This document shows, piece by piece, positions 1 to 64,000 of a stretch of DNA of 64,000 bases; within the stretch, counting starts at the first letter, position 1, and each line of letters starts with the position of its first letter. The notes beneath the pieces were generated by a model. That model was not told where the DNA came from and ran no database searches. It saw only the letters and a program-made list of their open reading frames with translations. The stretch spans positions 30,175 through 94,174 of the forward strand of contig JARIEY010000001.1 of the NCBI GenBank assembly GCA_031127085.1. Direction: 5' to 3'. The stretch is from Gemmatimonadota bacterium. Its GTDB lineage: Bacteria; Gemmatimonadota; Gemmatimonadetes; Gemmatimonadales; Gemmatimonadaceae. The position numbers and the translations under genes are program-made.

Positions 1-597
1 GAGCACCATCCCGGCACCGGTCGCTCCCGGTTCACCCGCGAGGATGGCGGGGCGCAGGGCGCGATAGGCCACCACCATGGGATCGGCCGCATCGTCGGCC
101 ACCCAATACGTCGTCACGGTGGGAGCGCTGGCGACCTCGGTGCCGCCTGCGCGCGTGCGCGTGGTGGATTTCATCTCGAACTTGCGCGTGCGGTGACCGA
201 GCACTGTTCCCCCATCACCCACGAGGCGCCACGGCGAGACCGCCGGCATTGGCCCAAGCACCTTTTTGGCGTCGGCGACGAGCGGCTTCGCCGTGCTGGC
301 GCCCACGGTGAACACGGTGCGGTCGCGCGGCACGACGTTCAGAAAGGTGCGCGGTGTTCCGATCACCAGCTGGTACGCGGTGGAATCGCCGCGATACGGC
401 TCACCCTCGGTGCGCGAGCAGCCGGCGGAGGTCCAGGCGCGTGTCACGCGCGTGCGCGTGTTCGCATTGGATCCACCGCGGCTGACCGCCGTGATGCGCG
501 TCTCCACGAAGAAGCCCGGCGTGCTGGCCTGCGCGCGCAGTGTCGGCGCGCCGAAGACCGTCAGCGCCGCGATGGTCGTGTGAAGGAGCATACGCAT
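1..597 (-). CDS. hypothetical secreted protein (3' part lies outside the window)
   Basis: This ORF is open at the window edge, so it is absent from the ORF track. The minus-strand ATG at 595-597 opens a frame that I translated by hand with no stop down to position 1 (199 codons). It begins MRMLLHTTIAALTVFGAPTLRAQA, which looks like a signal peptide. Third codon positions are GC-rich. I recognise no family. Confidence 0.5.
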   Translation of the reverse strand, partial: MRMLLHTTIAALTVFGAPTLRAQASTPGFFVETRITAVSRGGSNANTRTRVTRAWTSAGCSRTEGEPYRGDSTAYQLVIGTPRTFLNVVPRDRTVFTVGASTAKPLVADAKKVLGPMPAVSPWRLVGDGGTVLGHRTRKFEMKSTTRTRAGGTEVASAPTVTTYWVADDAADPMVVAYRALRPAILAGEPGATGAGMVL

Positions 598-685
598 ACC
601 GTCGAAGATAGCATCCCACGACGGGGGCGATAAGCAATGCGCGTGCACCGCGGTGCGTGATGCCTGGACGACGCGCGCGCCGCCG

Positions 686-2305
686 CTACTTCGCGGGCGG
701 CGCCTCGTAGACGACGACACCGTTCACGATCGTGCGCACGATCTGCGCGTCGCGAATCGACTCTGGCGCGATGCGCGTGAGGTCGCGGTCGATCATCGTG
801 AGGTCGGCAAGCATCCCCTTCCGAATGACCCCGCGCGTCGCTTCGGCGAAGCCGGCGTACGCCGCCCCCCCCGTGTACGCGCGCAGCGCCTCCTCAACGG
901 TGATCTTCTGCTCGGGCACCCAGCCGCCGGGGCGCTTCTCGTCGAGCGTGCGGCGCGTCACCGCCGCGTAGATCCCCATCAGCGGCGTGGGCGGCGCCAC
1001 AAACCAGTCGCTGCCAAAGGCGAGCGTCGCCTTGCCGTCGAGGAGCGACCGGAAGGCGTAGGTGCCCTTGGCGCGCTCGGGCCCAATCACGCGGTCCACC
1101 CAGCGCCCATCATCGATGGCGTGGTATGGCTGCATCGACGGAATCACGCCGAGCGCTCCGAAACGCACCATGTCGGCGGGGGCGATGTGCTGCGCGTGTT
1201 CAATGCGGAATCGGCGGTCGCGGGGGCCGTTTTCGCGTACGACGCGCTCGAAGATGTCGAGCTGCACGCGAATGGCGCGGTCGCCGATGGCGTGCACCAG
1301 AAGTTGCAGGCCGGCCTTGTCGGCCGATGACGCCCACTGGTACAGGTCGGCCTCGGTGTTGACCATCAGGCCGCGGTCCGTGGGCGCGTCAGTGAAGGGC
1401 TCGAGCATCGCCGCCGTGTGCGATCCAATGGAGCCGTCCACGAACCCCTTGAGTCCGCCGATGCGCACCCAGTCATCGCCGTGTCCGCGCGCCTTCACGG
1501 TGTCGGCCAGCCGCTTCCAGGTGGAGAGCGGGACGGCGGCGTAGATGCGGGTCGTCAGGGCCCCCGCCGCGTGCGCGCGCTCAAACGTCGCCAGATCGCC
1601 CCACCCGCCCATGTGGTGTACCGCGGTGACGCCCTGCGCGTTGACGTGCTGCATTGCCGCGCGCAGTGCGCGGTCGGTCATTTCGCGGCTCGCCGGAGGG
1701 ACGGCGCGATCGACGATCCCCATCGCATTGTCCTTGAAGATCCCCGTCGGCTCGCCCTGCGCGTCCCGCACCACGGTGCCACCGTCCACATCCTTGACCT
1801 CGCGCGTCACGCCGGCGGCCTTGAGCGCCGCCGTGTTGGCGAGACTCATATGTCCGTCGAGCCGATTGATCCAGACGGGATGGTCAGGCGTGACCGCGTC
1901 GATCCACGCGCGCGTGGGGAGTTCGCCGCCCCAGTTCTCGTGATCCCAGTCGCCGTTCATGATCCACGTGCCGGCGGGCACCGTCTTGGCGTACTCGCCG
2001 ATGCGCCGGATGAACTCGGCCTTCGTCTGGGCGTCGCGCAGCTTCACCGACTGGAGGGCAAAGCCTCCTTCGATGAAATGCACGTGCGCGTCGGTGAAGC
2101 CGGGGACGACCATCGCACCGTGCGCATCGATGATGCGCGCGCTCGTGCCGGCCAGTTTGCGGATCTCGGCTCCCGATCCAACGGCGGCGATGCGCGCGCC
2201 GTCCACGGCCACGGCGTCGGCCCACGGCCGGCGCGCGTCGCCGGTCCAGACGCGGGCGTTGACGATGGCGAGACTGATCACGGCCGTCTGGGCGAGCAGG
2301 TGCAT
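686..2305 (-). CDS. amidohydrolase-family metal-dependent hydrolase (YtcJ-like)
   Basis: 539-aa ORF. It has the N-terminal DAHVHF metal-binding HxH motif, HAIGD, and later His/Asp ligands typical of amidohydrolase_3 enzymes. Confidence 0.8.
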   Translation of the reverse strand: MHLLAQTAVISLAIVNARVWTGDARRPWADAVAVDGARIAAVGSGAEIRKLAGTSARIIDAHGAMVVPGFTDAHVHFIEGGFALQSVKLRDAQTKAEFIRRIGEYAKTVPAGTWIMNGDWDHENWGGELPTRAWIDAVTPDHPVWINRLDGHMSLANTAALKAAGVTREVKDVDGGTVVRDAQGEPTGIFKDNAMGIVDRAVPPASREMTDRALRAAMQHVNAQGVTAVHHMGGWGDLATFERAHAAGALTTRIYAAVPLSTWKRLADTVKARGHGDDWVRIGGLKGFVDGSIGSHTAAMLEPFTDAPTDRGLMVNTEADLYQWASSADKAGLQLLVHAIGDRAIRVQLDIFERVVRENGPRDRRFRIEHAQHIAPADMVRFGALGVIPSMQPYHAIDDGRWVDRVIGPERAKGTYAFRSLLDGKATLAFGSDWFVAPPTPLMGIYAAVTRRTLDEKRPGGWVPEQKITVEEALRAYTGGAAYAGFAEATRGVIRKGMLADLTMIDRDLTRIAPESIRDAQIVRTIVNGVVVYEAPPAK

Positions 2306-2389
2306 AGATGCCTCGGCGCGGCGGGCGGCCCGCCGCGCGGCAGATGGGACCCGACGGAACGCGTCACGTGACGGCCCGTCCGTCGATCA

Positions 2390-2710
2390 TCAGCGGCGCT
2401 CGACGGCGTCGCGGACGTCGAGCAGAATCTCGAAGTAGAGCTGCTCGCGGCGATACGAGAAGTCGAGCGCCTTCATTCCCGCCTCGTCCTCGGTGGCCTT
2501 GGCGCGCTCGAACGCCTCGCGGTACATGTCATCGAGATTGGCGAGGATGCGTTCGCGGGAACGGGACATGCGCAGGTTCTCCAGGGTCGCCGACGTAAGC
2601 CGCGGCGGGTCGGTGGACGCGACGGGGGCCGGCGCTGCCGATGCCCCATCGGTGAGGAGTTTTTGGGCCATGCCGAGCAGCTGGCCGCGTACGTCGAAGG
2701 GTTTGGTCAT
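2390..2710 (-). CDS. hypothetical small protein
   Basis: Track ORF 2390..2758 trimmed to the ATG at 2708-2710 (MTKPFDVRG...). It is co-oriented with, and downstream of, the sensor kinase gene. I recognise no family. Confidence 0.45.
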   Translation of the reverse strand: MTKPFDVRGQLLGMAQKLLTDGASAAPAPVASTDPPRLTSATLENLRMSRSRERILANLDDMYREAFERAKATEDEAGMKALDFSYRREQLYFEILLDVRDAVERR

Positions 2711-2785
2711 GGCTGACGTGCATAATCGCACGCCTGCGCCGCGGGGGGAATGGGGCAAGGTCGCCCCGAGGGTGTCCCGCGCCCG

Positions 2786-5700
2786 TTATCCGGTCGGCGC
2801 CTCGAGGGCGCCGCGCAGCGCCACGGCAAGCTCCGCTGCCACGAAGGGCTTGCGCAGCAGCATCGTCCCGGCGAGCATCGGAGCGCCGCTCACCAGTGCT
2901 TCCGAATGTCCCGACATAAACACGAGACGCAGCGTGGGCCAGCGCCGCCGCACCTCCTCGGCGAGCGCAATGCCACCCATCTGCGGCATCCGGACATCGG
3001 TGAGCACGAGATCGATGCGCGCCTGCTCCGCCTCGAGTACCTGAAGCGCCTCGAGGCCATCGCGCGCCGTCACCACGGAATAGCCGAGCGTGCGCAGCGT
3101 GCGCTCGACCGTGTCACGCACCGCTTGCTCGTCCTCCACCAGCAGCACCCGTTCGCTCCCGTGCGGCGCCACCAAGGGCGCAGCGATTACGGATGGCGCA
3201 ACGCTCCCCTCGACGCGCGGAAAGTAGACCCGGAATGTCGACCCCTCGCCTTCGGCCGTGTCGACGACGATGTGCCCGCCGTTCTGCGACACAATGCCGA
3301 AGGCCGTGGCGAGGCCGAGCCCGGTCCCCTTCCCCGGTTCCTTGGTGGTGAAAAACGGCTCGAAGAGATGCGACTGCACCTCGGGTGACATGCCGACGCC
3401 GGTGTCGGCCACCTCGAGCACCACGTGGTCGCCCACGGCGAAGCCCGGGTGCGCGTCGACAAACGCCGCATCCAGCGCAACCGCGCGGGTACGAATCGTG
3501 AGTCGTCCGCCCTGCGGCATCGCGTCGCGCGCGTTCAATGCGAGGTTCAGCAGGACCTGTTCCAACTGACTGGGATCGGCGCGCACCGCCCAATCCCCTT
3601 CCAGCGCCTCGACGTGCAGCACGATGTTCTCGCTCAGCAGTCGGCGCACCAGTACGTCGGTGTGAGCCACCAGGTCGCCGAGCCGCAGCACGCGCGGCTG
3701 CACCACCTGTTTGCGCGCGAAGGCCAGCAGTTGGCGTGTCAGGTTGGCCGCGCGCATCGAGACCGTGCGCACCTCGTCGAGATCGGCGCGCAGGTGCTCG
3801 GGCACGTCCGGCTCGGAGAGGGCGAGTTCAGCGTGTCCAAGGATCGCGGTGAGCAGGTTGTTCAGGTCGTGCGCCACGCCGCCGGCCAGACGGCCGACGC
3901 TTTCGAGCTTTTGCGCGTGCAGCAGCTGCTGCTCCAGCCGTTCGCGCGCGGCCAGCGCTTCGGTGCGTTCGTGCACGAGCGTCTGCAAACGCGCCGCTTG
4001 GCGGTGCAGGATGCCCACGCGCCAGCGGTACGCGACCGTGCCGATGAACATCGCGAGCACCGCCAGCAGCGCCCAGAACCACGGACTGCTCGTGTACGAG
4101 GGCGTCGAGACGACGGTGACTTCGGCCGGAACCGTCGACGGCACGCCGTCGGCACTGACGGCGCGCACCACAAAGCGATAGCGTCCGCGAGGGACGCGCT
4201 CGTAATCGGCGACGCGCTGCAGCGAGTCGTCTACGCTGCGCCAGTCGCGATCCACGCCTTCCAGTCGGTACATCAGCCGCACCCGCGAGGGTGAGGCCAG
4301 CAGTGTCGCCGTGAACTCGATGCGCACGCGCGTCGTTCCGCGAGGCAACCGCACGTCGCCGCCCAGCGGCATCGACACGCCGTCGGCCAGCACACGTTCG
4401 ACGAACACCTGCGGCACCGTAGAGTCCGTGCGGATGTCACGTGGGTTCAGCAGCACCAGACCGGCCGTCGTCGGCAGCCAGAGCCGTCCCGACGCATCGC
4501 GAGAACCGGAGGAATTTCCCCCTTTGGCGAAGTCATGGCTGCGCAGGCCGTCTTCTCGCGTGAACAGGCGAGACGGCACATCGCGTGTGCTGTCGTCGAC
4601 AAACGCCAGCAGGTCCGCCTTGCGCACGCGCTGGAGTCCCTGGCCAGACATCAACCAGAGATGCCCTCGCCCGTCGTCAATGATGTTGAGCACCTGACTC
4701 ACGATCCCGGTTTTCGTCGGCGAAAACCGAAACAGCGTATCTCCGCGAATCAGCGACAGCCCCTCGTAGAACTGCCCGCTCCAGACGCCCATCGTGTCGG
4801 GAAGCACGTCCATCGCCTGACTGACGCTATCGCCGTTCGCCGCGATGAAGACCCGCAACGAGTCGTTCTCCAGCCGCGCGAGCTGCGCGCCCACCACCCA
4901 GACGGTGCCACGGCGATCTTGGGCCACCGAGTATATGCGCCCTGAGAGCACCCCCTTTCGGCGGGGCACCATGGTCAACCCGCGCGGGCCGCGCACCATG
5001 AGCGCCGTATCGGTGCCCACGTAGAACCGCCCAGCGTCGTCTTCCATGATGGAACGCACGCCGATCGGCGCAATCCCAAGCCGCGCCGTTTCGTCGACGA
5101 ATTGGTCGCCGGCCAACCGAGCGAGTCCGCGCTTGGTCCCGAGCCACAACGTGCCACGCCGACTCCGGTAGCTCGTCAGCACGACTTCGCTTGGCAGGCC
5201 GTCGGGCGTCGAGTAGGACTGCGTGCTCCCGTCCGCTGCGATGCGCACTGCGCCGTCGCCGCCCGTCCCCACCCAGACCGATCCATCGCGGTCGGCGCGC
5301 GCCGACCAGACGATCGACGTGGTCCAGATGCCCGCGCCGCGCCAGTTCTGCAGCGTCGGCACCCGCACGCGGGTGAGGCCGTCGACCATTCCCGCCCAGA
5401 CGTTTTCTTCTCGGTCGATGAACACGTCGGACACGTTATTGTCGGCCAACCCTTCCGCCGTTCCAAGCGACCGGAAGCGCCCGTTGGGCTCGAGCCGAGC
5501 AACACCGCCACCCAGCGTACCCACCCAGATCACGCCGCCGCGCTGCTCGACAATGCTGGACACGAAGACCGAACGCAGGCCGTCCCGCGCGCCATAGCGC
5601 CGCACCACGCGATACCGGTCCCCCGCGCCGCGCTCCATCTGCGCGAGCCCCTGACCCGTCGCGAGCCACATCGAACCGTCACGGGCGCGCAACAAGCGGA

Positions 5701-6439
5701 GCATGCGTGCGACGGCAAGCCACGGCACGTCGGAGTGCACCAGCCGACCGTCTCGCAGGTGGAACAACCCGAGGTCGGTGCCCACCCACAACTCGCCGCC
5801 GGCGTCTTCCGCGAGCGCATTCACATTGTGCGGCCCGCTCCCTCGCACCAGCGTGAATCGATCGCCAGACAATCGCGCCAGCCCGCTGCGCGTTCCCGCC
5901 CAGATGCGCCCCCGTCCGTCCTGATAGAGGGCATTCACGTCGGCATCCGGCAGGCCCTGCGTCACACCGTACGTGCGAAAACGGCCGTTCGCGTAGTGCA
6001 CGACGCCAGCGTGCATCGTCGCGATCCAGGTGGACCCGTCTCGCGCAACGAGCACGTCATTGAGATACTGGTCCGGCAGGCTGTCCGGGTACGCGGCGCC
6101 GTACGCGGTGTGCACGGTGAAGCGCAGCCCATCAAATCGCGCCAGCCCTGCATCCGTGGCCAGCAGGAGGTAGCCTTCAGGCGTCTGCGCAACGCGCCGC
6201 ACCAGATTACCGGGCAGTCCGCGCGTCCATGTGACGTGAACCACCTGATCGGCGAGTGAGCCCGCCGGACTGCCCTGCCCACTGGCGCGCTCACTGACCG
6301 ACGTGAAGAGCAGCCCCGCGACGATCAGGCTGCCACGGAGCGAGCGAACCGTCATGCGCCGGGGCACGGGCACCGGAGCAGCGAGCGTGGAGGACGCGGC
6401 AGCGCACGGTGAGGCGGCACGCCGCGTCGATGCGCTCAC
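2786..6439 (-). CDS. hybrid sensor histidine kinase/response regulator with large periplasmic beta-propeller-type sensor region
   Basis: 1217-aa ORF. Domain order: signal/TM; a long W/G-rich repeat region (WVGT..GL style); TM WFWALLAVLAMFIGTVAY; H-box GGVAHDLNNLL; N-box LNLALNARDAM; G-boxes VADTGVGM and GTGLGLA; C-terminal receiver (VLLVEDE ... LVLTDVRMPQMGG). The GTG at 6437-6439 overlaps the upstream stop (GTGA). The internal ATG at 6355 (MTVRSLRG) is an alternative start. Confidence 0.9.
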   Translation of the reverse strand: MSASTRRAASPCAAASSTLAAPVPVPRRMTVRSLRGSLIVAGLLFTSVSERASGQGSPAGSLADQVVHVTWTRGLPGNLVRRVAQTPEGYLLLATDAGLARFDGLRFTVHTAYGAAYPDSLPDQYLNDVLVARDGSTWIATMHAGVVHYANGRFRTYGVTQGLPDADVNALYQDGRGRIWAGTRSGLARLSGDRFTLVRGSGPHNVNALAEDAGGELWVGTDLGLFHLRDGRLVHSDVPWLAVARMLRLLRARDGSMWLATGQGLAQMERGAGDRYRVVRRYGARDGLRSVFVSSIVEQRGGVIWVGTLGGGVARLEPNGRFRSLGTAEGLADNNVSDVFIDREENVWAGMVDGLTRVRVPTLQNWRGAGIWTTSIVWSARADRDGSVWVGTGGDGAVRIAADGSTQSYSTPDGLPSEVVLTSYRSRRGTLWLGTKRGLARLAGDQFVDETARLGIAPIGVRSIMEDDAGRFYVGTDTALMVRGPRGLTMVPRRKGVLSGRIYSVAQDRRGTVWVVGAQLARLENDSLRVFIAANGDSVSQAMDVLPDTMGVWSGQFYEGLSLIRGDTLFRFSPTKTGIVSQVLNIIDDGRGHLWLMSGQGLQRVRKADLLAFVDDSTRDVPSRLFTREDGLRSHDFAKGGNSSGSRDASGRLWLPTTAGLVLLNPRDIRTDSTVPQVFVERVLADGVSMPLGGDVRLPRGTTRVRIEFTATLLASPSRVRLMYRLEGVDRDWRSVDDSLQRVADYERVPRGRYRFVVRAVSADGVPSTVPAEVTVVSTPSYTSSPWFWALLAVLAMFIGTVAYRWRVGILHRQAARLQTLVHERTEALAARERLEQQLLHAQKLESVGRLAGGVAHDLNNLLTAILGHAELALSEPDVPEHLRADLDEVRTVSMRAANLTRQLLAFARKQVVQPRVLRLGDLVAHTDVLVRRLLSENIVLHVEALEGDWAVRADPSQLEQVLLNLALNARDAMPQGGRLTIRTRAVALDAAFVDAHPGFAVGDHVVLEVADTGVGMSPEVQSHLFEPFFTTKEPGKGTGLGLATAFGIVSQNGGHIVVDTAEGEGSTFRVYFPRVEGSVAPSVIAAPLVAPHGSERVLLVEDEQAVRDTVERTLRTLGYSVVTARDGLEALQVLEAEQARIDLVLTDVRMPQMGGIALAEEVRRRWPTLRLVFMSGHSEALVSGAPMLAGTMLLRKPFVAAELAVALRGALEAPTG

Positions 6440-6705
6440 GCGACCGGGCGTTGCGCCATCAATCGGGCTACGGCGCCGTCTTCCTCGACAAAGGGGAGCA
6501 GCGCCGCCACCACGGCTTGTTCGGTCTCACCTTCCACCGCCATCAGTGGCGGGGGCGTGCGGCGCGCATCGATCCCTCGCGGCCCTGAGTTCCGGCGGTC
6601 AACCTCGATGACCGCGCGCACGGGGACGCCGTTCGCCGGCGTCAGCCGGCGAATGCGAACTGTCGCCCCTTCGGGCAGCATCCGTTCGTACAGGACTTCG
6701 CTCAC
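6436..6705 (-). CDS. hypothetical small protein
   Basis: Track ORF 6436..6765 trimmed to the GTG at 6703-6705, which is preceded by GGGGGAAG. Its stop overlaps the kinase start (GTGA). I recognise no family. Confidence 0.45.
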   Translation of the reverse strand: MSEVLYERMLPEGATVRIRRLTPANGVPVRAVIEVDRRNSGPRGIDARRTPPPLMAVEGETEQAVVAALLPFVEEDGAVARLMAQRPVA

Positions 6706-6783
6706 CCGCTTCCCCCCATAGCCACAGGCCCGCCTATATCTGCGGCACCCCGTCGCCCACCGCAAGCGGCGGCGCGCGGCGGG

Positions 6784-7131
6784 TCACTCTCCGGCGGGTG
6801 TCCCCAGCCGATGGAAGACCGCCTCGGCCACCGGGCGGCCATCGCGCAGGTGCTCGACCACGATGCGCTCAAGCAGCTCCGGGGTGACACCCCGGTACCA
6901 GACCCCCTCAGGGTAGACCACGACAATCGGCCCGCCCCCACAGACGCCAAGGCACGGCGCTTCGCTGCGCTTGATCCGTGTGGGACCAAAGAGCAGTCGC
7001 TCGCGCTGCAACAGCGCGGCGAGATGCGCGTAGAGCGCCCGCCCCCGCCGATCGGTAGAGCAGAACCCGCCCGTGCAGACGAGCACATGACGGGCGTAGG
7101 GTTCCATCACGACGACTTCGGTTTGGTGCAT
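6784..7131 (-). CDS. thioredoxin-like [2Fe-2S] ferredoxin
   Basis: The pattern [10 protein letters not shown] ... [20 protein letters not shown] (Cys-x-Cys ... Cys-x3-Cys) is characteristic of thioredoxin-like 2Fe-2S ferredoxins. The start could instead be the internal ATG at 7107. Confidence 0.75.
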
Positions 7132-7219
7132 GGGGCGCGCGGCTTGGGTTGCCCCAATCTACAGGGCGGTTCGCGCTCAGACGCTTGCCGAGCGTCCCGC
7201 ACCCATCCATCCTCCCCGC

Positions 7220-10054
7220 ATGCGAATTCACGTCCGCGCCGCCGCACTCGCCTGCGCGCTCCTCGCCGGCGCCGTCGGCGCCCAGCAGGCCGCTCCAGCA
7301 CCGACCGCCTCAGCACCGACCGCGCCGCTGCCGGTCGACCCCGCCATTCTACAGGGGACCCTTCCCAACGGGCTGCGCTATTTCGTGCGCCGCAACGAGA
7401 AACCCCAGCGGCGCGCGGAACTGCGGCTCGTGGTGCGCGCGGGCTCCGTGCTCGAGGACGACGATCAGCGTGGCTTGGCGCACTACGTGGAGCACATGGC
7501 CTTCAACGGCACGTGGCGCTTCCCCAAGCAGGACATCGTCTCGTTTCTCGAGCGGGCCGGCATGCGGTTTGGCGCGGACCTCAATGCGTACACGGGGTTC
7601 GAGGAAACCGTGTATATGCTGCAGATCCCCACCGACACCGCCGCGCTGCTCTCCAAGGCGCTCGACATCTTGCAGGATTGGGCCTCGGCCGTGTCGTTCG
7701 ACAGCACCGAGTTTGCGCGCGAGCGCGGGGTCGTGATCGAGGAATGGCGTACAGGGCGCGGCGCCGGGCAGCGCATCAGCGAACGGCAGTTTGCGGTGCA
7801 GTTCAAGGGATCGCGCTACGCCGATCACTTTCCGATTGGCACCAAAGAGAGCCTCGACACCGCCACGCTCGCCGCGGCACGACGGTTCTATACGGACTGG
7901 TACCGTCCCGACCTGATGACGGTCATTGCCGTCGGCGACTTCGACGCGACGGCGGTGGAGGCGGCCATTCGCACGCGCTTCGGTGCGTTGCGCGCCCCCG
8001 CCTCTCCGCGAGCGCGACTGGCGTATGACGCCCCGGATCATTCGGACACGCGCGTGGTGGTGTCGGCGGACCGCGAGTTTCCGCAGAGCATCGCGCAGAT
8101 CGAGTGGCTGCTGCCGCTGCGGCCGCGCGGCACCGTGGGCGCGTGGCGCACCTCGCTCGTTGCCGGCATCTACACCGCGCTGCTCTCGCAGCGACTCGGC
8201 GAACTCTCGCAGCGGGAAAGCACCCCGTTTGCGTTCGCCTACGCCGGCAGCGGGTCGCTGCTCCCGACGCGTGACGCGTTCACCGCGGCCGCCGTGGTCA
8301 AGGATGGCCGCTTCGTCGACGCGCTGGCCGCGACGCTCGGGGAGTTGGAGCGCGCCAATCGCTTCGGCTTCACCGCCACCGAATTGGAGCGCCAGAAGGC
8401 CAGTTTGCTTCGTTCGTTTGAACGCAGCGTGTCGGAGGCGGCCAAGACGGACTCAAAGGTGTACGCGGAGCAGATGGTCCGTCACGTCCTCCGTCAGGCG
8501 AACATCGCCCACCCCGATCAAATGCTGCGGCTGGCGAAGGACGTGCTGCCCGGCGTGACGCTGGGCGAGGTGAACGCGGCGGCATCGGCCTGGATGCCCG
8601 AGGGGAACCGCACGATCGCCGTGGCCGCGCCAGCGCGCCCCGATGTGATCCTGCCCACCGACTCGGCACTCCGCACCGTCTTTTCAAAGGTGAAGGGCGC
8701 CGCGCTCGCGGCCTATGTCGACTCCACGGCCGACCAGCCGCTCGTGGCCCGTCCGCCCACACCGGGTCGCGTCGTCACGAGCCGCGCGATCGACGACCTG
8801 GGCATCACCGAGTGGACGCTCTCCAACGGCGTCCGGGTGCTGCTGAAGCCCACCGACTTCAAGAACGACCAGGTGCTCTTGAGCGGACGGCGAGCGGGAG
8901 GGTATTCAGTGTTGGGCGACGCCGACCACAAGGTCGCCACCCTGTCCGAGTTCGTGCTCGGCGGCGCCGGCGAGTTCAGCGAGAACCAGCTGCGCCGCAT
9001 GCTCACCGGCAAGGTGGCCACGGCCGGTGTCTCGGTGAGCGAGCACGGCGAATCGGCCTACGGGTCGGCGTCGCCGCGCGACCTGCCCACGATGTTCGAA
9101 CTGCTCTGGCTCAACGCCACGGCGCCCCGTCTCGACACCGCGTTGTTCAACGCCGGGCGCTCGCAGCTGAAGGCGGCCATGCAGAACAGCCGCAATACAC
9201 CCGCACAGGCCTTTGGTGACACCATCGATGTGGTGATGGCCAACTACCACCCGCGCGTTCGCCTGTTCCAGCCCGAGCAGCTCGACTCGCTGGATGTACC
9301 GCGGGCCTTCGCGCTGTACCGTGAGCGCTTCCAGTCGTTTCGCGATTTTACGTTCTACATCGTCGGAAACTTCACGCTCGACGGCATCCGGCCCCTGGTG
9401 GAACGCTACCTCGGCGCGCTCCCGACCGGCGGCGCCGCCACGTCATTCGTCGATCGCGGCATCCGTCCGCCCCGTGGTGTCGTGCGCCGCGAAGTCCGCC
9501 GCGGCACCGACCCCAAGGCGCAGTCACGCATCACCTTCCACGGCGACTTCGACTATTCGTGGGAGCATCGCCTGGAGTTGGACGCGCTGCAGCAGCTGCT
9601 GGAGATGCGCTTTCGCGAGGCCCTGCGCGAGGAGAAGAGCGGCACCTACGGCGTCGGCGTCGATGCCTCGGGCAGTTGGATCCCGTACAAGCGCTACCGT
9701 ATTGCGTTCAGCTTCGGCTCTGCGCCCGAGCGCGTCGACGAGCTCGCCGCCGCCGCCTTTGCCGTCATCGACTCGGTGCAGCGGACCGGCCCCACCGACG
9801 ACGAAATGGCCAAGATCCGCGAAACGTTCATTCGCGCACACGAGACCGGCTTGCGCGAGAACACCGCCTGGATTGGCTGGATGAGCGATCACGACGAGGA
9901 CGGCCGAGACCAACACGCCACGGTGCAGTATCCGGCGCTGGTGCAGCGGCTCACGGCGCAACAGCTGCGCGATGCCGCCCGGCGCTACCTCAACCGGGAC
10001 CAGTACGTGCGCTTCACGCTGCTTCCCGAGGAGGCGCGGAAGGCCGTCCCGTAG
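7220..10054 (+). CDS. M16-family (pitrilysin/insulinase-like) zinc peptidase, fused two-half form, secreted
   Basis: Track ORF 7130..10054 trimmed to ATG 7220 (MRIHVRAAALACALLAGAVGAQQ, a signal peptide). It carries the inverted zinc motif HYVEHMAFNG (HxxEH). A length of about 940 aa equals two M16 halves. Confidence 0.9.
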   Translation: MRIHVRAAALACALLAGAVGAQQAAPAPTASAPTAPLPVDPAILQGTLPNGLRYFVRRNEKPQRRAELRLVVRAGSVLEDDDQRGLAHYVEHMAFNGTWRFPKQDIVSFLERAGMRFGADLNAYTGFEETVYMLQIPTDTAALLSKALDILQDWASAVSFDSTEFARERGVVIEEWRTGRGAGQRISERQFAVQFKGSRYADHFPIGTKESLDTATLAAARRFYTDWYRPDLMTVIAVGDFDATAVEAAIRTRFGALRAPASPRARLAYDAPDHSDTRVVVSADREFPQSIAQIEWLLPLRPRGTVGAWRTSLVAGIYTALLSQRLGELSQRESTPFAFAYAGSGSLLPTRDAFTAAAVVKDGRFVDALAATLGELERANRFGFTATELERQKASLLRSFERSVSEAAKTDSKVYAEQMVRHVLRQANIAHPDQMLRLAKDVLPGVTLGEVNAAASAWMPEGNRTIAVAAPARPDVILPTDSALRTVFSKVKGAALAAYVDSTADQPLVARPPTPGRVVTSRAIDDLGITEWTLSNGVRVLLKPTDFKNDQVLLSGRRAGGYSVLGDADHKVATLSEFVLGGAGEFSENQLRRMLTGKVATAGVSVSEHGESAYGSASPRDLPTMFELLWLNATAPRLDTALFNAGRSQLKAAMQNSRNTPAQAFGDTIDVVMANYHPRVRLFQPEQLDSLDVPRAFALYRERFQSFRDFTFYIVGNFTLDGIRPLVERYLGALPTGGAATSFVDRGIRPPRGVVRREVRRGTDPKAQSRITFHGDFDYSWEHRLELDALQQLLEMRFREALREEKSGTYGVGVDASGSWIPYKRYRIAFSFGSAPERVDELAAAAFAVIDSVQRTGPTDDEMAKIRETFIRAHETGLRENTAWIGWMSDHDEDGRDQHATVQYPALVQRLTAQQLRDAARRYLNRDQYVRFTLLPEEARKAVP

Positions 10055-10060
10055 CGCTCG

Positions 10061-10381
10061 TTACTCGGGAATCTTGTTGTCACCCGGCGGAGCGACGTAG
10101 CGCAACGCCTCCACCGGCGTACCGCCGGCGAGGTGCTCGCTGACGATCTGCGCCGCACCGGCGGGGGTGACGCCGTGGTACCAGACGTCTTCCGGATAGA
10201 CCACGACCATCGGTCCGTGGCCGCACTGCCCGAGGCAGCCGGAATGGTTGACGCGCACGGACTCCTTGAGCCCGGCCTCCACCACGGCCGTGCGCAGCGC
10301 GTTGAAGATGTCCTTGGAGTCCTTCGCAGAGCAGTTCTTGCCCGCGGTGCATACGAAGACGTGCTGCGGATATTGTCCCAT
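10061..10381 (-). CDS. thioredoxin-like [2Fe-2S] ferredoxin (paralogue of 6784..7131)
   Basis: Track ORF 10061..10747 trimmed to the ATG at 10379-10381 (MGQYPQHVFVCTAGKNC ... GCLGQCGHGPMVVVYPEDVWYHGV). The N-terminal 122 codons of the track ORF are Arg/Gly/His-rich noise. Confidence 0.75.
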   Translation of the reverse strand: MGQYPQHVFVCTAGKNCSAKDSKDIFNALRTAVVEAGLKESVRVNHSGCLGQCGHGPMVVVYPEDVWYHGVTPAGAAQIVSEHLAGGTPVEALRYVAPPGDNKIPE

Positions 10382-10444
10382 ACAGGAAAAGTAGCGGACC
10401 GGCAGCCCGATGCGCCGCCCTCCGGGGATCGCTAGTTTCGGCGG

Positions 10445-10777
10445 ATGCCGACCCCCCACGATTTCTTCGACATCGACATTCGCGTTGGGACGGTGCTCGC
10501 CGCCGAACCGTTTGCACGCGCCGCGAAGCCCTCGATCCGGCTGGAGATCGACTTCGGCCCCGAACTCGGCATCCGGCGGTCGAGCGCGCAACTCACGGTG
10601 CACTACACCCCTGACGCGCTGGTTGGCCGTCAGGTGATCGCCGTCACCAACATTGGCACGCGCAACATCGCCGGATTCACCAGCGAGGTGCTCGTGCTGG
10701 GCGCTATGCCTACCCCCACCGAAGTCGTCCTGCTTGCCGTCAGCCACCCCGTGGCCAACGGCACGCGCATCGGTTGA
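10445..10777 (+). CDS. csaA: tRNA-binding OB-fold protein (CsaA-like)
   Basis: 110 aa. FDIDIRVGTV ... IRLEIDFG ... GRQVIAVTN ... SEVLVLG matches the EMAP/CsaA-type tRNA-binding domain. Confidence 0.7.
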   Translation: MPTPHDFFDIDIRVGTVLAAEPFARAAKPSIRLEIDFGPELGIRRSSAQLTVHYTPDALVGRQVIAVTNIGTRNIAGFTSEVLVLGAMPTPTEVVLLAVSHPVANGTRIG

Positions 10778-10800
10778 CCCCCCACCCAGGAAGCCCCCGG

Positions 10801-12024
10801 ATGCTCCGCCGCCTCGCCCTCGTCATCGCGCTCGCCGCCGGCACCGCCCGCTCCATGCAAGCCCAGCTTGCCATCACGCACGCCAACGTCGTGGATGTCA
10901 CGACGGGCGCCATCACGAAGAACGCCACGATCATCGTGCAGGGACGCACCATCGCCTCCATCACGGCCGGGGGTGCGGCGCCAGCCGGCGTCACGGTGAT
11001 CGACGCGGCGGGCCGCTACGTCACGCCGGGACTGATCGACGCGCACACCCACATCGCGACGCTTGCCAACGCCCGCCGCGCGCTGGAGAGCGGCGTGACG
11101 ACGGCGCGCAGCGCCAGCGTTCCGCACTACGAGGACGTGGCACTCCGCGAACTCGTGAAGCAAGGCGTGCTGGCCGGCCCCGATATGATGGCCGCCGGAG
11201 TCTTCGTCACTCCCGATCTTGGGGAGACGATTCTCGCCGATCCCAAATTGGGCGCGTTCGCCGCGTCGGGCGTCCGCACCCCCGAGGCGCTGCGCGGTGT
11301 GGTGCGCATCAACCTCGAGCACGGCGTCGACGTCATTAAGACGCGCGGCACCGATCGCGCCGGACTGCCCAACACCGACCCGCGGCGGCAGGTGTACACC
11401 GAAGCCGAGATGCGGGCGATCGTCGATGAGGCGGCGCTCGGCCATGTGCCGGTGATGGTGCACGCGCACGGCGACGAAGGGGCCTACGCCGCAGTGGCCG
11501 CGGGGGCAAAATCGGTGGAGCACGGCACCTTCCTCTCCGACAGCACGCTGCGCCTGATGAAGGCCAAGGGCGCATTTCTCGTGCCGACGCTCTCCACGCT
11601 GTACGACCTCGGCTTGCCCGGCGGCGACTATGACGATCCCGTGCTGACGCTGCGTGCGCAGTTCATGATTCCGCGGGCCAACCAGGCCATCAAGGCCGCG
11701 CGCGCCATCGGCGTCCGCATCGCCACCGGGGTCGACACCGATTACCGGGCCGAGTCGCTGAGCCGCGTGAGCCACGAGGTGCTGCGCTTTACGGAGCTCG
11801 GCTTTACCCCGCTCGAGGCGCTCCAGTCGGCCACAACGGTCGCCGCCGACCTGCTTGGCGTGAGCGCGCGCACCGGCCGCCTTGCTCCGGGGATGGAGGC
11901 AGACCTCATCGTGGTGGAGGGCAACCCGCTGGACGACCCGCGTGCGCTGCAGGACGCGCTCGTGGTGATCAGCAATGGGAAGGTGGGAATGAACCGTTTG
12001 CCGTTCGGGAAGCAAGGCAAATAG
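10801..12024 (+). CDS. amidohydrolase-family protein, secreted
   Basis: The track start is TTG 10774. I trimmed to ATG 10801, which is preceded by AGGAAG. The signal peptide is MLRRLALVIALAAGTARSMQAQ. It has the GLIDAHTH metal-binding motif. Confidence 0.8.
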   Translation: MLRRLALVIALAAGTARSMQAQLAITHANVVDVTTGAITKNATIIVQGRTIASITAGGAAPAGVTVIDAAGRYVTPGLIDAHTHIATLANARRALESGVTTARSASVPHYEDVALRELVKQGVLAGPDMMAAGVFVTPDLGETILADPKLGAFAASGVRTPEALRGVVRINLEHGVDVIKTRGTDRAGLPNTDPRRQVYTEAEMRAIVDEAALGHVPVMVHAHGDEGAYAAVAAGAKSVEHGTFLSDSTLRLMKAKGAFLVPTLSTLYDLGLPGGDYDDPVLTLRAQFMIPRANQAIKAARAIGVRIATGVDTDYRAESLSRVSHEVLRFTELGFTPLEALQSATTVAADLLGVSARTGRLAPGMEADLIVVEGNPLDDPRALQDALVVISNGKVGMNRLPFGKQGK

Positions 12025-12073
12025 TAGATCAACGACGGTGGACTTCACTGGACGGCACGGCGATCTTCCCTCT

Positions 12074-12496
12074 ATGACCTCCCTCCGTCCTGACAACCGC
12101 GTCCAGATTGCCTGGGCCGGCGACCACCGCTTCGACGCCGGCCGGCCCGGCGGCCCGCAGATTCGCATTGACGCGTCGGCCCAGACGGGTCCGGGGCCGG
12201 TGGATGCCCTGCTCGTCGGGCTGGGCTGCTGCACCGGCGTCGACGTCGTGGACATTCTCGCCAAGCGCCGCACGCCGGTGGAATCGCTCGGCATCGAGGT
12301 GCAGGGCGAGCGCCGCGAGGAGATTCCGCGCCGCATCATCAAGGCGCATCTCGTCTACCGCATCGACGGCGCAGGCATCGAGCGCGAACACGCCGAGCGC
12401 GCCATCGACCTGGCGGTCACCAAGTACTGCAGCGTACGCGACTCGCTTGACCCCAGCATCCCGATCAACTGGTCGCTGGTCCTGAACGGCATCTAA
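12074..12496 (+). CDS. OsmC-family protein
   Basis: Trimmed to ATG 12074; GTG 12038 is also possible. LVGLGCCTGVDV and TKYCSV are cysteine motifs typical of OsmC/Ohr proteins. Confidence 0.7.
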   Translation: MTSLRPDNRVQIAWAGDHRFDAGRPGGPQIRIDASAQTGPGPVDALLVGLGCCTGVDVVDILAKRRTPVESLGIEVQGERREEIPRRIIKAHLVYRIDGAGIEREHAERAIDLAVTKYCSVRDSLDPSIPINWSLVLNGI

Positions 12497-12625
12497 ACCA
12501 AAGTGGCCTCCCTCGCGTAGGGAGGTCATCGTCACCGGCCCGGGGGCCGGGGCCGCGGGCATTGTCCGCGACGCTCCGGCGATGATCCCCGGCGCACTAT
12601 TTCCCCTCGCACGGAGTCGTACGGA

Positions 12626-14698
12626 ATGCGCGTCACCATCAGGCTGATTCTTGCACTCGCGGCGATGCTGCCGTTCGCCGGCCAGGCCGCGGCGCAGGTG
12701 TGGCTCAACGCCGACACCGCAAAGAAGGTGAACCAGTCCAACTTCCGGGCGCTGGAAGACTGGCCGGCCCCCAATGACCTGCGCCGCGCTTCGGGCGCGC
12801 CGGGTTCCAAGTACTGGCAGCAGCAGGTCGACTACAAGATCGCCGTCTCGCTGGACACCACGACGCATCGGCTGAACGGCAGCGAAGTGGTGACCTACCA
12901 CAACAACTCGCCGGACAAGTTGACGTACCTCTGGTTCCAACTGGACCAGAACATCGAGCAGGCGGACTCGCGCGCCGCGATGAGCGCCGGCGCGCTGCCC
13001 AAGCAGATGAGCCCGATGGCCCGCCGCTTCCTGATGAGCAACTTCGAGGGCGGCTACACCTTGGCGCGCGTGCAGTTGATCGATGCCGCCGGCAAGCGGA
13101 CCGATGCGCGGTACTCACTCAACGGGACGCAGCTCAAGGTCAATCTCGCCGCGCCGCTCGGCACCGGGCAGGCCGTGAAGGTGGCCATCGACTGGTCGCA
13201 CGAAGTGCCCAACGGCGGCCGCAACGGCCGTGGGCAGAAGGAGAAGCTCAAGGACGGTTGGGAGTATGAGAACGCCCAGTGGTTCCCGCGCGCCGCGGTC
13301 TATGACGACGTCAACGGCTGGCAGAACAACCAGTTCATGGGGATGGGCGAGTTCTACCTCGAGTTCGGCAACTACGACGTGAGCATCACCGTGCCGCGCG
13401 ACCACATTGTCCGTTCCACGGGGATGCTGCAGAACCCCGCCGAGGTGCTGACGGCGGCGCAGCGCGAGCGGCTGAACAAGGCGTGGGTCTCGGACACGCC
13501 CGTGTATATCGTGTCGCCCGAGGAGATCGCCACGCCGGCCATTCGTCCGGCCGGCAAGGGGAACCTGACGTGGCGCTTCACCGCGCAGAACGTGCGTGAC
13601 TTCTCGTGGGCTTCGTCGCGGGGCTTCGCGTGGGACGCGATGGGCTTCCGCTATGCCAAGGGCGGCCGGCTCATCGAGCTGCACTCGGTCTATCCGCGTG
13701 AAGCGATGCCGCTGTGGAACAAGATCAGCACCAAGGCCATCAAGCAGACGATGGTGACGTACGGGCGCATGGCGTTTGAGTACCCGTACCCGCAGGCGTC
13801 GAACGTGCACGGCACGGTGGGCGGCATGGAGTACCCGATGATCGCGTTCTGCGGCGCGCGGCCCCGCCCCGACGGCACCTATGACAAGTCGCTCGAGTAC
13901 GGCCTCATCTCGGTGACCATTCACGAAGTCGGGCACAACTGGTTCCCGATGATCGTCGCGTCCGACGAGCGGATGTGGACGTGGATGGACGAAGGGCTCA
14001 ACTCGTTCCTCGAGCACTACGGCTCCATCGACTTCGATAAGGACTGGCCGTCGATGCGGCTGCCGGGCAGCGCCAAGAGCATTGCCAACTACATGCGCTC
14101 CAACCCCGGCGTGCCGATCATGCAGCACTCCGATCTCAACCTCCGCAATACGTTTGGCGCCAATGGGTACACCAAGCCGGCGAGCGGCCTTGTCATCCTG
14201 CGCGAGCGGGTGGCCGGCCCCGCCGCCTTTGACGACGCGTTCCGCGGCTACAGCCAGCGCTGGATGTTCAAGAAGCCGCAGCCGGCCGACTTCTTCCGTT
14301 CGATGGAAGACGGGCTGGGCGAGTCACTCAACTGGTTCTGGCGCGGCTGGTTCTACACGGCGTACGCCAATGACCAGGCGGTGACCGGCGTGGAACGGCA
14401 GGCGGCCAAGGACGTGCTCGGCGACGAGTCCAAGGGAACCGGCTACTACCGCGTGACGCTCGAGCAGAAGGGCGGCATCGTGATGCCGGTGGAGATGGAC
14501 CTCACATACACTGATGGCACGACGGAGCGCGTGAAGCTCCCGGCCGATATCTGGCGCACCAACGAGAAGGTCTTCACCTGGGGCAAGTTCACGTCCAAGG
14601 AGATCTCGCAGGTGGTGCTGGATCCGGACGAGGCGTTTGCCGACATCAACCGCGGCAACAACACGTGGAAGAAGCCGGCGGCGGCGCCGCTGCCGTAG
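12626..14698 (+). CDS. M1-family zinc metallopeptidase, secreted
   Basis: 690 aa with a signal peptide. HEVGHNWF (HExxH) is followed by WMDEGLNSF, which supplies the third gluzincin ligand. Confidence 0.85.
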   Translation: MRVTIRLILALAAMLPFAGQAAAQVWLNADTAKKVNQSNFRALEDWPAPNDLRRASGAPGSKYWQQQVDYKIAVSLDTTTHRLNGSEVVTYHNNSPDKLTYLWFQLDQNIEQADSRAAMSAGALPKQMSPMARRFLMSNFEGGYTLARVQLIDAAGKRTDARYSLNGTQLKVNLAAPLGTGQAVKVAIDWSHEVPNGGRNGRGQKEKLKDGWEYENAQWFPRAAVYDDVNGWQNNQFMGMGEFYLEFGNYDVSITVPRDHIVRSTGMLQNPAEVLTAAQRERLNKAWVSDTPVYIVSPEEIATPAIRPAGKGNLTWRFTAQNVRDFSWASSRGFAWDAMGFRYAKGGRLIELHSVYPREAMPLWNKISTKAIKQTMVTYGRMAFEYPYPQASNVHGTVGGMEYPMIAFCGARPRPDGTYDKSLEYGLISVTIHEVGHNWFPMIVASDERMWTWMDEGLNSFLEHYGSIDFDKDWPSMRLPGSAKSIANYMRSNPGVPIMQHSDLNLRNTFGANGYTKPASGLVILRERVAGPAAFDDAFRGYSQRWMFKKPQPADFFRSMEDGLGESLNWFWRGWFYTAYANDQAVTGVERQAAKDVLGDESKGTGYYRVTLEQKGGIVMPVEMDLTYTDGTTERVKLPADIWRTNEKVFTWGKFTSKEISQVVLDPDEAFADINRGNNTWKKPAAAPLP

Positions 14699-14728
14699 AC
14701 TCGCGGCGACGCGCGTTTGACTGAATGC

Positions 14729-14795
14729 TCGCAGGGCCCCCTCGCTGTTTCGGCTTCCATGACCCATAAGCCGAAACTGCGAGGGGGCCCTGCGA
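14729..14795. terminator. long inverted repeat; candidate bidirectional terminator
   Basis: The arms 14729-14756 and 14768-14795 are complementary at 27 of 28 positions, with an 11-nt loop. The repeat lies between convergent genes (M1 peptidase on +, moaB on -). Confidence 0.55.
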
Positions 14796-14813
14796 CTGTT
14801 TGATTCGCTCGGC

Positions 14814-15353
14814 TCAGCGCCGCAGTTCGCGCAGCGCGTGCTGGAGTTCGGGGAGAATCAGGCGCGTGAGCGCCAACTCGACGGCCGCGCGTGAACCGGG
14901 CATCACGGCCACCAACGTGCCGTGCGCCGCGCCGGCGAGCGCGCGCGTGAGCATCGCCGCGGGGCCAATCTGTTCCTGAAAGCTGAGCAGGCGAAACAGC
15001 TCGCCGAAGCCGGGGAGCTCTTTGTCGAGCAGCGGCCGCACCACCTCGACCGTTCGGTCGCGCGCCCCCAGCCCGGTGCCGCCCGTGCAGAGCAGCACGT
15101 CAACATCGTCCTGCGCAATGACACGCTCGACGGCCGCACGCAACGGGATGTCGTCGTTGCGCAGCAGCTCGCGGGCGACCACGGTGTGACCAGCGGCGAT
15201 CAACAGCCGCTCGATGAGTGGGCCGGACTCGTCGGTGTCTGCAGTGCGCGAATCACTGACGGTGAACACCACGCAGCGGGCGGCACTACGGCGCGCGGCA
15301 TCGTCACGGTGCGCGTTCGCACTGTCGGACCCCACGCCGCGCGGCTCGGTCAC
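14814..15353 (-). CDS. moaB: molybdenum cofactor biosynthesis protein B (MoaB/MogA family)
   Basis: Track ORF 14814..15557 trimmed to the GTG at 15351-15353, which overlaps the upstream stop (GTGA). Motifs: VFTVSD ... LLCTGGTGLGARD ... VAVMPGS. Confidence 0.8.
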   Translation of the reverse strand: MTEPRGVGSDSANAHRDDAARRSAARCVVFTVSDSRTADTDESGPLIERLLIAAGHTVVARELLRNDDIPLRAAVERVIAQDDVDVLLCTGGTGLGARDRTVEVVRPLLDKELPGFGELFRLLSFQEQIGPAAMLTRALAGAAHGTLVAVMPGSRAAVELALTRLILPELQHALRELRR

Positions 15354-15649
15354 GAGGTCAGCCCGCGTTCGCGCAACAGCGCATCCACCTGCTCGCGCAG
15401 CGCCTCGGTGGCCGGATCGGAAACGCTCACGCGCGCCACCTTCGCCAGAAACGCCACGGCCGCGTCGTGATGCGCCTGACAACTGCGGCACCGATGCACG
15501 TGGTGCCGGATCGACGCGGTCATCCCGGGCTCCAGTTCGCCGTCGAGGTACTCCCACAGCCGCTCGATGGTGTCGCGGCAGGAGACCGCCACGGACGTCA
15601 TCGACCGGACGGATTTATGGTGCTGCTGCTGTTCCGGTGCGTTCGCCAT
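15350..15649 (-). CDS. zinc-binding anti-sigma factor (ZAS, RsrA-like)
   Basis: HxxxCxxC (HVHRCRSC) plus an upstream Cys (VSCRD) and WEYLDGEL. The start is uncertain: I chose ATG 15649 (MANAPEQ), but ATG 15601 (MTSVAVSC) is equally plausible, and the track start is 15784. Confidence 0.65.
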   Translation of the reverse strand: MANAPEQQQHHKSVRSMTSVAVSCRDTIERLWEYLDGELEPGMTASIRHHVHRCRSCQAHHDAAVAFLAKVARVSVSDPATEALREQVDALLRERGLTS

Positions 15650-15785
15650 CGCGGAAATCCGATGTCGGGTGCTGATGCAACACGCGCCAGGGCCCTCAGC
15701 GGGACGGTGGCGGGGCCATGCGGCCTTTGGCACTTCACTAACGGCGGAGCCCGTCCAGTCAGTTCCCAATCCCGAGTGAATCACT

Positions 15786-16775
15786 CTACTTCAGCGCCGC
15801 GAGTGCGCGACGCGCCTGGCCGTTGCGGGGGTCGAGCGCCAACGCCTGCTCGTACGCCGCACGCGCCGCCGCGGTGTTGCCGCGCCGCTCCGCAATGTTC
15901 CCCAGTCGCACGTGGGTGGTGCTGAGCGTCGGCACGTTCGGTGCGGGCGGCGGCGCGAGCGTCAGATACTTACGCAGGGCCTCCTCACCGCGGTCGAGTT
16001 GCTGCCCGGTGGCCGCAGCAACGCGCCCAATCTGAAACAGCGCCACCGGGTCGGAGGGACGGCGCTTCTGGAATGCATCGACGACTGCGAACGCCTCGGC
16101 GGGACGCGTGCGGTCGGCCAGCCACACCGCGTACGCTCCCACGGGTGCTACCGAATCGGGGTACTCCGCAATGAGCGACTTGAGCAGCCGTTCGGCCGTT
16201 GCGAAATCCTTGGAGCGCCCGGCGGCACCGGCGGACAGCAACTGCCCACGATACTTGTTGCGACGTGTGATCTCGGCCGCTTCGGCGCGCGCCTTGTCCT
16301 CGCCGCCCCCCATCACGGCGGGCGCCATGGCGTAGAACTGCCAGCGCAGTTCGCGCGCATCGAGATTTTCCGGATCGATCTCGATGGCCCGGTCCACCGC
16401 CGCCTTCACCTTGCGGGCAAGGAATGGCTGCTTGAGCATGCTGGCGCGCTGCGCCTGGATTCCCAACGCACGAGCCATCCACAGGTGCGCGTCGGCGCGC
16501 CGCGGATCAAGGTCGGCGGCCTTGGTGAACCAGCGCTCGGCGTCGGGGATCTTGTCCTCGGCGAGGAGCGTGCGGCCATACCAGAGCGCGGCGTCGGCAT
16601 TACGGGGCTGCGCCTTGACTGCCGCGGAAAAGAAGGCATGCGCGTCGGACCAGCGACGGGCGTTGAAATGCGCCACTCCTGACGCGAGATCCGTGGATTG
16701 TGCGGCCAAGGCAGAGGCGCACGTCAGCACGAGAGCGAGCAAGCGAATCATCGGGTACCGAAATGGGGGGAGCAT
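15786..16775 (-). CDS. TPR-repeat protein, secreted
   Basis: Track ORF 15786..17096 overlapped rsgA, so I trimmed it to ATG 16775 (MLPPFRYPMIRLLALVLTCASALAAQ). It contains repeated 34-aa TPR-like units, for example AHFNARRWSDAHAFFSAAVKAQPRNADAALWYGRTL. Confidence 0.7.
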   Translation of the reverse strand: MLPPFRYPMIRLLALVLTCASALAAQSTDLASGVAHFNARRWSDAHAFFSAAVKAQPRNADAALWYGRTLLAEDKIPDAERWFTKAADLDPRRADAHLWMARALGIQAQRASMLKQPFLARKVKAAVDRAIEIDPENLDARELRWQFYAMAPAVMGGGEDKARAEAAEITRRNKYRGQLLSAGAAGRSKDFATAERLLKSLIAEYPDSVAPVGAYAVWLADRTRPAEAFAVVDAFQKRRPSDPVALFQIGRVAAATGQQLDRGEEALRKYLTLAPPPAPNVPTLSTTHVRLGNIAERRGNTAAARAAYEQALALDPRNGQARRALAALK

Positions 16776-16851
16776 CCGATGCGTCCGCCCCGGCGGGGGG
16801 CGGCGTCCAGGCACTAAAGTAGGACTGCCAACCGGCGCCACAAGTTCCCGC

Positions 16852-17787
16852 CTAGTACAGCTTTTCCGCCTCGGACAGCTCAGCCAGCAACTTGGCGTAG
16901 CTCTCGTAACGCGCCGCCGACAGCGCTCCATCGTCCACCAGCGCGCGCACGGCACAGCCGGGTTCGGTAAGGTGGCGGCAATCCTGGAAGCGGCATTCGC
17001 CGAGCATCGGGCGAAACTCGGGGAAGCAATGATCGAGGGACGCCGACGGCAGTCCCCACATTCCCACTTCACGCAGCCCCGGGGTGTCCACCACATACCC
17101 GCCCCCGGGGAGCGGCACGAGAACCGCGCCGACGGTCGTGTGGCGCCCCTTGTTCACCGAGGCTGAGATTTCGCCGACACGCAATGTGAGCCCGGGATAG
17201 AGCGCATTGATGAGCGACGACTTGCCCACGCCGCTCGGACCGGTGAGCGCACTGACGCGATTGACGAGCACGGCGCGCAACGCGTCGAGTCCGGCGTTCT
17301 GCTTGACGCTCGTGCGATGCACCGGGTAGCCGGCGCGCTCGTAATCGGCGGCCAGCGAGTCGATGGCCGCCGGATCGTCGGCGAGGTCGACCTTGTTGAC
17401 GACCAGCCGCGCGGGCAACTCGTTGCCTTCTGCGATCACGAGAAAGCGGTCGATCATCCGCACGTGCGGCTCGGGCTTGGCGATCGAAAAGACGATCACC
17501 ACCTGGTCGACGTTGGCCACGACGACGCGTTCCCCGCGTCCGCCCCCCGGCGCACGGCGCGCGAGCACCGTGCGGCGTGGGTGAATGCCCGTGATCGACC
17601 AGGCGCCGACGCGCGGGTCCTCGGCGATATCGACATCGTCGCCCACCGCCAGCTTGCTGTACCGGCTCTCCTGCTTGAGCCGCCCACGCAGGGTCACGTC
17701 GTACTCGGTGCCATCCAGCGCGCGCGCGCGCCAGACGCCACCCGTGCCGCTGAGCACGACGGCGCGCAACAGGGCGGGAGCGTTCAC
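16852..17787 (-). CDS. rsgA: ribosome small-subunit-dependent GTPase A
   Basis: Circularly permuted GTPase order: VVNKVDL (NKxD) comes before GPSGVGKSSLINAL (P-loop). It has the C-terminal zinc cluster CRFQDCRHLTEPGC. The GTG start overlaps the upstream stop (GTGA). Confidence 0.9.
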   Translation of the reverse strand: MNAPALLRAVVLSGTGGVWRARALDGTEYDVTLRGRLKQESRYSKLAVGDDVDIAEDPRVGAWSITGIHPRRTVLARRAPGGGRGERVVVANVDQVVIVFSIAKPEPHVRMIDRFLVIAEGNELPARLVVNKVDLADDPAAIDSLAADYERAGYPVHRTSVKQNAGLDALRAVLVNRVSALTGPSGVGKSSLINALYPGLTLRVGEISASVNKGRHTTVGAVLVPLPGGGYVVDTPGLREVGMWGLPSASLDHCFPEFRPMLGECRFQDCRHLTEPGCAVRALVDDGALSAARYESYAKLLAELSEAEKLY

Positions 17788-18179
17788 TCGCCCTCCTCGC
17801 GCATCACATCAAACCAGCGCCGCCCGGAATCGCCGTCTCGCGCTGCCACCAGGGCATCGAGCAACCGCTGGCAGTCGGCCAATGGAGTTGCTGCCACCTG
17901 AGCCAGCGCCTCGTGGGCCCCCTGACCATACGCGAGAAAGTCGGTTTCCAGGTGGCCGGCGATTCCCTGCTCACCCATGCGACGCCACTGCAGGAAGACG
18001 AGGTAGGCGCCGTAGGGCCGAGCCAGATCCCCTGTCTCGTCGGTCAGCACCTCGAGCGAATAGGAGAGTCCGTCCTTTCCCTCCAGCGCCGCGGCGCGTC
18101 CGTGCACCGCGGCGTACCCGCCCACGGTGCCTTCGTCGCCGCGCGTGTAATCCGGAGGGATGAACCGGCCGTGACTCAC
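17784..18179 (-). CDS. hypothetical protein
   Basis: Track ORF 17784..18308 trimmed to the GTG at 18177-18179, which forms a GTGA overlap with the proline dehydrogenase stop. I recognise no family. Confidence 0.5.
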   Translation of the reverse strand: MSHGRFIPPDYTRGDEGTVGGYAAVHGRAAALEGKDGLSYSLEVLTDETGDLARPYGAYLVFLQWRRMGEQGIAGHLETDFLAYGQGAHEALAQVAATPLADCQRLLDALVAARDGDSGRRWFDVMREEGE

Positions 18180-19108
18180 CGGGATTTGAACGTCTCGCGC
18201 AGCACGTTGCCCGTGATGAACCACAGGTTGGCGGGCCGTTCGGCCATCCGGCGCATCAGGTACGGATACCACTGCGTGCCGAACGGCACATACAGCCGCA
18301 GCCGCCACCCGTCCTTCACGAGCCGCTCCTGCAGGTCGCGCCGCACGCCGTAGAGCATCTGATACTCAAACCGGTCGCCGGCGATGCCGTTGGCGCGGGC
18401 CCACGCGTTGATCTCGTCGATGATGGCCGGATCGTGCGTGGCCAGCCCGGGGTACTTGCCGTGGCTGATGAGCGACTTGGCGCACTCGACATAGTTGCGG
18501 TCCACATCGCGCTTGTCGGGAAAGGCGACACTGGCCGGCTCAAGGTACGCGCCCTTGCAGATGCGCACGCGACACTGCTTCTCGTTGGCCCAGGCCACGT
18601 CCTTCGCCGTGCGGCGCAGCATGCTCTGCAGCACGATGCCGACGTTTTCCGGATAGTCGGGGTACAGCCGCTGCGCAAAGAAGTCGAGCGTGCGCTGCGT
18701 GTAGTCGCTCCCTTCCATATCGAGCCGCACGAACGTGCCGTACTGCTTGGCGCGCTCGAGAATCGCCCGGGTGATCTCCTCGCATAGCGCGTCGGAGATG
18801 TCCTGGCCGAGCGACGTCAGCTTCACCGAGACATTGGCGTTGAGGCCGCGCCGGTTGATCTCATCGAGCAGTTCCAGATACCGACGCCCCGTCTCGCGCG
18901 CTTCCGCTTCCTTGGTGACGCTCTCGCCGAGTTGGTCGAGCGAGGCGGTGACGCCCGTCGTGTTCAGCACGGCCACCGCGTCGCAGGCGGCACCGATCGT
19001 CTCCCCGGCGATGAATCGCGAGGCGACCTTCTTGGCGAACGTGTTGTCGCGAACGAAGCGGAAGATGGATTGCTGGCGTGAGAGCCAGATGAGTCCGGAG
19101 CGGAGCAT
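18176..19108 (-). CDS. proline dehydrogenase (monofunctional PutA-like)
   Basis: 310 aa. RVRICKGAY and the C-terminal FEYQMLYGV are typical of proline dehydrogenase TIM barrels. Confidence 0.8.
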   Translation of the reverse strand: MLRSGLIWLSRQQSIFRFVRDNTFAKKVASRFIAGETIGAACDAVAVLNTTGVTASLDQLGESVTKEAEARETGRRYLELLDEINRRGLNANVSVKLTSLGQDISDALCEEITRAILERAKQYGTFVRLDMEGSDYTQRTLDFFAQRLYPDYPENVGIVLQSMLRRTAKDVAWANEKQCRVRICKGAYLEPASVAFPDKRDVDRNYVECAKSLISHGKYPGLATHDPAIIDEINAWARANGIAGDRFEYQMLYGVRRDLQERLVKDGWRLRLYVPFGTQWYPYLMRRMAERPANLWFITGNVLRETFKSR

Positions 19109-19117
19109 CGTGGGTCG

Positions 19118-20839
19118 TTATGGAAGCAGGCGAGCCGGCGCGGCCGGGGCCTTTGTGAGTGTGCAGACCGGGACGCCGCCCCCCAGGGCGGCGGGCCGGG
19201 CGATCGCAGCGTCGTACAGGTTCCACGTGCCGAACCCGTCATCGCTGTTGGGGTCGAGCAGCAACTGCGCCAGCACGCCGAGCGGCTGGCGTGCGGTCAC
19301 GACGAGCGCTCCAGCCGGCACTTCGGCCGGCCCAAGCACCCACCGCCCCTCAAAGCGCGTCTCACGATGCCCCTGGAACGCGCGCGTCGACGCGACCGTG
19401 GAGTCGGCGGCGAAACACTGGACGCCGTCGACCATCGACGCCGCCGTGGTGCGCACCACGCGTACGCCGTGCAGACGCAGCATCGCACCAATGGTGTCGG
19501 CCGCCGCAGGAGCAATCACCCATCCCCAGGGGACCGGAGCCGCGCGCGTGACGTCAAAACGGTCGCGCACCGGCATCTTGGTGGTGACGAACGTGCCGCT
19601 GCGCCGGAAGCCGCGGCGCACGCCGGGTTCCGTGGGGGGCGCATCGGACTTTTCGATCGGCTCCTCGATGACGGGCAGCAGCGAGGGCGTCTTCGTGAGG
19701 ACGGCGCGCACGGGCACGTCGGCCACCTTGCCGGCAGCGAGGGCCGCGTCCGATCCGCGCGTCAGCGCGAGCACGGCGCGCGACCGCTCCGCCGTGAGCG
19801 AGAGCAGTTCGGTGACAAACGCATACGTCGACTTCACCCGCCGCTCGAACGGGTCGTGCGAGTACGCCTCGCTCAGGAACGCCAGGCGGCCGCGCAGCGC
19901 GTAGTAGTTCACGCCGTAGCGCGCGCGATGATCATAGGTGGACCAGGCTTTCGCTTCGCCGGGCGCGGCCGGGCCTTCGTCGCCCGTGAAGTTGCCATAG
20001 TCGAAGGTCTCGAACCGGTGCCGCGCGCGAACGCGCGCACGCAACACCGGCAGCATCGAATCGCGCGCGTAGGCGCCGCCAAACGGTCCGCCGCGAATGC
20101 CGGCTGCCGGATGCAGCGACGGCGCATAGGTCAGCGCGTAGCCGTGATAGCTGCCGTCGGTCGTATGCAGGTCGACGAAAACATCAGGATCCCACGTGTT
20201 GAACATCTGCAGCGAGGCGCGCGTCTCGGCCGCCTCCGCCTTCACGTAATCGCGGTTGAGGTCGAGCATCTTCGCGTTGGGGCGCTGCCCGACCATTTCC
20301 GGGCCGTTCTGCGCGCCGCGCTGCTGCGCCTGCGGCTTGAACACTTCGTTGCCGTCGGCGTTGTAGATGGGGACCGCAATGAGCACGATGGAGTCGAGCA
20401 CATTCTTGCGCGGCGACAGCACCAGGTCACGCAGCAGGGCCTGCAGCGCCTCTTTGCCCTCGACTTCGCCGGCGTGAATGTTGCCCTGCACGTAGACGAT
20501 GGGACGGCCCAGCCGCTTGGCTTCGGCGGGCGAATGCACGAGCGGCCGCGACGCGATGACGAACGGGAGGTCGCGCCCCTGCGTGGTCTGGCCAATGCTC
20601 CCCACAACGACCAGCGCGCCCTTCGCCTGCAGCGAGTCGATGAACGCAACGACGTCGGCGTACGTGGACGTTTCCGTGTACTTGCTGCGTTCGGCCCGCG
20701 TGGTCTGCGATGACAGCTGGCTGACGGCGGATGTCAGAAGGAACGGCACAGCGGCGAGCAATCGCACGATCCTGGCTCGCCGCAATGACCCCGCGGCCAC
20801 CGTCCGCCATCCGCCACCCGCTATCCGCCATCCCATCAT
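19118..20839 (-). CDS. M14-family zinc carboxypeptidase, secreted
   Basis: GNIHAGEVEGKEA carries the HxxE zinc ligands. The start is uncertain. ATG 20839 (ATGA overlap with the upstream stop) reads through a CCGCCAT heptamer array. TTG 20785 or GTG 20767 gives a cleaner signal peptide (RRARIVRLLAAVPFLLTSAVS). Confidence 0.75.
   Translation of the reverse strand: MMGWRIAGGGWRTVAAGSLRRARIVRLLAAVPFLLTSAVSQLSSQTTRAERSKYTETSTYADVVAFIDSLQAKGALVVVGSIGQTTQGRDLPFVIASRPLVHSPAEAKRLGRPIVYVQGNIHAGEVEGKEALQALLRDLVLSPRKNVLDSIVLIAVPIYNADGNEVFKPQAQQRGAQNGPEMVGQRPNAKMLDLNRDYVKAEAAETRASLQMFNTWDPDVFVDLHTTDGSYHGYALTYAPSLHPAAGIRGGPFGGAYARDSMLPVLRARVRARHRFETFDYGNFTGDEGPAAPGEAKAWSTYDHRARYGVNYYALRGRLAFLSEAYSHDPFERRVKSTYAFVTELLSLTAERSRAVLALTRGSDAALAAGKVADVPVRAVLTKTPSLLPVIEEPIEKSDAPPTEPGVRRGFRRSGTFVTTKMPVRDRFDVTRAAPVPWGWVIAPAAADTIGAMLRLHGVRVVRTTAASMVDGVQCFAADSTVASTRAFQGHRETRFEGRWVLGPAEVPAGALVVTARQPLGVLAQLLLDPNSDDGFGTWNLYDAAIARPAALGGGVPVCTLTKAPAAPARLLP
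20804..20838. repeat. tandem heptamer array (CCGCCAT-type, 5 units)
   Basis: In-phase units: ccgccat ccgccac ccgctat ccgccat cccatca. The unit and orientation match the right arm of the array at 40207-40284. Confidence 0.8.
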
Positions 20840-22983
20840 ACCGGCTTCCCCGTGGTCGGATAGAACGTCTTATTCGACTGGGCCATATCGCGCAGCAACT
20901 TGGCCGGCTCGAACCGCCCCGGATGCTTCGCGTTCAGCGCCTCGAGGCGCCGCACGAGCTCGGCGGCGCCTATCGTATCGACTACGCGCAACGGGCCGCC
21001 GCGGAAGGGCGGGAATCCGATGCCAAAGACGGCACCGATGTCGCCATCGCGCGGCGCGCGCAGAATGCCCTCTTCCACGCAGCGCACGGCTTCGTTCACC
21101 ATCGCGAGCGACAGGCGTTCCTGAATCTCCGCGGTGTTCCCCGCGACGCGTGTGGTCCCCGTGGGCATCAGCGCGTACACCGACTCGTCCACGCCGCCCT
21201 TCTTGCCCTTCTCGTCGTAGAGGTAGAAGCCCCTCTTCCCCTTCCGTCCCAGTCGACCGGCGGCGAGCACCTTGCCGAGCGTCGCCGATGGCTGGAGCCG
21301 GTCGCCGAACGCCGCCGCCATCACGCCGCCACTCTTCCCCGCCACATCGAGCCCCACTTCGTCGAGCAGCGTCACGGGACCGACCGGGAAACCGTAGTCG
21401 AGCATCGCCGTGTCAATCGCTTCGATGCGCACGCCCTCATCGAGCAGCGTGCCGGCCTCGTTGATGTACGGCGCGAGAATGCGGTTCACATAAAAGCCGG
21501 GCGCGTCGTTCACGACGATCACCGTCTTGCCGAGCTTCCGCCCAAAGGCCACCGTCGTTGCCACCACGTCGGGCGCCGTCTGCGGCGTGACAATCACTTC
21601 GAGCAACGGCATCTTGTGCACGGGGGAGAAGAAGTGCATCCCCACCACGCGCGATGCGTCGCGCGATGCCGCCGCCACTTTGTGAATCGGAATCGTGCTC
21701 GTGTTGGTCGCGAAGATCGCACCGGGCGGGAGCACCTCTTCGGCCTGCCGGAGCACGGCATGCTTGACGGCGAGATCCTCAAAGACGGCCTCAATTAGTA
21801 ACGGAATGTTACTAAAGCCGGTGTAGTCCACCGTGCCACTGACGAGCGACAACTGGTCCTCGAACTGCTGGCGCGTCACCTGCTTCTTGCTCAGCCGGTC
21901 CTTGAGGACGTCGCGCACGGCCAGAAGCCCCTTTCCCACGGCGGCGTGCGTCGTGTCCTTGAATCGCACCGACACACCCTGCATCGCACTCACCGCGGCG
22001 ATGCCCGCCCCCATGAAGCCGGTGCCCAGGATGCCAATGCGTCCAATCTTCGCCGGCACCACATCGGCGGCCACGCCCGCGTCCTTCTTGAGCGCCGTCG
22101 TCGCGTAGAACAGGAAGATCAGCTGCTTGCTGACTGCGGTGAACGCCATCTCACCGAAGAGTCTGGCCTCGACCGCAAAACCGTCGGCGACACTGCCGTG
22201 AAAGCCGGCGCCCACCGCCTCGAGCGCCGCGAGCAGCGCCGGGTAATGGCCGCGCGACTTCTTGAGCGTCATCTCGCGCGCCTGCCGGAAGACCACGGCG
22301 CGCCCCACGGGATTGTTTTCGAGCAGCGCGCCCTTGGCATCGGACTTCCGCTCGCGCGTGCGGGCGAGCGCGCCCGTGCCCAACTCGCGCGCGCGCCGCA
22401 CCGCCACCTCGCGCAGAATGCTCGGGTGCACCATCTCATCAACCAGGCCGGACTGCAGCGCCTTGCGGGCGCGCACGTTCTTGCCGGTCAGGATCATATC
22501 GAGCGCCACCTGCAGCCCCACCGTGCGCGGCAGACGCTGTGTGCCACCGGCGCCGGGAATGAGCCCGAGCTGCACTTCGGGAAGCGCGAGCATCGTCTTG
22601 GGCGAGTCGCCGGCAATGCGGTACGCGCAGGCCAGCGACGCCTCGAGTCCGCCGCCCAGACAGGCGCCGTTGATGGCCGCCACCCACGGCACGCGTCCGT
22701 GCTCCAGCCGGTCCATCAGCCGGTGCCCCTCGGCGCTCTGCGCCGCGGCGTCGGCCGCCGACGTGAACTCGAGAAACTGGTCGATGTCGGCGCCCGCAAT
22801 GAAGGTGTCGGGCTTGCCGCTGATCAGCACCGCCCCCACCACCGACGAATCGCGCTCCAACCGATCGAAGACCGCCACGAAATCGGCGATCACGGCCTTG
22901 GAGAACTTGTTCACCGGCTCGCCCGGCAGATCGAACGTGACGACGGCCACGCCGTCGGCAATCGCTACGGAAAGTGCGCTCAT
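20836..22983 (-). CDS. fatty-acid oxidation multifunctional enzyme (enoyl-CoA hydratase / 3-hydroxyacyl-CoA dehydrogenase, FadB/FadJ type)
   Basis: N-terminal crotonase fold, GILGTGFMGAGIA Rossmann motif, and 3-hydroxyacyl-CoA dehydrogenase C-terminal domains. Trimmed to ATG 22983 (MSALSVAIADG); track start 23031 is possible. Confidence 0.9.
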   Translation of the reverse strand: MSALSVAIADGVAVVTFDLPGEPVNKFSKAVIADFVAVFDRLERDSSVVGAVLISGKPDTFIAGADIDQFLEFTSAADAAAQSAEGHRLMDRLEHGRVPWVAAINGACLGGGLEASLACAYRIAGDSPKTMLALPEVQLGLIPGAGGTQRLPRTVGLQVALDMILTGKNVRARKALQSGLVDEMVHPSILREVAVRRARELGTGALARTRERKSDAKGALLENNPVGRAVVFRQAREMTLKKSRGHYPALLAALEAVGAGFHGSVADGFAVEARLFGEMAFTAVSKQLIFLFYATTALKKDAGVAADVVPAKIGRIGILGTGFMGAGIAAVSAMQGVSVRFKDTTHAAVGKGLLAVRDVLKDRLSKKQVTRQQFEDQLSLVSGTVDYTGFSNIPLLIEAVFEDLAVKHAVLRQAEEVLPPGAIFATNTSTIPIHKVAAASRDASRVVGMHFFSPVHKMPLLEVIVTPQTAPDVVATTVAFGRKLGKTVIVVNDAPGFYVNRILAPYINEAGTLLDEGVRIEAIDTAMLDYGFPVGPVTLLDEVGLDVAGKSGGVMAAAFGDRLQPSATLGKVLAAGRLGRKGKRGFYLYDEKGKKGGVDESVYALMPTGTTRVAGNTAEIQERLSLAMVNEAVRCVEEGILRAPRDGDIGAVFGIGFPPFRGGPLRVVDTIGAAELVRRLEALNAKHPGRFEPAKLLRDMAQSNKTFYPTTGKPV
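21795..21815. repeat. AT-rich perfect palindrome TTAGTAAC-GGAAT-GTTACTAA inside the coding sequence
   Basis: I read this directly from the sequence. The 8-nt arms are exact reverse complements with a 5-nt spacer. On the minus strand it encodes F-S-N-I-P-L-L-I using the rare codons agt, att, tta, cta and att. Confidence 0.85.
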
Positions 22984-23034
22984 AATCCCACGCTCATGGC
23001 GTTCCCTGTTCCCTTCCCCTGCCCTGTGCATGGC

Positions 23035-24330
23035 CTATGCACGTTCAATCACCATGCTGAACCCCATGCCGCCCGCCGCGCACACCGTCATCAGCCCAAA
23101 CTGGCCACCGCGGCGCGCGAGTTCGTGCGCCAGAGTCGTCGTGATGCGCGCGCCGGTCGCCCCAAACGGATGGCCAATCGAGATCGATCCGCCCATCACA
23201 TTCAGCTTGCTGCGATCCACCGCGCCGAGTGGCGCGCTGAGTCCGGCGCGCTCCGCCCAGTGCTTGGACTCGAAGCCGCGCAGATTGCTGAGCACCTGCG
23301 CCGCGAACGCCTCGTGCATTTCCACGAGATCGATGTCCGTGAGCGTCAGCCCGGCACGCCGCAGGGCGAGCGGCGCGGCGAGTACCGGCGCCTGTAGCAG
23401 CTGTTCGCCCGGATCGAGCGCGGCGTAGGCATACGCCTTGATGTACGCGAGCGGCGTGTAGCCCAGCGCCTTGGCGCGCTCCTCGCTCATCAGGAGCACG
23501 GCACCGCCGCCATCCGTGAGCGGCGACGCGTTCCCCGCCGTCACCGTACCGTAGCGCTTGTCGAAGACCGGACGGAGGGCGGCCAGCGCCTCCAGCGAGG
23601 TGTCGGCACGAATGCCGTTGTCCTCCGTCATCACCTGCTCGAAACGGGGCGGAACAAACACGGGCGCCAACTCCGCGGTCAGGCGCCCGTCCTTGGTTCC
23701 GGCGGCGGCGTTCAGGTGCGAAGCAAGCGCCAGCGCATCCTGCTCGTCCCGCGTCACCCCGTTCAGCTTGGCCATCTTCTCGGCCGACTGGCCCATCGAT
23801 TCGCCCGTCGTGGGCTCGGCGATGGCCGGCGTGATGGGAATGAAGTCCTTGGGCCGGATCCTCGTCAGCGCCTGAACGCGGCCACCGAGCGTCTTGGCCT
23901 TGCTCGCGGCGACCAGTGCGTCGCTGAAGCCGCGCGAGTGCAAGATGGGGACATTGCTCAGCGACTCCGCCCCGCCGGCAATGGCGACGTCGGCGTGCCC
24001 GAGCGCAATCTGGTCCGCCGCATCGGTGATCGCCTGATTGGCCGATGCGCAGGCCCGGCTCACGCTCCACGCTTGCACCGACTTGGGGAGCAGCGGCATC
24101 AGCGCGATCTCACGCGCGATGTTGGGCGCAAGCACCGAGGGAATGACCGTGCCGAACACGAGCAGTTCGACGCTGGCCGGATCGAGATTGGTCCGCTGGA
24201 TCAGCTCGCCGACCGCGATCTTGCCGAGGTCGATGGCGCTGAGAGACTTGAGTGTCGAACCGGCACGCGCGAACGGGGTGCGGACTCCCTCGATGATCGC
24301 GACGCGGCGGCCGTTTCCGAAGCTGGCCAT
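23035..24330 (-). CDS. acetyl-CoA C-acyltransferase (thiolase, FadA/FadI type)
   Basis: 431 aa. It has the active-site Cys context VSRACASANQA and the C-terminal GHPFGATGARI ... CAAGGMG. It lies directly upstream of the multifunctional enzyme gene. Confidence 0.9.
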   Translation of the reverse strand: MASFGNGRRVAIIEGVRTPFARAGSTLKSLSAIDLGKIAVGELIQRTNLDPASVELLVFGTVIPSVLAPNIAREIALMPLLPKSVQAWSVSRACASANQAITDAADQIALGHADVAIAGGAESLSNVPILHSRGFSDALVAASKAKTLGGRVQALTRIRPKDFIPITPAIAEPTTGESMGQSAEKMAKLNGVTRDEQDALALASHLNAAAGTKDGRLTAELAPVFVPPRFEQVMTEDNGIRADTSLEALAALRPVFDKRYGTVTAGNASPLTDGGGAVLLMSEERAKALGYTPLAYIKAYAYAALDPGEQLLQAPVLAAPLALRRAGLTLTDIDLVEMHEAFAAQVLSNLRGFESKHWAERAGLSAPLGAVDRSKLNVMGGSISIGHPFGATGARITTTLAHELARRGGQFGLMTVCAAGGMGFSMVIERA

Positions 24331-24429
24331 AGACTTAGAAACCTAGGCGGCGCATCCCGTAACGGCTATGACCGCCAGCCTGTCGGGCCGGCGCCCCGCG
24401 CGGTAAACTCGGAATCCCAACCGACTCCC

Positions 24430-26061
24430 GTGACGCCGACCCCCTCCCTTACGCGCACCGCGCAGATCGTCCGACTTGGCCAGCGTCGCTTTGACGTGCT
24501 GGTGATCGGCGGGGGAATCACGGGCGCCGGCATTGCGCGCGATGCCGCCCGGCGCGGACTCGACGCCGCACTCGTGGAGCGCGACGACTTCGCGAGCGGC
24601 ACCTCGAGCCGCTCGTCGCGGCTCGTGCACGGCGGCGTGCGCTACCTGGAACACGGGCACCTGCGTCTCGTCTTCGAGTCAAGCCACGAGCGGCGCGTGC
24701 TGCTGCGCCTCGCGCCGCATCTGGTGCGCCCAATGGCCTTCACCTGGCCCGTCTACGAGGGGGCGCGCGTTCCCCGATGGAAGCTGCGTGCCGGCCTGGC
24801 GCTCTACGATCTGCTGGCGCTCTTCCGCAACGTGGCCCCGCACCGCGGGCTGAGCGCCGCCGGCATTGCGGAGGCCGAGCCGAGCCTCGCACGCCACGCG
24901 CTCGCGGGCGGCGCACAGTACTACGACGCCGCCACCGATGACGCCCGGCTCACCCTGGCGACCATCCTCGACGCCGCGGTGTCCGGTGCCACTGTACTGA
25001 ACCACGCACCGGTGACGGGGCTCAAGCTGGCGGATGGCCGGGTACGCGGCGCCACCGTCAGTGAGCGGCTGGGCGGACACGCACTCGACATCTCGGCGTC
25101 GTGCGTCGTCAACGCGACGGGCCCCTGGACCGACGGCGTGCGCCGGATGGAGGACCCCGGCGCCGCCCCGGCGGTGCTGGGGAGCAAGGGCGTGCACGTG
25201 GCCGTGCCTGCCGCGCGCGTGGGCAACCGTGGAGCCGTCACGCTGCTCGCCCCGGATGGACGCGTGATGTTTGTGCTGCCGGCGGGCCCGTGCACCATCA
25301 TCGGCACCACCGAGACCGAGACCGTGGAGTCGCCCGATGCGGTGCGCGCATCGCGGGCCGACGTCGACTACCTGCTGGCGTCGGCCAACCGTGCCTTTCC
25401 CGATGCCGCGCTGACCGCCGACGATGTCATCGCCGCCTGGGCGGGCATTCGACCGCTCGCCGCGCCGGCGCATTCGGGCGACGCCAACTCAGCATCGCGC
25501 GAGCATCTCGTCGCCACGGGCATTCGCGGGCTGATCACTGTGACCGGCGGCAAGTTGACGACCTATCGCGTGACCGCCCGCGATGTGGTGGACACGGTCT
25601 TCCGCGCGCTCGCCCGCCGCTCGCCGAGGGTGCGCACCGATCTCATTCCACTCGCCGGCGGTGATCTTCGCGATCTCGCCGCCGAAGTGGCCGCGGCGCG
25701 CGCTGCCACCGGCACCGACGACATTGCCGAATGGCTGGTGCGCGCGTACGGCGGTGCCTGGCACCACGTCTGGGCGCGCACCGAGGGCAACGCCGCGCTC
25801 GCGCAGCGTCTCGTGCGCGGACTGCCGTACGTTGCAGCCGAGGTGGCGCACGCCGTGGAGGCCGAGTTCGCCTGCACCATTGCCGATGTGCTGGTGCGCC
25901 GTTTGCACGTGGCCTTCGAGACGCGCGACCACGGGGCCGCAGTCGCACCCCGCGTGGCCGCACTGATGGCACCGCTCCTCGGGTGGACCGACCGCGGCAT
26001 CACGCTGGCGCTCGCCGAGTACGACGCTGAGATTCACCGACTCTTTGCCATCGATCCCTGA
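24430..26061 (+). CDS. glpD: FAD-dependent glycerol-3-phosphate dehydrogenase/oxidase
   Basis: Track ORF 23716..26061 overlaps the thiolase gene. I trimmed it to the first in-frame start after that gene, GTG 24430. Motifs: FDVLVIGGGITGAGIARDAARRG and GTSSRSSRLVHGGVRYLE. Confidence 0.8.
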   Translation: MTPTPSLTRTAQIVRLGQRRFDVLVIGGGITGAGIARDAARRGLDAALVERDDFASGTSSRSSRLVHGGVRYLEHGHLRLVFESSHERRVLLRLAPHLVRPMAFTWPVYEGARVPRWKLRAGLALYDLLALFRNVAPHRGLSAAGIAEAEPSLARHALAGGAQYYDAATDDARLTLATILDAAVSGATVLNHAPVTGLKLADGRVRGATVSERLGGHALDISASCVVNATGPWTDGVRRMEDPGAAPAVLGSKGVHVAVPAARVGNRGAVTLLAPDGRVMFVLPAGPCTIIGTTETETVESPDAVRASRADVDYLLASANRAFPDAALTADDVIAAWAGIRPLAAPAHSGDANSASREHLVATGIRGLITVTGGKLTTYRVTARDVVDTVFRALARRSPRVRTDLIPLAGGDLRDLAAEVAAARAATGTDDIAEWLVRAYGGAWHHVWARTEGNAALAQRLVRGLPYVAAEVAHAVEAEFACTIADVLVRRLHVAFETRDHGAAVAPRVAALMAPLLGWTDRGITLALAEYDAEIHRLFAIDP

Positions 26062-26094
26062 GCAGATCGCCCCCTCGCCGCTAGTGAGGATCTG

Positions 26095-27315
26095 ATGCCC
26101 GCCCGCCGGCTACTGACCATTCTCGTGCTTGCCGCCGCGTCGTGCGGCGAGCTCAAGCCGCCCATCGACGCGCCGGTGCGCGCCGACGACGAGGCCCCTG
26201 CCGCCGGCCCCGGCGCCTTGGTGCCGTTTCTCTCGGCCGCCGCCGATGGAACGGTCTGGATGAGTTGGATGGAACAGTCCCCCGATTCGGTGTGGATGCT
26301 GCGCGTGGCCCATCGCCCGGTGACGGGCGGGTGGAGCGCCCCTCGGCTTGTCGTGCGTGACAGCCTGCTGTTCGCCAACTGGGCCGACTTCCCATCGGTC
26401 GTGGTCGATGCACGTGGTCGTCTGGTGGCGCATTTCCTTCGGCGATCCGCCCCCGGCAAGTACTCCTACCACGCGTGGGTCACGACGAGCAGCGACAGTG
26501 GCGCCACCTGGAGCGCGCCGCAGCGGTTGCATTCCGACACCAGTGCGTCGGAACACGGTTTCGCGGCACTCGTCCCGCAGGGCGACGGGACGACCTTCGC
26601 CGCCTGGCTCGATGGACACGCGACCGGCAGTGAGCAGGGGGCGATGAGCCTCGGCTTCGGCGTCCTCGACTCCACGCTGCGCGTGCAGCGCGACACGATG
26701 CTCGATACGCGCACCTGCGATTGCTGTCAGGTGGCCGGCGCCCGCACGAGCGGCGGTGCCATTTTCGCGTATCGTGACCGATCCGAAGGCGAGGTGCGCG
26801 ACATCGCCGTTGTCCGCTACGAGGATGGGCGCTGGGTGCCGCCCGCCATCGTGCACGCCGATGGGTGGGTGACCAAGGCCTGCCCCGTGAACGGGCCCGC
26901 GCTCTCGGCACGCGACCGCGGCGTGGCGCTGGCGTGGTTCACAAACGCGGGGGACAGCCCCAAGGTGCAGCTCGTGTTCAGCGCCGATCGAGGCGCCACC
27001 TGGACCCCGCCAATTCGCGTGGACGACGGCGCGCCCATCGGCCGTGTGGACGTGGAGTACCTGCTCGACGGCCACGCGCTGGTGACGTGGATGGAACGGG
27101 CCGGAGTCGGTAGGGTGGAGATCCGCGCGCGACGCATTGCCCGCGACGGCGCGCGATCGACTGCCATTGTGGTCGGCACCACCAGCGACACGCGCCCGAG
27201 CGGCTTTCCGCGTCTTGTCTTCGCCAAGGAGCAGGGCGTGTACGTGGCGTGGCGCGAGATGACGTCGCCTACGACGCTGCGGCTCACTCGGCTACAGGTC
27301 CCGGGGAGCCGATAG
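26095..27315 (+). CDS. BNR/Asp-box repeat (sialidase-fold) lipoprotein, function unknown
   Basis: Lipoprotein-type signal LVLAAASC. Asp-box motifs SSDSGATW and SADRGATW. Confidence 0.65.
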   Translation: MPARRLLTILVLAAASCGELKPPIDAPVRADDEAPAAGPGALVPFLSAAADGTVWMSWMEQSPDSVWMLRVAHRPVTGGWSAPRLVVRDSLLFANWADFPSVVVDARGRLVAHFLRRSAPGKYSYHAWVTTSSDSGATWSAPQRLHSDTSASEHGFAALVPQGDGTTFAAWLDGHATGSEQGAMSLGFGVLDSTLRVQRDTMLDTRTCDCCQVAGARTSGGAIFAYRDRSEGEVRDIAVVRYEDGRWVPPAIVHADGWVTKACPVNGPALSARDRGVALAWFTNAGDSPKVQLVFSADRGATWTPPIRVDDGAPIGRVDVEYLLDGHALVTWMERAGVGRVEIRARRIARDGARSTAIVVGTTSDTRPSGFPRLVFAKEQGVYVAWREMTSPTTLRLTRLQVPGSR

Positions 27316-27325
27316 GCCCCCGCGC

Positions 27326-27793
27326 CTAGGTGTCGTGAATCGTCGTCAGCTCGACGATCTTCATCTTGCGCGTGCGCGCCGGCAGCTTGAGCAGCACCAG
27401 GTCGCCCACGGTCTTGCCGAGCAGTGAGCGCCCGATCGGCGACATCATCGTCACGTGCCCCTCGTCAAACTCGTCGGAGTCGCCGAAGACCAGATGGTAG
27501 GTCTCCTTCACCTTCGTCTCCTGGCAGACGACGACGACCTTGGACCCCAGCCCCACTTTGTCGTTGGGAATCTGGCTTTCGTCGATCGTCGAAAGCTTGG
27601 AGAGCCGTGAGGTCAGCTGGCCGAGGCGGGCCTGCACGAACTGCTGGCGTTCGAGCGCCGACTTGTACTCGCTGTTCTCCCGCAGGTCGCCCATCTCCAC
27701 GGCACGTCGGATCTCGGCCGGGAGCGTCACGTTGAGCTCGAAGCGGAGCTTCTCCGCTTCTGCGCCGAGCTTGGCTTTGAGGGCTTCAATCAT
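27326..27793 (-). CDS. greA: transcription elongation factor GreA
   Basis: Coiled-coil N-terminus, GDLRENSEYKSA, and a C-terminal domain with SPIGRSLLGKTVGD. I chose ATG 27793; GTG 27805 is possible. Confidence 0.9.
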   Translation of the reverse strand: MIEALKAKLGAEAEKLRFELNVTLPAEIRRAVEMGDLRENSEYKSALERQQFVQARLGQLTSRLSKLSTIDESQIPNDKVGLGSKVVVVCQETKVKETYHLVFGDSDEFDEGHVTMMSPIGRSLLGKTVGDLVLLKLPARTRKMKIVELTTIHDT

Positions 27794-27810
27794 GGGGGCC
27801 GCCACCGGGA

Positions 27811-27853
27811 AAAGACAAAAGGACGGCGCCCGGCCGTTGCGGGCCGGGCGCTG
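27811..27853 (-). terminator. intrinsic-terminator-like hairpin in the greA leader
   Basis: The minus-strand RNA reads GCGCCCGGCC-CGCAAC-GGCCGGGCGC (10-bp perfect stem, extendable to 12), followed by CGUCCUUUUGUCUUUUCCC. It ends about 18 nt before ATG 27793. No co-oriented gene lies upstream that it could be terminating. Confidence 0.55.
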
Positions 27854-27946
27854 GATGCGTGCGTAATCGCTCTGGGTGAACAGTACGCGTATTCGGGGCG
27901 CGAATCAATCGGGGCCGCCCCCGGCAGCGCCGTTAGATTTCCGTCG

Positions 27947-28729
27947 ATGCTCACGGTGCTGACCCACGACGATGTGACGGAGCTGCGCTTCAGCACGTGG
28001 CGCAGCCGGCTGTCGAGGATGCGCGTCAGCGCCTTCGTGACGCGTGGCACGCTGTTCGACAGCGGTTTTCCGGTGGCCACGCCCGCACTGACGCAGTGGC
28101 TGCGCCGCCATCCGGTGCAGGCGGCGGCGCTCACGCACCACCACGAAGATCACGCCGGCGGCGCCTGCGCGCTTGCCGCGCTGGCCGTCCCCCTGTGGAT
28201 TCCGGATGCAGCGCGCGCGCTCGTCACCGCGCCGCCACGCGTGCTGTTCTACCGGCGCTTCTCCTGGGGAAGCCCGGCCCCGCTCGGCCCGTACATTGCG
28301 GCGGCCCTTCCGTTGGGGATCGAAGCAATCCCTACCCCTGGTCACACGGCCGATCACCACATCTTCTGGGATGCCGGCACCGGCACGGTCTTTGGCGGCG
28401 ACCTCTTTATCGGCGTGAAGGTGCGTATCGCGCACGCCAGCGAAGATCCCCGGGCCACGTCGGCCTCGCTGCGACGTATTGTCGCGCTCGCGCCGCGCCG
28501 TTTCTTCGACGCGCACCGCGGGCTCCTTTGCAATCCGGCTGCGTTGCTTACGGCCAAGGCCGATTGGATAGACGCCATGGTGGATCGCGTCGAACAGCTC
28601 GCGGCGCAGGGTCTCAGCGATGCAGACATCGCTCGTCGCGTGCTCGGGTCGGACCGGCTCGGCCGCTGGTATACGGCTGGCGATTACACCATGGAGAACT
28701 GGGTGCGCGGGGTGCGGCGGCACCGCTAG
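27947..28729 (+). CDS. MBL-fold metallo-hydrolase
   Basis: 260 aa with the HHHEDHAGG (HxHxDH) motif. Confidence 0.8.
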   Translation: MLTVLTHDDVTELRFSTWRSRLSRMRVSAFVTRGTLFDSGFPVATPALTQWLRRHPVQAAALTHHHEDHAGGACALAALAVPLWIPDAARALVTAPPRVLFYRRFSWGSPAPLGPYIAAALPLGIEAIPTPGHTADHHIFWDAGTGTVFGGDLFIGVKVRIAHASEDPRATSASLRRIVALAPRRFFDAHRGLLCNPAALLTAKADWIDAMVDRVEQLAAQGLSDADIARRVLGSDRLGRWYTAGDYTMENWVRGVRRHR

Positions 28730-28780
28730 CACCGCGCGCGTCTTCCCTGTGTCAGTGCGCGAGCACATTCTTGGCGGGCC

Positions 28781-31700
28781 ATGACTGATACCGTTGCCTC
28801 ATCCGTTGTCCCGGCCGACGTACTCGTTCGTCTGCGGCAACTCGCCGACGATTGGCGCGATATCGATGCCAACGAGCGGGCCGCGTTCCAGACCTGGTTC
28901 CTGAAGTTCTGCGAGGCGCTCGATGTGCCGGGCCCGGTGCCGCCCCACGACGACTATCGGTTCGAACTGCCCGTTAGGGTGGTGGATCGCGAGGGGACGG
29001 AGAGTTCCAACTTCATAGATTGCTGGAAGGCGGGGCACTTCGCACTCGAGGCCAAGGCCACGGGCGAGGCCAAGCCGGAGCGCGCCCTGCGCCGCGCATT
29101 CGGACAGGTGCGCAACTACGCCGCGCATGTTTCTGGTGACAGTCCGCCTTTTTTGATGGTGGTCGACATCCCCCGCACGCTCATGGTGTGGGACCGGTGG
29201 TCGGGGTCGTACGGCGATTTTGCGGCGGGCAAGCGTATCGCGTTGCTCACACTGCATGAGCGCCCAGACGATGTGGCGTTGTTGCGCGACATCCTCACCA
29301 ACCCTGCGGCCCGCGATCCCCGGGGGAGGGCGCAGGCGGTGACGCAGGCCATTGCGGGGCGGCTGGCCCATCTAGCCGCGCGGCTCGAGAGTCGGGGCTA
29401 CGAGCAGGAGCGCGTCGCACGCTTCCTGATGCGGTGCGTTTTTTCGTGTTTCGCCGAGGATGTGGGACTGCTCCCCACGCGGCTCTTTGAGCGCACACTC
29501 GAAACGGCTCGTGTGGCGGGTGGCCCGGAGCATGTGGGGCGCGTGCTTTCGCAGCTCTGGCAGACGATGGATGCCGGCGGCTCGTTTGGCGCCGACCTCG
29601 TGCACCGTTTCAACGGGCATTTCTTCAAGACGGTGGAGTCGCTGCCGCTCGATGCGGACGACATTGACCTGCTCGTCGACGCATCGCGCTTTGACTGGGC
29701 GCGGGTGGAACCGTCCATCTTTGGCACCTTGCTGGTGCGTGCGCTCGACCCCGCCGAGCGCCACCGACTGGGCGCCGAGTACACGCCGCGCGCGTATATC
29801 GAGCGGCTGGTGGAGCCCACGGTGGTGGAGCCCATCCGCGAGCGGTGGACGGCGGTGCAGGGGTCGGTGTTGCAGCTCGAAGAGTCGGGGAAGAAGAAGG
29901 ACACCGACGCCGCGCTCACGACGCTCGTTGAGTTCCACGCCTGGATGCGTGGGCTGCGCTTTCTGGATCCCGCGTGCGGCAGCGGCAACTTCTTGTATGT
30001 GACCATGGCGGCCGTGAAGCGCGTGGAGCTGGAGGTGTTGCACGAGATTGAGCGCGTGTCGGGCGGCCAGGGCGGGTTGGTGCTCGAGGAGGTGCATCCG
30101 CGGCAGTTCTACGGCATCGAGATCAAGCCGTGGGCCCGCGAGATCGCCGAGCTGACGCTGTGGATTGGCTATCACCAGTTTTGGCGCGATGCGCATGGCG
30201 GTCGGACGCCGCCCGATCCCATTCTCGAGGACACCGGCACGCTCGAGTGCCGCGACGCGATTCTCGCGTATGACGGGGTACGGCATGTGCCGGCGAAGGA
30301 CCGGCCGGACCCGACGCCGCGGCTGGTGCATCCGGTGACGGGGGAGTTGGTGCCGGATCCCAGCGCGAGGTTGCCGTACTACGAGCACATCAACGCGCGC
30401 CCCGCCGAGTGGCCGGCGGCGGATTTCATTGTGGGGAATCCGCCGTATCTAGGTCAAGCACGCCAGCGAGAGGCGTTCGGCGACGGATACGTCGAAGCGC
30501 TTCGGAGCGCCTATCCGATGCTGCCAGATAGCATCGACCTCGTGATGTACTGGTGGTATCGGTCTGCCGCTTGCGTAGCGGGAGGAACGGCCGCTCGCGC
30601 TGGGCTGATTACGACGAACTCCATTACCCAGCTGCAAAACCGCGCGGCAATCGCGGCAGCCCGCGAACTAGGCGCGAACGTGATTTGGGTCGTTCCCGAC
30701 CATCCGTGGAGAGCTGAGAGCGATGGTGCATCGGTCAGGGTCGCGCTGACGGTGATGGGCACATCGTCGGGCGCCGCCACTCTCGTGAGAGTGGACGATG
30801 ACGCGCGCATTCTCTTCAAGCATCAGCATCGTGGGTCTCTTAACGACGACTTGTCAGCGGGGGCCGACGTTGCCACCGCTGCTCGTACACCACTTCGGTC
30901 GCAGGCTGGACTTGCGTCACCAGGTCTGAAATTGCACGGACCCGGGTTCATACTTCTTGCCGACGAGGCAACCAACCTCATCGCGGCGGATCCGCCTATC
31001 TCGAGTGTGATTCGCCCGTACAGAAACGGAAGGGACCTCGCAACCCGCCCACGCGAAGTCTTCGTCATCGATTTTGGAGTTCTTAGCGAACAAGAGGCTC
31101 GCGACTTCACCGTACCGTTCGACATCGTGAGAAGTCGAGTCAAGCCGGAGCGCGACTCAAACAACGATCGATCGACGCGCGCGCACTGGTGGAGGTTCGG
31201 CAGAAACCGCGAGGACTTTCGACCGGCCCTCGCGGGAATCAAGCGATACTTCGCTACTCCGGAGACTTCGGCGCATCGAGTTTGGACGCCGTTACCGCAC
31301 ACGGTCGCTCCCGACAACACTCTCGTATGCGTCGCTGTCGAAGACGGATGGGTCTTCGGCGTCCTCTGTTCGACAGTGCATACCGCGTGGGCGATCGCTG
31401 CGGGCTCGCGACTTGGCATCGGCAATGACGCTCGATACAACAAGACACTCTGCTTCGACCCCTTCCCCTTCCCTGACGCCTCGCCCGATCACCGCGCGAC
31501 GATCGCCGCCATCGCCGAGCGCCTCGACGCGCACCGCACCGCCGCGCTTGCGCGCGACGAACGCGTCACCATGACCGGCATGTACAGCGTCGTCGAGAAG
31601 CTCCGCGCCGGCACCGCGCTCACCCCGAAGGAACGCGTCATCCATGAAATCGCCGCCTGCGGCGTGCTCAAGGACATTCACGACGAGCTCGACGCCGCCG

Positions 31701-32143
31701 TCGCCGCCGCGTATGCCTGGCCGTGGCCCATGCCCACCGAGGAGATTCTGGAGCGGCTGGTCGCGCTGCACGACGAGCGCGTGGCCGAGGAGCAACGCGG
31801 CCTCGTGCGCTGGCTGCGCCCCGAGTACCAGATTCCGCGCTTCGGTGTTGGCACGCAACCGGCCGCGCTCGCGCTCGACGACGTGCCGACGCGCTCCTCG
31901 CCAGAGGCGAAAACGCCGGCCGCGGAGGTACCCGCTGTCGCGTGGCCCGACACCGCCGTCGAGCAGATCACGCTGATCAGTGCCGCGCTCGCTCAGGGCG
32001 CGCAGTCGCCGGAAGTGCTGACGGCTCGCTTTGCGGGGGCAAAGCGGGAGCTGGTCGAACGCCATCTGGAGACGTTGGCGTTGCTCGGCGAGGCACGACG
32101 ACTGCCGCGCGGCTCGTATGCTGGAGCGAGAGCTCAGTCATGA
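28781..32143 (+). CDS. MmeI-family (Type IIL/IIG) single-chain restriction endonuclease / N6-adenine DNA methyltransferase
   Basis: 1120 aa. The N-terminal FIDCWKAGHFALEAK gives D-x9-E-x-K (PD-(D/E)xK type). NERAAFQTWF resembles the MmeI N-terminus. AdoMet motif I is FLDPACGSGNFLYV. Catalytic motif IV is GNPPYLG. A long region follows, where target-recognition and C-terminal domains would be expected. Confidence 0.8.
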   Translation: MTDTVASSVVPADVLVRLRQLADDWRDIDANERAAFQTWFLKFCEALDVPGPVPPHDDYRFELPVRVVDREGTESSNFIDCWKAGHFALEAKATGEAKPERALRRAFGQVRNYAAHVSGDSPPFLMVVDIPRTLMVWDRWSGSYGDFAAGKRIALLTLHERPDDVALLRDILTNPAARDPRGRAQAVTQAIAGRLAHLAARLESRGYEQERVARFLMRCVFSCFAEDVGLLPTRLFERTLETARVAGGPEHVGRVLSQLWQTMDAGGSFGADLVHRFNGHFFKTVESLPLDADDIDLLVDASRFDWARVEPSIFGTLLVRALDPAERHRLGAEYTPRAYIERLVEPTVVEPIRERWTAVQGSVLQLEESGKKKDTDAALTTLVEFHAWMRGLRFLDPACGSGNFLYVTMAAVKRVELEVLHEIERVSGGQGGLVLEEVHPRQFYGIEIKPWAREIAELTLWIGYHQFWRDAHGGRTPPDPILEDTGTLECRDAILAYDGVRHVPAKDRPDPTPRLVHPVTGELVPDPSARLPYYEHINARPAEWPAADFIVGNPPYLGQARQREAFGDGYVEALRSAYPMLPDSIDLVMYWWYRSAACVAGGTAARAGLITTNSITQLQNRAAIAAARELGANVIWVVPDHPWRAESDGASVRVALTVMGTSSGAATLVRVDDDARILFKHQHRGSLNDDLSAGADVATAARTPLRSQAGLASPGLKLHGPGFILLADEATNLIAADPPISSVIRPYRNGRDLATRPREVFVIDFGVLSEQEARDFTVPFDIVRSRVKPERDSNNDRSTRAHWWRFGRNREDFRPALAGIKRYFATPETSAHRVWTPLPHTVAPDNTLVCVAVEDGWVFGVLCSTVHTAWAIAAGSRLGIGNDARYNKTLCFDPFPFPDASPDHRATIAAIAERLDAHRTAALARDERVTMTGMYSVVEKLRAGTALTPKERVIHEIAACGVLKDIHDELDAAVAAAYAWPWPMPTEEILERLVALHDERVAEEQRGLVRWLRPEYQIPRFGVGTQPAALALDDVPTRSSPEAKTPAAEVPAVAWPDTAVEQITLISAALAQGAQSPEVLTARFAGAKRELVERHLETLALLGEARRLPRGSYAGARAQS

Positions 32144-33759
32144 GCATGTCACCCGTGCAGATTGACGCGTGGCTGGCCTTGCCATCGGAGCACGAGCATC
32201 TCGAATTCAAGTTGGCAGCGACGTCATTCCCGATGGACAGGCTGCTCGACTACTGCGTCGCAATTGCGAATGAGGGAGGTGGCCACATCGTCCTCGGTGT
32301 CACCGACGCGCTCCCGCGCCGCGTGCTCGGAACACTCGCCTTTCCAAACGTCCAGGAGACGAAGGAGCGGCTGTTCGAGATACTCCGCCGACGCATTGAA
32401 GTCGACGCGGTGGACCATCCCAATGGACGTGTCCTCGTATTCACGATTCCAAGCCGGCCGCGCGGCGAAGCGTTGCATCGCGATGGCCGCTATCTCATGC
32501 GTGTTGGTCAAGATCTCGTACCAATGTCGTTCGATCGATTGCAGGCGATCGCCGCCGAGGCACAGGTCGATCCCTCGGCGCACTTGGTTGAAGGCGCTTC
32601 CGTCAACGACCTCGATGGCGGCATGATCGCCCACTTTCGCGCGCAGTGGATCCGGAAGTCCGGAAATGCGGCGCTCGCCGCCGCGACGGACGCGCAGCTT
32701 CTCGCTGACGCCGGACTATTGCTCGACGGTGCGGTCACCATCGGCGCCCTGGTCCTGTTCGGTACCGAAGCGTCGAATCGGAGATTCCTTCCGCAGGCTG
32801 AGGTGATCTTCGAGTATCGGTCGTCAGAAGGCGAGATCTCCTACCAGCAACGCGTCGCCTTTTGCTCCGGCTTCTTCGGCTTCGGCGATGAACTCTGGCG
32901 TCTTATTGACTCCCGCAACGACCGACAATCGTACCAGGACGGGCTCTTTCGTTACGAGATTCGCACGTTTGACGAAGGAGCGGTCCGCGAGGCTATCCTG
33001 AACGCCGTCAGCCACCGAGACTACGCGAACGGCGGATCGGTCTTCGTGCGACAGTACCCGCGTCGATTGTCGGTGGTGAGCCCGGGCGGGCTGCCGTCCG
33101 GCATCACGCCGGCAAACGTCCTGGATCGCCAGTTTCCGAGAAATCGCTCAATCGCGCACGCGCTTGAGCTGTGCGGCCTGGTTGAGCGCTCAGGGCAGGG
33201 CATGAACCGCATGTTTGAGCGCTCCATCACGCAAGGCAAGCCGATTCCCGACTTCGCGGATACCGACGCATTCCAAGTCGGGATCAATCTGCATGGCGAC
33301 CTGAAGCATCCCTCGTTCGTTCGGTATCTCGAAAAACTCGGGAGCGAACGGGTCGAGTCGTTCACCACCCAAGACCTGTTGGTTCTCGACTTCGCTCAGC
33401 GCGGGGCAACGGTGTCGGACGAGCTTCGCCCACGCGTGGAGAGGCTCCTGGATATCGGCGCCGTGGAACGCCTCGGGCGCCGTCTGATCCTCTCTCGCGA
33501 TCTCTACGCGGGCATGGGACAGTTGGGAGTGTACACGCGAAGAAAGGGTCTTGCCCACGATGCGCAGAAAGAAATTCTACTGCAGCACATCAGAGAAAAT
33601 GCCGTGCTCGGCAGTCCGCTGTCCGAACTGGTTCAAGTGCTCCCCAGCGTCTCTGACCGGAGCGTCAAGCGGCTTCTACAAGAGCTGAAGGTTGAGGGCA
33701 AGATCCTACCCGTTGGCCAACGGCGCTGGGCTCGCTGGCGCCCGGTGCAGTCCGAGTAA
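32140..33759 (+). CDS. AlbA_2 / HATPase_c_4-type putative DNA-binding ATPase-like protein (often annotated RecG-like or transcriptional regulator)
   Basis: Track ORF 31723..33759 trimmed to ATG 32140, which overlaps the methyltransferase stop (ATGA). Motifs: EHEHLEFK (AlbA_2-like), AILNAVSHRDY, PRNRSIAHALELCGLVERSGQGMNRM, and a C-terminal winged-helix-like tail. The gene is noticeably AT-richer than its neighbours. Confidence 0.7.
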   Translation: MSMSPVQIDAWLALPSEHEHLEFKLAATSFPMDRLLDYCVAIANEGGGHIVLGVTDALPRRVLGTLAFPNVQETKERLFEILRRRIEVDAVDHPNGRVLVFTIPSRPRGEALHRDGRYLMRVGQDLVPMSFDRLQAIAAEAQVDPSAHLVEGASVNDLDGGMIAHFRAQWIRKSGNAALAAATDAQLLADAGLLLDGAVTIGALVLFGTEASNRRFLPQAEVIFEYRSSEGEISYQQRVAFCSGFFGFGDELWRLIDSRNDRQSYQDGLFRYEIRTFDEGAVREAILNAVSHRDYANGGSVFVRQYPRRLSVVSPGGLPSGITPANVLDRQFPRNRSIAHALELCGLVERSGQGMNRMFERSITQGKPIPDFADTDAFQVGINLHGDLKHPSFVRYLEKLGSERVESFTTQDLLVLDFAQRGATVSDELRPRVERLLDIGAVERLGRRLILSRDLYAGMGQLGVYTRRKGLAHDAQKEILLQHIRENAVLGSPLSELVQVLPSVSDRSVKRLLQELKVEGKILPVGQRRWARWRPVQSE

Positions 33760-33907
33760 CGTTCTATGGACCAGTCGCTGGTGGTTCTTGGTCCGCCTGC
33801 CAGCGAAACGATCACGTAAGTGCTTATTGCACAACGTATTATATGACCCTTCGGGATGCATTCAGTGGCTTTAGAGACGGCCAGAGACCCCGCATCCGGT
33901 TCGCCCT

Positions 33908-34897
33908 TCACACCAGCCGCACGAACCGCCCGAACCGCGGCGTGCGAACAAACCGCACCTCCCCCGGCCGCTCCACACGCCCGTTATCGACGGACTCCAC
34001 CAGTCCGAACTCCGCCAGCGGAATCAGGTAGGAGAGCAGCACGAAGAGGGAGCAGCAGTCGAGCGAATCTTCATCGAGGTGCTGCGGTGCGGAGAGCGGT
34101 GGCGTGAACGCCGCTCGCGTCAGCGACTCCACCGAGAACTCGTCGTGCTTCATGCGACAGAGCGCCCGGATCACCATCGCCGGTTGACGCACGCCGACGA
34201 CGAGTGCGTCAAACTCGGTGGTATCCGTCGGTGCCACCACGCGCAGCCGCGCGTCACACACCAGCGCTGCCAGCCGTCCTGATTCCAGACCGCGCGCCAT
34301 CCGCTCGCCGTCGCGGCTCAGCACCACGCCGCCCGCTCCATCGACGAGCAGCCCGGCCTCGAACAGCGTGGCGATATAGTCGGCCGTGTGCGCCCGCGCC
34401 TCGCGCGGCGTCATGGGCACGGGCAGCGCCAACTCGGCGATCGCCTCGCCCACTTCATCGGCAATCGCCCCCACCGTGCGCGCCGAGATCTTCCCGGTTT
34501 TCGTCGTGCGCACCACGCCGCGCCGCGCCCACTCCGCGAGGATGGCGCGCGTGGTCCGCATCGCCGGCTGTGCGTCCCACGGCTCATCGTCAAGGTCGAG
34601 CCGCAGCCGAATCGGCCCGTCTCCCAACCACGTCGAGTGGAACAGCCGCCCCGCCTCGACTGGTGTCAGCCCGTGCAGTGCCAGTTGCGGCGTGGTGTTG
34701 AGCGCCTCCATATGCGCCGACAGGAAGGCGTTCACCTGCACCAACGACTCCCAGCCGCCCGGCGGACAGTTAGACTCGAGTGCTTCGTGGATGCCACTCA
34801 CGGAACGCGGCGGTGCCTCGCGCGAGGATGGTCCCCCGCGCGCGGCCTTCGACGGCGCCTTCGGCCGTCGCGGGGCGCTCCGCCGCTTCTTCGTCAC
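33908..34897 (-). CDS. hypothetical protein with basic N-terminal tail
   Basis: 329 aa. The GTG start overlaps the stop of the deoxyhypusine-synthase-like gene (GTGA). It begins [23 protein letters not shown] recognise no family. Confidence 0.6.
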
Positions 34898-36114
34898 CGG
34901 TTGGCTTTATCAAACTCCGCCTGCAGCCGCGCCATATTCGCCTCGCGCTTGTCGAACAGCCGCTTGAGCTTGCGCGGCTTGCGCTTGGCCAGCGCGTAGC
35001 TGGTGAGCAACGGCAGCGCGACGGTCGAGTCGAGGTAGCACACCACGGCGTCGGGCAGTCGGTCGGGGTCGATCTTCCCCCAACTCACCGCCTCGGCGGG
35101 GGTCGCGCCACTCAAGCCCCCCGTGTCGGGACGCGCGTCGGTCACCTGCAGGAAGTAGTCGTGCCCCTTTTCGTCGATGCCCAGCACTTCCTGAATCTGC
35201 GGCTCCGTTTGCAACGCGAAGTTCTTGGGGCTCCCGCCGCCCATGATGAGCACGGCGCTGCGGCCCCTCGAACGTTTGGCGTTGAGCACAATGCTCGCCG
35301 TCTCGTTGACGTCGCGGCTTGGGTCGATGACGCAGCCGTACCCCTCGAGCTGCAGGGCGGCGACGTTCATCCCGATGGAGCTGTCGCCCGGCGAGCTGGT
35401 GTAGACAGGCACGCCACAACTGTATGCGGCACTTAGTAGCGATTTGTTACCAATTCCAAGCGCCTGTTCGCGCGCCGCGACGTACTTGCCGCACAGCCAG
35501 TGGAACTCGGCGCTCGACATCGGGCGCTGAAACTCGGGGCTGCGCAGGATCTTCCGGAAGAACGCGTCGGTGCTGAGCAGCACGTCGTAGTCGAAGAAGA
35601 TGTCGTAGATGCGGACCACCCCTTCCTCGCGCAGCACCGTGTCGCTGGTGTTCGGCGTGCCGCGGTGCATCGACAGCCCCAGCCCGAAGTGCGCGTCGTG
35701 GTACAAGTTGGCGCCGGTGCTGATGATCCAGTCCACGAACCCCGCTTCGATGAGCGGAATGAGGGCGCTCATCCCCAGCCCGGCCGGCGTCAGCGCGCCG
35801 GTGAGTGTGAGCCCCACCGTGACGTCACGCTGCAGCATCTTCTCGCTGAACAGCTGGCACGCCTCGCGCAGCCGGCCGCTGTTGTACGCCTGGAAGGTCC
35901 CGTCGATCAGCTGCACCACAGTCTCGGTGCCGTCGATGCGGCGCGGATTGATGCGCGCGCCGCGCAGGAAGGCGCTGCGATGCTTGGTCGCGACGCGCAC
36001 GCCCTTCGCCTCGCGGCGTTCCGCCGCCTGCTTCTGCTTGGACTTGTCCCCTGCCGGGCTCGCCTTCTTCCCGTGCCGGCTGGCCTTGAAGCCGCCGCGC
36101 TCCCGCTCGCTCAT
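34894..36114 (-). CDS. deoxyhypusine synthase family protein (possibly homospermidine synthase-like)
   Basis: 406 aa. [12 protein letters not shown] ... [18 protein letters not shown] ... [10 protein letters not shown] match the DHS fold. It has a basic N-terminal tail of about 40 aa. Confidence 0.75.
35433..35453. repeat. second copy of the AT-rich 8-5-8 palindrome (TTAGTAGC-GATTT-GTTACCAA)
   Basis: It is identical to the 21795-21815 site at 14 of 16 half-site positions, and 16 of 21 overall. It sits in the same reading-frame register. On the minus strand it encodes I-G-N-K-S-L-L-S using the rare codons att, ggt, aaa, cta, cta and agt. Confidence 0.8.
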
Positions 36115-36135
36115 GATCGGTCTCGCTGTTGTCCG

Positions 36136-37230
36136 TTAGGTCCCGCGGCGGTTGGAGTCGGCGAGCCGCTTGGCTTCCAGCTCCATCTGCTCCACCTGAT
36201 CGTGCCACGCGGCGCGCACGGCGTCGGCCGACTCCGCCACCTGCGCCTCCCACGCCGCCCGGATCACGTCAGCCGCTTCCTTGGGGTCGTCCGTTATGAC
36301 CAGCAGGTCCAGATCCCCGGGAGAAATCTTCTTCTCGCCCAGCACGCGCGACTGCATCCATCGCAACAGCCCGGCCCAATAGTGGGTCCCGAACAGTACC
36401 ACCGGGAACTGGGAAATCTTGCCGGTCTGGATGAGCGTCACCGCTTCAAAGAGCTCGTCGAGCGTGCCGAAACCGCCGGGAAAGATGACGTACCCCACGC
36501 TGTACTTGATGAACATCGTCTTGCGGACGAAGAAGTACCGGAAGTCCACCAGCGTGTCGACGTACGGATTGGCGCCCTGTTCAAACGGGAGCTCGATGTT
36601 GCATCCCACCGAGTGGCCGCCCGCCTCGCGAGCACCCTTATTCGCCGCCTCCATAATGCCGGGGCCGGCGCCGGAAATGATCGAAAAACCCTGCCCCGCC
36701 AGCAGCTTGGCCGTTTCCTCCGCCGCGAGATACTGGGGGTCGTCGGGGGCAGTGCGCGCCGAACCGAAGAAAGTCACCCCCTTCTCCACCTTGGCCAGCT
36801 TGTCGAACCCCTCGATGAACTCGCCCATGATGCGCATCACGCGCCACGTGTCGGTGCGCGTGAAGTCGTCGTGATGCTTGGGGGCAAAGCCCAGCAGCTT
36901 GGCGTCTTCCGTGAGCATCGGCGTGGCATCGCGAATCGAATCGTCGATGCGGCGCGCATCGGAGGCCCGCACCACCGGCGCCCCCGGCGGCATACGACCG
37001 GCCGCCAGATGCCCCACATGCAGCCGCTCGCGCAGCCCGGCCAGCGCCTCGTGCTCGGCGGTGCGGCGCAGATGCGGATTGACCGGCTGGCCGCGCGCAC
37101 TGCGCGCCGGCTTCTTGGACGTCGGCTTTCCGTTCGCGCGGGTCGCGGGCTTCTTTGCCGGCGCAGACTTTTTCGCCGACGCGGCTGCCTTGGCGCGTGG
37201 CGCGGCTTTCTTCTTCTTTGCGGATGGCAT
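36136..37230 (-). CDS. LOG / TIGR00730-family Rossmann-fold nucleotide N-glycosidase-like protein with Lys/Ala/Pro-rich N-terminal tail
   Basis: 364 aa. The core motifs are GAGPGIMEAANKGA and PGGFGTLDELFE. The first roughly 48 aa are MPSAKKKKAAPRAKAAASAKKSAPAKKPATRANGKPTSKKPARSARG. Confidence 0.8.
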   Translation of the reverse strand: MPSAKKKKAAPRAKAAASAKKSAPAKKPATRANGKPTSKKPARSARGQPVNPHLRRTAEHEALAGLRERLHVGHLAAGRMPPGAPVVRASDARRIDDSIRDATPMLTEDAKLLGFAPKHHDDFTRTDTWRVMRIMGEFIEGFDKLAKVEKGVTFFGSARTAPDDPQYLAAEETAKLLAGQGFSIISGAGPGIMEAANKGAREAGGHSVGCNIELPFEQGANPYVDTLVDFRYFFVRKTMFIKYSVGYVIFPGGFGTLDELFEAVTLIQTGKISQFPVVLFGTHYWAGLLRWMQSRVLGEKKISPGDLDLLVITDDPKEAADVIRAAWEAQVAESADAVRAAWHDQVEQMELEAKRLADSNRRGT

Positions 37231-37347
37231 GGTCGGCTTCGGCCAGAGATGCGGCGCCGTGGAGCGCGCCGGACCGGGCGCTCGTTCCCGTGCGCGCCGC
37301 GGGTCTTGCAGTTTACTTTCTGCCGTGATCCAACGCGACCCGTCCCG

Positions 37348-38757
37348 ATGAGCGTCGTGGTGCTGGTGGCCGACGGCGCCCGGCCGGATACGCTGCGCGC
37401 GGCCCTCGATTCAGGGGACCTTCCCGCCTTGGCGCGGCTGCGCGCCGAGGGCGAGCTGCACACGGTGAGTTCGGTCTTTCCGTCTGTCACCGGACCGGCG
37501 TACACGCCGTTCCTGATGGGCCTCTTTCCGGGGACGGCGGGCATACCCGGCATCCGTTGGTGGGACCGCGCGCGCACGGCCACGCACTGGCCCGACCACG
37601 CCCGCAGCTACGTGGGCATTCAAGCCCGGCACGCCGATGCCGACCTCACGGCCGCGCACCGCACGCTCTTTGAATGCGCCCCCCGCGCGCTGGCATCACT
37701 CACGCCGTTCGGCCGCGGCCTCACCCCAGCCAGTCGCCTTGGCTTCAACTGGGGCTTCGGCGCGCGTGCCGCGTGGGCGCATTTCCGAGGCGACGTACCC
37801 GGGTGGCTGTCCATCGACCGGGCGATGGGAGTGCGCGCCGCCGAGCGGATCCGCCGCGACCGTCCCGATGTGGCGTTTCTCGTGCACCCCGGCATCGACA
37901 AGACCTCCCACGCGGTGGGGCACGCGGCGCCTGCGGTGCGCGATGCCATGCGCATTGTGGACGACACGGCGGCGATGATCCGCGCCGACGCTGAGCGCGA
38001 CGGACGGTGGGAGTCGATGCACCTGTGGATCGTGAGTGACCACGGCCATTCGCCGATCACCGCCCACGACGATCTCGCGACGCTGCTCGCGTCGTGGGGA
38101 TTTGGGGTCTGCGCGCACCCGTGGACGATGGTCGGCGGTCCGGACTGCGCGGTGATGGTCAGCGGGAATGCGATGAGCCATGTGTATCTGGAACTGCACC
38201 AGCGGTCGCGACCCTATTGGCCGGAGCTGGCCGGGCGCTGGGAACGTGTCGTCGAGCGTTTGCTGGCGCGCGCCTCGGTGGATCTGCTGATGCTCCCCTA
38301 CGCACCCACCGTGTGCGAGGTGCGCGCCCGCGACGGCCGCGGACGCGCGATGGTGCGTCGTGACGGCTCACGGTTCTTATATGAGCCCATGGACTGCGGC
38401 GATCCGCTTGGGCTCGGCGGCGCGGTGGATGCGCCCACCCCCGACGCTGCCCATGACGCGTGCCGCGGCTCCGACTATCCGGATGCGCTCGTCCAGATCA
38501 TGCAGCTTGCTGCGTCACCGCGCTCCGGCGAGGTGCTGCTCAGTGCTGCGCGGGGGTGGGATTTCCGCGCGCGCTACGAGCCCATCCCCCACGTGTCGAG
38601 CCACGGCGCGCTGCACCGCGAGCATATGGACGTGCCTTTGCTGGTGAACCGCCCAACAGCGCTGGTGCCGCGGCGCACCGCCGATGTGATGCCGAGCGCG
38701 CTTCGTGCGCTGGGCCTCGCCGTCCCGGCAGGGCTCGACGGTACATCATTCGTGTAA
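37348..38757 (+). CDS. alkaline-phosphatase-superfamily protein (type I phosphodiesterase / nucleotide pyrophosphatase-like)
   Basis: Track ORF 35500..38757 is an antisense read-through, so I trimmed it to ATG 37348 (MSVVVLVADGARPD ... SVFPSVTGPAYTPF ... IVSDHGHS). Confidence 0.7.
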   Translation: MSVVVLVADGARPDTLRAALDSGDLPALARLRAEGELHTVSSVFPSVTGPAYTPFLMGLFPGTAGIPGIRWWDRARTATHWPDHARSYVGIQARHADADLTAAHRTLFECAPRALASLTPFGRGLTPASRLGFNWGFGARAAWAHFRGDVPGWLSIDRAMGVRAAERIRRDRPDVAFLVHPGIDKTSHAVGHAAPAVRDAMRIVDDTAAMIRADAERDGRWESMHLWIVSDHGHSPITAHDDLATLLASWGFGVCAHPWTMVGGPDCAVMVSGNAMSHVYLELHQRSRPYWPELAGRWERVVERLLARASVDLLMLPYAPTVCEVRARDGRGRAMVRRDGSRFLYEPMDCGDPLGLGGAVDAPTPDAAHDACRGSDYPDALVQIMQLAASPRSGEVLLSAARGWDFRARYEPIPHVSSHGALHREHMDVPLLVNRPTALVPRRTADVMPSALRALGLAVPAGLDGTSFV

Positions 38758-38796
38758 CGCGTTGGGCCCGTCGCGGGCCGCGCGGCGCCGGTACGG

Positions 38797-40086
38797 CTAC
38801 TGGGTGCCGATCTCGAGCAGTTCGTCGAGGTGCCGCGCGATGGCGATCTGCCGCGCGCGCATACGGCCCAACCGGCGCCGATGCAGGTGGCGTACGAAGA
38901 AGCGCTGCACGGCCAGCCAACTGAGGCGGCGGCGTTCGGCCACGATGGCTGCGCCGGCGGCGACGAGTGGCAGCAGGACGAACGTCGCCACGCCCCAGCG
39001 CCAGTTCAGCGCCCACGTGGCGGCCACCGAAAGGAGGACCGTCCAGATGATGCCCAGGAAGCCGACGCCGAGCACATGGTAGGTGGACACCGAGTCGGGG
39101 CCTTCGCTGTTGTACTTGGCCATCCAGCGCGCACCGCGGAGCGGCGGCCAGTAGACGAGCAGCGCCAGCGCGGCGAGCGGGATGGCCGCCAGCAGCGGAA
39201 AGCGCAGGACAATCCAGCGCAGCGCGGCGGCCGAGGTGACGTCTTCCTTGAGCGCCTGCGGCGACAGCCCCATGCGCTGGAGCATGCGTGCGTGCGCGCG
39301 CAGTTCGCGCGCAGTGTCCTGCCACTCCGCGTCGCCGCGTGAGCGGAAGCGCTGCAGCACACTGGCGGTGAGCGCAAGTCGCGAGACGGTGCTCTCGGAA
39401 TCGCGCGGCGAGCCGTGCTCGGCGGTCCATATCTGCTCGGCCACGTGCACCAGCGCCGCGTCTTCCCACGAGTCCAGGTTCAGGGTGACGCGACGCATCG
39501 CTTCGTCAATGCGCTTGGTCAACTCGCGCACGGCGAACTTTTCGTCGCTGCGCGCGGCCAGGTCGCTCCAGTCGAAGGCGTCGCCCACCACGACCCGCAC
39601 TTCGCTGCGCACGCTGTTGCGGTCGCGGAAGACGAGTCCCACCGGGACGATGGGGAAGGCCGCGCCGATGCGACGTGCCGCGCCCAGCGCGATGCGGGCC
39701 GCCCCCGTCTTGATGGGGGCCAGGCGCGATCCCGAATGACTGGTGCCTTCTGGGAAGATCCCGACGGCCGCCCCCTCGGCGAGCGCCTCGTGCACGGCGA
39801 CAAAGATGTCGCGGTTCTGCCCCAGCAGGCGCGGGTCATCCTGCGCGCGATAGACCGGGATGGAAGCCACTGCTTTGACGAGCCAGCCGATCTGCTTGTG
39901 CGTGAACAGCGTGGACTTGGCGAGGAAGCGGACTTCGCGCTGCGCGGCGACGGTGACGAAGGCCGGGTCGAGCAGGCTGTTGTTGTGGTTCGCCACCAGG
40001 AGCACCGGCCCGTCCGTCGGCACACGCGCTCCCCCCACCGTGAACCGGTAGTAGGCGCGCGTCGCGAGACGCGAGATGAAGGGCAT
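38797..40086 (-). CDS. lysophospholipid (1-acyl-sn-glycerol-3-phosphate) acyltransferase family protein with C-terminal membrane domain
   Basis: Track ORF trimmed to ATG 40086 (MPFISRLATRAYY). The track's N-terminal extension reads through the heptamer array. Motifs: LLVANHNNSLLD (HxxxxD) and FPEGTSH. Confidence 0.75.
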   Translation of the reverse strand: MPFISRLATRAYYRFTVGGARVPTDGPVLLVANHNNSLLDPAFVTVAAQREVRFLAKSTLFTHKQIGWLVKAVASIPVYRAQDDPRLLGQNRDIFVAVHEALAEGAAVGIFPEGTSHSGSRLAPIKTGAARIALGAARRIGAAFPIVPVGLVFRDRNSVRSEVRVVVGDAFDWSDLAARSDEKFAVRELTKRIDEAMRRVTLNLDSWEDAALVHVAEQIWTAEHGSPRDSESTVSRLALTASVLQRFRSRGDAEWQDTARELRAHARMLQRMGLSPQALKEDVTSAAALRWIVLRFPLLAAIPLAALALLVYWPPLRGARWMAKYNSEGPDSVSTYHVLGVGFLGIIWTVLLSVAATWALNWRWGVATFVLLPLVAAGAAIVAERRRLSWLAVQRFFVRHLHRRRLGRMRARQIAIARHLDELLEIGTQ

Positions 40087-40121
40087 GAGGCCGGGGAATC
40101 GCACGGTCAGGGGCGGGTGGA

Positions 40122-40173
40122 GATGGCGGATGGCAGATGGCAGATGGCAGATGGCAGATGGCGGACGATGGAC
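40122..40173. repeat. tandem heptamer array GATGGCR (left arm of an inverted pair)
   Basis: Units: gatggcg, gatggca x4, gatggcg (six uninterrupted units, 40122-40163), then gac and gatggac. Confidence 0.85.
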
Positions 40174-40206
40174 GTTAGGGGTCGCGTGCGGGGTGAGGAA
40201 GTCCCT

Positions 40207-40284
40207 CTGCCCTCCGCCATCTGCCCTCCGCCATCTGCCCTCCGCCATCCGCCATCCGCCATCCGTCCCCTGCCATCCACCGCC
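40207..40284. repeat. tandem array of the complementary unit (CTGCCCTCCGCCAT x3, CCGCCAT x2, degenerate units); right arm of the inverted pair
   Basis: I read this directly. The 14-mers are at 40207, 40221 and 40235, and the 7-mers at 40249 and 40256, followed by ccgtccc ctgccat ccaccgcc. Its reverse complement is again GATGGCR-type. Confidence 0.85.
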
Positions 40285-40307
40285 TCGCGCCCCCATCTTT
40301 CAGTTGT

Positions 40308-40550
40308 ATGCCGTCGCTCCTTCTCGCCCTCACCCTGCGCGCGCGGGTCAATCCAGCGGTCGCGGCGGACCTGTTGCGTGTGGCCTGGCGGTATCGGCGG
40401 CGGCGGTGGTGGGCGCGGGTGCCGTTTCTTCCGTGGCCTGACCGCACGTACCTGCGCTGGCGGCTGTACACCGCCTATGGCAGCGAGGACGCCGTTCCCC
40501 CTGTTGCCGACATCCTGCGCTACGCGCGCTGGACGCGGCATCACCCGTGA
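40308..40550 (+). CDS. hypothetical small Arg/Trp-rich protein
   Basis: 80 aa with GC-rich third positions. Its stop overlaps the queG GTG start (GTGA). I recognise no family. Confidence 0.45.
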   Translation: MPSLLLALTLRARVNPAVAADLLRVAWRYRRRRWWARVPFLPWPDRTYLRWRLYTAYGSEDAVPPVADILRYARWTRHHP

Positions 40551-41587
40551 GCGGCGCGCTCCCCACGGGTTTTTCGCACCGCCTCAAGACGCAGGCCTAC
40601 GCGGCCGGGTTCGACCTCGCGGGCATTGCTGCGCTGGGTGTGCCGGAGACGGCAGCGCGGTTCGATGACTGGCTGACGCAGGGGTACCACGGCGAAATGG
40701 CGTACCTCGCGCGCGGCGCCGAGTTGCGCCGCGACGCGCGGCGCCCGGTGGCGGGGATGATCAGCGCACTTGTCGTCGGGCTCAACTACGGCGGCACGCA
40801 GCCCAGTGGACCGGTGGCGCGTTACGCACGCTTTGCCGACTACCACCGAGTGATGTGGGACAAGCTCGACGCGCTGCTCGCGTGGGTGCGTACGGAGCTC
40901 GGCGACGTGCGCGGCCGGTCATTCGTCGACAGCGGCCCCGTGCTGGAGCGCGACCTCGCGCAGCGCGCGGGGCTTGGCTGGTTCGGCAAGAACACGTTGC
41001 TCATCAACCCGCGCGTCGGGTCGTTCTTTTTTCTGGGCGCGCTCTTTCTCGACGTCGCGCTCGAACCCGACGACGCCTTCGCGACCGACCACTGTGGCAC
41101 GTGCACGCGCTGTCTGGATGCCTGCCCCACGCAGGCGTTCGTGGCGCCGCGCGTCCTCGACGCCCGCCGGTGCATCTCGTATTTGACTATCGAGTTAAAA
41201 GGGGACCATACGCCGGAGCAGGCGGCGATGGTGGGCGAGCATCTGTTTGGGTGTGATGTGTGTCAGGAGGTGTGCCCGTGGAACGCGAAGTTCTCGCGGG
41301 CGGCGACGGAACCGGCGTTTTCTCCTTTGGCGCGGCTTGCAACGTCCGACGCCCGGGAGCTGGCGCGCGCCTTCCTGGCCATGACCCCGGCCGAGTTCAC
41401 GGCGGAACTCAAGCACACTCCCCTGTCGCGCGCCAAGCTGTCCGGGCTCCAGCGCAACGCCGGCGCTGTGCTAGGAAAGGCGGACCCTGCCGCCGATGTG
41501 ACAGCGCCTTCCGAGGACTTGTCCGACTCCGACGCCTCTGAGCGCTCGGCTACTGATGTCCAGACCCTAGCTGGAGACCCACAATGA
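40547..41587 (+). CDS. queG: epoxyqueuosine reductase
   Basis: 346 aa. Motifs: YHGEMAYL, GLGWFGKNTLLI, and the two 4Fe-4S motifs CGTCTRCLDACP and CDVCQEVCPWN. Confidence 0.85.
   Translation: MSGALPTGFSHRLKTQAYAAGFDLAGIAALGVPETAARFDDWLTQGYHGEMAYLARGAELRRDARRPVAGMISALVVGLNYGGTQPSGPVARYARFADYHRVMWDKLDALLAWVRTELGDVRGRSFVDSGPVLERDLAQRAGLGWFGKNTLLINPRVGSFFFLGALFLDVALEPDDAFATDHCGTCTRCLDACPTQAFVAPRVLDARRCISYLTIELKGDHTPEQAAMVGEHLFGCDVCQEVCPWNAKFSRAATEPAFSPLARLATSDARELARAFLAMTPAEFTAELKHTPLSRAKLSGLQRNAGAVLGKADPAADVTAPSEDLSDSDASERSATDVQTLAGDPQ
41264..41319 (+). repeat. 56-nt direct repeat, copy 1 (inside queG)
   Basis: caggaggtgtgcccgtggaacgcgaagttctcgcggg cg gcgacggaaccggcgtt. It matches 46652-46707 at 54 of 56 positions. 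Confidence 0.9.
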
Positions 41588-42042
41588 ACATGCGACTGCC
41601 GATCCTCGGACTCGTGCTTTCTCTCGCCGGCGCGAACGGCGTCGTTGCCCAGACTTCCGCAGTGGGACACGAACTCACGCAGCTTTCGAAAGACAAATGG
41701 CAGTGGATGGCGGACAAGGACGTGGGCAAACTCGAACCGCTGTTCCATGACAGATCGAAGTTTGTGCACATGGGAGGTACCTGGGGGAAGGCCGAGGAAC
41801 TCGACATCATCAAGTCCGGCCGAATCTGGTACAAGCAGACCGATGTCCACGCGGCAGTCTCGGAAGTGTTCGAGAATACTGCCATTGTATGGAGTCGCAT
41901 CACGCTTCATGCGATGCTCGGGAGCAACGAGGTGGTGACGGAGTTCACGGTCACCGAGGTCTTCCAGAGGCAGGGTACGGCCTGGAAGATCCTGGATCTG
42001 ACCTTCAGCAGTGTTCGGGACAACCACCGGATTCGGGAGTAG
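41584..42042 (+). CDS. NTF2-like (DUF4440/SnoaL-type) secreted protein
   Basis: 152 aa. The ATG overlaps the queG stop (ATGA). The signal peptide is MNMRLPILGLVLSLAGANGVVAQ. The gene is visibly AT-richer than its surroundings. Confidence 0.6.
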   Translation: MNMRLPILGLVLSLAGANGVVAQTSAVGHELTQLSKDKWQWMADKDVGKLEPLFHDRSKFVHMGGTWGKAEELDIIKSGRIWYKQTDVHAAVSEVFENTAIVWSRITLHAMLGSNEVVTEFTVTEVFQRQGTAWKILDLTFSSVRDNHRIRE

Positions 42043-42060
42043 GCCGCGCCGGGAAATCCG

Positions 42061-42552
42061 CTACTCGTCCCTCGTCATCTCCACCAACGTGCGCCGGAAC
42101 CCCGCGCGCACGCACAGGCGCTGCGCCGCCACGTTTCCCTCGGCCGTCGAGAGCACCAACTGCCGGGCGCCGCGATCGCGGAGCGCCGCGATGGTCTCCT
42201 CGAACAGCAGGCTGCCGACGCCAGCGCGTCGGTGCGCCGGATCGACGACGATGTCGTGCAGCACGCCCGCCGGGCCGCGGAGCGTCATGTAGTCTATCCC
42301 TTCGACGGCCGCATAGGCGTAGCCTACGACCCTGCCCTCGCGCTCCGCGACCATTACGAGGATATCCGGCTCCGCAAGCTGGCTAAGGAGGAAGTTCCCG
42401 TACCCGTCCTCGGTGTGCGGCGTCACCGGGATGAACCGCTTCGGATCAAGATCGTGGTGCGTTTGCACCAGCAACGCGCCAAGGCGGCCGAGCGCCTCGA
42501 CGTCGTCTGGCGTGGCACGGCGCAGCGTCGCCGCTGGATGTTCGGCACTCAC
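42061..42552 (-). CDS. GNAT-family N-acetyltransferase
   Basis: Trimmed to the GTG at 42550-42552, which forms a GTGA overlap with the upstream stop. HRRAGVGSLLFEE is the acetyl-CoA-binding Q/RxxGxG/A motif. Confidence 0.75.
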   Translation of the reverse strand: MSAEHPAATLRRATPDDVEALGRLGALLVQTHHDLDPKRFIPVTPHTEDGYGNFLLSQLAEPDILVMVAEREGRVVGYAYAAVEGIDYMTLRGPAGVLHDIVVDPAHRRAGVGSLLFEETIAALRDRGARQLVLSTAEGNVAAQRLCVRAGFRRTLVEMTRDE

Positions 42553-43250
42553 GGAATCCTCGGTGCTACGCGGTACCGCAGCCAAACCACGCCGCCCTCG
42601 CGTCGCTCCACCGCCTCAAGGTCGAGATGACACGGTGTCGCCGCGCCATCGAGGTCGAAGAGCGTCGGCATGCCAACGCGCCCATCCGCAACGGGCGCCA
42701 CCAGCACGCTGAGTTCGTCAATGAGCCCGGCGCGCAAAAAGCCGCCGTTGATGCCGCCACCGCCTTCGAGCATCACGGTGCGCACTCCAAAGCGCACGCC
42801 GATCTTCTCAAGCGTCAGCGCCAGGTCGACGTCGCGCGCGCCAGCCAGCAGGTACGAGACCCCGCGCGCCCGAAGGAACGCGAGGTATTCGTCGGAGACC
42901 CGCTCCGTCAGGATCGCGACGACGTGATCGCCGTCGATCTCCTTCGATTTCCACGCGAGGCGACCGCGCGGGTCGATGGCGAAGGCGTACGTCGCGTGAT
43001 CGCCCGGCGCCGCGAAGTCCTCGCGCGGCGCGCCGTTGTACTCCCGGGCGACGTCGTCCTCGGCGCGCGTGGCGCCCGCCATTGACTCCATCGTGATGCG
43101 GCCGCACATCCACGCGTCGGCCTTGTAGCTCGCATGCACCTGCTCGTATTGCGCGCGCACCGACGCGGCCGAGGAAGCCGGCCATCCGTTCACGACGATG
43201 CGCCCGTCGACCGACGTGGCCATGTGGCAGATCACTCGGGGGCGTGTCAT
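42549..43250 (-). CDS. dihydrofolate-reductase-like (RibD C-terminal domain) family protein
   Basis: 233 aa. Motifs: MATSVDGRI and MLEGGGGINGGFLRAGLIDELSVLVAPV. Confidence 0.7.
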   Translation of the reverse strand: MTRPRVICHMATSVDGRIVVNGWPASSAASVRAQYEQVHASYKADAWMCGRITMESMAGATRAEDDVAREYNGAPREDFAAPGDHATYAFAIDPRGRLAWKSKEIDGDHVVAILTERVSDEYLAFLRARGVSYLLAGARDVDLALTLEKIGVRFGVRTVMLEGGGGINGGFLRAGLIDELSVLVAPVADGRVGMPTLFDLDGAATPCHLDLEAVERREGGVVWLRYRVAPRIP

Positions 43251-43447
43251 CGCTCGATCATCTTCTGCGCTCTCTCAGAGTAACGGTGTCCGTGCGCGGG
43301 AATCTGGGAGGCCGCCTCGTTGAGCGCGAGAAGGTCGTCGGGCCACAGGTCGCCATCGACCGCGCCGAAACCGAAGCTCAGCCCCATGCAACCGAGGCCG
43401 AGCGCCGACACCTCACGCCCGCCGTTTCCCAGCACGCGCTGCTTCAC
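43247..43447 (-). pseudogene. internally deleted aldo/keto reductase remnant (66 codons)
   Basis: From the GTG at 43445-43447 it reads VKQRVLGNGGREVSALGLGCMGLSFGFG, which is an AKR N-terminus. This is fused directly to DDLLALNEAASQIPAHGHRYSERAQKMIER, an AKR C-terminal tail (compare [20 protein letters not shown] in the neighbouring AKR). Its stop overlaps the next ATG (ATGA). Confidence 0.6.
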
Positions 43448-43472
43448 AATCCGTCTCCGTCGGACGGAACTC

Positions 43473-44618
<1,146 letters not shown>

Positions 44619-44672
44619 GACAACTCCTGGCGGGTGGAACGGTGAAGGGGCGCGCGTGAGGTTACTGGTGTT

Positions 44673-45563
44673 TCATGCTTCCGGAATGGGAACGCCGTAG
44701 GGACCGTCGAGCGTAATGCTGTCGGGCTCCGGACCGCCGCGCACGCCCGTTTCGAGTGCATCGATCGCGCTCAACTGCGCCGGCGTGAGCGCGAAGTCGA
44801 AGACGTTGAAGTTCGCGCTGATGCGACCTGGCTTGACCGACTTCGGAATAGCCGAGCGTCCTTGCTGCAGATGCCAGCGCAGCATCACCTGCGCGGTCGT
44901 CTTGCCGTATTTGCGAGCGATCGCGAGCAGGGTAGGATCGTCGAACGCGCTCTTCGCGCTCGGGCGGTACGTCGTGATGCCGCCGATCGGCGACCACGCC
45001 TGTGTCGCGATCCCGTGCGTCGCGTGCATGCGCTGCAGCGTGAGTTGCTGGAAGTAGGGATGCACCTGAATCTGGTTGACCGACGGCACAACCTTCGCGA
45101 CCGCCAGGAGTCGTTCGAGGTGGACGGGCATGAAGTTGCTCACCCCGATCGCACGCACGCGGCCGTCGGCGAGCAGCCTTTCGAGCGCGCGATACGCATC
45201 GCGCGTGCGGTCGGATGCCGTCGGAAGCGGCTGGTGGAGGAGCAGCAGGTCCAGTTGGTCGACACCGAGCTTGGCGACACTCTTGTCGAACGCGTGCAGC
45301 GTGGCGTCGTAGCCGAAGTCGCTGATCCAGACTTTCGTTTCGATGAACAGTTCTTCGCGGGCAATGCCGGAGCGACGAATGCCCTCGCCGACCTCGCGCT
45401 CGTTGAAATACACGGCGGCGGTGTCGATCAGCCGATAGCCGGCGGCAATCGCGCTTTCGACGGCGCCGACGGTCTCGGACGGCGGACTCTGGAAGACGCC
45501 GAAGCCGAGGGCCGGCAGCTGGACGCCATTGTTCAGCGCGATGGTCGGGCGCGTCGCAGTCAT
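44673..45563 (-). CDS. aldo/keto reductase (2,5-diketo-D-gluconate reductase-like)
   Basis: Trimmed to ATG 45563 (MTATRPTIALNNGVQLPALGFGVFQ). Motifs: IDTAAVY and LLLHQP. Confidence 0.8.
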   Translation of the reverse strand: MTATRPTIALNNGVQLPALGFGVFQSPPSETVGAVESAIAAGYRLIDTAAVYFNEREVGEGIRRSGIAREELFIETKVWISDFGYDATLHAFDKSVAKLGVDQLDLLLLHQPLPTASDRTRDAYRALERLLADGRVRAIGVSNFMPVHLERLLAVAKVVPSVNQIQVHPYFQQLTLQRMHATHGIATQAWSPIGGITTYRPSAKSAFDDPTLLAIARKYGKTTAQVMLRWHLQQGRSAIPKSVKPGRISANFNVFDFALTPAQLSAIDALETGVRGGPEPDSITLDGPYGVPIPEA

Positions 45564-45659
45564 CGGTGCTCCGTCGCTTGAGGTACGCTGTGAATCTGCC
45601 CGTGACCGCTCGGTTGATCTACTTGCCATCACTTACAGCGTTGGTCACTATTCCTTCCA

Positions 45660-46595
45660 ATGGCAGACGAACTCGATGGCATGGCGACCTTCGTTGCCAT
45701 CGCCGAAGCGAAGGGATTCCGCGCCGCCGGCGAGCGGCTCGGCGTGAGTCACTCGGCGGTGAGCCAGACGCTGCGCCGGCTGGAGACGCGGCTCGGTGTC
45801 GCGCTCGTGCGGCGCACCACGCGCAGTGTGCACCTCACCGAGGCTGGCGTGCGACTGTATGCCTCGGTGCGCCCCGCGATGGACGAGGTGCGGGCCGCCG
45901 TCGCGGTCGTCGGTGAACTCGGCGACCAGCCGCGCGGGACGCTGCGCGTTCACACGTCGACTCCGGCCCTGGCGATGGTAGGCGAATCACTGATCGCCGA
46001 GTTCCTCGCCGAGCACCCGCACGTGCAACTCGACCTTGTGGTCAGCGATGTGCCGGTGGATATCGTGGCCGGCGGCTACGACGCTGGCATTCAGCTTGGC
46101 GAGGTGATCGACAAAGACATGATTGCGGTGCGCATGACCGGCGACCTGCAACTCGCTGTGGTCGGCGCCCCGTCGTACTTCGCGCGCCATCCGAAGCCGA
46201 AGCATCCACGCGACCTCATGGATCACACCTGCCTCAACTGGCACCCGACGGCCGAGGCGCCGCCGTATCGCTGGGAGTTCACGGAGAATGGGCGAGAGTT
46301 CAGCGTCTCCGTGAAGGCGCGCGTGCTCTCCACCGACTCGAGCCTCAACCGACGCCTTGCCATCGCAGGACTGGGGCTCACGTTGTCGTTCGACGGCCAT
46401 GTGCGCGAGGCCGTCGAACGAGGAGAGCTGGTTCGCGTGCTCGAGAAATACTGCGAACCGTTCCCAGGCTACTACTTGTATTACCCGCAGCGGCGCCACG
46501 CGTCTCGTGCGCTGCAGGCGCTCACGGCGCACCTGCGGCGGTGGCAGCAATCGGGTCGGCAACGGAAGCGGGGCCGCTCGCAGGCAGTCAGCTGA
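45660..46595 (+). CDS. LysR-family transcriptional regulator
   Basis: 311 aa with the N-terminal HTH FVAIAEAKGFRAAGERLGVSHSAVSQTLRRLE. It is divergent from the AKR operon. Confidence 0.85.
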   Translation: MADELDGMATFVAIAEAKGFRAAGERLGVSHSAVSQTLRRLETRLGVALVRRTTRSVHLTEAGVRLYASVRPAMDEVRAAVAVVGELGDQPRGTLRVHTSTPALAMVGESLIAEFLAEHPHVQLDLVVSDVPVDIVAGGYDAGIQLGEVIDKDMIAVRMTGDLQLAVVGAPSYFARHPKPKHPRDLMDHTCLNWHPTAEAPPYRWEFTENGREFSVSVKARVLSTDSSLNRRLAIAGLGLTLSFDGHVREAVERGELVRVLEKYCEPFPGYYLYYPQRRHASRALQALTAHLRRWQQSGRQRKRGRSQAVS

Positions 46596-46651
46596 TCGTC
46601 CTGCTTCCGGTAGAGAGCGGAATCGCAAAATGGTTCGACCGGCACACCTCC

Positions 46652-46707
46652 CAGGAGGTGTGCCCGTGGAACGCGAAGTTCTCGCGGGACGCGACGGAAC
46701 CGGCGTT
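46652..46707 (+). repeat. 56-nt direct repeat, copy 2
   Basis: It matches 41264-41319 at 54 of 56 positions. Similarity stops abruptly at the 5' edge (ggcacacctc versus gtgatgtgtgt). Confidence 0.9.
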
Positions 46708-46867
46708 CGCGCCGCGCGCTGAGCTGGTGGCACCCGATCTCGCCGCGTTCGCGGCGATGGATGACGGCGAGTTCAAGCGGCGGTTCGCCGATACACCGCT
46801 GGCGCGGGCCAAGCGCGTCGGGCTCGCGCGCAACGCCGCGGCCGCTCCAGAAAACCGTCCGTCCTGA
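46652..46867 (+). pseudogene. displaced queG 3' end (C-terminal 71 codons only)
   Basis: It encodes QEVCPWNAKFSRDATEPAFAPRAELVAPDLAAFAAMDDGEFKRRFADTPLARAKRVGLARNAAAAPENRPS. This parallels the C-terminus of the intact queG (QEVCPWNAKFSRAATEPAFSPLARL ... LAMTPAEFTAELKHTPLSRAKLSGLQRNAGAVLG). There is no QueG-like sequence upstream of it. Confidence 0.8.
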
Positions 46868-47029
46868 CGACCCTCAGGACGAAGGATGCCGCGGACTCTC
46901 CTTCCGCCCTCTCAATTGCGGACAAAGCGCCCCTCTCGTTCATTGCGGGAGGCGGACACTTTGCACACTATAGCAGTGTACCTGCCCCCCACCCGTTTCA
47001 CCATTCTCTCCTCGTCACCCCGAAGGCCT

Positions 47030-48115
47030 ATGCCCATGCGTCCCGTACCGCTTACCAAGACGAGGCGGCCGCTCCGGAGCCTCGTGCTCTTGGCGCTCGC
47101 CGTTGTCATCTCCGGCTGCGCCATCAAGGACCTCACCAGCGTTCCCGAGTGGGACCTGCGGTTCAACATCCCGACACAGAGCACCACGATTTCGGTCGGC
47201 ACCATGCTGCCGAGCGGTGTCAGCATCAAGTCAGACTCCACGGCGTTTCTCGTGAGCGTGAGCGGCACGAGCTTCAACCGCGTGCTGTCGACCGTCTGCG
47301 CCACCTGCGTACCGCTCAACGGGCTGGTCGTCCCGAAGCCGGCCTTCTCCTTCACCGCCAACAACACGACGGCCCTCCCCTCCGACGTCGCTTCCGCGAC
47401 GCTCGCGAGCGGAACCATCGCCGTGACGGTGCAGAATGGGATGACGTTTGACCCCATCAGCATCACGGGTGCCGCGACCCAGGGCCACCTGCTGATCGTG
47501 GTCACCGACGCCGCCAATCGGCAGCTCGCGCGCGATTCCGTGAACGGCGCGACCACGACGCTCGCCGCCGGATCGACGCTGAACCGCACGCTGACCCTCG
47601 CCGCCGGCCCGATCACCGGCCCGCTGACGGTCACCGCCACGTTGAACTCGCCGGCCGGCGGCAACGTGACAATGGATGTGAGCCGTTCCGTCACCGTCAC
47701 CGGCACGCCGCAGAACATCGCCGTTTCGGGCGCGGCGGTGACGGTGTCGAACAAGAACATCAACACGTCCAACATGTCGTTTGACCTCTCCGGACTGGAC
47801 GCAAGCATCGCCGACCGCATGGCCGGCGCCATCGTCCAACTGGCGATCACCAACCCGTTCGCCGTGACGGGCAACTTGACCGTCCGGCTGGTGGCGAGCG
47901 GCGTGAACATCACCAAGACGGTGGCACTCGCCACCGGCTCGAGTTCGCCCACGATCAGCCTGACCGCTGCCGAGGCCCGCTCCATCGCTGGAAAGAATGT
48001 CTCGGTGTCCATCACCGGTCCGGTGTCGGCGAGTGCGCCGATCACCGTGGCGCCGCGTGACAAGGTGACGGTCAACACGCGCATTGAGGCCACGATCAAC
48101 GTGGGGGGGAACTGA
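47030..48115 (+). CDS. Ser/Thr/Val/Asn-rich lipoprotein, function unknown
   Basis: Trimmed to ATG 47030. The lipobox is LLALAVVISGC. The composition suggests all-beta structure, with two similar modules (approximately aa 90-200 and 230-340). Confidence 0.65.
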   Translation: MPMRPVPLTKTRRPLRSLVLLALAVVISGCAIKDLTSVPEWDLRFNIPTQSTTISVGTMLPSGVSIKSDSTAFLVSVSGTSFNRVLSTVCATCVPLNGLVVPKPAFSFTANNTTALPSDVASATLASGTIAVTVQNGMTFDPISITGAATQGHLLIVVTDAANRQLARDSVNGATTTLAAGSTLNRTLTLAAGPITGPLTVTATLNSPAGGNVTMDVSRSVTVTGTPQNIAVSGAAVTVSNKNINTSNMSFDLSGLDASIADRMAGAIVQLAITNPFAVTGNLTVRLVASGVNITKTVALATGSSSPTISLTAAEARSIAGKNVSVSITGPVSASAPITVAPRDKVTVNTRIEATINVGGN

Positions 48116-49401
48116 TGACCCGCGCAAATAAAATGGGGCGTTTCGCCCTCGGCGCTCTCGTGCTGCTGATGAACGCCACGGCCCTGCAGGCACAGCAGGC
48201 CAACCCCAGCGTGGTGGCGTTTGGCATGGGGAACAACTACACCGCGGCGGCTCGCGGCTATGAGACGATTGGATGGAACCCCGCGATGCTCGCGATTGGC
48301 GCGCAGCCGAAGTTCTCGGTCGGTGCGCTGATCGGTGGGGCAAACGGCGGGCTGGCGCCTGTCGACGTGCAGGACATTGCCGACTATTCCGGCGTGACCA
48401 TTCCGCGCAGCGTCCGGCAGGGATGGGTGAATGACCTCCGCAACAGCTCCAAGTCGGAGACTGGCGCGCTCGACGGTGGCGTGACCTTCCTCGCGCTGAG
48501 CTGGGGGCACATGGCCGCACAGGTCAGCGCATCGGCCGGCGCCAACATGAACCTGAACGCCGACGCGCTCGAGACGATGCTCCTGGGCAACGCCGACGCC
48601 GTCGCCTCCAACCGGACGCTCCGTCCGTCGGGCGGCCTCACGGCCTCGGCATTCATCACGTCCGCGGTCTCGTGGTCGAAGGCGCTCAACTGGAAGCCGA
48701 TGGGCGCGAAGGACGAGAGTTTCGCGCTCGGCGTGACGGGCAAATGGGTCCTCGGCGCGGCCAACGTCCGGGTGCAGGATGCCGGGTCGACGATCACGAA
48801 GGACGCCATTACGGCGCGATTCCCGGCGGTCTTCTCCAGCGGAACCGACGCAGGGTCTGGCATTGGAATGGATGTGGGCGCGGCGTGGCACGGTGGCAAC
48901 ACCACCGTCGGTCTGACCGTGATGAATCTCTTCAACTCGTTCGCGTGGGACGGCGCCGGGTTTGAGTGCATTCCGATGACGATCGACATCGATGTCAATC
49001 GCACCAACACGTCCACCGAGAAGGCGGCGTGCTCAGGATCCACGCAAGTTCAGGTGGATGCGGCGACGGCCATGAAGTTCATGCCGTCGATCCGCGCCGG
49101 CGCGGCGTGGACCGGCCTGACCAAGTGGACGCTCACGGCGGACGTACAGTCCCAGTTGGGCGACGAGGCCGAGACGATCGTCCTCGGACCGAAGACGAGC
49201 GTCGGCGTCGGCGCTGAGTATCGCGGCCTCGCGATGCTGCCGCTGCGCGGCGGCTTCTCCGTGATCGAAGGCGGCACGCAGATGGCTGGCGGCGCGGGCC
49301 TTCGCTTCGGACGCTACGAGTTTAACGTCGGTATGCAGCTGCGGAACGTGGATGGGATGAGCAGCACGAACGTGATGCTCGGACTCCTCTCCGTGCGGTA
49401 G
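48115..49401 (+). CDS. putative outer-membrane beta-barrel protein (PorV/FadL/TraF-like by motif only)
   Basis: The ATG shares 1 nt with the upstream TGA. The signal peptide is MGRFALGALVLLMNATALQAQQ. It has GMGNNYTAAARGYETIGWNPAML near the N-terminus and an alternating Gly/aromatic beta-strand pattern. The family assignment is tentative. Confidence 0.55.
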   Translation: MTRANKMGRFALGALVLLMNATALQAQQANPSVVAFGMGNNYTAAARGYETIGWNPAMLAIGAQPKFSVGALIGGANGGLAPVDVQDIADYSGVTIPRSVRQGWVNDLRNSSKSETGALDGGVTFLALSWGHMAAQVSASAGANMNLNADALETMLLGNADAVASNRTLRPSGGLTASAFITSAVSWSKALNWKPMGAKDESFALGVTGKWVLGAANVRVQDAGSTITKDAITARFPAVFSSGTDAGSGIGMDVGAAWHGGNTTVGLTVMNLFNSFAWDGAGFECIPMTIDIDVNRTNTSTEKAACSGSTQVQVDAATAMKFMPSIRAGAAWTGLTKWTLTADVQSQLGDEAETIVLGPKTSVGVGAEYRGLAMLPLRGGFSVIEGGTQMAGGAGLRFGRYEFNVGMQLRNVDGMSSTNVMLGLLSVR

Positions 49402-49415
49402 TCGCGCAGGTACGA

Positions 49416-49456
49416 AAAGAAACGGGGCCGCTCAGTGAGCGGTCCCGTTTTTTTTG
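49416..49456. terminator. bidirectional rho-independent terminator
   Basis: aaaagaAACGGGGCCGCTCAgTGAGCGGTCCCGTTtttttt. It has a 14-bp stem with one G-U pair, a T-run on the plus strand and an A-run upstream. It lies between convergent genes. Confidence 0.8.
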
Positions 49457-49485
49457 TGCCGTGCGATCCGCGGATGCCGCGATGC

Positions 49486-50538
49486 CTACTCCCCGAGCGT
49501 CTTGCTGTCGATCACGAAGCGGTACTTCACGTCGCTCTTCAGCATCCGCTCGTAGGCGGCATTGATCTGCTGCGCCGGAATCAACTCGATGTCCGAGACA
49601 ATGCCGCGCGCGGCGCAGAAGTCGAGCATTTCTTGCGTCTCGGCAATGCCGCCGATCAGCGAACCTGCGATCGCGCGGCGCTTGAAGACGAGCGGCATGA
49701 TGCTCGGAGACGGGTGCGGTTCTGACGGCGCGCCCACGAGCACCAGAGTGCCGTCGCGCTTCAGCAGCATCGTGAACGCATCGAGCACGTGGCTGGCCGA
49801 GACCGTGTTGATGATCAGGTCAAAGGTCCCCGCGTGCGCCGCCATTTCGTCGGCGTGACGCGACACCACCACCTCGTCGGCCCCCAGCGCCTTGGCCTCC
49901 GCGCGCTTGCTCTCGCTCGAGGTGAACGCCACGGTCTGCGCCCCCATCGCGTGCGCCAGCTTTACCCCCATGTGCCCCAGTCCGCCGATGCCCACAATCC
50001 CCACTTTCTTGCCCGGCCCGGCCTGCCAGTGGCGGAGCGGTGAGTACGTGGTGATGCCGGCGCACAGCAGCGGCGCCACCGCGGCCAACTGCTCAGGGGC
50101 GTGAGAAATGCGCAGCACGAAGTCGTCCTTCACCACGATGCGCTGCGAGTAACCGCCGAGCGTGTGTCCGGGCGCGTCGGGCGTCGGGCCATTGTACGTG
50201 CCCACCATGCCCGACTCGCAGTACTGCTCCAGACCCTCGGCGCACGACCCGCACTGGCCACAACTGTCCACCAAGCATCCCACCCCCACGGTGTCGCCAA
50301 CCGCGAAACGGGTGACGGCTGCGCCGATCGCGGACACGTGCCCTACGATTTCGTGCCCTGGAACGCACGGGTACTGCGTCCCTGGCCACTCGGAGCGCAC
50401 GGTGTGCAGGTCGGAGTGGCAAATGCCACAGTAGGCGATCTCAATCTGAACATCGTGTGCGCCGGGCGCGCGGCGCGAGATGTCGAGTGGTCCAAGTGGC
50501 TGGTCGGCGGCGTGGGCGCCGTAGGCTTTGATGGTCAT
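49486..50538 (-). CDS. zinc-dependent NAD(P) alcohol dehydrogenase (cinnamyl-alcohol/YahK-like)
   Basis: Trimmed to ATG 50538, preceded by GAGGAG. Motifs: CGICHSDLH, GHEIVGHV, the structural zinc site CGQCGSCAEGLEQYC, and GIVGIGGLGH. Confidence 0.85.
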   Translation of the reverse strand: MTIKAYGAHAADQPLGPLDISRRAPGAHDVQIEIAYCGICHSDLHTVRSEWPGTQYPCVPGHEIVGHVSAIGAAVTRFAVGDTVGVGCLVDSCGQCGSCAEGLEQYCESGMVGTYNGPTPDAPGHTLGGYSQRIVVKDDFVLRISHAPEQLAAVAPLLCAGITTYSPLRHWQAGPGKKVGIVGIGGLGHMGVKLAHAMGAQTVAFTSSESKRAEAKALGADEVVVSRHADEMAAHAGTFDLIINTVSASHVLDAFTMLLKRDGTLVLVGAPSEPHPSPSIMPLVFKRRAIAGSLIGGIAETQEMLDFCAARGIVSDIELIPAQQINAAYERMLKSDVKYRFVIDSKTLGE

Positions 50539-50617
50539 TCGTGTCTCCTCGAGTAGAGCTGAAGCGTGGCGATGGCGTGGCGCCGGCTCTTTCTCGGCAC
50601 GTGTCTCGTGCCGCCAG

Positions 50618-52906
50618 TCAGAAGCCAAACCGCACGCCAGCGTTCGCAGTGAATCCCGTGAGTTCCGTCCACGCATCGGTGGTCCAGCGACCGCCGCGCC
50701 CTCGCGCCGGCAGAAGCAACGGGTCGATCCGTGTTTGACGAACGTTCGTGAGGTTCTCGAGGTTCACGAACAGCCGCGCGGCGCCGGCGCGTGTTGGAAA
50801 GACGCGCTCGCCGAGCACCCCCAACACCACATACGGCCGGCTTTCCGTCCGAAACGGATTGTCGTCCAGCGTCTGCCGTCCCGTGTAGTACAACTCCACG
50901 CCGAGACGGCTCTTTCCCTCACGCTCGACCGCAGCGACCACGCCCGCCGTGTGCCTGGGCGTCAGCGGGACGGCGCGGCGGTCGCACGCGCCCCTCGCGG
51001 CACGCTCGTCGCAGGAGGTGGCACTGACGAACGTATAGCTTCCGGTGACACGCAGCGTCGGTGACTCCTCGTCCCCGGCGGCAAGCCCAAGTTCGCGAGT
51101 GAATCGGCCGAGCAACTCCATACCCCACGTGCGCGTCGGCTGTGGGGCGTTGGCCAACCGCAGACGCGCCGCGCCCTGCGGCGTAGTCCCCAACGCATCT
51201 ACCACCTGCACGGGGTGCTCCACACGCGACGCGAAGAGCGTGGCATTGGCATCGAGGTGCGTCGCCCCCAACCGCACCGGACCGCCAACGTCGACGGAAC
51301 CGCCGAGCGCACGTTCCGCAACGAGTTGTGCGAGCGGCGCCAACGGCGACAGGCCCGTGGTCTCCGTCAGGTCAGTAAACGGTGAGGGCGCGAACTCGCC
51401 GGTGCCGAGGGACAGTCGGCTCGACCACCCCGCCAGGCGGCCATCCGCGCGTCGCAGGAGCACGGAAAGTCGCGGGTTCACCACCGTGCCGTACTCGCTA
51501 TGCGCATCGGCGCGCACGCTGGTCGAGAGCGAGATCCAGGGGGCAGGATCAACATCGAACTGCCCGAAGACCGCGGGCACGGTGAAGGTGTAGTCGAACC
51601 CCGCCACGTCGGTGGCGCGGTACCCGTCCTGCTGCAACGCGACGCCGCCCACGTAGCTCGCGCGCCCGCGGGGCACCGTGATGGCCGCCTCGCCGAACCA
51701 CGTCTGGTGACGGTCGGCCTCGCGCACGCGCCCAAACTGATGACGATGCTGCTGTGCCATCGCCGACCCGCGCAGCGTCACGATGGCACCGTGCAGCGCG
51801 CGCGCCGAGTCTTGCACGACCCAACGGGCCAGCGCCCCCAGGTCGACACGTTGCGTCTGGAGTCCTTCCGCGAACGGCGCCCCGTCCGGCGCCATTCGGC
51901 CGGGGAGTGTCCCACCCTGCCGGTCTTCACCGGAGTAGCCCGCGGTGAGAAAGGCGGACCGTGTGCCGTCCGCGAAGTAGAACCGTGGGCGAACCACCGC
52001 GCGTTCGTAGCCTGGCAGGTCGGTCCAGCCATCGGCGTCGAGATCGCGCTGCGCCTGACGATGCCCGCCCGCCAGCAGCGTGTACCCCCAGCGCGAGGTC
52101 AGCGGCGCACTGAGGAACGCCACCGCATCGGTACCACCGCGCGTCGTCTGGTTGAGCAGGACGGTCTGCTTCGCATCGGTCCCGGGACGGCGGGCAATGA
52201 GGTTCACGACTCCTCCCAGCGCCGAACTCCCGTACAGCGCGGAGGCCGTCCCCTTGATGACCTCGACCCGCCCGAGGTCCACGGGCGGGATTTGCAGTAA
52301 CCCGAGCCCACCCGCCTGCCCGCCGTACAGCGGCAGTCCGTCCACGAGCAGCAGCGAATACCGGCCGGCGAGCCCCTGAATGCGAATGCTCGCCCCACCC
52401 AGCGACGGACTCGTCGTTTGCACGCGCAGTCCCGACGTCTCATTGAGCATCATCGCGATGTCGCCCGGCGTCATCGCCACCTTCTCGGCGATCTCCTCTT
52501 CGTCAATCACCTCCACCCGCAACGGCACGTCCTCGACGCGACGTTCGCTGCGCGTGGCGCTCACGACCACCGCCTCCACCTGTGCGATCTGCGCCGTCAG
52601 CGAGAGGAGCACCGTTGTGTCGGCGCCCGCGCGCAACGTCAGCCGCAGGGAGTCCGGCCGATAGCCGAGCTTTGACACCACGAGCGAGTGCGTGCCGGCT
52701 GACAGCCGCAGGCTGGCTTCGCCACGCACATCGGTTTGTGCGCCCGCCGCGCCGGACCGCACGATGGCGGCCTCCACGGGCATCTGGTCGCTCGTCACTC
52801 GCACGCTGACGCGGGCAGCCCCTGGCGACTGCTGCGCCCCCAGTTGGCCGACGCTGGTCAGTAACGCCACGCTCCCACACAGCGCCGGCAGGGCGCGGAA
52901 ACGCAT
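50618..52906 (-). CDS. TonB-dependent receptor with N-terminal carboxypeptidase-regulatory-like domain
   Basis: Trimmed to ATG 52906 (MRFRALPALCGSVALLTSVGQLGAQQ). The plug region is SGLRVQTTSPSLGGASIRIQGLAGRYSLLLVDGLP. It has a long barrel and the terminal GVRFGF. Confidence 0.85.
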   Translation of the reverse strand: MRFRALPALCGSVALLTSVGQLGAQQSPGAARVSVRVTSDQMPVEAAIVRSGAAGAQTDVRGEASLRLSAGTHSLVVSKLGYRPDSLRLTLRAGADTTVLLSLTAQIAQVEAVVVSATRSERRVEDVPLRVEVIDEEEIAEKVAMTPGDIAMMLNETSGLRVQTTSPSLGGASIRIQGLAGRYSLLLVDGLPLYGGQAGGLGLLQIPPVDLGRVEVIKGTASALYGSSALGGVVNLIARRPGTDAKQTVLLNQTTRGGTDAVAFLSAPLTSRWGYTLLAGGHRQAQRDLDADGWTDLPGYERAVVRPRFYFADGTRSAFLTAGYSGEDRQGGTLPGRMAPDGAPFAEGLQTQRVDLGALARWVVQDSARALHGAIVTLRGSAMAQQHRHQFGRVREADRHQTWFGEAAITVPRGRASYVGGVALQQDGYRATDVAGFDYTFTVPAVFGQFDVDPAPWISLSTSVRADAHSEYGTVVNPRLSVLLRRADGRLAGWSSRLSLGTGEFAPSPFTDLTETTGLSPLAPLAQLVAERALGGSVDVGGPVRLGATHLDANATLFASRVEHPVQVVDALGTTPQGAARLRLANAPQPTRTWGMELLGRFTRELGLAAGDEESPTLRVTGSYTFVSATSCDERAARGACDRRAVPLTPRHTAGVVAAVEREGKSRLGVELYYTGRQTLDDNPFRTESRPYVVLGVLGERVFPTRAGAARLFVNLENLTNVRQTRIDPLLLPARGRGGRWTTDAWTELTGFTANAGVRFGF

Positions 52907-53254
52907 GTACGAGGCCAGCGCGGAGCAGGCTGTGGCGAGACGACAAGGCATCAGCGAAATGCTCGGCGGGAGAGAGGGGCACGCACCATCGCGCGCGAGG
53001 CGTGCGTGAACGATGCGTCGCACTGACCTCCCCCGGTCAAGCCCCACCGGAAACTCGGCTCCGGCCGCGCTGCGCGTTACCTATTTACATGCCCCCTCGC
53101 TTGCCAAGCGCACGCCCCTTCGCGACCTTGCTTCGAGGGCCAATCGTGCCGATGCCGGCGCGTTCTGGACTCAGCGCGCGGCGGCGCCGCGCCATCCGAT
53201 GCGTATTGCCCCCCGATATGACTCTCGTCCCGCGCCGCGGCGCAGGGAGGTGCG

Positions 53255-53887
53255 ATGAGCGATCGTGGGAAGCAAGGCCCGTGTGGGCCGCAGGGTGTCA
53301 GCCGCCGAGGATTCCTGACGACGGTGTCGTCGAGTGCCGCGGCCGCCGCTGTTGTGGGTGCGGTCGCGCCGACGGTCGCCGAGGCGGCGCCGCGCGACGC
53401 CAGCGAACCGACGCCCATCGTCCTGCACGTCAATGGACGGAAATACCGACTGGCGGTGGAGCCGCGCGAGACGCTGATCTCGGTGCTTCGCGAACGGCTC
53501 GGCCTCACCGGTTCCAAGCCCGGATGCGAACGGGGCGAGTGCGGTGCCTGCACCGTGCTGCTGGACGGCAGCACCCGCTATTCGTGCATGACGCTTGCCG
53601 TCGAAGCCCAGGGCCATATCATCACGACGATTGAAGGCCTCGCCGATGGCGAAGAACTCTCCGAGTTGCAGAAGGCCTTCATTCACGAGGACGCGTACCA
53701 GTGCGGCTTCTGCACGCCCGGTCAGGTGATGGCGGCGGAAGGGCTGCTGCGCAAGAATCCCGCGCCGACCATGGATGACGTGCGGCTCGGCATGAGCGGC
53801 AACCTGTGCCGGTGCGGTGCCTACGGGCACATCTTCAAGGCCGTCCAGAAGGCGGCCTCAACGCGTCGCGCGGGAGGTGCCAAGTGA
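53255..53887 (+). CDS. xanthine-dehydrogenase-family [2Fe-2S] small subunit with Tat signal
   Basis: SRRGFLTTVSSSAAAAAVVGA is the Tat motif. The two 2Fe-2S sites are CERGECGACTV and CGFCTPG ... CRCG. GGGAGG lies upstream of the ATG. Confidence 0.85.
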   Translation: MSDRGKQGPCGPQGVSRRGFLTTVSSSAAAAAVVGAVAPTVAEAAPRDASEPTPIVLHVNGRKYRLAVEPRETLISVLRERLGLTGSKPGCERGECGACTVLLDGSTRYSCMTLAVEAQGHIITTIEGLADGEELSELQKAFIHEDAYQCGFCTPGQVMAAEGLLRKNPAPTMDDVRLGMSGNLCRCGAYGHIFKAVQKAASTRRAGGAK

Positions 53888-56190
53888 GAGAGCCCAACAT
53901 CTACGGATCCGACACCCTCGAACAGGAAGGGACGCCGGAGTTCGCGCCCGCCGCGGCCGATCTGCCACCGTGGGGCAAGACGACGGTGGTCGGCGCACCG
54001 GTGCCGCGCATCGACGGGCACGACCGCGTCGGCGGCACGGCGGTGTACACCCGCGACATCGCGCTCCCCGGCATGCTGCACGCCGCCATCGTGCACTGTC
54101 CGCACGCCCACGCCATGGTGAAGCGGATCGACGTCACCGCGGCCAAGGCCATGCCTGGCGTGCGCGCAATCATCACGTGCGACTCGCCGGAAGCAAAGAT
54201 CCCGTGGATCCTCACGGGGCAGGGCGCCTTCAGTCAACTGCTCGACCCGCATTGCCGCTACGAGGGCGAAGAAGTGGCGGCGGTGGCGGCGGAAACGCCC
54301 TTGCAGGCCGCGGACGCGGCGCGCGCGATCGTGGTGGAGTACGAGGTGCTTCCGATGGTCGTGGACTACGAAGCGGCCACGAAGCCCGACGCCCCCAAGT
54401 TGCACCCCATGGGCAACCAACCGTCGCCCACGCGCACCAGCCAGCGTGGCGACGTGCAGGCCGCCTTCGCCAAGGCCGACGCGGTGGTGGAACGCACATT
54501 CCGCACCCCGTGCGAACCGCACGTCCCGCTGGAGGTGCACGGCTCGGTGGCGCAGTGGGACAGCGGCAAGCTGGAAGTGTGGGATAGCACGCAGGGCGTG
54601 TATGCGGTGCGCGATTCGCTCGCTATCGCCTTCAAATTGCCGCTCTCGTCGGTGCGCGTGGTCAGCCACTATATGGGTGGCGGATTCGGCGGCAAGCTGG
54701 AACTGGGCAAGTACACCGTGATTGCCGCCGTGCTCGCGCGGCACACGGGGCGCGCGGTCAAGTGCGCGACCACGCGCGAGGACACGATGCGCTCGCTGGG
54801 CAACCGGCCGGCGAACACCATCACGGTGAAGGCCGCCGCTCGCAAAGACGGCTCGCTCGTCGCCCTCGACGCTTCGCTCTTGGGCGCATCCGGCGCCTAT
54901 CCGACCGGGGCGACGTCCGGCTACCTCTTCCTCGACCTGTACACCTGCGCCAACGTGCGCGTCGTCGAGACATCCGTCCTCATCAATGCGGGCCAGGCCC
55001 GCGCCTTCCGTGCGCCTGGATATCCGCAGGCCGCCTGGGCGCTGGAGCAGGTCATCGACGAGCTGGCGGCCAAATTGGGAATGGATCCCATCGAGCTCCG
55101 CCTGAAGAACATCCCGACGGTCAGCCAGCTGCGCTCGGGCCAGCCCTACACGAGTACCGGCCTCTCGGCCTGTCTCAAGGAAGGGGCCGAGAAGTTTGGC
55201 TGGGACTCCTCCCGCAAGCGGCCCGCCGGCAAGAGCCACCTCAAACGCGGCATCGGCGTTGCGGCGGGTATGTGGGGATCGCCCGGTGGACCCAACGCCA
55301 CCGTGATTCTCAAGTTGTACGCCGACGGATCGGTGAACGTAAACTCGGGCGCTGCGGACATCGGCACGGGAACCAAGACGATCTTCGCGCAGGTCGCGGC
55401 CGAAGAGCTGGGCGTACCGGTGGAGCGCGTGCGCATTGAGTACGCCGACACGGCGAGCACGCAGTACGCGCCAAGCTCGGGCGGCAGTCAGACGATCTTG
55501 GTCAATATGCCGGCCTTGCGCACGGCCGCCGCTGCCGTGAAGGCCGAACTGCTCGCGCTCGCGGCCGAAGAACTGAAGCAGGACATCAGCAAGCTGTCGG
55601 TGCGCGACGGCAACATTGAGATCGCCGGCGATACCAAGAAGGTGCCCTTCTCCGCCCTGCGGAGTCTGGGGCAACGCCAGCAGCTGGTGGGGGTCGGACG
55701 CCGCGCGCCGCACCCGGCGGGCAGGGTCGCGCTGCCTTTCGCCGCGCACTTCGCCGAAGTTGAGGTGAACACGCGCACCGGCGCGGTGCGGGTGGTTCGC
55801 TACGTGGCCGCGCAGGACTCGGGGCGCGTGATGAACGCGCTCACGTTCGAGAATCAGGTGCTCGGCGGCGTGACGATGGGCATTGGGTTCGGGCTCACCG
55901 AACAGCGCGTGCTCGACCGGCAGACCGGCAAGCTCGCCTCGGGTTCGTGGCACGACTACAAGATCCCGACCGCAATGGACTTCCCGGTCGACTTCCAGTG
56001 CCTCCCGATCGATCCGCAAGACACCGAATGCAACTCAACCGGCGCCAAGGGGCTCGGAGAGCCCGCCACGATCCCCGCCGCGGCAGCCATTGCCAACGCG
56101 GTCTGCCACGCCATTGGCGCGCGCGTCTACGACGCGCCCATCACGCCGGCATCCATCGTCAATGCGCTGGCCAGCAAGGGGAGGAAGTAA
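53884..56190 (+). CDS. xanthine-dehydrogenase-family molybdopterin-binding large subunit
   Basis: Trimmed to GTG 53884, which forms a GTGA overlap with the small-subunit stop. It has the MGGGFGGK motif, and its size and order are typical of aldehyde oxidase/XDH large subunits. Confidence 0.85.
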   Translation: MREPNIYGSDTLEQEGTPEFAPAAADLPPWGKTTVVGAPVPRIDGHDRVGGTAVYTRDIALPGMLHAAIVHCPHAHAMVKRIDVTAAKAMPGVRAIITCDSPEAKIPWILTGQGAFSQLLDPHCRYEGEEVAAVAAETPLQAADAARAIVVEYEVLPMVVDYEAATKPDAPKLHPMGNQPSPTRTSQRGDVQAAFAKADAVVERTFRTPCEPHVPLEVHGSVAQWDSGKLEVWDSTQGVYAVRDSLAIAFKLPLSSVRVVSHYMGGGFGGKLELGKYTVIAAVLARHTGRAVKCATTREDTMRSLGNRPANTITVKAAARKDGSLVALDASLLGASGAYPTGATSGYLFLDLYTCANVRVVETSVLINAGQARAFRAPGYPQAAWALEQVIDELAAKLGMDPIELRLKNIPTVSQLRSGQPYTSTGLSACLKEGAEKFGWDSSRKRPAGKSHLKRGIGVAAGMWGSPGGPNATVILKLYADGSVNVNSGAADIGTGTKTIFAQVAAEELGVPVERVRIEYADTASTQYAPSSGGSQTILVNMPALRTAAAAVKAELLALAAEELKQDISKLSVRDGNIEIAGDTKKVPFSALRSLGQRQQLVGVGRRAPHPAGRVALPFAAHFAEVEVNTRTGAVRVVRYVAAQDSGRVMNALTFENQVLGGVTMGIGFGLTEQRVLDRQTGKLASGSWHDYKIPTAMDFPVDFQCLPIDPQDTECNSTGAKGLGEPATIPAAAAIANAVCHAIGARVYDAPITPASIVNALASKGRK

Positions 56191-56193
56191 GCC

Positions 56194-57174
56194 ATGCTGC
56201 CCACCTTTACCTACATCAAGCCCACCACGCTCGATCAGGCCGTGCGTGAACTGGCAACGCCCGGCGCGCGCGCCTGCTCCGGCGGCACCGATCTGCTGGG
56301 CTGTTTGCGTGACCGCGTGTTCACGGCGGAGAAGCTGGTCAGCCTGAACGGGCTCACCGAACTGCGCGGCGTCACCGAGCTCGCCAACGGGGGGCTGCGC
56401 ATTGGCGCGCTGACCACGCTCACCGAGGTGGCCACGCACGCGCTGATTGGTGCGAAGTACCAGGTGCTGGCCGCGGCGGCCGCGGCGGCCGCCAGCCCGC
56501 AGCTCCGCAATCAGGGCACGATTGGCGGCAACATCTGTCAGCGGCCGCGCTGCTGGTACTATCGCGGCGACTTCGCCTGCGCACGCAAAGGCGGTGATAT
56601 CTGCTTCGCCAAGGAAGGCGAGAACCAGTTGCACGCCATCTTTGGCGGCGATGTCTGCGTAATGGTGCATCCATCCGACACCGCCCCCGCGCTGATGGCG
56701 CTCGACGCAAGCGTCCGTCTGGTGGGACCGCGCGGCACGCGCACCGTGCCTATGGGCGAGTTCTTCGTTCTCCCCAGCAAGGACCACACACGCGAGACCG
56801 TGGTGGAACCCGGTGAACTGGTCACGGAGCTGGTGCTGCCGCCCCCGCCGGCGCTGGCCGTCAGCACCTACCGCAAGCTGCGCGCGCGCGGCGCGTGGGA
56901 CTTTGCAATCACTGGCGCAGCGGTCGCGTTGGGACTGCGCGGCAAGAAGATCGAGAGCGCGCGCGTCGTGCTCTCGGGCGTGGCGCCCGTGCCGTGGCGG
57001 GTGGAAGCCGCCGAGAAGGAACTCGTCGGACACGAGCTCTCCGACGCGCTCATTGAGCGCGCCGCACAGCGGGCCAGCGCCAATGCGACCCCGTTGTCGG
57101 GCAATGCGTACAAGGTCGCCCTCGTGCGCGGCGCGGTGGCCGAAGCATTGAGCGACCTGCGCGACAAGGGGTAA
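56194..57174 (+). CDS. xanthine-dehydrogenase-family FAD-binding subunit
   Basis: 326 aa. SGGTDLLGCL and GTIGGNICQ are typical of CoxM/PaoB-type flavoprotein subunits. Confidence 0.8.
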   Translation: MLPTFTYIKPTTLDQAVRELATPGARACSGGTDLLGCLRDRVFTAEKLVSLNGLTELRGVTELANGGLRIGALTTLTEVATHALIGAKYQVLAAAAAAAASPQLRNQGTIGGNICQRPRCWYYRGDFACARKGGDICFAKEGENQLHAIFGGDVCVMVHPSDTAPALMALDASVRLVGPRGTRTVPMGEFFVLPSKDHTRETVVEPGELVTELVLPPPPALAVSTYRKLRARGAWDFAITGAAVALGLRGKKIESARVVLSGVAPVPWRVEAAEKELVGHELSDALIERAAQRASANATPLSGNAYKVALVRGAVAEALSDLRDKG

Positions 57175-57197
57175 TCGCCCCGCGGGACAGACGCGAC

Positions 57198-57225
57198 GGG
57201 GCGGGCGCAGTCATGCGCTCGCCCC
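57198..57225. terminator. hairpin between convergent genes (terminator candidate)
   Basis: GGGGCGGGCGC-agtcat-GCGCTCGCCCC. The 11-bp stem has one mismatch, and there is no strong T-run. Confidence 0.4.
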
Positions 57226-57237
57226 GTTCGCATTCCG

Positions 57238-58689
57238 CTACTTCGTCCAGATCACGATACTGCCGCACCCCGACATCGCCTGTTGAAACTGGGGCGGCAC
57301 GAAGGACTCGTCGTAGATCTCGATGGCCCGCACCTTCGCCGGCGGCACGAGCATGTCGATTTCGCTCGCCGACGCCTGAAACAGGTTCATGCCATTCAGA
57401 AAGACCGACGGAATGCACGAGTGGTCGGCGTCGCCGCCCGGGACGAACTTGAACGCGCTGCGCATCAGCAGCAGGTCGCCGGCGCGGCGCACGATCGGGA
57501 CGTTGCGAAAGATGTCGGAGGTCTCGATGACCCCCCGCTTGCGCAGGTCGTCGCCGGTGAAGGTGCGCCCCATCGCCGACCGCTGACGCCGCTCGAAGCC
57601 GCTGTCCCAGCGATCATCCGTGTATCGGGCGACGATCTTCACCGTGTCGAGCACGGCCTGAAAGGTGTTGAGCGCCAGCCGCACGGCGGACGCACCGTCG
57701 ATCACATCGACCACGCGCCGCAGGGGATAGTAGCCCACCGCGCGCACCTCGAGCGTGCGCGTGCCGGCGGGTAGCCCGCCCAACGTCCACTCTCCGCGCT
57801 CGTCGGCACGCGTCGCTGGGCCGTCGGCCAACCGCACCATCGCGCCGGCGAGCGGCCGCCCAGCGGCGGCACTGACCACCGCGCCACGCAGGCGCCCGTC
57901 CCCAACCCGCATCAGTCGCGGCGCCATCACGATCGAGTCGGCGACCGGTGACGATGGGACCGCGCTGACCACACGCGCCGCGCCGAGGAAAAGATCGCGC
58001 CGCAGAAAGCCGTCCTTGGGTACGACGGCCTCAATCATGTCCGTGCTGTCGGCGCCGCGCGCCGCCTGCAGGAACATCGTCCCGCCGATCGGCGCGTTAC
58101 AGAGCGCAAACCATCCGTTGGCGCCCGTCGAGACGACAAGCCGCGGCCGGCGACGCTCCGTGCCCTCGGCTCGAAACGAAATCTCCATCCATTCACCGCT
58201 CACGGTCGCGTCGGCGGCGGGGGCCCCGCTGCGCGCGTCGCGCACCACGCCAACCACGGTCGCGCCCCCCAGCATCACGGTGGCATCGACGCCGGCCGCG
58301 GCGCGGCAGATGATCGCGCCGAGCGTTGGCCCCGATGGCACCGCCAGGTCCACGCGCGCGGCACGCCGCGCGACCACGGTGAGGGAGTGGAGCCGTGGTT
58401 CGATGCCCAGAGAGTCCAGGAGCGCGTGATGAAAGCCCAGCGCATAGCGGCCCTCGACGACATCATCAAACGCATAGCGGCCGAACGAATCGGAGAGCAC
58501 GGTGCGCGCCGATGCCGCGCGCCCCTCAACGGCGGCCAGCTGTACCCAGGCCCCCGCGAGCGGGACGCGGGCAATGCTGTCGTACACCACGCCGTGGATT
58601 CGGGCGCCGGGCGTCGGCGACACCGCCGGTGCCTGGGCACCGGCGACCTGCGTCAGCAGGAGTGCGAGAACGATCCGCCCAAAGCGCAT
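57238..58689 (-). CDS. carboxypeptidase-regulatory-like domain protein with C-terminal TonB-receptor-plug-like region, no barrel
   Basis: 483 aa with the signal peptide MRFGRIVLALLLTQVAGAQA. Three G-x-V-x-D ... G-x-Y segments look like CarboxypepD_reg domains. The C-terminus reads VFLNGMNL ... IEIYDE, which resembles a plug. Confidence 0.6.
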   Translation of the reverse strand: MRFGRIVLALLLTQVAGAQAPAVSPTPGARIHGVVYDSIARVPLAGAWVQLAAVEGRAASARTVLSDSFGRYAFDDVVEGRYALGFHHALLDSLGIEPRLHSLTVVARRAARVDLAVPSGPTLGAIICRAAAGVDATVMLGGATVVGVVRDARSGAPAADATVSGEWMEISFRAEGTERRRPRLVVSTGANGWFALCNAPIGGTMFLQAARGADSTDMIEAVVPKDGFLRRDLFLGAARVVSAVPSSPVADSIVMAPRLMRVGDGRLRGAVVSAAAGRPLAGAMVRLADGPATRADERGEWTLGGLPAGTRTLEVRAVGYYPLRRVVDVIDGASAVRLALNTFQAVLDTVKIVARYTDDRWDSGFERRQRSAMGRTFTGDDLRKRGVIETSDIFRNVPIVRRAGDLLLMRSAFKFVPGGDADHSCIPSVFLNGMNLFQASASEIDMLVPPAKVRAIEIYDESFVPPQFQQAMSGCGSIVIWTK

Positions 58690-58699
58690 ACAGGGAAGA

Positions 58700-59278
58700 T
58701 CATCCCCGCATCGGCTTCAGCGCCACCGTCCATCGGTGCAGCTCATCGAGCATCGCCACCGCCTTTTTGGGGTGCCCATCGGCGGCCACGAACTCCCCGG
58801 TCGACTTGTCGATGTGCTGGGCCACCTGCTGGATCATCACCGTCTCGACGAGCGGCACGACTTTGAACGTGGTGAGCACCTGCTTGGTCATCTGCACGCT
58901 GCGCAGCGCGCCGGATTCGCCGCCGTAGCTGGCGAAAGCCGCCGGCTTGTACGTCCACTCGTGGTAGATGACCTGCAGCGCATTGAGGAGCGCGGCCGGC
59001 ATCGAGAAGTCGTATTCCGGCAGCACGAACACAAACGCGTCGGCGCGACGCACCGAGGCGCTCCACCGCTGCGTCGGCTCGTGCGCATACTGCCCGAGAC
59101 GCGGGTGCGCGGCCTCGTCGAGAATGGGGAGGTTGAAGTCGGCGAGGTCCACCAACTCCACGGTGAAGCGGCCGTGCGCGCGCGCCTGCGCCTCCATCCA
59201 GCGCGCCACCGCTGGACCCACGCGCCCGGGGCGCGTCGAACAAATGATTACCTGCAGGACGAGCGGTTGATCGGTCAT
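58700..59278 (-). CDS. NADPH-dependent FMN reductase family protein
   Basis: 192 aa. Motifs: [12 protein letters not shown] and the LPEYDFSMP region. The ATG overlaps the upstream stop (ATGA). Confidence 0.75.
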
Positions 59279-60306
59279 GAGAGGGCCTGTCGCACCGCTG
59301 GCGCAACCACGGTGCCGTAGAGTTCGATGGCCCGCATCATCTGGGCGTGCGGCATCGTGCCGACACTCAACTGCATCAGAAAGCGGTCCATGCCAAAGAG
59401 TTCGTGCTCGTAGAGAATCTTGTCGATCACCTGCTGCGGGCTTCCCACCAGCAGCGCGCCGTGCGGCGCACGCTCGCGGTCAAAGTGCGCGCGCGACGGG
59501 GGTGGCCAGCCGCGCTCGCGGCCAATGCGCCCCATCACGTCCGCGTAGCGCGGCCAGAACGACTCGGCGGCCTCCGCCTCGGTGTCGGCCAGAAAGCCGT
59601 GCGAGTTGATGCTCACCCGCGCCGCCGCCGGATCGTGCCCCGCGCGCGCCCAGGCGTCGCGGTAGATCTGCACGAACGGCGTGAACCGCGCCGGCTCGCC
59701 ACCGATGATCGCAATCGCCAGCGGAAGCCCGAGCGTTCCGGCGCGCGCCGCCGACTGCGGCGTGCCGCCAATGGCAATCCAGACGGGGAGCGGGTCCTGC
59801 ATCGGACGCGGGAAGACTGGCTGATCCTTCAGCGGCGCGCGGTGCGCGCCCCGCCAGGTGACACGTTCGGCCGCCCGAAGGGTCAGCAACAGGTCGAGCT
59901 TCTCGGTAAAGAGCGCGTCGTAATCGGCGAGATCGTAACCGAACAGCGGAAACGACTCGATGAACGAGCCGCGCCCGGCCATGATCTCGGCGCGTCCATT
60001 GGAGATCAGGTCTACCGTGCTGAACTCCTGAAAGACCCGCACCGGATCATCCGAACTGAGCACCGTGACGGCGCTCGTGAGTCGAATGCGCTGCGTGCGC
60101 GCCGCGGCCGCGGCCAGCACCACGGCCGGCGTGGAGACCGCGAAGTCGGGCCGGTGGTGCTCCCCAACGCCGTACACGTCGAGTCCCACCTGATCGGTGA
60201 GCACGATCTCCTCCAGCAGATCGTGCAATCGCTCCCGCGCCCCGGCACGCGTGCCGGTCGCCGGATCGATCGTGGTCTCCGCAAAGCTGTAAATACCCAG
60301 TTCCAA
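59275..60306 (-). CDS. LLM-class (luciferase-like) flavin-dependent oxidoreductase
   Basis: 343 aa. [10 protein letters not shown] ... GVGEHH fits the luciferase-like monooxygenase family. Confidence 0.75.
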
Positions 60307-60388
60307 CGGACTGTCCTTTTATCTTTGTACTGAGATATATCCCGATCGCGCCGGCGGCACAACCCACCGCGTCGTCGTCCGCGTAGCT

Positions 60389-61348
60389 TTGTCGCATCCC
60401 TATGTTCGCTCCGTCGTCCTCTCCCCCGCCGCGCGCCGGCACCGCGCACCTGTGAGCGCCCGCGAGCGCTTCAGCGCCTTTCGACGCTCCGCACCGCGAG
60501 CGCCGCATCTCGACGCCCTCACCGTGCGTGCGCGTGGACTCGACTTTGCGGTCTTCCGCACGCCGGCCATTCCGGGTACCACGCCGTTGCTCTGCGTCAA
60601 CGGCGGTATGGTCTACTCGCACATCCTGCTCTGGCCCGCACTCTCGCCGCTTGCCGCCTCGCGCCAGATCATCCTGTACGACCAGCGCGGCCGCGGCCGC
60701 AGCCAGGCGCCGCCCGGCGCCCACGCCGCACGCATAGAGCACGACGCACTGGACCTGCCGGCCCTGCGCGACGCGCTCGGCCTCACCACCTGGGACGTAC
60801 TCGGCCATTCGTGGGGGGGCGGCATCGCCCTGCTGGGGGCGGCCGAGGACCTGGCCGGCATCCGAAACCTGGTGCTGGTGGACGCCGTTGGTCTCACCCC
60901 CGAATGGCTCACCGCATTGCACGACGCAGCCCTGGCGCGGCTCACGGGCGATGCGCGCGCGCGGCTCGCCGCCTTTGACCCCACGGCACTGCACGACCCG
61001 GACCCTGCACGACAGGCGGAGTACAACCGCGCCCTGTATCCCGCGTGGTTCCACGACGGTGAACTCGGCACGCGCTTCTCACCGCCGCTCGCGCGCAGCG
61101 AGACCGGCGCGGCGGTGGTGGCCCGGTTGCGGCGCGAGGGTTTTGACTGGCGTGCCGCGGCAGCCCGCATCCGTGCGCGCACGCTGCTCGTGCATGGCAC
61201 CTCCGACCTGATTTCCGTGGCGCAGGCCGAGCGCACGGCGGCGACCATTCCCGGGGCGCAGCTCCAGTTGATCGCCGAGGCCGGGCATATGCCGTTTTGG
61301 GAACAGCCGCAGCAGTTCTTCTCCATGGTGGAGGCATTTCTTCGATGA
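60389..61348 (+). CDS. alpha/beta hydrolase
   Basis: It has the GHSWGG nucleophile elbow and the C-terminal EAGHMPFWEQP. The start is uncertain: the track uses TTG 60389, and GTG 60452 is an alternative. Confidence 0.75.
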   Translation: MSHPYVRSVVLSPAARRHRAPVSARERFSAFRRSAPRAPHLDALTVRARGLDFAVFRTPAIPGTTPLLCVNGGMVYSHILLWPALSPLAASRQIILYDQRGRGRSQAPPGAHAARIEHDALDLPALRDALGLTTWDVLGHSWGGGIALLGAAEDLAGIRNLVLVDAVGLTPEWLTALHDAALARLTGDARARLAAFDPTALHDPDPARQAEYNRALYPAWFHDGELGTRFSPPLARSETGAAVVARLRREGFDWRAAAARIRARTLLVHGTSDLISVAQAERTAATIPGAQLQLIAEAGHMPFWEQPQQFFSMVEAFLR

Positions 61349-62145
61349 GCCGCCCCATGGTGGCACTCGCGTTGGTGGTGGCCGCGATGGCCGTGTTCAT
61401 CGTGCGGCAGGCGCGGCGCGTCCCACCGCGCCCACTGGCGCCGGTGGAAGCCAGCAACGGCGATTCCCTGAGCGACTCGCTGTCGGGCACGTCGGACGCC
61501 GCCCCAACGAACGGCCTCGTCAGCACGCGCACATCGTCGCTCCCCGCCCCCGAGCGCGATATCGCCGAGATCCAGCGCCTGCTCGCGGCTGGGGAAAGCG
61601 GCACCTACATCCGCGAGCTCTTACTGCAGCGCGATGACAACAACGCGCGCTGGACCGACCGGCGCTTCGAGCCGCTGCGCGTCTGGATTCAGCCGACGAG
61701 CGCGCTCCCCGACTTCGACCCCAGTTATCCCGGTCGAGCGCGGGAGGCATTTGAGCGCTGGATGCGCGTGGACATTCCCATCGCCTTTACGTTCGTCCGC
61801 GACTCCGCCGCCTGCGACATTCCCGTCACCTGGGTCGACAAGTTCGAGATGCCAATCTCGGGGCGCACGCGCTGGACCCACGACCAGCACTGGTGGATCG
61901 TCGGGTCATCCATTGAGGTGGCCTTGCATCACCAGAGCGGCACGCCGCTCGAATCGCTGGCCATTCACGCCATCACGCTGCACGAGGTCGGCCACGTGCT
62001 CGGGCTCGACCATACGCAGGATGAGCGCAGCATTATGGCGGCGCGAGTGCGCGTTAGCGATTTGGCCGACATCGACGAACGCACGGTGAAGCTGGTGTAC
62101 CGGCTACCACCCGGTTCCGTGCGGGGGGCGCCGGAGGCCCGGTAA
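61345..62145 (+). CDS. matrixin-type (M10) zinc metalloprotease, membrane-anchored
   Basis: Trimmed to ATG 61345 (ATGA overlap). The TM segment is MVALALVVAAMAVFIV. The zinc motif is HEVGHVLGLDH (HExxHxxGxxH). Confidence 0.8.
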   Translation: MSRPMVALALVVAAMAVFIVRQARRVPPRPLAPVEASNGDSLSDSLSGTSDAAPTNGLVSTRTSSLPAPERDIAEIQRLLAAGESGTYIRELLLQRDDNNARWTDRRFEPLRVWIQPTSALPDFDPSYPGRAREAFERWMRVDIPIAFTFVRDSAACDIPVTWVDKFEMPISGRTRWTHDQHWWIVGSSIEVALHHQSGTPLESLAIHAITLHEVGHVLGLDHTQDERSIMAARVRVSDLADIDERTVKLVYRLPPGSVRGAPEAR

Positions 62146-62178
62146 GGGGCGCAACGCATCGCCCGTCGCGCGTGCCGT

Positions 62179-62203
62179 CGCCCTGGAACCCTGTTCCAGG
62201 GCG
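62179..62203. terminator. hairpin between convergent genes
   Basis: CGCCCTGGAAC-cct-GTTCCAGGGCG, an 11-bp perfect stem, followed by tgttgccctt. Confidence 0.55.
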
Positions 62204-62219
62204 TGTTGCCCTTCCCCAG

Positions 62220-63419
62220 CTACCAGCGCAGCCACGCCGTGCGCGTCTTGCCCTTGCGCACGACCTTCAGCTTGAGCGCCTGTTCGTCGGAGTCGCTGAT
62301 CATGCGCTGCAGCAAGCGCGCGCTCATCACCGGACGGTCGCCCGCTTCCACGATGACATCTCCGCCACGCAGTCCGGCCGCCGCAGCCGGCGTTTCGGGG
62401 AGCACGCGCTGCACCAGCACGCCGCCGTCGACGCCGGTCAGTTCCTTGAAGTCATCAGTGAGCGTCGTCAGCTGCGCGCCGGCGACGATGCTTGAAAAGC
62501 CGGAGATCGCAACTGGCGGCGGTGCCTCAAAGGTCCAGACGGCGGGCGCGTCCGGGGCGTCGGGCGCAGTCGTCGCTGACGGTGCCTTGGGCGGACGCGG
62601 CACCGCAGGCCGCGCGAACGTAAGCGCGCGTGCCTCCGGGGACGGCACCCGCATCGGCTGCCCACCGACCGGCGCCAGCGCCAGCTCGACGTCCGTGCAC
62701 CCGTCGCCGAATCCATCGGGGCGCTTCTGCACCTGCACGGTGATCACCTGCTCGCGCCCATCGCGGGCAATGCGCACCGGAAGCTTGCGCCCCGGCACGA
62801 GCACCTGCGCGAGCACGACGTCGCGCCCCACCACCTCGCGGCCGTCGAGTGCCACAATACGGTCACCACGGCGCAGCCCGGCACGTTCCGCCGGCGATCC
62901 GTTTTCAACGGAGATGATCTCGGGCGGCTCTTCGAACTTGTACACCTCGGCGCCGCTTCCCTCGCGCTTGACCGTCCCCGTGATGTTGAAGGTGACGCCC
63001 AGATAGCCGTCCGGTGCGCGATCCGTCCCCTTCCGGCTGCCGCACGCAATCTGAATCTTGGACAGCAGCTTCAGGTTGCTCTCGCTGATCTTCTGCAACT
63101 GTTCTTCGAGCGCCTGTCGCCGCGCGAAGTTCTGCTGCGCCGCTCCGTATTCGCGCAACGCCATCCCAATGCGCTCCTCGAGCATGCGCGACTGCGCGAG
63201 TGACCGCATCAGCGAATCAAGCCCTTCCAGCACCACCGTGACTTTCATGTGATCGCTGCTGTCCACCCGCACGGTCAGCGTGCGCGTCGAGCGCGGCGCG
63301 GTGGTCTGCGGCGCGCTCGCCTGCTGCGCGCCCGCGCCACCGACCGCCGCGCCCATCAGCGCGCCAGTCGTCAGAATCACCGGCGCCACGCGCCGCATCG
63401 AAATCGAGAACCGCATCAT
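62220..63419 (-). CDS. secreted protein with two PDZ domains
   Basis: Trimmed from TTG 63428 to ATG 63419 (MMRFSISMRRVAPVILTTGALMGAAVGGAGAQQ). The PDZ-like cores are VENGSPAERAGLRRGDRIVALDG and PETPAAAAGLRGGDVIVEAGD. Confidence 0.75.
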   Translation of the reverse strand: MMRFSISMRRVAPVILTTGALMGAAVGGAGAQQASAPQTTAPRSTRTLTVRVDSSDHMKVTVVLEGLDSLMRSLAQSRMLEERIGMALREYGAAQQNFARRQALEEQLQKISESNLKLLSKIQIACGSRKGTDRAPDGYLGVTFNITGTVKREGSGAEVYKFEEPPEIISVENGSPAERAGLRRGDRIVALDGREVVGRDVVLAQVLVPGRKLPVRIARDGREQVITVQVQKRPDGFGDGCTDVELALAPVGGQPMRVPSPEARALTFARPAVPRPPKAPSATTAPDAPDAPAVWTFEAPPPVAISGFSSIVAGAQLTTLTDDFKELTGVDGGVLVQRVLPETPAAAAGLRGGDVIVEAGDRPVMSARLLQRMISDSDEQALKLKVVRKGKTRTAWLRW

Positions 63420-63440
63420 CGTAATCAACCTTGAGTAAAG

Positions 63441-63477
63441 CTCTGTTGTCTCTCTGTAGTCTCTCTGTTGTCTCTCT
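63441..63477. repeat. perfect 15-nt direct repeat CTCTGTTGTCTCTCT, two copies 22 nt apart, in a polypyrimidine tract
   Basis: The copies are at 63441-63455 and 63463-63477. They lie in the 58-nt gap between the upstream gene's stop and the PDZ gene's start. Confidence 0.85.
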
Positions 63478-64000
63478 TCAGTATCTTTCTAGGGCTTGCT
63501 TGGCCGGCAACGCCGCCTGGTACTGTTTCAGGGTCGCTTCGCGCGCGGCCATCGCCGAGAGATAGTACTGGTTGAGCACCGGATCCTGCGGGGCCTGATA
63601 CAGCGCCGTGCGCGTGGAGGCCACGATGTTGTCGAGTGCGGTCAGGCGCGCGCGATAGGTGTTGATGTTCAGGCCGATGAAATGCGACGTCGTGTCCTGA
63701 GCAGCCAGGTAGGCCGCCGCATCGGAGTACTGCTGCTGCGCCGACGTCAGCACCTGCATCGCCGCCTGCGGCGAATCGAAGTTCGGTGCGGCGAGCGGCG
63801 CTGCCGCCGCCGCGCGCGAGGCCTCGGGCGCGGCACCCGTGAAGACCGCTCCGCCGAACCCGTCGCCCGCACTCCAGCGCCCAACGAGCGCGCTCCCCGC
63901 CACCAGCACCAGACCGGCGGCGATGCGTGTCGTCCACCACAGTCGAGACGATCGCGGCGAAGCAACTGGCACGGTGGAGACAATGCCTTCCGCCTTGAGC
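63478..64000 (-). CDS. membrane-anchored hypothetical protein (possibly an anti-sigma-factor C-terminal part); 5' end may lie outside the window
   Basis: The track start at 63972 is a GTG, and the frame stays open upstream to position 64000. It has the TM segment LWWTTRIAAGLVLVAGSALVG followed by an Ala-rich periplasmic part. Confidence 0.5.
   Translation of the reverse strand, partial: LKAEGIVSTVPVASPRSSRLWWTTRIAAGLVLVAGSALVGRWSAGDGFGGAVFTGAAPEASRAAAAAPLAAPNFDSPQAAMQVLTSAQQQYSDAAAYLAAQDTTSHFIGLNINTYRARLTALDNIVASTRTALYQAPQDPVLNQYYLSAMAAREATLKQYQAALPAKQALERY

Follow-up and report, generated by a model that had tools for sequence, protein, structure and literature searches.

In the window (the whole 64,000-nt stretch of DNA that was analysed), a gene for an MmeI-family Type IIL restriction-modification enzyme (gene 1) is directly followed by a gene for a Schlatpase-HTH protein (gene 2). 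The pair is a fairly ordinary one-off mix of two known defence parts, as none of the related loci examined had exactly this pairing, and gene 2 is tied to restriction systems generally and not to MmeI-type enzymes in particular. The explanation that we favour, held as a whole with about even confidence, is that the two genes form an operon within a small variable island of this Gemmatimonadota chromosome, and that gene 2 is a promiscuous second-layer effector co-expressed with its host restriction system.

Both ORFs were present and intact (Table 1). The ATG of gene 2 (32140-32142) and the TGA of gene 1 (32141-32143) share 4 nt, and the N termini of the aligned orthologues are in register with this start of gene 2. 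The two genes are very probably co-transcribed and translationally coupled, and the ATGA overlap represents operon organisation, with no more specific meaning. A preliminary description of this DNA had reported both ORFs, the overlap and a set of motifs, all of which were found in the sequence and its translations.

Table 1. Positions of the two genes, their domains and motifs, and the adjoining elements in the window
Feature	Position	Strand	Basis or comment
Gene 1	28781..32143	+	1120 aa, MmeI-family Type IIL/IIG restriction-modification enzyme
PD-ExK nuclease motif D80-x9-E90-x-K92	29018..29056	+	FIDCWKAGHFALEAK
AdoMet motif I DPACGSGNF, residues 396-404	29966..29992	+	Aligns with MmeI DPACGCGNF
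Methyltransferase catalytic motif IV NPPY, residues 553-556	30437..30448	+	Aligns with MmeI NPPF
TRD, hypervariable, compositionally atypical	30827..31477	+	Pfam MmeI_TRD, residues 719-899
ATGA overlap of genes 1 and 2	32140..32143	+	From the sequence; gene 2 register in orthologue alignment
Gene 2	32140..33759	+	539 aa, Schlatpase-HTH protein
Lineage-specific variable slot	32144..34893	.	Gene 2, tail and 329-aa ORF; absent from syntenic relatives
Schlafen/AlbA_2 nuclease domain, residues 17-129	32188..32526	+	Pfam SLFN_AlbA_2, E 5.5e-12
Catalytic-type motif E17-x4-E22-x-K24	32188-32211	+	Fits Ex4(E/D)xK
GHKL (Bergerat-fold) ATPase core	32974..33294	+	Pfam PF13749 (HATPase_c_4), residues 298-380, E 2.3e-13
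C-terminal winged-helix (HTH) region, probably two tandem domains	33310..33744	+	AF2 secondary structure
AT-richer tail between convergent genes, 148 nt	33760..33907	.	No functional element detected

Gene 1 matched the Pfam models MmeI_N, MmeI_hel, MmeI_Mtase and MmeI_TRD, each above its curated cut-off, and the profile search found no match to MmeI_C. The PADLOC REase_MTase_IIG model PDLC03627 matched over the full length (1256 bits), phmmer matched the MmeI structure 5HR4 (E 2.5e-46), and an NCBI protein from a Gemmatimonadota MAG was 100% identical. The domains were ordered as nuclease, helical spacer, gamma-class N6-adenine methyltransferase, TRD and C-terminal extension. Residues D80, E90 and K92 aligned with D70, E80 and K82 of MmeI, which were defined as catalytic (PMC2731913), and the PD-ExK motif, DPACGSGNF and NPPY were each invariant among 16 subfamily members. 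The Pfam and PADLOC matches and the intact motifs thus agreed with the MmeI-family assignment made earlier, and judged by its sequence gene 1 encodes a complete and probably active Type IIL enzyme. Compared with a syntenic homologue, the TRD showed 47% identity and the N-terminal two thirds 81%; invariant columns were sparse across the TRD in the subfamily alignment, and the segment had a GC3 of 0.67. The single chain would recognise an asymmetric site through the TRD, methylate one adenine for self-protection and cut unmodified DNA at a distance; no separate methyltransferase gene was found near gene 1.

Gene 1 resembles the MmeI family (Morgan et al. 2009, PMC2731913; MmeI-DNA structure 5HR4, PMC4833311) in its PD-ExK nuclease, helical spacer, gamma-class N6A motifs I and IV and TRD, and its length lies within the reported range of 908-1184 aa. 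Unlike MmeI, it belongs to a long, mainly Gemmatimonadota subfamily with a C-terminal extension of roughly 200 aa. It also differs from the family in being followed by a coupled gene: Morgan et al. reported no conserved gene co-localised with MmeI-family enzymes (PMC2731913), and the partner gene therefore lies outside the textbook Type IIL picture, as had been said of it.

Gene 2 is a standard Schlatpase-HTH protein with an architecture already described. As in other Schlatpase (pSlfn-HisKinase-HTH) proteins, PF04326 and PF13749 are followed by a C-terminal HTH, the Ex4ExK motif, the GHKL E/N residues and the glycine boxes are intact, and the family is associated with defence loci. Across 28 orthologues, E17 and K24 of the motif, whose form Ex4(E/D)xK was defined in PMC13056530, were invariant and E22 was at least 90% conserved; the N-box E284-x3-N288, G316-G317 and G352-x-G354 were also invariant. 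The sequences EHLEFK, NAVSHRDY and RNRSIAHALELCGLVERSGQGMNRM all occur in the protein. In Foldseek, the AlphaFold2 model (mean pLDDT 86.6) matched the uncharacterised PDB entry 3LMM along its full length and SLFN5/11/13/14 at E 1e-4 to 2e-3. Weaker matches (E 0.009-0.07) were to ATP-bound histidine kinases, PDK2/4 and wHTH proteins and, for the tail, to winged helices of ScpB, MarR, SelB and ESCRT-II. The Pfam matches bore out the AlbA_2 and HATPase_c_4 assignment of the preliminary description, the model and the weaker ScpB/MarR/SelB matches supported its winged-helix-like tail, and both genes belong to defence-associated families, as it had proposed.

Schlatpase-HTH is the commonest prokaryotic Schlafen architecture, the pSlfn-HisKinase-HTH class being termed the 'Schlatpase' supradomain, and papers from 2026 list it as a backup or accessory effector, predicted to be a tRNase, that sits in loci of the BREX, BREX-related and Type I R-M kinds (PMC13056530, PMC12839542, bioRxiv 10.64898/2026.05.29.728809). 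Schlafens of prokaryotes cleave tRNA once activated by phage (PMC13056530). In SLFN-pAgo the GHKL domain acts as an ATP switch that brings about tetramerisation and, after it, tRNA cleavage, and the same study describes an exchange of Schlatpase modules with Type I R-M operons (bioRxiv 10.64898/2026.05.29.728809); this biochemistry comes from an Argonaute-fused relative, and gene 2 is the stand-alone HTH form. At least 1017 taxa have Schlafen-HK-wHTH proteins embedded in their BREX and BR loci, with a proposed role as backup suicidal effectors (PMC12839542). The protein architecture of gene 2 is identical to these, its orthologue loci show the same context (HmaA/SNF2-NOV_C, Schlatpase, DUF1156 methyltransferase, HEPN-DUF499), and here too the accessory gene shares an operon with restriction genes. 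Unlike in the BREX and BR systems, the partner of gene 2 is a single-chain Type IIL enzyme and not a multi-gene system.

Of 80 orthologue loci fetched from many phyla, 78 were analysable, and restriction-type core genes lay within two genes of the orthologue in at least 39 of these; by this lower-bound classification, about half of the loci had no recognised restriction neighbour. The partners were Hma/BR type 1, Type III-like, Type I and DISARM systems and a ResIII helicase with an N6_N4 methyltransferase. Hma, the PADLOC name for BREX-related DUF499/DUF1156/helicase-nuclease systems, was represented by an HmaA SNF2-NOV_C helicase upstream in 20/73, HmaB/DUF1156 methyltransferase and HEPN-DUF499; the Type III-like partner carried DUF4391, the Type I partner HsdR and the DISARM partner DrmMI. 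Orthologues sat inside sets of core genes, for example between HmaA and HmaB or between hsdS and hsdR, and in 19 of the 78 the overlap with the gene upstream was exactly 4 nt (ATGA in 15). Without selection for co-expression, such insertion together with exact overlaps would be difficult to account for. The closest relative of gene 2 (P0002, 68% identity) fills an hsdS/hsdR gap, also with a 4-nt overlap, another (P0003, 69% identity) lies close to a Type III-like system, and partner types were interspersed in the gene 2 tree.

By tblastx, colinearity with two syntenic relatives, L159 and L158, ended at the gene 1 stop codon; it restarted in L159 at the deoxyhypusine-synthase-like gene, and the L158 locus stops short of there. 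In the closest two syntenic relatives the slot behind gene 1 held other genes, all of them candidate defence cargo: TcmP and DUF5131 (PADLOC PDC-M30/M41), or DUF433 and PIN. Gene 2 had a GC content of 61.4% compared to 63-69% in flanking genes (0.64-0.74 in their 500-nt windows) and a GC3 of 0.73 compared to 0.82-0.90 in flanking native genes, and the 32-34 kb bin was the lowest-GC 2-kb bin in the whole window (0.618). The preliminary description was right that gene 2 is AT-richer, but it overstated the difference, with 57-58% GC for gene 2 and 70% or more for the flanks. The atypical composition and the absence of the slot from syntenic relatives suggest that gene 2 was acquired recently. In the 148-nt tail the RNA fold z-score was -0.64, terminator-like sites were not above shuffle expectation, and no Rfam match was found. 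The flanking genes (thiolase, BNR, GreA, a Lactamase_B-fold gene, deoxyhypusine-synthase-like, LOG and acyltransferase) included no integrase and no BREX or DISARM partner, in line with the earlier observation on integrases and BREX. The flanks of the gene pair also contained no PglZ, DUF499 or helicase gene, and the 64,000-nt window no tRNA.

In the explanation that we favour, we infer for gene 2 a tRNase activity, ATP switching and a trigger, and any functional dependence on gene 1 would likewise be an inference. Schlatpase-HTH genes shift between restriction-type operons and settle within them, and in this reading gene 2 has landed directly behind gene 1 and is translated in step with it. 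Its most likely role is that of a second-layer effector of the abortive-infection type. By analogy with relatives that have been characterised, its GHKL domain would bind ATP and the protein would then oligomerise and so assemble a Schlafen active site, which would cleave tRNA once restriction failed to stop infection. Since near-orthologues accompany six or more unrelated partner architectures, gene 2 probably responds to a generic trigger, such as foreign DNA, damaged DNA or an anti-restriction factor, sensed via the winged-helix region; that it contacts the MmeI-type protein specifically is less likely. A similar arrangement is PrrC, an anticodon nuclease in the Type Ic EcoprrI operon and a latent, tRNA-cleaving second line when restriction is countered. 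PrrC binds physically to EcoprrI and is thereby held in check until the T4 Stp peptide frees it; an interaction of this type cannot be inferred for genes 2 and 1. The closest gene 2 relative holds the equivalent hsdS-hsdR position, but in PrrC the ATPase is of the ABC type and the nuclease domain is an unrelated one. PrrC was named as a tRNase precedent in PMC13056530.

A somewhat less probable reading, which we still take seriously, is that gene 2 forms an autonomous Schlafen defence system of one gene, which shares a defence hotspot with the MmeI-type enzyme and, by an accident of insertion, its transcript as well; neither gene would need or sense the other. Characterised prokaryotic Schlafens act alone with their own fused sensor (PMC13056530), and, with about half of the orthologue loci showing no recognised restriction neighbour, the gene 2 protein may act by itself. 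Our data contain no second case of the pairing with gene 1, whichever of the two genes one starts from, so co-expression may be incidental, and plain defence-island clustering would explain the unrelated defence cargo in the slot of relatives equally well. Against autonomy stand the orthologues embedded in multi-gene systems and their exact overlaps. HisKinase-type Schlafen fusions tested in E. coli gave no protection against a phage panel, and only DUF262 and Ig-like fusions protected (Perez Taboada et al. 2026, PMC13056530); the former result counts against a backup role as well as against a HisKinase-type fusion defending alone.

It is improbable that gene 2 is a DNA-binding regulator analogous to controller proteins, with winged helices that govern how strongly or when the restriction enzyme is expressed and Schlafen and GHKL parts that are only ligand-binding or oligomerisation modules. 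R-M systems need expression control, winged helices are predicted at the C-terminal end, and some database sources label relatives 'transcriptional regulator' or 'putative DNA binding domain-containing protein'. However, conservation of Ex4ExK and the ATP-site residues across many phyla argues for an enzymatic function, and the six or more unrelated operon types that contain the same protein cannot have a promoter in common. Known C proteins precede or overlap the nuclease gene, whereas gene 2 lies downstream and depends on gene 1 translation.

The preliminary description had read the pair as a new two-gene Type IIL module with gene 2 as a dedicated, co-evolved sensor, regulator or second effector, a claim that would fail if gene 2 homologues showed no enriched adjacency to MmeI-like genes. 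The intact ORFs and ATGA overlap agree with it, and none of the papers searched names Schlafen alongside MmeI, Type IIG or Type IIL; in the text of PMC12839542 'MmeI', 'Type IIG' and 'Type IIL' each occur 0 times. An MmeI-related gene adjoined the orthologue in 1 of 78 loci (L070), where the orthologue follows the DISARM methylase DrmMI, which has the MmeI-like MTase-TRD half in common; in L053 a weak MmeI-related match lay 2.7 kb away. No gene 2-like sequence was found in the 74 loci of gene 1 homologues (38-74% identity), including syntenic relatives 72-73% identical, and the gene 1 C-terminus was conserved with or without gene 2. As the pairing does not recur, such a partnership is refuted on the ground of adjacency, and with the nearest gene 2 relatives in Type I and Type III contexts we consider it very improbable; the domains, defence families and coupling that had been described stood, and the recurring MmeI-specific unit did not.

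Both ORFs claimed in the preliminary description were present and intact, a 1120-aa MmeI-family ORF (gene 1) followed by a 539-aa Schlafen/GHKL/winged-helix ORF (gene 2), with the start codon of gene 2 and the stop codon of gene 1 read as ATGA. All of the sequence motifs quoted there were found, and profile searches with Pfam and PADLOC bore out the family assignments, MmeI-type for gene 1 and SLFN_AlbA_2 plus HATPase_c_4 for gene 2. Gene 2 was AT-richer than its flanks as described, with a GC3 of 0.73 vs 0.82-0.90 in the flanking native genes, but at 61.4% GC the size of the difference had been overstated. Over the whole window, no 2-kb bin had a lower GC content than 32-34 kb. The flanks at 22-40 kb consisted of housekeeping genes that were colinear with relatives (thiolase, BNR protein, GreA, Lactamase_B-fold, deoxyhypusine-synthase-like, LOG and acyltransferase genes), and no integrase or BREX partner, none of which had been seen by eye either, and no DISARM partner was found among them. 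The core partners of BREX (PglZ, BrxC), Hma, which is BREX-related (BR) type 1 (DUF499 ATPase and helicase-nuclease), and DISARM (DrmA/B/C) were all absent from these flanks. There was no tRNA near the pair, and direct or inverted repeats around it were short and at chance level only. In the 148-nt tail 3' of gene 2 the RNA structure was not significant (z -0.64), terminator-like sites were not in excess and no Rfam family was matched.

Coordinates of the features in the window and in the homologous loci
Locus	Feature	Coordinates	Strand	Remarks
Window	Lactamase_B-fold gene	27947-28729	+	Just upstream of gene 1
Window	Longer ORF overlapping the Lactamase_B-fold gene	27905-28768	-	GC3 0.71; probably spurious
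Window	Gene 1	28781-32143	+	1120 aa
Window	TRD segment of gene 1	30827-31414
Window	Stop codon (TGA) of gene 1	32141-32143	+
Window	Start codon (ATG) of gene 2	32140-32142	+
Window	Gene 2	32140-33759	+	539 aa; in the slot after the MmeI-like gene
Window	329-aa ORF	33908-34897	-	GC3 0.84, native-like; in the same slot
Window	GC dip	41500-41999		0.586, lowest 500-nt value in the 22-42 kb profile
L159 (syntenic relative)	TcmP (TIGR04474) and DUF5131 genes in the slot after the MmeI-like gene	10396-12460		Match PADLOC candidate systems PDC-M30/M41
L158 (syntenic relative)	DUF433 and PIN genes in the slot after the MmeI-like gene
L158	AAA_14/DUF4143 ATPase, catalase and LysR gene, inserted upstream	5508-6782 and 10546-12143, given jointly for both L158 rows
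L070 (gene 2 orthologue locus)	DISARM DrmMI methylase gene and gene 2 orthologue	3836-9629		Methylase of 1374 aa
L046 (gene 2 orthologue locus)	ORF of the 199-243-aa family	9645-10373		Immediately downstream of the Schlatpase gene
L007 (gene 2 orthologue locus)	1478-aa ORF	6244-10677

Enzymes of the MmeI family recognise an asymmetric site, cleave some 20/18 nt away from it in an AdoMet-dependent reaction and leave m6A on one strand. Gene 1 exceeded the curated Pfam cut-off of 27 bits for MmeI_N (45 bits), MmeI_hel (54.9), MmeI_Mtase (116.8) and MmeI_TRD (40.9), and it matched the PADLOC model PDLC03627 for Type IIG REase-MTases over its full length with 1256 bits. A phmmer search with gene 1 recovered the MmeI structure 5HR4 (E 2.5e-46), covering chain residues 64-827. 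In this alignment, the PD-ExK residues D80/E90/K92 fell on D70/E80/K82 of MmeI, which are catalytic (PMC2731913), DPACGSGNF fell on motif I and NPPY on the NPPF of MmeI. The nuclease D/E/K, motif I and NPPY were invariant across 16 subfamily members, mostly from Gemmatimonadota, and the length of gene 1 lies inside the 908-1184 aa of the MmeI family (PMC2731913). Because of the alignment to 5HR4, the invariant motifs and the family-range length, gene 1 is a regular and probably active Type IIL enzyme. Pfam MmeI_C gave no match at E <= 0.01; the subfamily has a conserved C-terminal extension of about 200 aa, which PDLC03627 covers and which was conserved with or without gene 2 following. No separate methyltransferase gene adjoined gene 1, and the flanking housekeeping genes carried no methyltransferase domain. 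A place for gene 1 in BREX or DISARM was rejected, as its matches to the PglX and DrmMI models were partial or weak only and the partner genes were absent. Identity to the syntenic homologue was only 47% in the TRD segment, compared to 81% in the N-terminal two thirds of gene 1, and the GC3 of the segment was 0.67 vs 0.82. Such a pattern is typical of specificity-domain turnover, and the segment resembles a specificity domain that has been replaced or evolves fast.

Gene 2 belongs to the pSlfn-HisKinase-HTH class, also named the Schlatpase supradomain (Schlatpase-HTH). PF04326 (SLFN_AlbA_2) covered residues 17-129 (E 5.5e-12) and PF13749 (HATPase_c_4) residues 298-380 (E 2.3e-13). In an alignment of 28 orthologues with 51-68% identity, E17 and K24 of the motif E17-x4-E22-x-K24 were invariant and E22 was at least 90% conserved, in line with Ex4(E/D)xK, which has been defined as the Schlafen catalytic motif (PMC13056530). 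The GHKL residues E284-x3-N288, G316-G317 and G352-x-G354 were also invariant, and from the E-x3-N pattern we infer that E284/N288 would be equivalent to E314/N318 of RzAgo. The AlphaFold2 model was confident (mean pLDDT 86.6) and showed two helix-helix-helix-strand-strand units at the C-terminus, at residues 391-451 and 473-535. With Foldseek, the full-length model matched the uncharacterised structure 3LMM (E about 1e-27) and the N-terminal domain matched the nuclease domains of mammalian SLFN5/11/13/14 (E 1e-4 to 2e-3); matches were weak for the middle part, to ATP-bound histidine kinases and PDK (E 0.01-0.06), and for the C-terminus, to winged helices of ScpB, MarR, SelB and ESCRT-II (E 0.009-0.07). 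The RecG-helicase reading suggested by Pfam and JGI names was discarded, since gene 2 has no helicase domain and its fold is GHKL. The class is the commonest prokaryotic Schlafen architecture (PMC13056530), and the supradomain occurs in 60,692 proteins, most of which are small or carry a short HTH at the C-terminus (bioRxiv 10.64898/2026.05.29.728809). A search of a plasmid collection with gene 2 was uninformative, with only 13 distant or partial matches, three of them short N-terminal fragments at 56% identity and the others at about 25-33%. The proteins of gene 1 and gene 2 were each 100% identical to a Gemmatimonadota MAG protein.

The overlapping pair had been proposed as a defence module of two genes that work together, and as a recurrent unit it did not hold up. 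A scan of a genome collection gave 80 loci with gene 2 orthologues (47-58% identity, many phyla), 78 of which could be analysed, and tblastn of gene 1 found an adjoining related gene in one of the 78 (L070) and a weak match 2.7 kb from the orthologue in another (L053). The related gene in L070 encodes a DISARM DrmMI methylase (PADLOC 1774 bits), directly followed by the gene 2 orthologue, and an SNF2-type helicase gene precedes it at some distance; L070 was the sole other locus whose upstream partner shares the MmeI-like MTase-TRD half. Conversely, homologues of gene 1 (38-74% identity) were found at 74 loci in a metagenome scan, and gene 2-like sequence was present in none of them. Since the pair recurred in neither direction, there was no enriched adjacency of gene 2 to MmeI-like genes, an outcome that the preliminary description had itself named as refuting its claim, and the pairing of MmeI and Schlatpase is a singleton.

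The syntenic relatives showed how the slot had been filled in other lineages. The window was colinear over 22.0-32.1 kb with L159/L160 and L158, whose gene 1 homologues were 72% and 73% identical, respectively, and the housekeeping neighbours were 83-92% identical. Similarity to both relatives stopped at about the stop codon of gene 1 and restarted in L159 at about 34.9 kb, with the deoxyhypusine-synthase-like gene; the L158 sequence ended earlier. Because the slot carries other genes in these relatives, gene 2 is lineage-specific cargo in a defence-type hotspot, and the region behaves as a small hotspot for defence and cargo genes. The GreA/Lactamase_B...DS context of gene 1 was common to its two closest independent relatives only, so gene 1 is itself not a universally fixed anchor. 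The Lactamase_B-fold gene was 53-55% identical between the syntenic relatives, compared to 83-92% for its neighbours. The 329-aa ORF, if read from its most upstream start, has a 4-nt overlap with the stop of the deoxyhypusine-synthase-like gene. This ORF was rejected as a third component of the module because it matched nothing in Pfam, NCBIfam or PADLOC, its GC3 was native-like and a homologue was absent from all gene 2 orthologue loci, as it was from L159.

Genes at +/-2 positions of the gene 2 orthologues were clustered, and the clusters were annotated by Pfam and PADLOC. In at least 39 of the 78 loci, the orthologue was placed between core genes of restriction-type systems. The order in Hma was an SNF2-NOV_C helicase-nuclease (HmaA), the Schlatpase, a DUF1156 MTase (HmaB) and a HEPN-DUF499 ATPase, with HmaA directly upstream of the orthologue in 20 of 73 loci. 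Other hosts were a Type III-like system (DUF4391, N6_N4 MTase and Res subunit), a ResIII helicase with an N6_N4 MTase, Type I (adjoining HsdR) and DISARM. An overlap of start and stop by exactly 4 nt, as in the window, recurred in 19 orthologue loci, in 15 as ATGA. P0002, named as the closest relative of the gene 2 protein (68% identity), was encoded between hsdS and hsdR with a 4-nt overlap, and P0003 (69% identity) beside a Type III-like pair and VapBC/PIN genes. The partner types were interspersed in a neighbour-joining tree of gene 2 built without bootstrap, in which gene 2 of the window grouped with Type I- and Type III-associated relatives, which points to repeated switching of partners.

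Gene 2 is best read as a promiscuous second-layer effector that is co-expressed with whichever restriction system precedes it. By analogy, it would oligomerise in an ATP-dependent manner and then cleave tRNA. A generic trigger, either DNA or an anti-restriction factor that the winged-helix region would sense, is likelier than a specific contact with the MmeI-type protein, because near-orthologues occur with at least six partner architectures that are unrelated to each other. The second-layer effector reading agrees with the classical precedent PrrC-EcoprrI, in which a guard effector is kept latent by association with a restriction enzyme and is freed by an anti-restriction factor. The likeness of the gene 2 family to PrrC is one of operon position only (P0002 at hsdS-hsdR). 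The reading also agrees with the proposal that the Schlafen-HK-wHTH genes in BREX and BR loci, named for the same architecture, are a 'backup suicidal effector' (PMC12839542). ATP-dependent oligomerisation and tRNA cleavage have been shown only for a pAgo-fused relative (bioRxiv 10.64898/2026.05.29.728809) and other Schlafen fusions (PMC13056530), and RorSlfn5 is a phage-activated tRNase (PMC13056530).

The main rival is that gene 2 is fully autonomous and only clusters with restriction genes in defence islands. The pairing with gene 1 without recurrence, the alternative cargo in the same slot of the syntenic relatives and the lack of recognised restriction neighbours in about half of the orthologue loci would all fit autonomy, but the orthologues were repeatedly found inside operons and tightly coupled to the upstream gene. 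HisKinase-type fusions tested alone gave no defence (PMC13056530), a negative that argues against autonomy but cuts both ways. A role as regulator is unlikely because the catalytic-type residues of gene 2 are invariant.

Gene 1 and gene 2 are each a new member of a well-described family, and the embedding of Schlatpase-HTH genes in restriction-type operons was published as a general phenomenon in 2026. The literature searched contained no mention of Schlafen together with MmeI, Type IIG or Type IIL, and a Type IIL partner of Schlatpase-HTH therefore appears undescribed. The locus is thus mostly confirmatory, adding a Type IIL enzyme to the restriction architectures that host such a gene, and it suggests that these pairings arise by recent, lineage-specific capture and not by long co-evolution. 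Nothing in it changes the textbook picture, in which MmeI-type enzymes are self-sufficient. If gene 2 does cooperate with gene 1, the pair would be a convenient minimal model of two proteins for the layering of Schlafen-GHKL effectors on restriction systems, which the comparative-genomics papers of 2026 bring up as a question without testing it, and such a model of the cross-talk is the main appeal of the locus. A broader and rather doubtful idea is that stand-alone Schlatpase-HTH proteins might be generic guards against restriction failure. Through coupled translation they could be attached downstream of any restriction system based on adenine methylation (Type I, Type III-like, Hma/BR, DISARM and, in the window, a single-chain Type IIL enzyme), and they would fire a tRNase once this system has been blocked or overwhelmed. 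With a single restriction protein and a single guard, the locus would in that case be the smallest version in nature and the simplest for reconstituting the cross-talk.

Among the orthologue loci, in one clade of Hma/BR type 1 loci (L037, L046, L047 and L055), the Schlatpase gene was separated from the DUF1156 (HmaB) methylase by a conserved ORF of 199-243 aa with no Pfam match. In L007, a single ORF combined an N-terminal DUF1156 with an IS200-like Y1_Tnp match at residues 757-834, which could reflect a fusion or an insertion, or else an artefact of ORF calling.

Follow-up and report, generated by a model that had tools for sequence, protein, structure and literature searches.

A block inserted at the 3′ end of queG belongs to a widespread cassette family in Gemmatimonadaceae

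The 5.4-kb block found within the 3′ end of the tRNA-modification gene queG in the window, i.e., the whole 64-kb stretch of Gemmatimonadota DNA analyzed here, belongs to a widespread and apparently undescribed family of gene cassettes in Gemmatimonadaceae. Its layout of a queG body, a new queG tail, cargo genes, a conserved non-coding motif (M), and the old queG tail was present at more than 100 junctions in Gemmatimonadaceae genomes and metagenomes, and no literature match for a queG cassette family was found. We see about an even chance that the interval in the window is one cassette of a family that docks at the Fe-S-motif core of queG mainly via homologous recombination, with M being bound by a factor. 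The features of the locus are summarized in Table 1.

Table 1. Features of the queG locus, numbered from the first nucleotide of the window
Feature	Position	Strand	Remarks
queG gene	40547-41587	+	overlaps the DUF4440/SnoaL-like gene by ATGA
queG body (DUF1730 and first 4Fe-4S motif, up to the core)	40547-41263	+	Pfam QueG_DUF1730, Fer4_16
Core copy 1, QEVCPWNAKFSRAATEPAF	41264-41319	+	left copy of the 56-nt repeat; B-type 'AKFSR' signature
A-type replacement QueG C-terminus	41320-41587	+	cassette-borne; current 3′ end of queG
DUF4440/SnoaL-like (NTF2-fold) protein, secreted; cargo	41584-42042	+	ATG overlaps the queG stop codon (ATGA)
GNAT acetyltransferase; cargo	42061-42585	-	Pfam
RibD_C-like reductase; cargo	42549-43250	-	Pfam
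Aldo/keto reductase with N-terminal extension; cargo	43473-44618	-	Pfam
Aldo/keto reductase, divergent from the LysR gene; cargo	44673-45632	-	Pfam
LysR-type regulator; cargo	45660-46595	+	Pfam
M, conserved non-coding cassette end motif, ~76 nt	46576-46651	+	detectable from 46589; directly 5′ of the displaced tail
Dyad at the M/core junction, GGCACACCTCC-CA-GGAGGTGTGCC	46641-46664	.	perfect 11-bp arms; read from sequence
Core copy 2	46652-46707	+	right copy of the 56-nt repeat
Displaced B-type QueG C-terminus	46708-46867	+	frame intact but silent
TonB/Plug-type receptor gene	50618-53047	-	ortholog directly downstream of queG in L001 and L004

The original prediction described an insertion into the 3′ end of queG, bounded by direct repeats, that rebuilt the gene and displaced its old 3′ end, and this is supported both by empty sites in relatives and by the remnant being true QueG sequence. 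The two repeat copies were confirmed to be 54/56 identical and to specify the same peptide, QEVCPWNAKFSR; they are spaced by 5,388 nt, and the region 38000-50000 contains no longer two-copy repeat. The view of the repeat as a fixed att duplication had to be corrected, as repeat length and identity vary by locus. The same stretch is strongly conserved between genomes, and the identity of the two copies therefore partly reflects coding constraint.

With DUF1730 and a double 4Fe-4S domain the rebuilt gene is a queG gene, and the remnant is homologous to the HEAT-like C-terminal segment of QueG. The queG body serves as the fixed anchor for cassettes and shares 83-86% identity with bodies from relatives, whichever tail type those carry. 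In every junction, queG homology has the same left boundary. The upstream neighbors, an 80-aa ORF and an acyltransferase gene, are conserved with or without an array. The tail now completing the gene, its functional 3′ end, resembles the A-type tails of relatives (64-88% identity) more than B-type tails (~50%). Core copy 1 is probably native because it has the B-type signature 'AKFSR', where A-type relatives mostly have HKYSA or RKFSA, and the displaced B-type tail presumably was the one used by queG before the insertion. The proteins encoded by 41264-41587 and 46652-46867 are 62% identical (E = 2e-23). The latter is a genuine and intact QueG C-terminus (73-82% identical to functional C-termini of intact QueG proteins of relatives) with no QueG sequence upstream of it. 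The downstream tail matches the intact QueG protein P0017 in 47/57 residues, and 46708-46867 shares 84% identity with the orphan tail of L173 and 73.5% with the functional tail of L083. The remnant is not a decaying orphan but belongs with other silent tails that have remained intact; a complete QueG C-terminal reading frame persists in about five in six displaced tails (~64/76).

The gene content proposed for the interval between the repeats was recovered as described except for an aldo/keto reductase remnant at 43247-43564, which had no Pfam match and gave an E value of 0.069 in BLASTP against the adjoining aldo/keto reductase. The DUF4440 gene is AT-richer, as stated before, with a GC content of 0.58 versus 0.66-0.72 in its surroundings. 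In the metagenome locus L103, a LysR protein 61% identical to that of the window is encoded at the same position beside M.

Empty sites, which the original prediction had called for, exist in relatives. In L083 and L084, queG is intact, ends in a B-type tail, and is not accompanied by another tail. L172 and the occupied locus L082 are collinear apart from the inserted block. In the empty sites L001 and L004, queG is followed directly by an ortholog of the receptor gene of the window (75% and 63% identical, respectively, over ~745 aa; the L001 ortholog has a Plug domain), which places the far limit of the variable region at the receptor gene. Contrary to expectation, relatives do not have the lipoprotein gene of 47030 as the neighbor in an empty site, and the arrangement of queG followed by the NTF2-like gene, proposed as a check, was absent from the relatives compared. 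A search for an empty site of the window's own strain gave none. The core claim, entry of the islet into queG by a crossover at the Fe-S-motif sequence, holds.

A metagenome scan with a 28-nt pattern of M yielded 77 loci, in ~70 of which the QueG tail begins exactly at the end of the motif. The layout and the conserved motif were also present in L007, L018, L020, L022, L023, L082, L163, L166, and L173, which were found by QueG or orphan-tail protein homology alone, without the DNA pattern. Two to four units in series occur at 19 of the 77 metagenome loci, all array-bearing loci being MAG or metagenome contigs, and the window holds one unit. Bounded cargo measures 0.4-5 kb and is not related between loci: 156 cargo ORFs fell into 102 clusters. 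Among the cargo are regulators, kinases, transporters, redox enzymes, and toxin-antitoxin and abortive-infection modules.

The queG genes are mosaic, and cassettes have been reshuffled. In the mosaic QueG pairs P0003/P0038, P0008/P0040, and P0018/P0067, the bodies are 96-97% identical and the tails 46-47%; in the tree of QueG bodies, A and B tails are intermingled, and tail type does not track the phylogeny of the body. Cassette c3 sits behind different cassettes in L099, L116, L124, and L145 on the one hand and L100 and L144 on the other, and the pairs L089/L108, L137/L141, and L138/L155 have a common left side and differing right sides.

The earlier reading overlooked the conserved 76-nt motif adjoining the remnant. 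M contains GGAATCGCAAAATGGTTCGACCGGCACACCTCC at 46619-46651, and the profile match in the window, where M is present once, covers 46589-46653. In 1.74 Mb scanned, M adjoins the queG core in 106/106 matches. It is conserved position by position across ~65 distinct junctions, although most loci were retrieved with the 28-nt pattern inside M, so that conservation in those 28 nt is partly due to ascertainment. The final 11 nt of M mirror the start of the queG core and form with it the dyad listed in Table 1; in L082 the arms are 16 bp long and perfect. Across 44 junctions, the dyad positions pair in 80% of cells, compared to 25-46% with the partner slid. A search for covariation of the dyad across these junctions found none, and the RNAalifold consensus fold of M (-3.1 kcal/mol) had four trivial pairs, with pair counts equal to those of shuffled controls. 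Since there is neither a consensus fold nor covariation, we regard M as a sequence-level site. An Rfam search of M gave no match, and M is not derived from queG. Given the selection on M and its mirroring of the core, M is most likely a binding site for a putative trans-encoded factor, and we infer that such a factor, encoded elsewhere, probably acts on M by promoting or directing exchange.

The islet contains no integrase, in agreement with the original prediction (Pfam search of the islet genes). Tyrosine or serine recombinases were likewise not detected by Pfam in 30 large cargo ORFs of related cassettes, 20 array-flank ORFs, and 10 further window genes; the cargo and flank ORFs contained no Resolvase or Recombinase domain, and a crude recombinase motif regex gave no match in the window and the array loci. 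A Y2 (IS91-type) transposase occurs in one cargo cluster only (L108). Breakpoints relative to the core start were located at -16, +3, +16, +20, +21, +37-45, +47, +48, +56, and +93, which does not fit a single fixed crossover in a short att core. No free or circular cassette was seen, terminal overlap being found in 0/77 metagenome contigs. Of the three origins initially offered for an islet without integrase, i.e., decay, mobilization in trans, and homologous recombination via the conserved Fe-S-motif sequence, the last fits the scattered breakpoints best.

Because the breakpoints spread over ~100 nt, we take strand exchange to be mainly homologous, presumably RecA-dependent, within the ~56-nt core, which protein and codon constraints hold near-identical across the family. 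A cassette consists of a replacement QueG C-terminal segment, cargo, and the 76-nt motif M, the cargo of the window being the DUF4440 gene, possibly co-transcribed with queG from the queG promoter, and a LysR-controlled reductase/acetyltransferase cluster. If a free cassette, presumably a circle, recombined with the chromosomal core by a single crossover, the order would be body, core, new tail, cargo, M, core, and old tail. The same order could result from a double crossover with incoming linear DNA having the queG body and a tail as arms. Repeated events would stack cassettes, and recombination between repeated cores or tails would remove or reshuffle them. Homologous recombination alone does not explain the position-by-position conservation of M, the mirroring of the core by the end of M, or the arrival of new cargo between tail and M.

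In a rival explanation, a dedicated, trans-encoded tyrosine or serine recombinase would act site specifically; M and the dyad core would be equivalent to attP, including accessory arm sites, and attB would be the queG core. The cassettes would then be akin to integron cassettes or to recombinase-less pseudo-SCC elements served in trans, and the scattered breakpoints would be secondary, arising from later gene conversion among repeated cores and tails. The extent of conservation in M, the 11- to 16-bp dyad centered on CA at the M/core junction, and the constant left boundary of queG homology agree with this, as do cassettes as small as 0.4 kb, too short to encode their own enzyme. The -16 break (L138/L155) lies in a conserved block whose 15 nt are few for RecA, and in CDIC-encoding queG genes GACATCTGC, the native sequence to the left of the core, shows partial symmetry with GGAGGTGTG. 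However, the scanned array ORFs and checked window genes include no recombinase gene, and the left half-site of the window queG, GATGTGTGT, is unlike the M arm. Moreover, in three independent cases the initial 15-47 nt of the core go with the M side on the left and not with the tail, which places the crossover off the dyad center. We consider site-specific recombination rather unlikely.

The spread of breakpoints to the left and right of the dyad (-16 to +93) is also what conversion tracts predict. If a trans-encoded, site-specific endonuclease or nickase cut at or near the dyad, repair from a copy that bears cassettes could bring these in with variable tracts, and the dyad symmetry of the junction and the lack of a recombinase among the scanned ORFs would be in accord with this. 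However, such homing is wholly inferential, we found no nuclease candidate, and an occupied allele keeps an intact native body-to-core junction and would stay open to cutting. We judge nuclease-triggered conversion to be improbable. Still less probable is an explanation without mobility, in which the queG 3′ end was duplicated once, long ago, in a Gemmatimonadaceae ancestor and then inherited vertically, with only local gene gain and loss between the tails. In its favor, all M copies appear to be of one origin, and in the clade closest to the window an A-type tail and M with a B-type remnant flank differing cargos. This explanation is already largely refuted: tail type and cassette content would follow the species tree, and the data show the opposite, with tail types interspersed among near-identical bodies, arrays of up to four units, identical cassettes behind different neighbors, empty sites in close relatives, and displaced tails without decay. 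An assembly artefact joining queG strain variants has a negligible probability despite the metagenomic origin of all array loci, as the repeat is short (56 nt) and imperfect, joining of variants cannot produce M, which is unique sequence foreign to queG, and NCBI, JGI, ENA, and Logan assemblies of different samples by different assemblers show the same architecture with kilobases of coding cargo between the repeats.

The preferred reading, homologous exchange at the queG core with M bound by a factor, can be compared with known systems. In staphylococci, SCC and pseudo-SCC islands are inserted at the 3′ end of rlmH (orfX), which is kept intact; they are moved by Ccr large serine recombinases, carried by some of the elements, and have repeats of ~15-18 bp. 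The queG cassettes likewise target the 3′ end of a conserved RNA-modification gene that stays intact and stack in tandem, each unit being bounded by a repeat of target sequence. Many units of both systems have no recombinase, and those at queG would, like those of SCC, rely on one provided in trans. Unlike in SCC, no recombinase was found in the scanned ORFs from more than 100 junctions examined, the whole tail of 210-330 nt is duplicated, every unit carries the 76-nt motif, and crossovers are not fixed. With queG instead of rlmH as target and no Resolvase or Recombinase domain in the scanned ORFs, assignment to SCC-like elements was rejected, as was assignment to IS200/IS605 or IS91 (HUH) elements, given the single cargo cluster with a Y2 transposase and the absence of a conserved fold in M.

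With integron arrays and CALINs (attC clusters without an integrase), the queG cassettes have in common small units in series (up to four in relatives), mostly unrelated cargo, no recombinase of their own, and a conserved end site. Furthermore, arrays with distal cassettes in common differ in their proximal cassettes, as expected if insertion takes place at one fixed proximal point, and an upstream promoter may drive the first cassette. Unlike in integrons, there is no adjoining intI, docking takes place inside a coding region, breakpoints are scattered, and each cassette must bring a gene-completing segment. Neither the position beside the insertion point nor the window genes scanned contained an integrase, and M has no conserved hairpin and no covariation (RNAalifold with shuffled controls) and is therefore not attC-like, an attC site being an imperfect palindrome of conserved structure.

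In Neisseria, minimal mobile elements and the silent pilS copies feeding pilE are exchanged in a RecA-type manner via conserved flanks. Intact promoterless partial gene copies downstream of an expressed gene are common to these systems and the queG cassettes, but the Neisseria systems are not known to have a conserved cassette-end motif such as M. Moreover, silent copies serve protein variation in Neisseria, whereas the queG tails seem to have no role beyond keeping queG complete as unrelated cargo is carried.

A Campbell-type layout is also evident, with flanking direct repeats, a target rebuilt by element sequence, and empty sites in relatives. An island or integrative mobilizable element with its own integrase was rejected, none being found in the islet, the scanned cargo, or the flank ORFs. 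Integrative mobilizable islands such as SGI1 at trmE, dusA-specific islands, and MGIs at prfC or yicC are 15-50 kb in size, have their own tyrosine integrase and excisionase, and integrate at the 3′ ends of genes for tRNA modification or translation. The queG cassettes are 0.7-5.4 kb in size, and neither enzyme was found in them. The Campbell-type layout of a rebuilt gene, a duplicated core, and a displaced original end is common to these islands and the queG cassettes, and so is tandem accretion (PMC8409611, PMC2297512).

Tentatively, and with somewhat less confidence than in the docking of cassettes by homologous exchange, we suggest that the locus might be a hitherto unrecognized gene-capture platform inside a housekeeping gene, comparable to an integron. 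Cassettes would bear M and a QueG tail of their own as tags. A putative M-binding recombinase or nuclease encoded elsewhere would insert, excise, and reorder cassettes at the queG core, and the stacked intact tails would record successive captures. If true, a poorly studied phylum of soil and freshwater bacteria would have its own route to gather and exchange small gene sets. Docking in an essential-looking coding motif, with no recombinase traveling with the cargo, would mean that conserved coding sequence serves as portable homology, and M provides a defined cis element for finding a new recombination factor. For annotation, the cassettes account for many short orphan 'epoxyqueuosine reductase' ORFs and for the occurrence of QueG in these genomes in two classes that differ in length and tail.

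A repeat search showed that the two copies of the queG Fe-S-motif sequence (core) are identical at 54 of 56 positions, are spaced 5388 nt apart and form the longest two-copy repeat within the surrounding 12 kb. Both copies encode QEVCPWNAKFSR, and each is followed by a QueG C-terminus; the two tails, termed A-type for the current 3′ end of queG and B-type for the displaced one, are 62% identical as proteins (E = 2e-23). No QueG-like sequence was found upstream of the second core copy. The direct repeats, the homologous C-termini and the orphaned second tail claimed in the original prediction were thus borne out. Pfam searches also recovered the predicted NTF2-like (DUF4440/SnoaL-like), LysR, RibD_C and GNAT genes and both aldo/keto reductase genes, but not the predicted aldo/keto reductase remnant: 43247-43564 gave no Pfam match and the neighbouring aldo/keto reductase match was only marginal (E = 0.069), which leaves this element unconfirmed. 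With a GC content of 0.58 compared to 0.66-0.72 in its surroundings, the DUF4440 gene is AT-richer, as had been noted.

Features of the queG region in the window
Feature	Position	Strand	Basis or remark
Two inverted short-tandem-repeat arrays	40120-40286		(GATGGCA)n and complementary CCGCCATCTGCCCT units; long imperfect palindrome between acyltransferase gene and 80-aa ORF
80-aa Arg/Trp-rich ORF	40308-40550		Overlaps queG start; no Pfam family
queG	40547-41587	+	Pfam
Core, first copy	41264-41319		Repeat search
A-type tail	41320-41587		Current 3′ end of queG
DUF4440/SnoaL-like gene	41584-42042	+	Pfam; ATG overlaps queG stop
GNAT, RibD_C and two aldo/keto reductase genes	within islet	-	Pfam
LysR gene, divergent	45660-46595	+	Pfam
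Aligned stretch of motif M	46619-46651		Single occurrence in 64 kb
Junction dyad	46641-46664		GGCACACCTCC-CA-GGAGGTGTGCC
Core, second copy	46652-46707		Repeat search
B-type tail	46708-46867		Displaced
Lipoprotein, TraF_2/DUF5723-like OMP and Zn-dependent alcohol dehydrogenase genes	47030-50676		Between B-type tail and TonB-type receptor gene

The 5.4-kb block (41264-46707) had been interpreted as an insertion into the 3′ end of queG that rebuilt the gene and left its old end as a remnant. This reading was supported and extended; support came from empty and occupied sites among the loci of relatives (L numbers). In L083 and L084, queG is intact, ends in a B-type tail and is not accompanied by M, a conserved non-coding motif located 5′ of displaced tails. 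L172 and L082 are collinear along the queG body, and also from the core onward across the B-type tail and the gene after it, the sole difference being a block of 1.7 kb that comprises an A-type tail, cargo and M, the three parts of what we call a cassette. L172 is empty at that junction only; a second B-type tail (12257-12496) lies about 3.6-3.9 kb downstream and M was not detected before it, which suggests that M may be deleted while the tail persists. In L001 and L004, also empty, the ortholog of window gene 50618-53047, the TonB-type receptor gene, directly follows queG. For the strain of the window itself, no exact empty site was found when it was sought via the lipoprotein gene at 47030 that had been proposed as its neighbour: lipoprotein homologs with 58-62% identity are not adjacent to queG, and an 85% identical homolog lies on a 1.5-kb contig. 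Nor does any relative show queG followed by the NTF2-like gene, an order that had been proposed for comparison.

QueG homologs 70-83% identical to that of the window split cleanly into A and B tail classes, and the two classes are thoroughly interspersed in a tree of the N-terminal bodies. In three pairs of QueG proteins (P0003/P0038, P0008/P0040, P0018/P0067) the bodies are 96-97% identical, but the tails only 46-47%. M together with a B-type remnant was present in four of the six close A-type relatives with sufficient flank (window included), and these carriers differ in cargo: AAA_14/DUF4143 in L082, a TonB receptor in L163, AbiEi/AbiEii in L166 and the window's own cluster. No remnant was found within 10 kb in L081 and L162. 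One cassette, with proteins 97-100% identical, stands behind different upstream cassettes in L099, L116, L124 and L145 versus L100 and L144, and three further comparisons of locus pairs revealed a common left cassette with different right neighbours. About 64 of the 76 distinct displaced tails have kept the full-length QueG C-terminal frame and the conserved motifs of the family. Such intact tails are unlike long-abandoned pseudogenes and fit either periodic rejoining to queG or quick cassette turnover. The protein collection contains at least 28 ORFs that are orphan B-type tails, with 67-85% identity to that of the window; the closest, in L173, is part of an array of two cassettes, and the distal flank of this array shares synteny with window 58700-62145.

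Loci of QueG relatives were taken from one genome per species, the closest being Gemmatimonadaceae MAGs, and M was recognized by aligning the sequences 5′ of the second QueG tails in five of the latter (L007, L018, L020, L022 and L023); these tails lie 0.8-4.2 kb 3′ of queG. The alignment contains a conserved non-QueG stretch, e.g. GGAATC.CAAAAYGGTT...CCG.CACAYCTCC, that stops precisely at the start of the core, CAGGAGGTGTG. Position-specific conservation reaches about 76 nt 5′ of the core, and the whole of this stretch was named M. The final 11 nt of M reproduce core positions 3-13 as an exact reverse complement, forming a dyad at the junction; in L082 the mirror is perfect across 16 bp. Of the cells in the M-core dyad, 80% pair, compared to 25-46% with a slid partner, which identifies the dyad as a sequence-level feature. 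Metagenome loci were picked by a 28-nt pattern inside M, so that conservation in those 28 nt is partly ascertainment. Blocks of M outside the pattern, e.g. CC.GT and GAGCGGGATC, are free of this bias, as are nine loci found via QueG or orphan-tail protein homology without a DNA pattern.

Several alternatives were rejected. A phage origin found no support, as the M pattern was unmatched in IMG/VR viral contigs. That M encodes a leader of the displaced tail was dismissed on reading the sequences, which have no conserved in-frame start and substitutions at every codon position. A structured RNA or attC-like hairpin was not supported either, with no Rfam match, no consensus fold (-3.1 kcal/mol) and covariation not above shuffled controls. 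M as a decayed piece of queG was dismissed as well: its profile had 0 matches in 92 native queG upstream segments of 150 nt and 3 among codon-shuffled controls; by-eye likenesses of M to queG upstream sequence did not hold under profile testing. An association with other genes was excluded by the finding that all 106 matches of the 5′ part of M in 1.74 Mb adjoin a queG core. Since M is not found in native queG and its matches always abut the queG core, it is a cis element in its own right, linked to this site.

Scanning a metagenome collection with the 28-nt pattern yielded 77 loci, of which about 70 have a QueG tail starting at a constant offset from the motif; in the others, cores are truncated or deleted or the contig ends first. 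In 19 loci the motif-plus-tail unit occurs two to four times in a row, with four in L099. The order is invariant: queG body, tail, and then cargo, M and tail repeated. All of these arrays lie in MAG or metagenome sequence. Bounded cargo measures 0.4-5 kb, and 156 candidate cargo ORFs formed 102 clusters. Pfam matches included Ser/Thr and histidine kinases, LuxR, MarR and LysR regulators, NorB, ABC exporters, peptidases, arginine deiminase, a glycosyltransferase, Schlafen/AlbA_2 and sporadic transposases of the IS5, IS3, IS630 and IS91 types. Toxin-antitoxin or abortive-infection modules recurred (AbiEi/AbiEii in L166, DUF2442 in L022, DUF6036 with an HTH protein in L173). Large Ser/Thr protein kinases with TPR, PD40 or AAA_16 domains were also recurrent, as cargo in L007, L086 and L087; another large Ser/Thr kinase lies 3′ of the tail in L140 (7542-9812), and similar kinases are found just past the arrays in L007 and L022. 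L103 has a LysR gene product 61% identical to that of the window in the same position adjoining M. The L018 cassette contains ribosomal protein S21 and cold-shock genes, a copy 88-93% identical to those flanking the array (7589-8579 and 9524-10529, the flanking set lying beyond the displaced tail). This duplicate hints that queG-flanking genes may be captured into cassettes.

Upstream of queG, synteny is kept in relatives (deoxyhypusine synthase-like, lysine-decarboxylase-like, acyltransferase, 80-aa ORF, queG), some of which have a phosphodiesterase gene between the lysine-decarboxylase-like and acyltransferase genes. The 80-aa ORF is conserved (52-88% identity) 5′ of queG at almost every Gemmatimonadaceae locus, irrespective of arrays. 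The tandem-repeat arrays of the window enlarge the acyltransferase ORF to 499 aa, compared to 429-435 aa in relatives, and yield false miRNA-precursor matches in Rfam. Content 3′ of queG is different in every relative. Compared to L001 and L004, the window has two extra blocks, the cassette and 47030-50676, and the lipoprotein-OMP pair of the latter lies beside fabF in L167. Because this second block is also extra and the pair occurs elsewhere, the entire region between queG and the receptor gene behaves as a variable hotspot.

The position of the exchange was read from loci that agree on just one side of a junction, and is given relative to the first core base. Locus pairs gave switch points at -16, +16, +20, +46/47 and +93, and near-identical gene pairs at approximately +3, +16, +21, +37-45 and +48. 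Window queG retains the B-type signature AKFSR and becomes A-type only past +56, the right edge of the repeat. The 56-nt repeat is therefore not a fixed att duplication but marks how far the two copies happen to agree in this genome; the near-identical stretch comprises roughly 20 nt in L082 and 218 nt at 80% in L020. In a comparison with P0002-P0013, the core of most A-type QueG proteins contains HKYSA or RKFSA, whereas that of the window and of P0003 has AKFSR. The core itself is thus a mosaic, with an A/B switch point that varies among genomes.

Scattered switch points are what homologous recombination in a short, highly conserved segment would give, and they are unlike the product of a recombinase with a single cleavage position. 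Homologous recombination through the conserved Fe-S-motif sequence, the third option of the original prediction, is therefore the best supported mechanism. One crossover joining a circular cassette (M, core, tail, cargo) to the core on the chromosome would produce the observed order, and recombination between direct repeats would free such circles; none was found among metagenome contigs. On linear DNA, cassettes would be transferred by two crossovers, for which the queG body and any tail would serve as arms.

Homologous recombination leaves M unexplained, because M is conserved per position across unrelated cargos, is not derived from queG, and ends mirroring the core, its boundary being constant over all junctions. 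In addition, the break at -16 sits in a conserved block of just 15 nt. In view of these features, we think that M and the dyad are bound by a putative factor that is encoded elsewhere. It is possible, though less likely than not, that this factor is a site-specific recombinase whose footprints were blurred by later gene conversion, and quite improbable that it is a nuclease or nickase triggering conversion. No tyrosine or serine recombinase was found by Pfam among 30 large cargo ORFs, in 20 ORFs flanking the distal array ends or, by Pfam, in ten further window genes, and a crude regex search over the window and array loci was negative; recombinases within the cassettes, at the far array end or elsewhere in the window were rejected on this basis. 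Besides ordinary DDE transposases, the sole recombination enzyme in cargo is an IS91-family Y2 (rolling-circle) transposase in one cluster (L108, 1204-2553), which, at 2 loci, is too rare to explain the cassette family.

The nearest known systems are the SCC and pseudo-SCC composite islands at rlmH, integron arrays and CALINs, integrative islands at trmE, dusA or prfC, and cassette exchange by homologous recombination in Neisseria. Features in common with these are the rebuilt target gene, stacking, enzyme-less cassettes and proximal insertion. In contrast to integrative islands and integrons, the queG cassettes have no element-borne or adjacent integrase among the ORFs scanned; M lacks the structure of an integron attC, no Ccr as in SCC was found at queG arrays, and the fixed crossover of site-specific islands is missing. 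Searches of the open-access literature turned up neither such arrays nor a use of queG as an attachment site. What sets the queG cassettes apart is the duplication of a whole gene tail of 210-330 nt together with M. That they represent a distinct gene-capture platform with an enzyme still to be discovered is a real, if minority, possibility.
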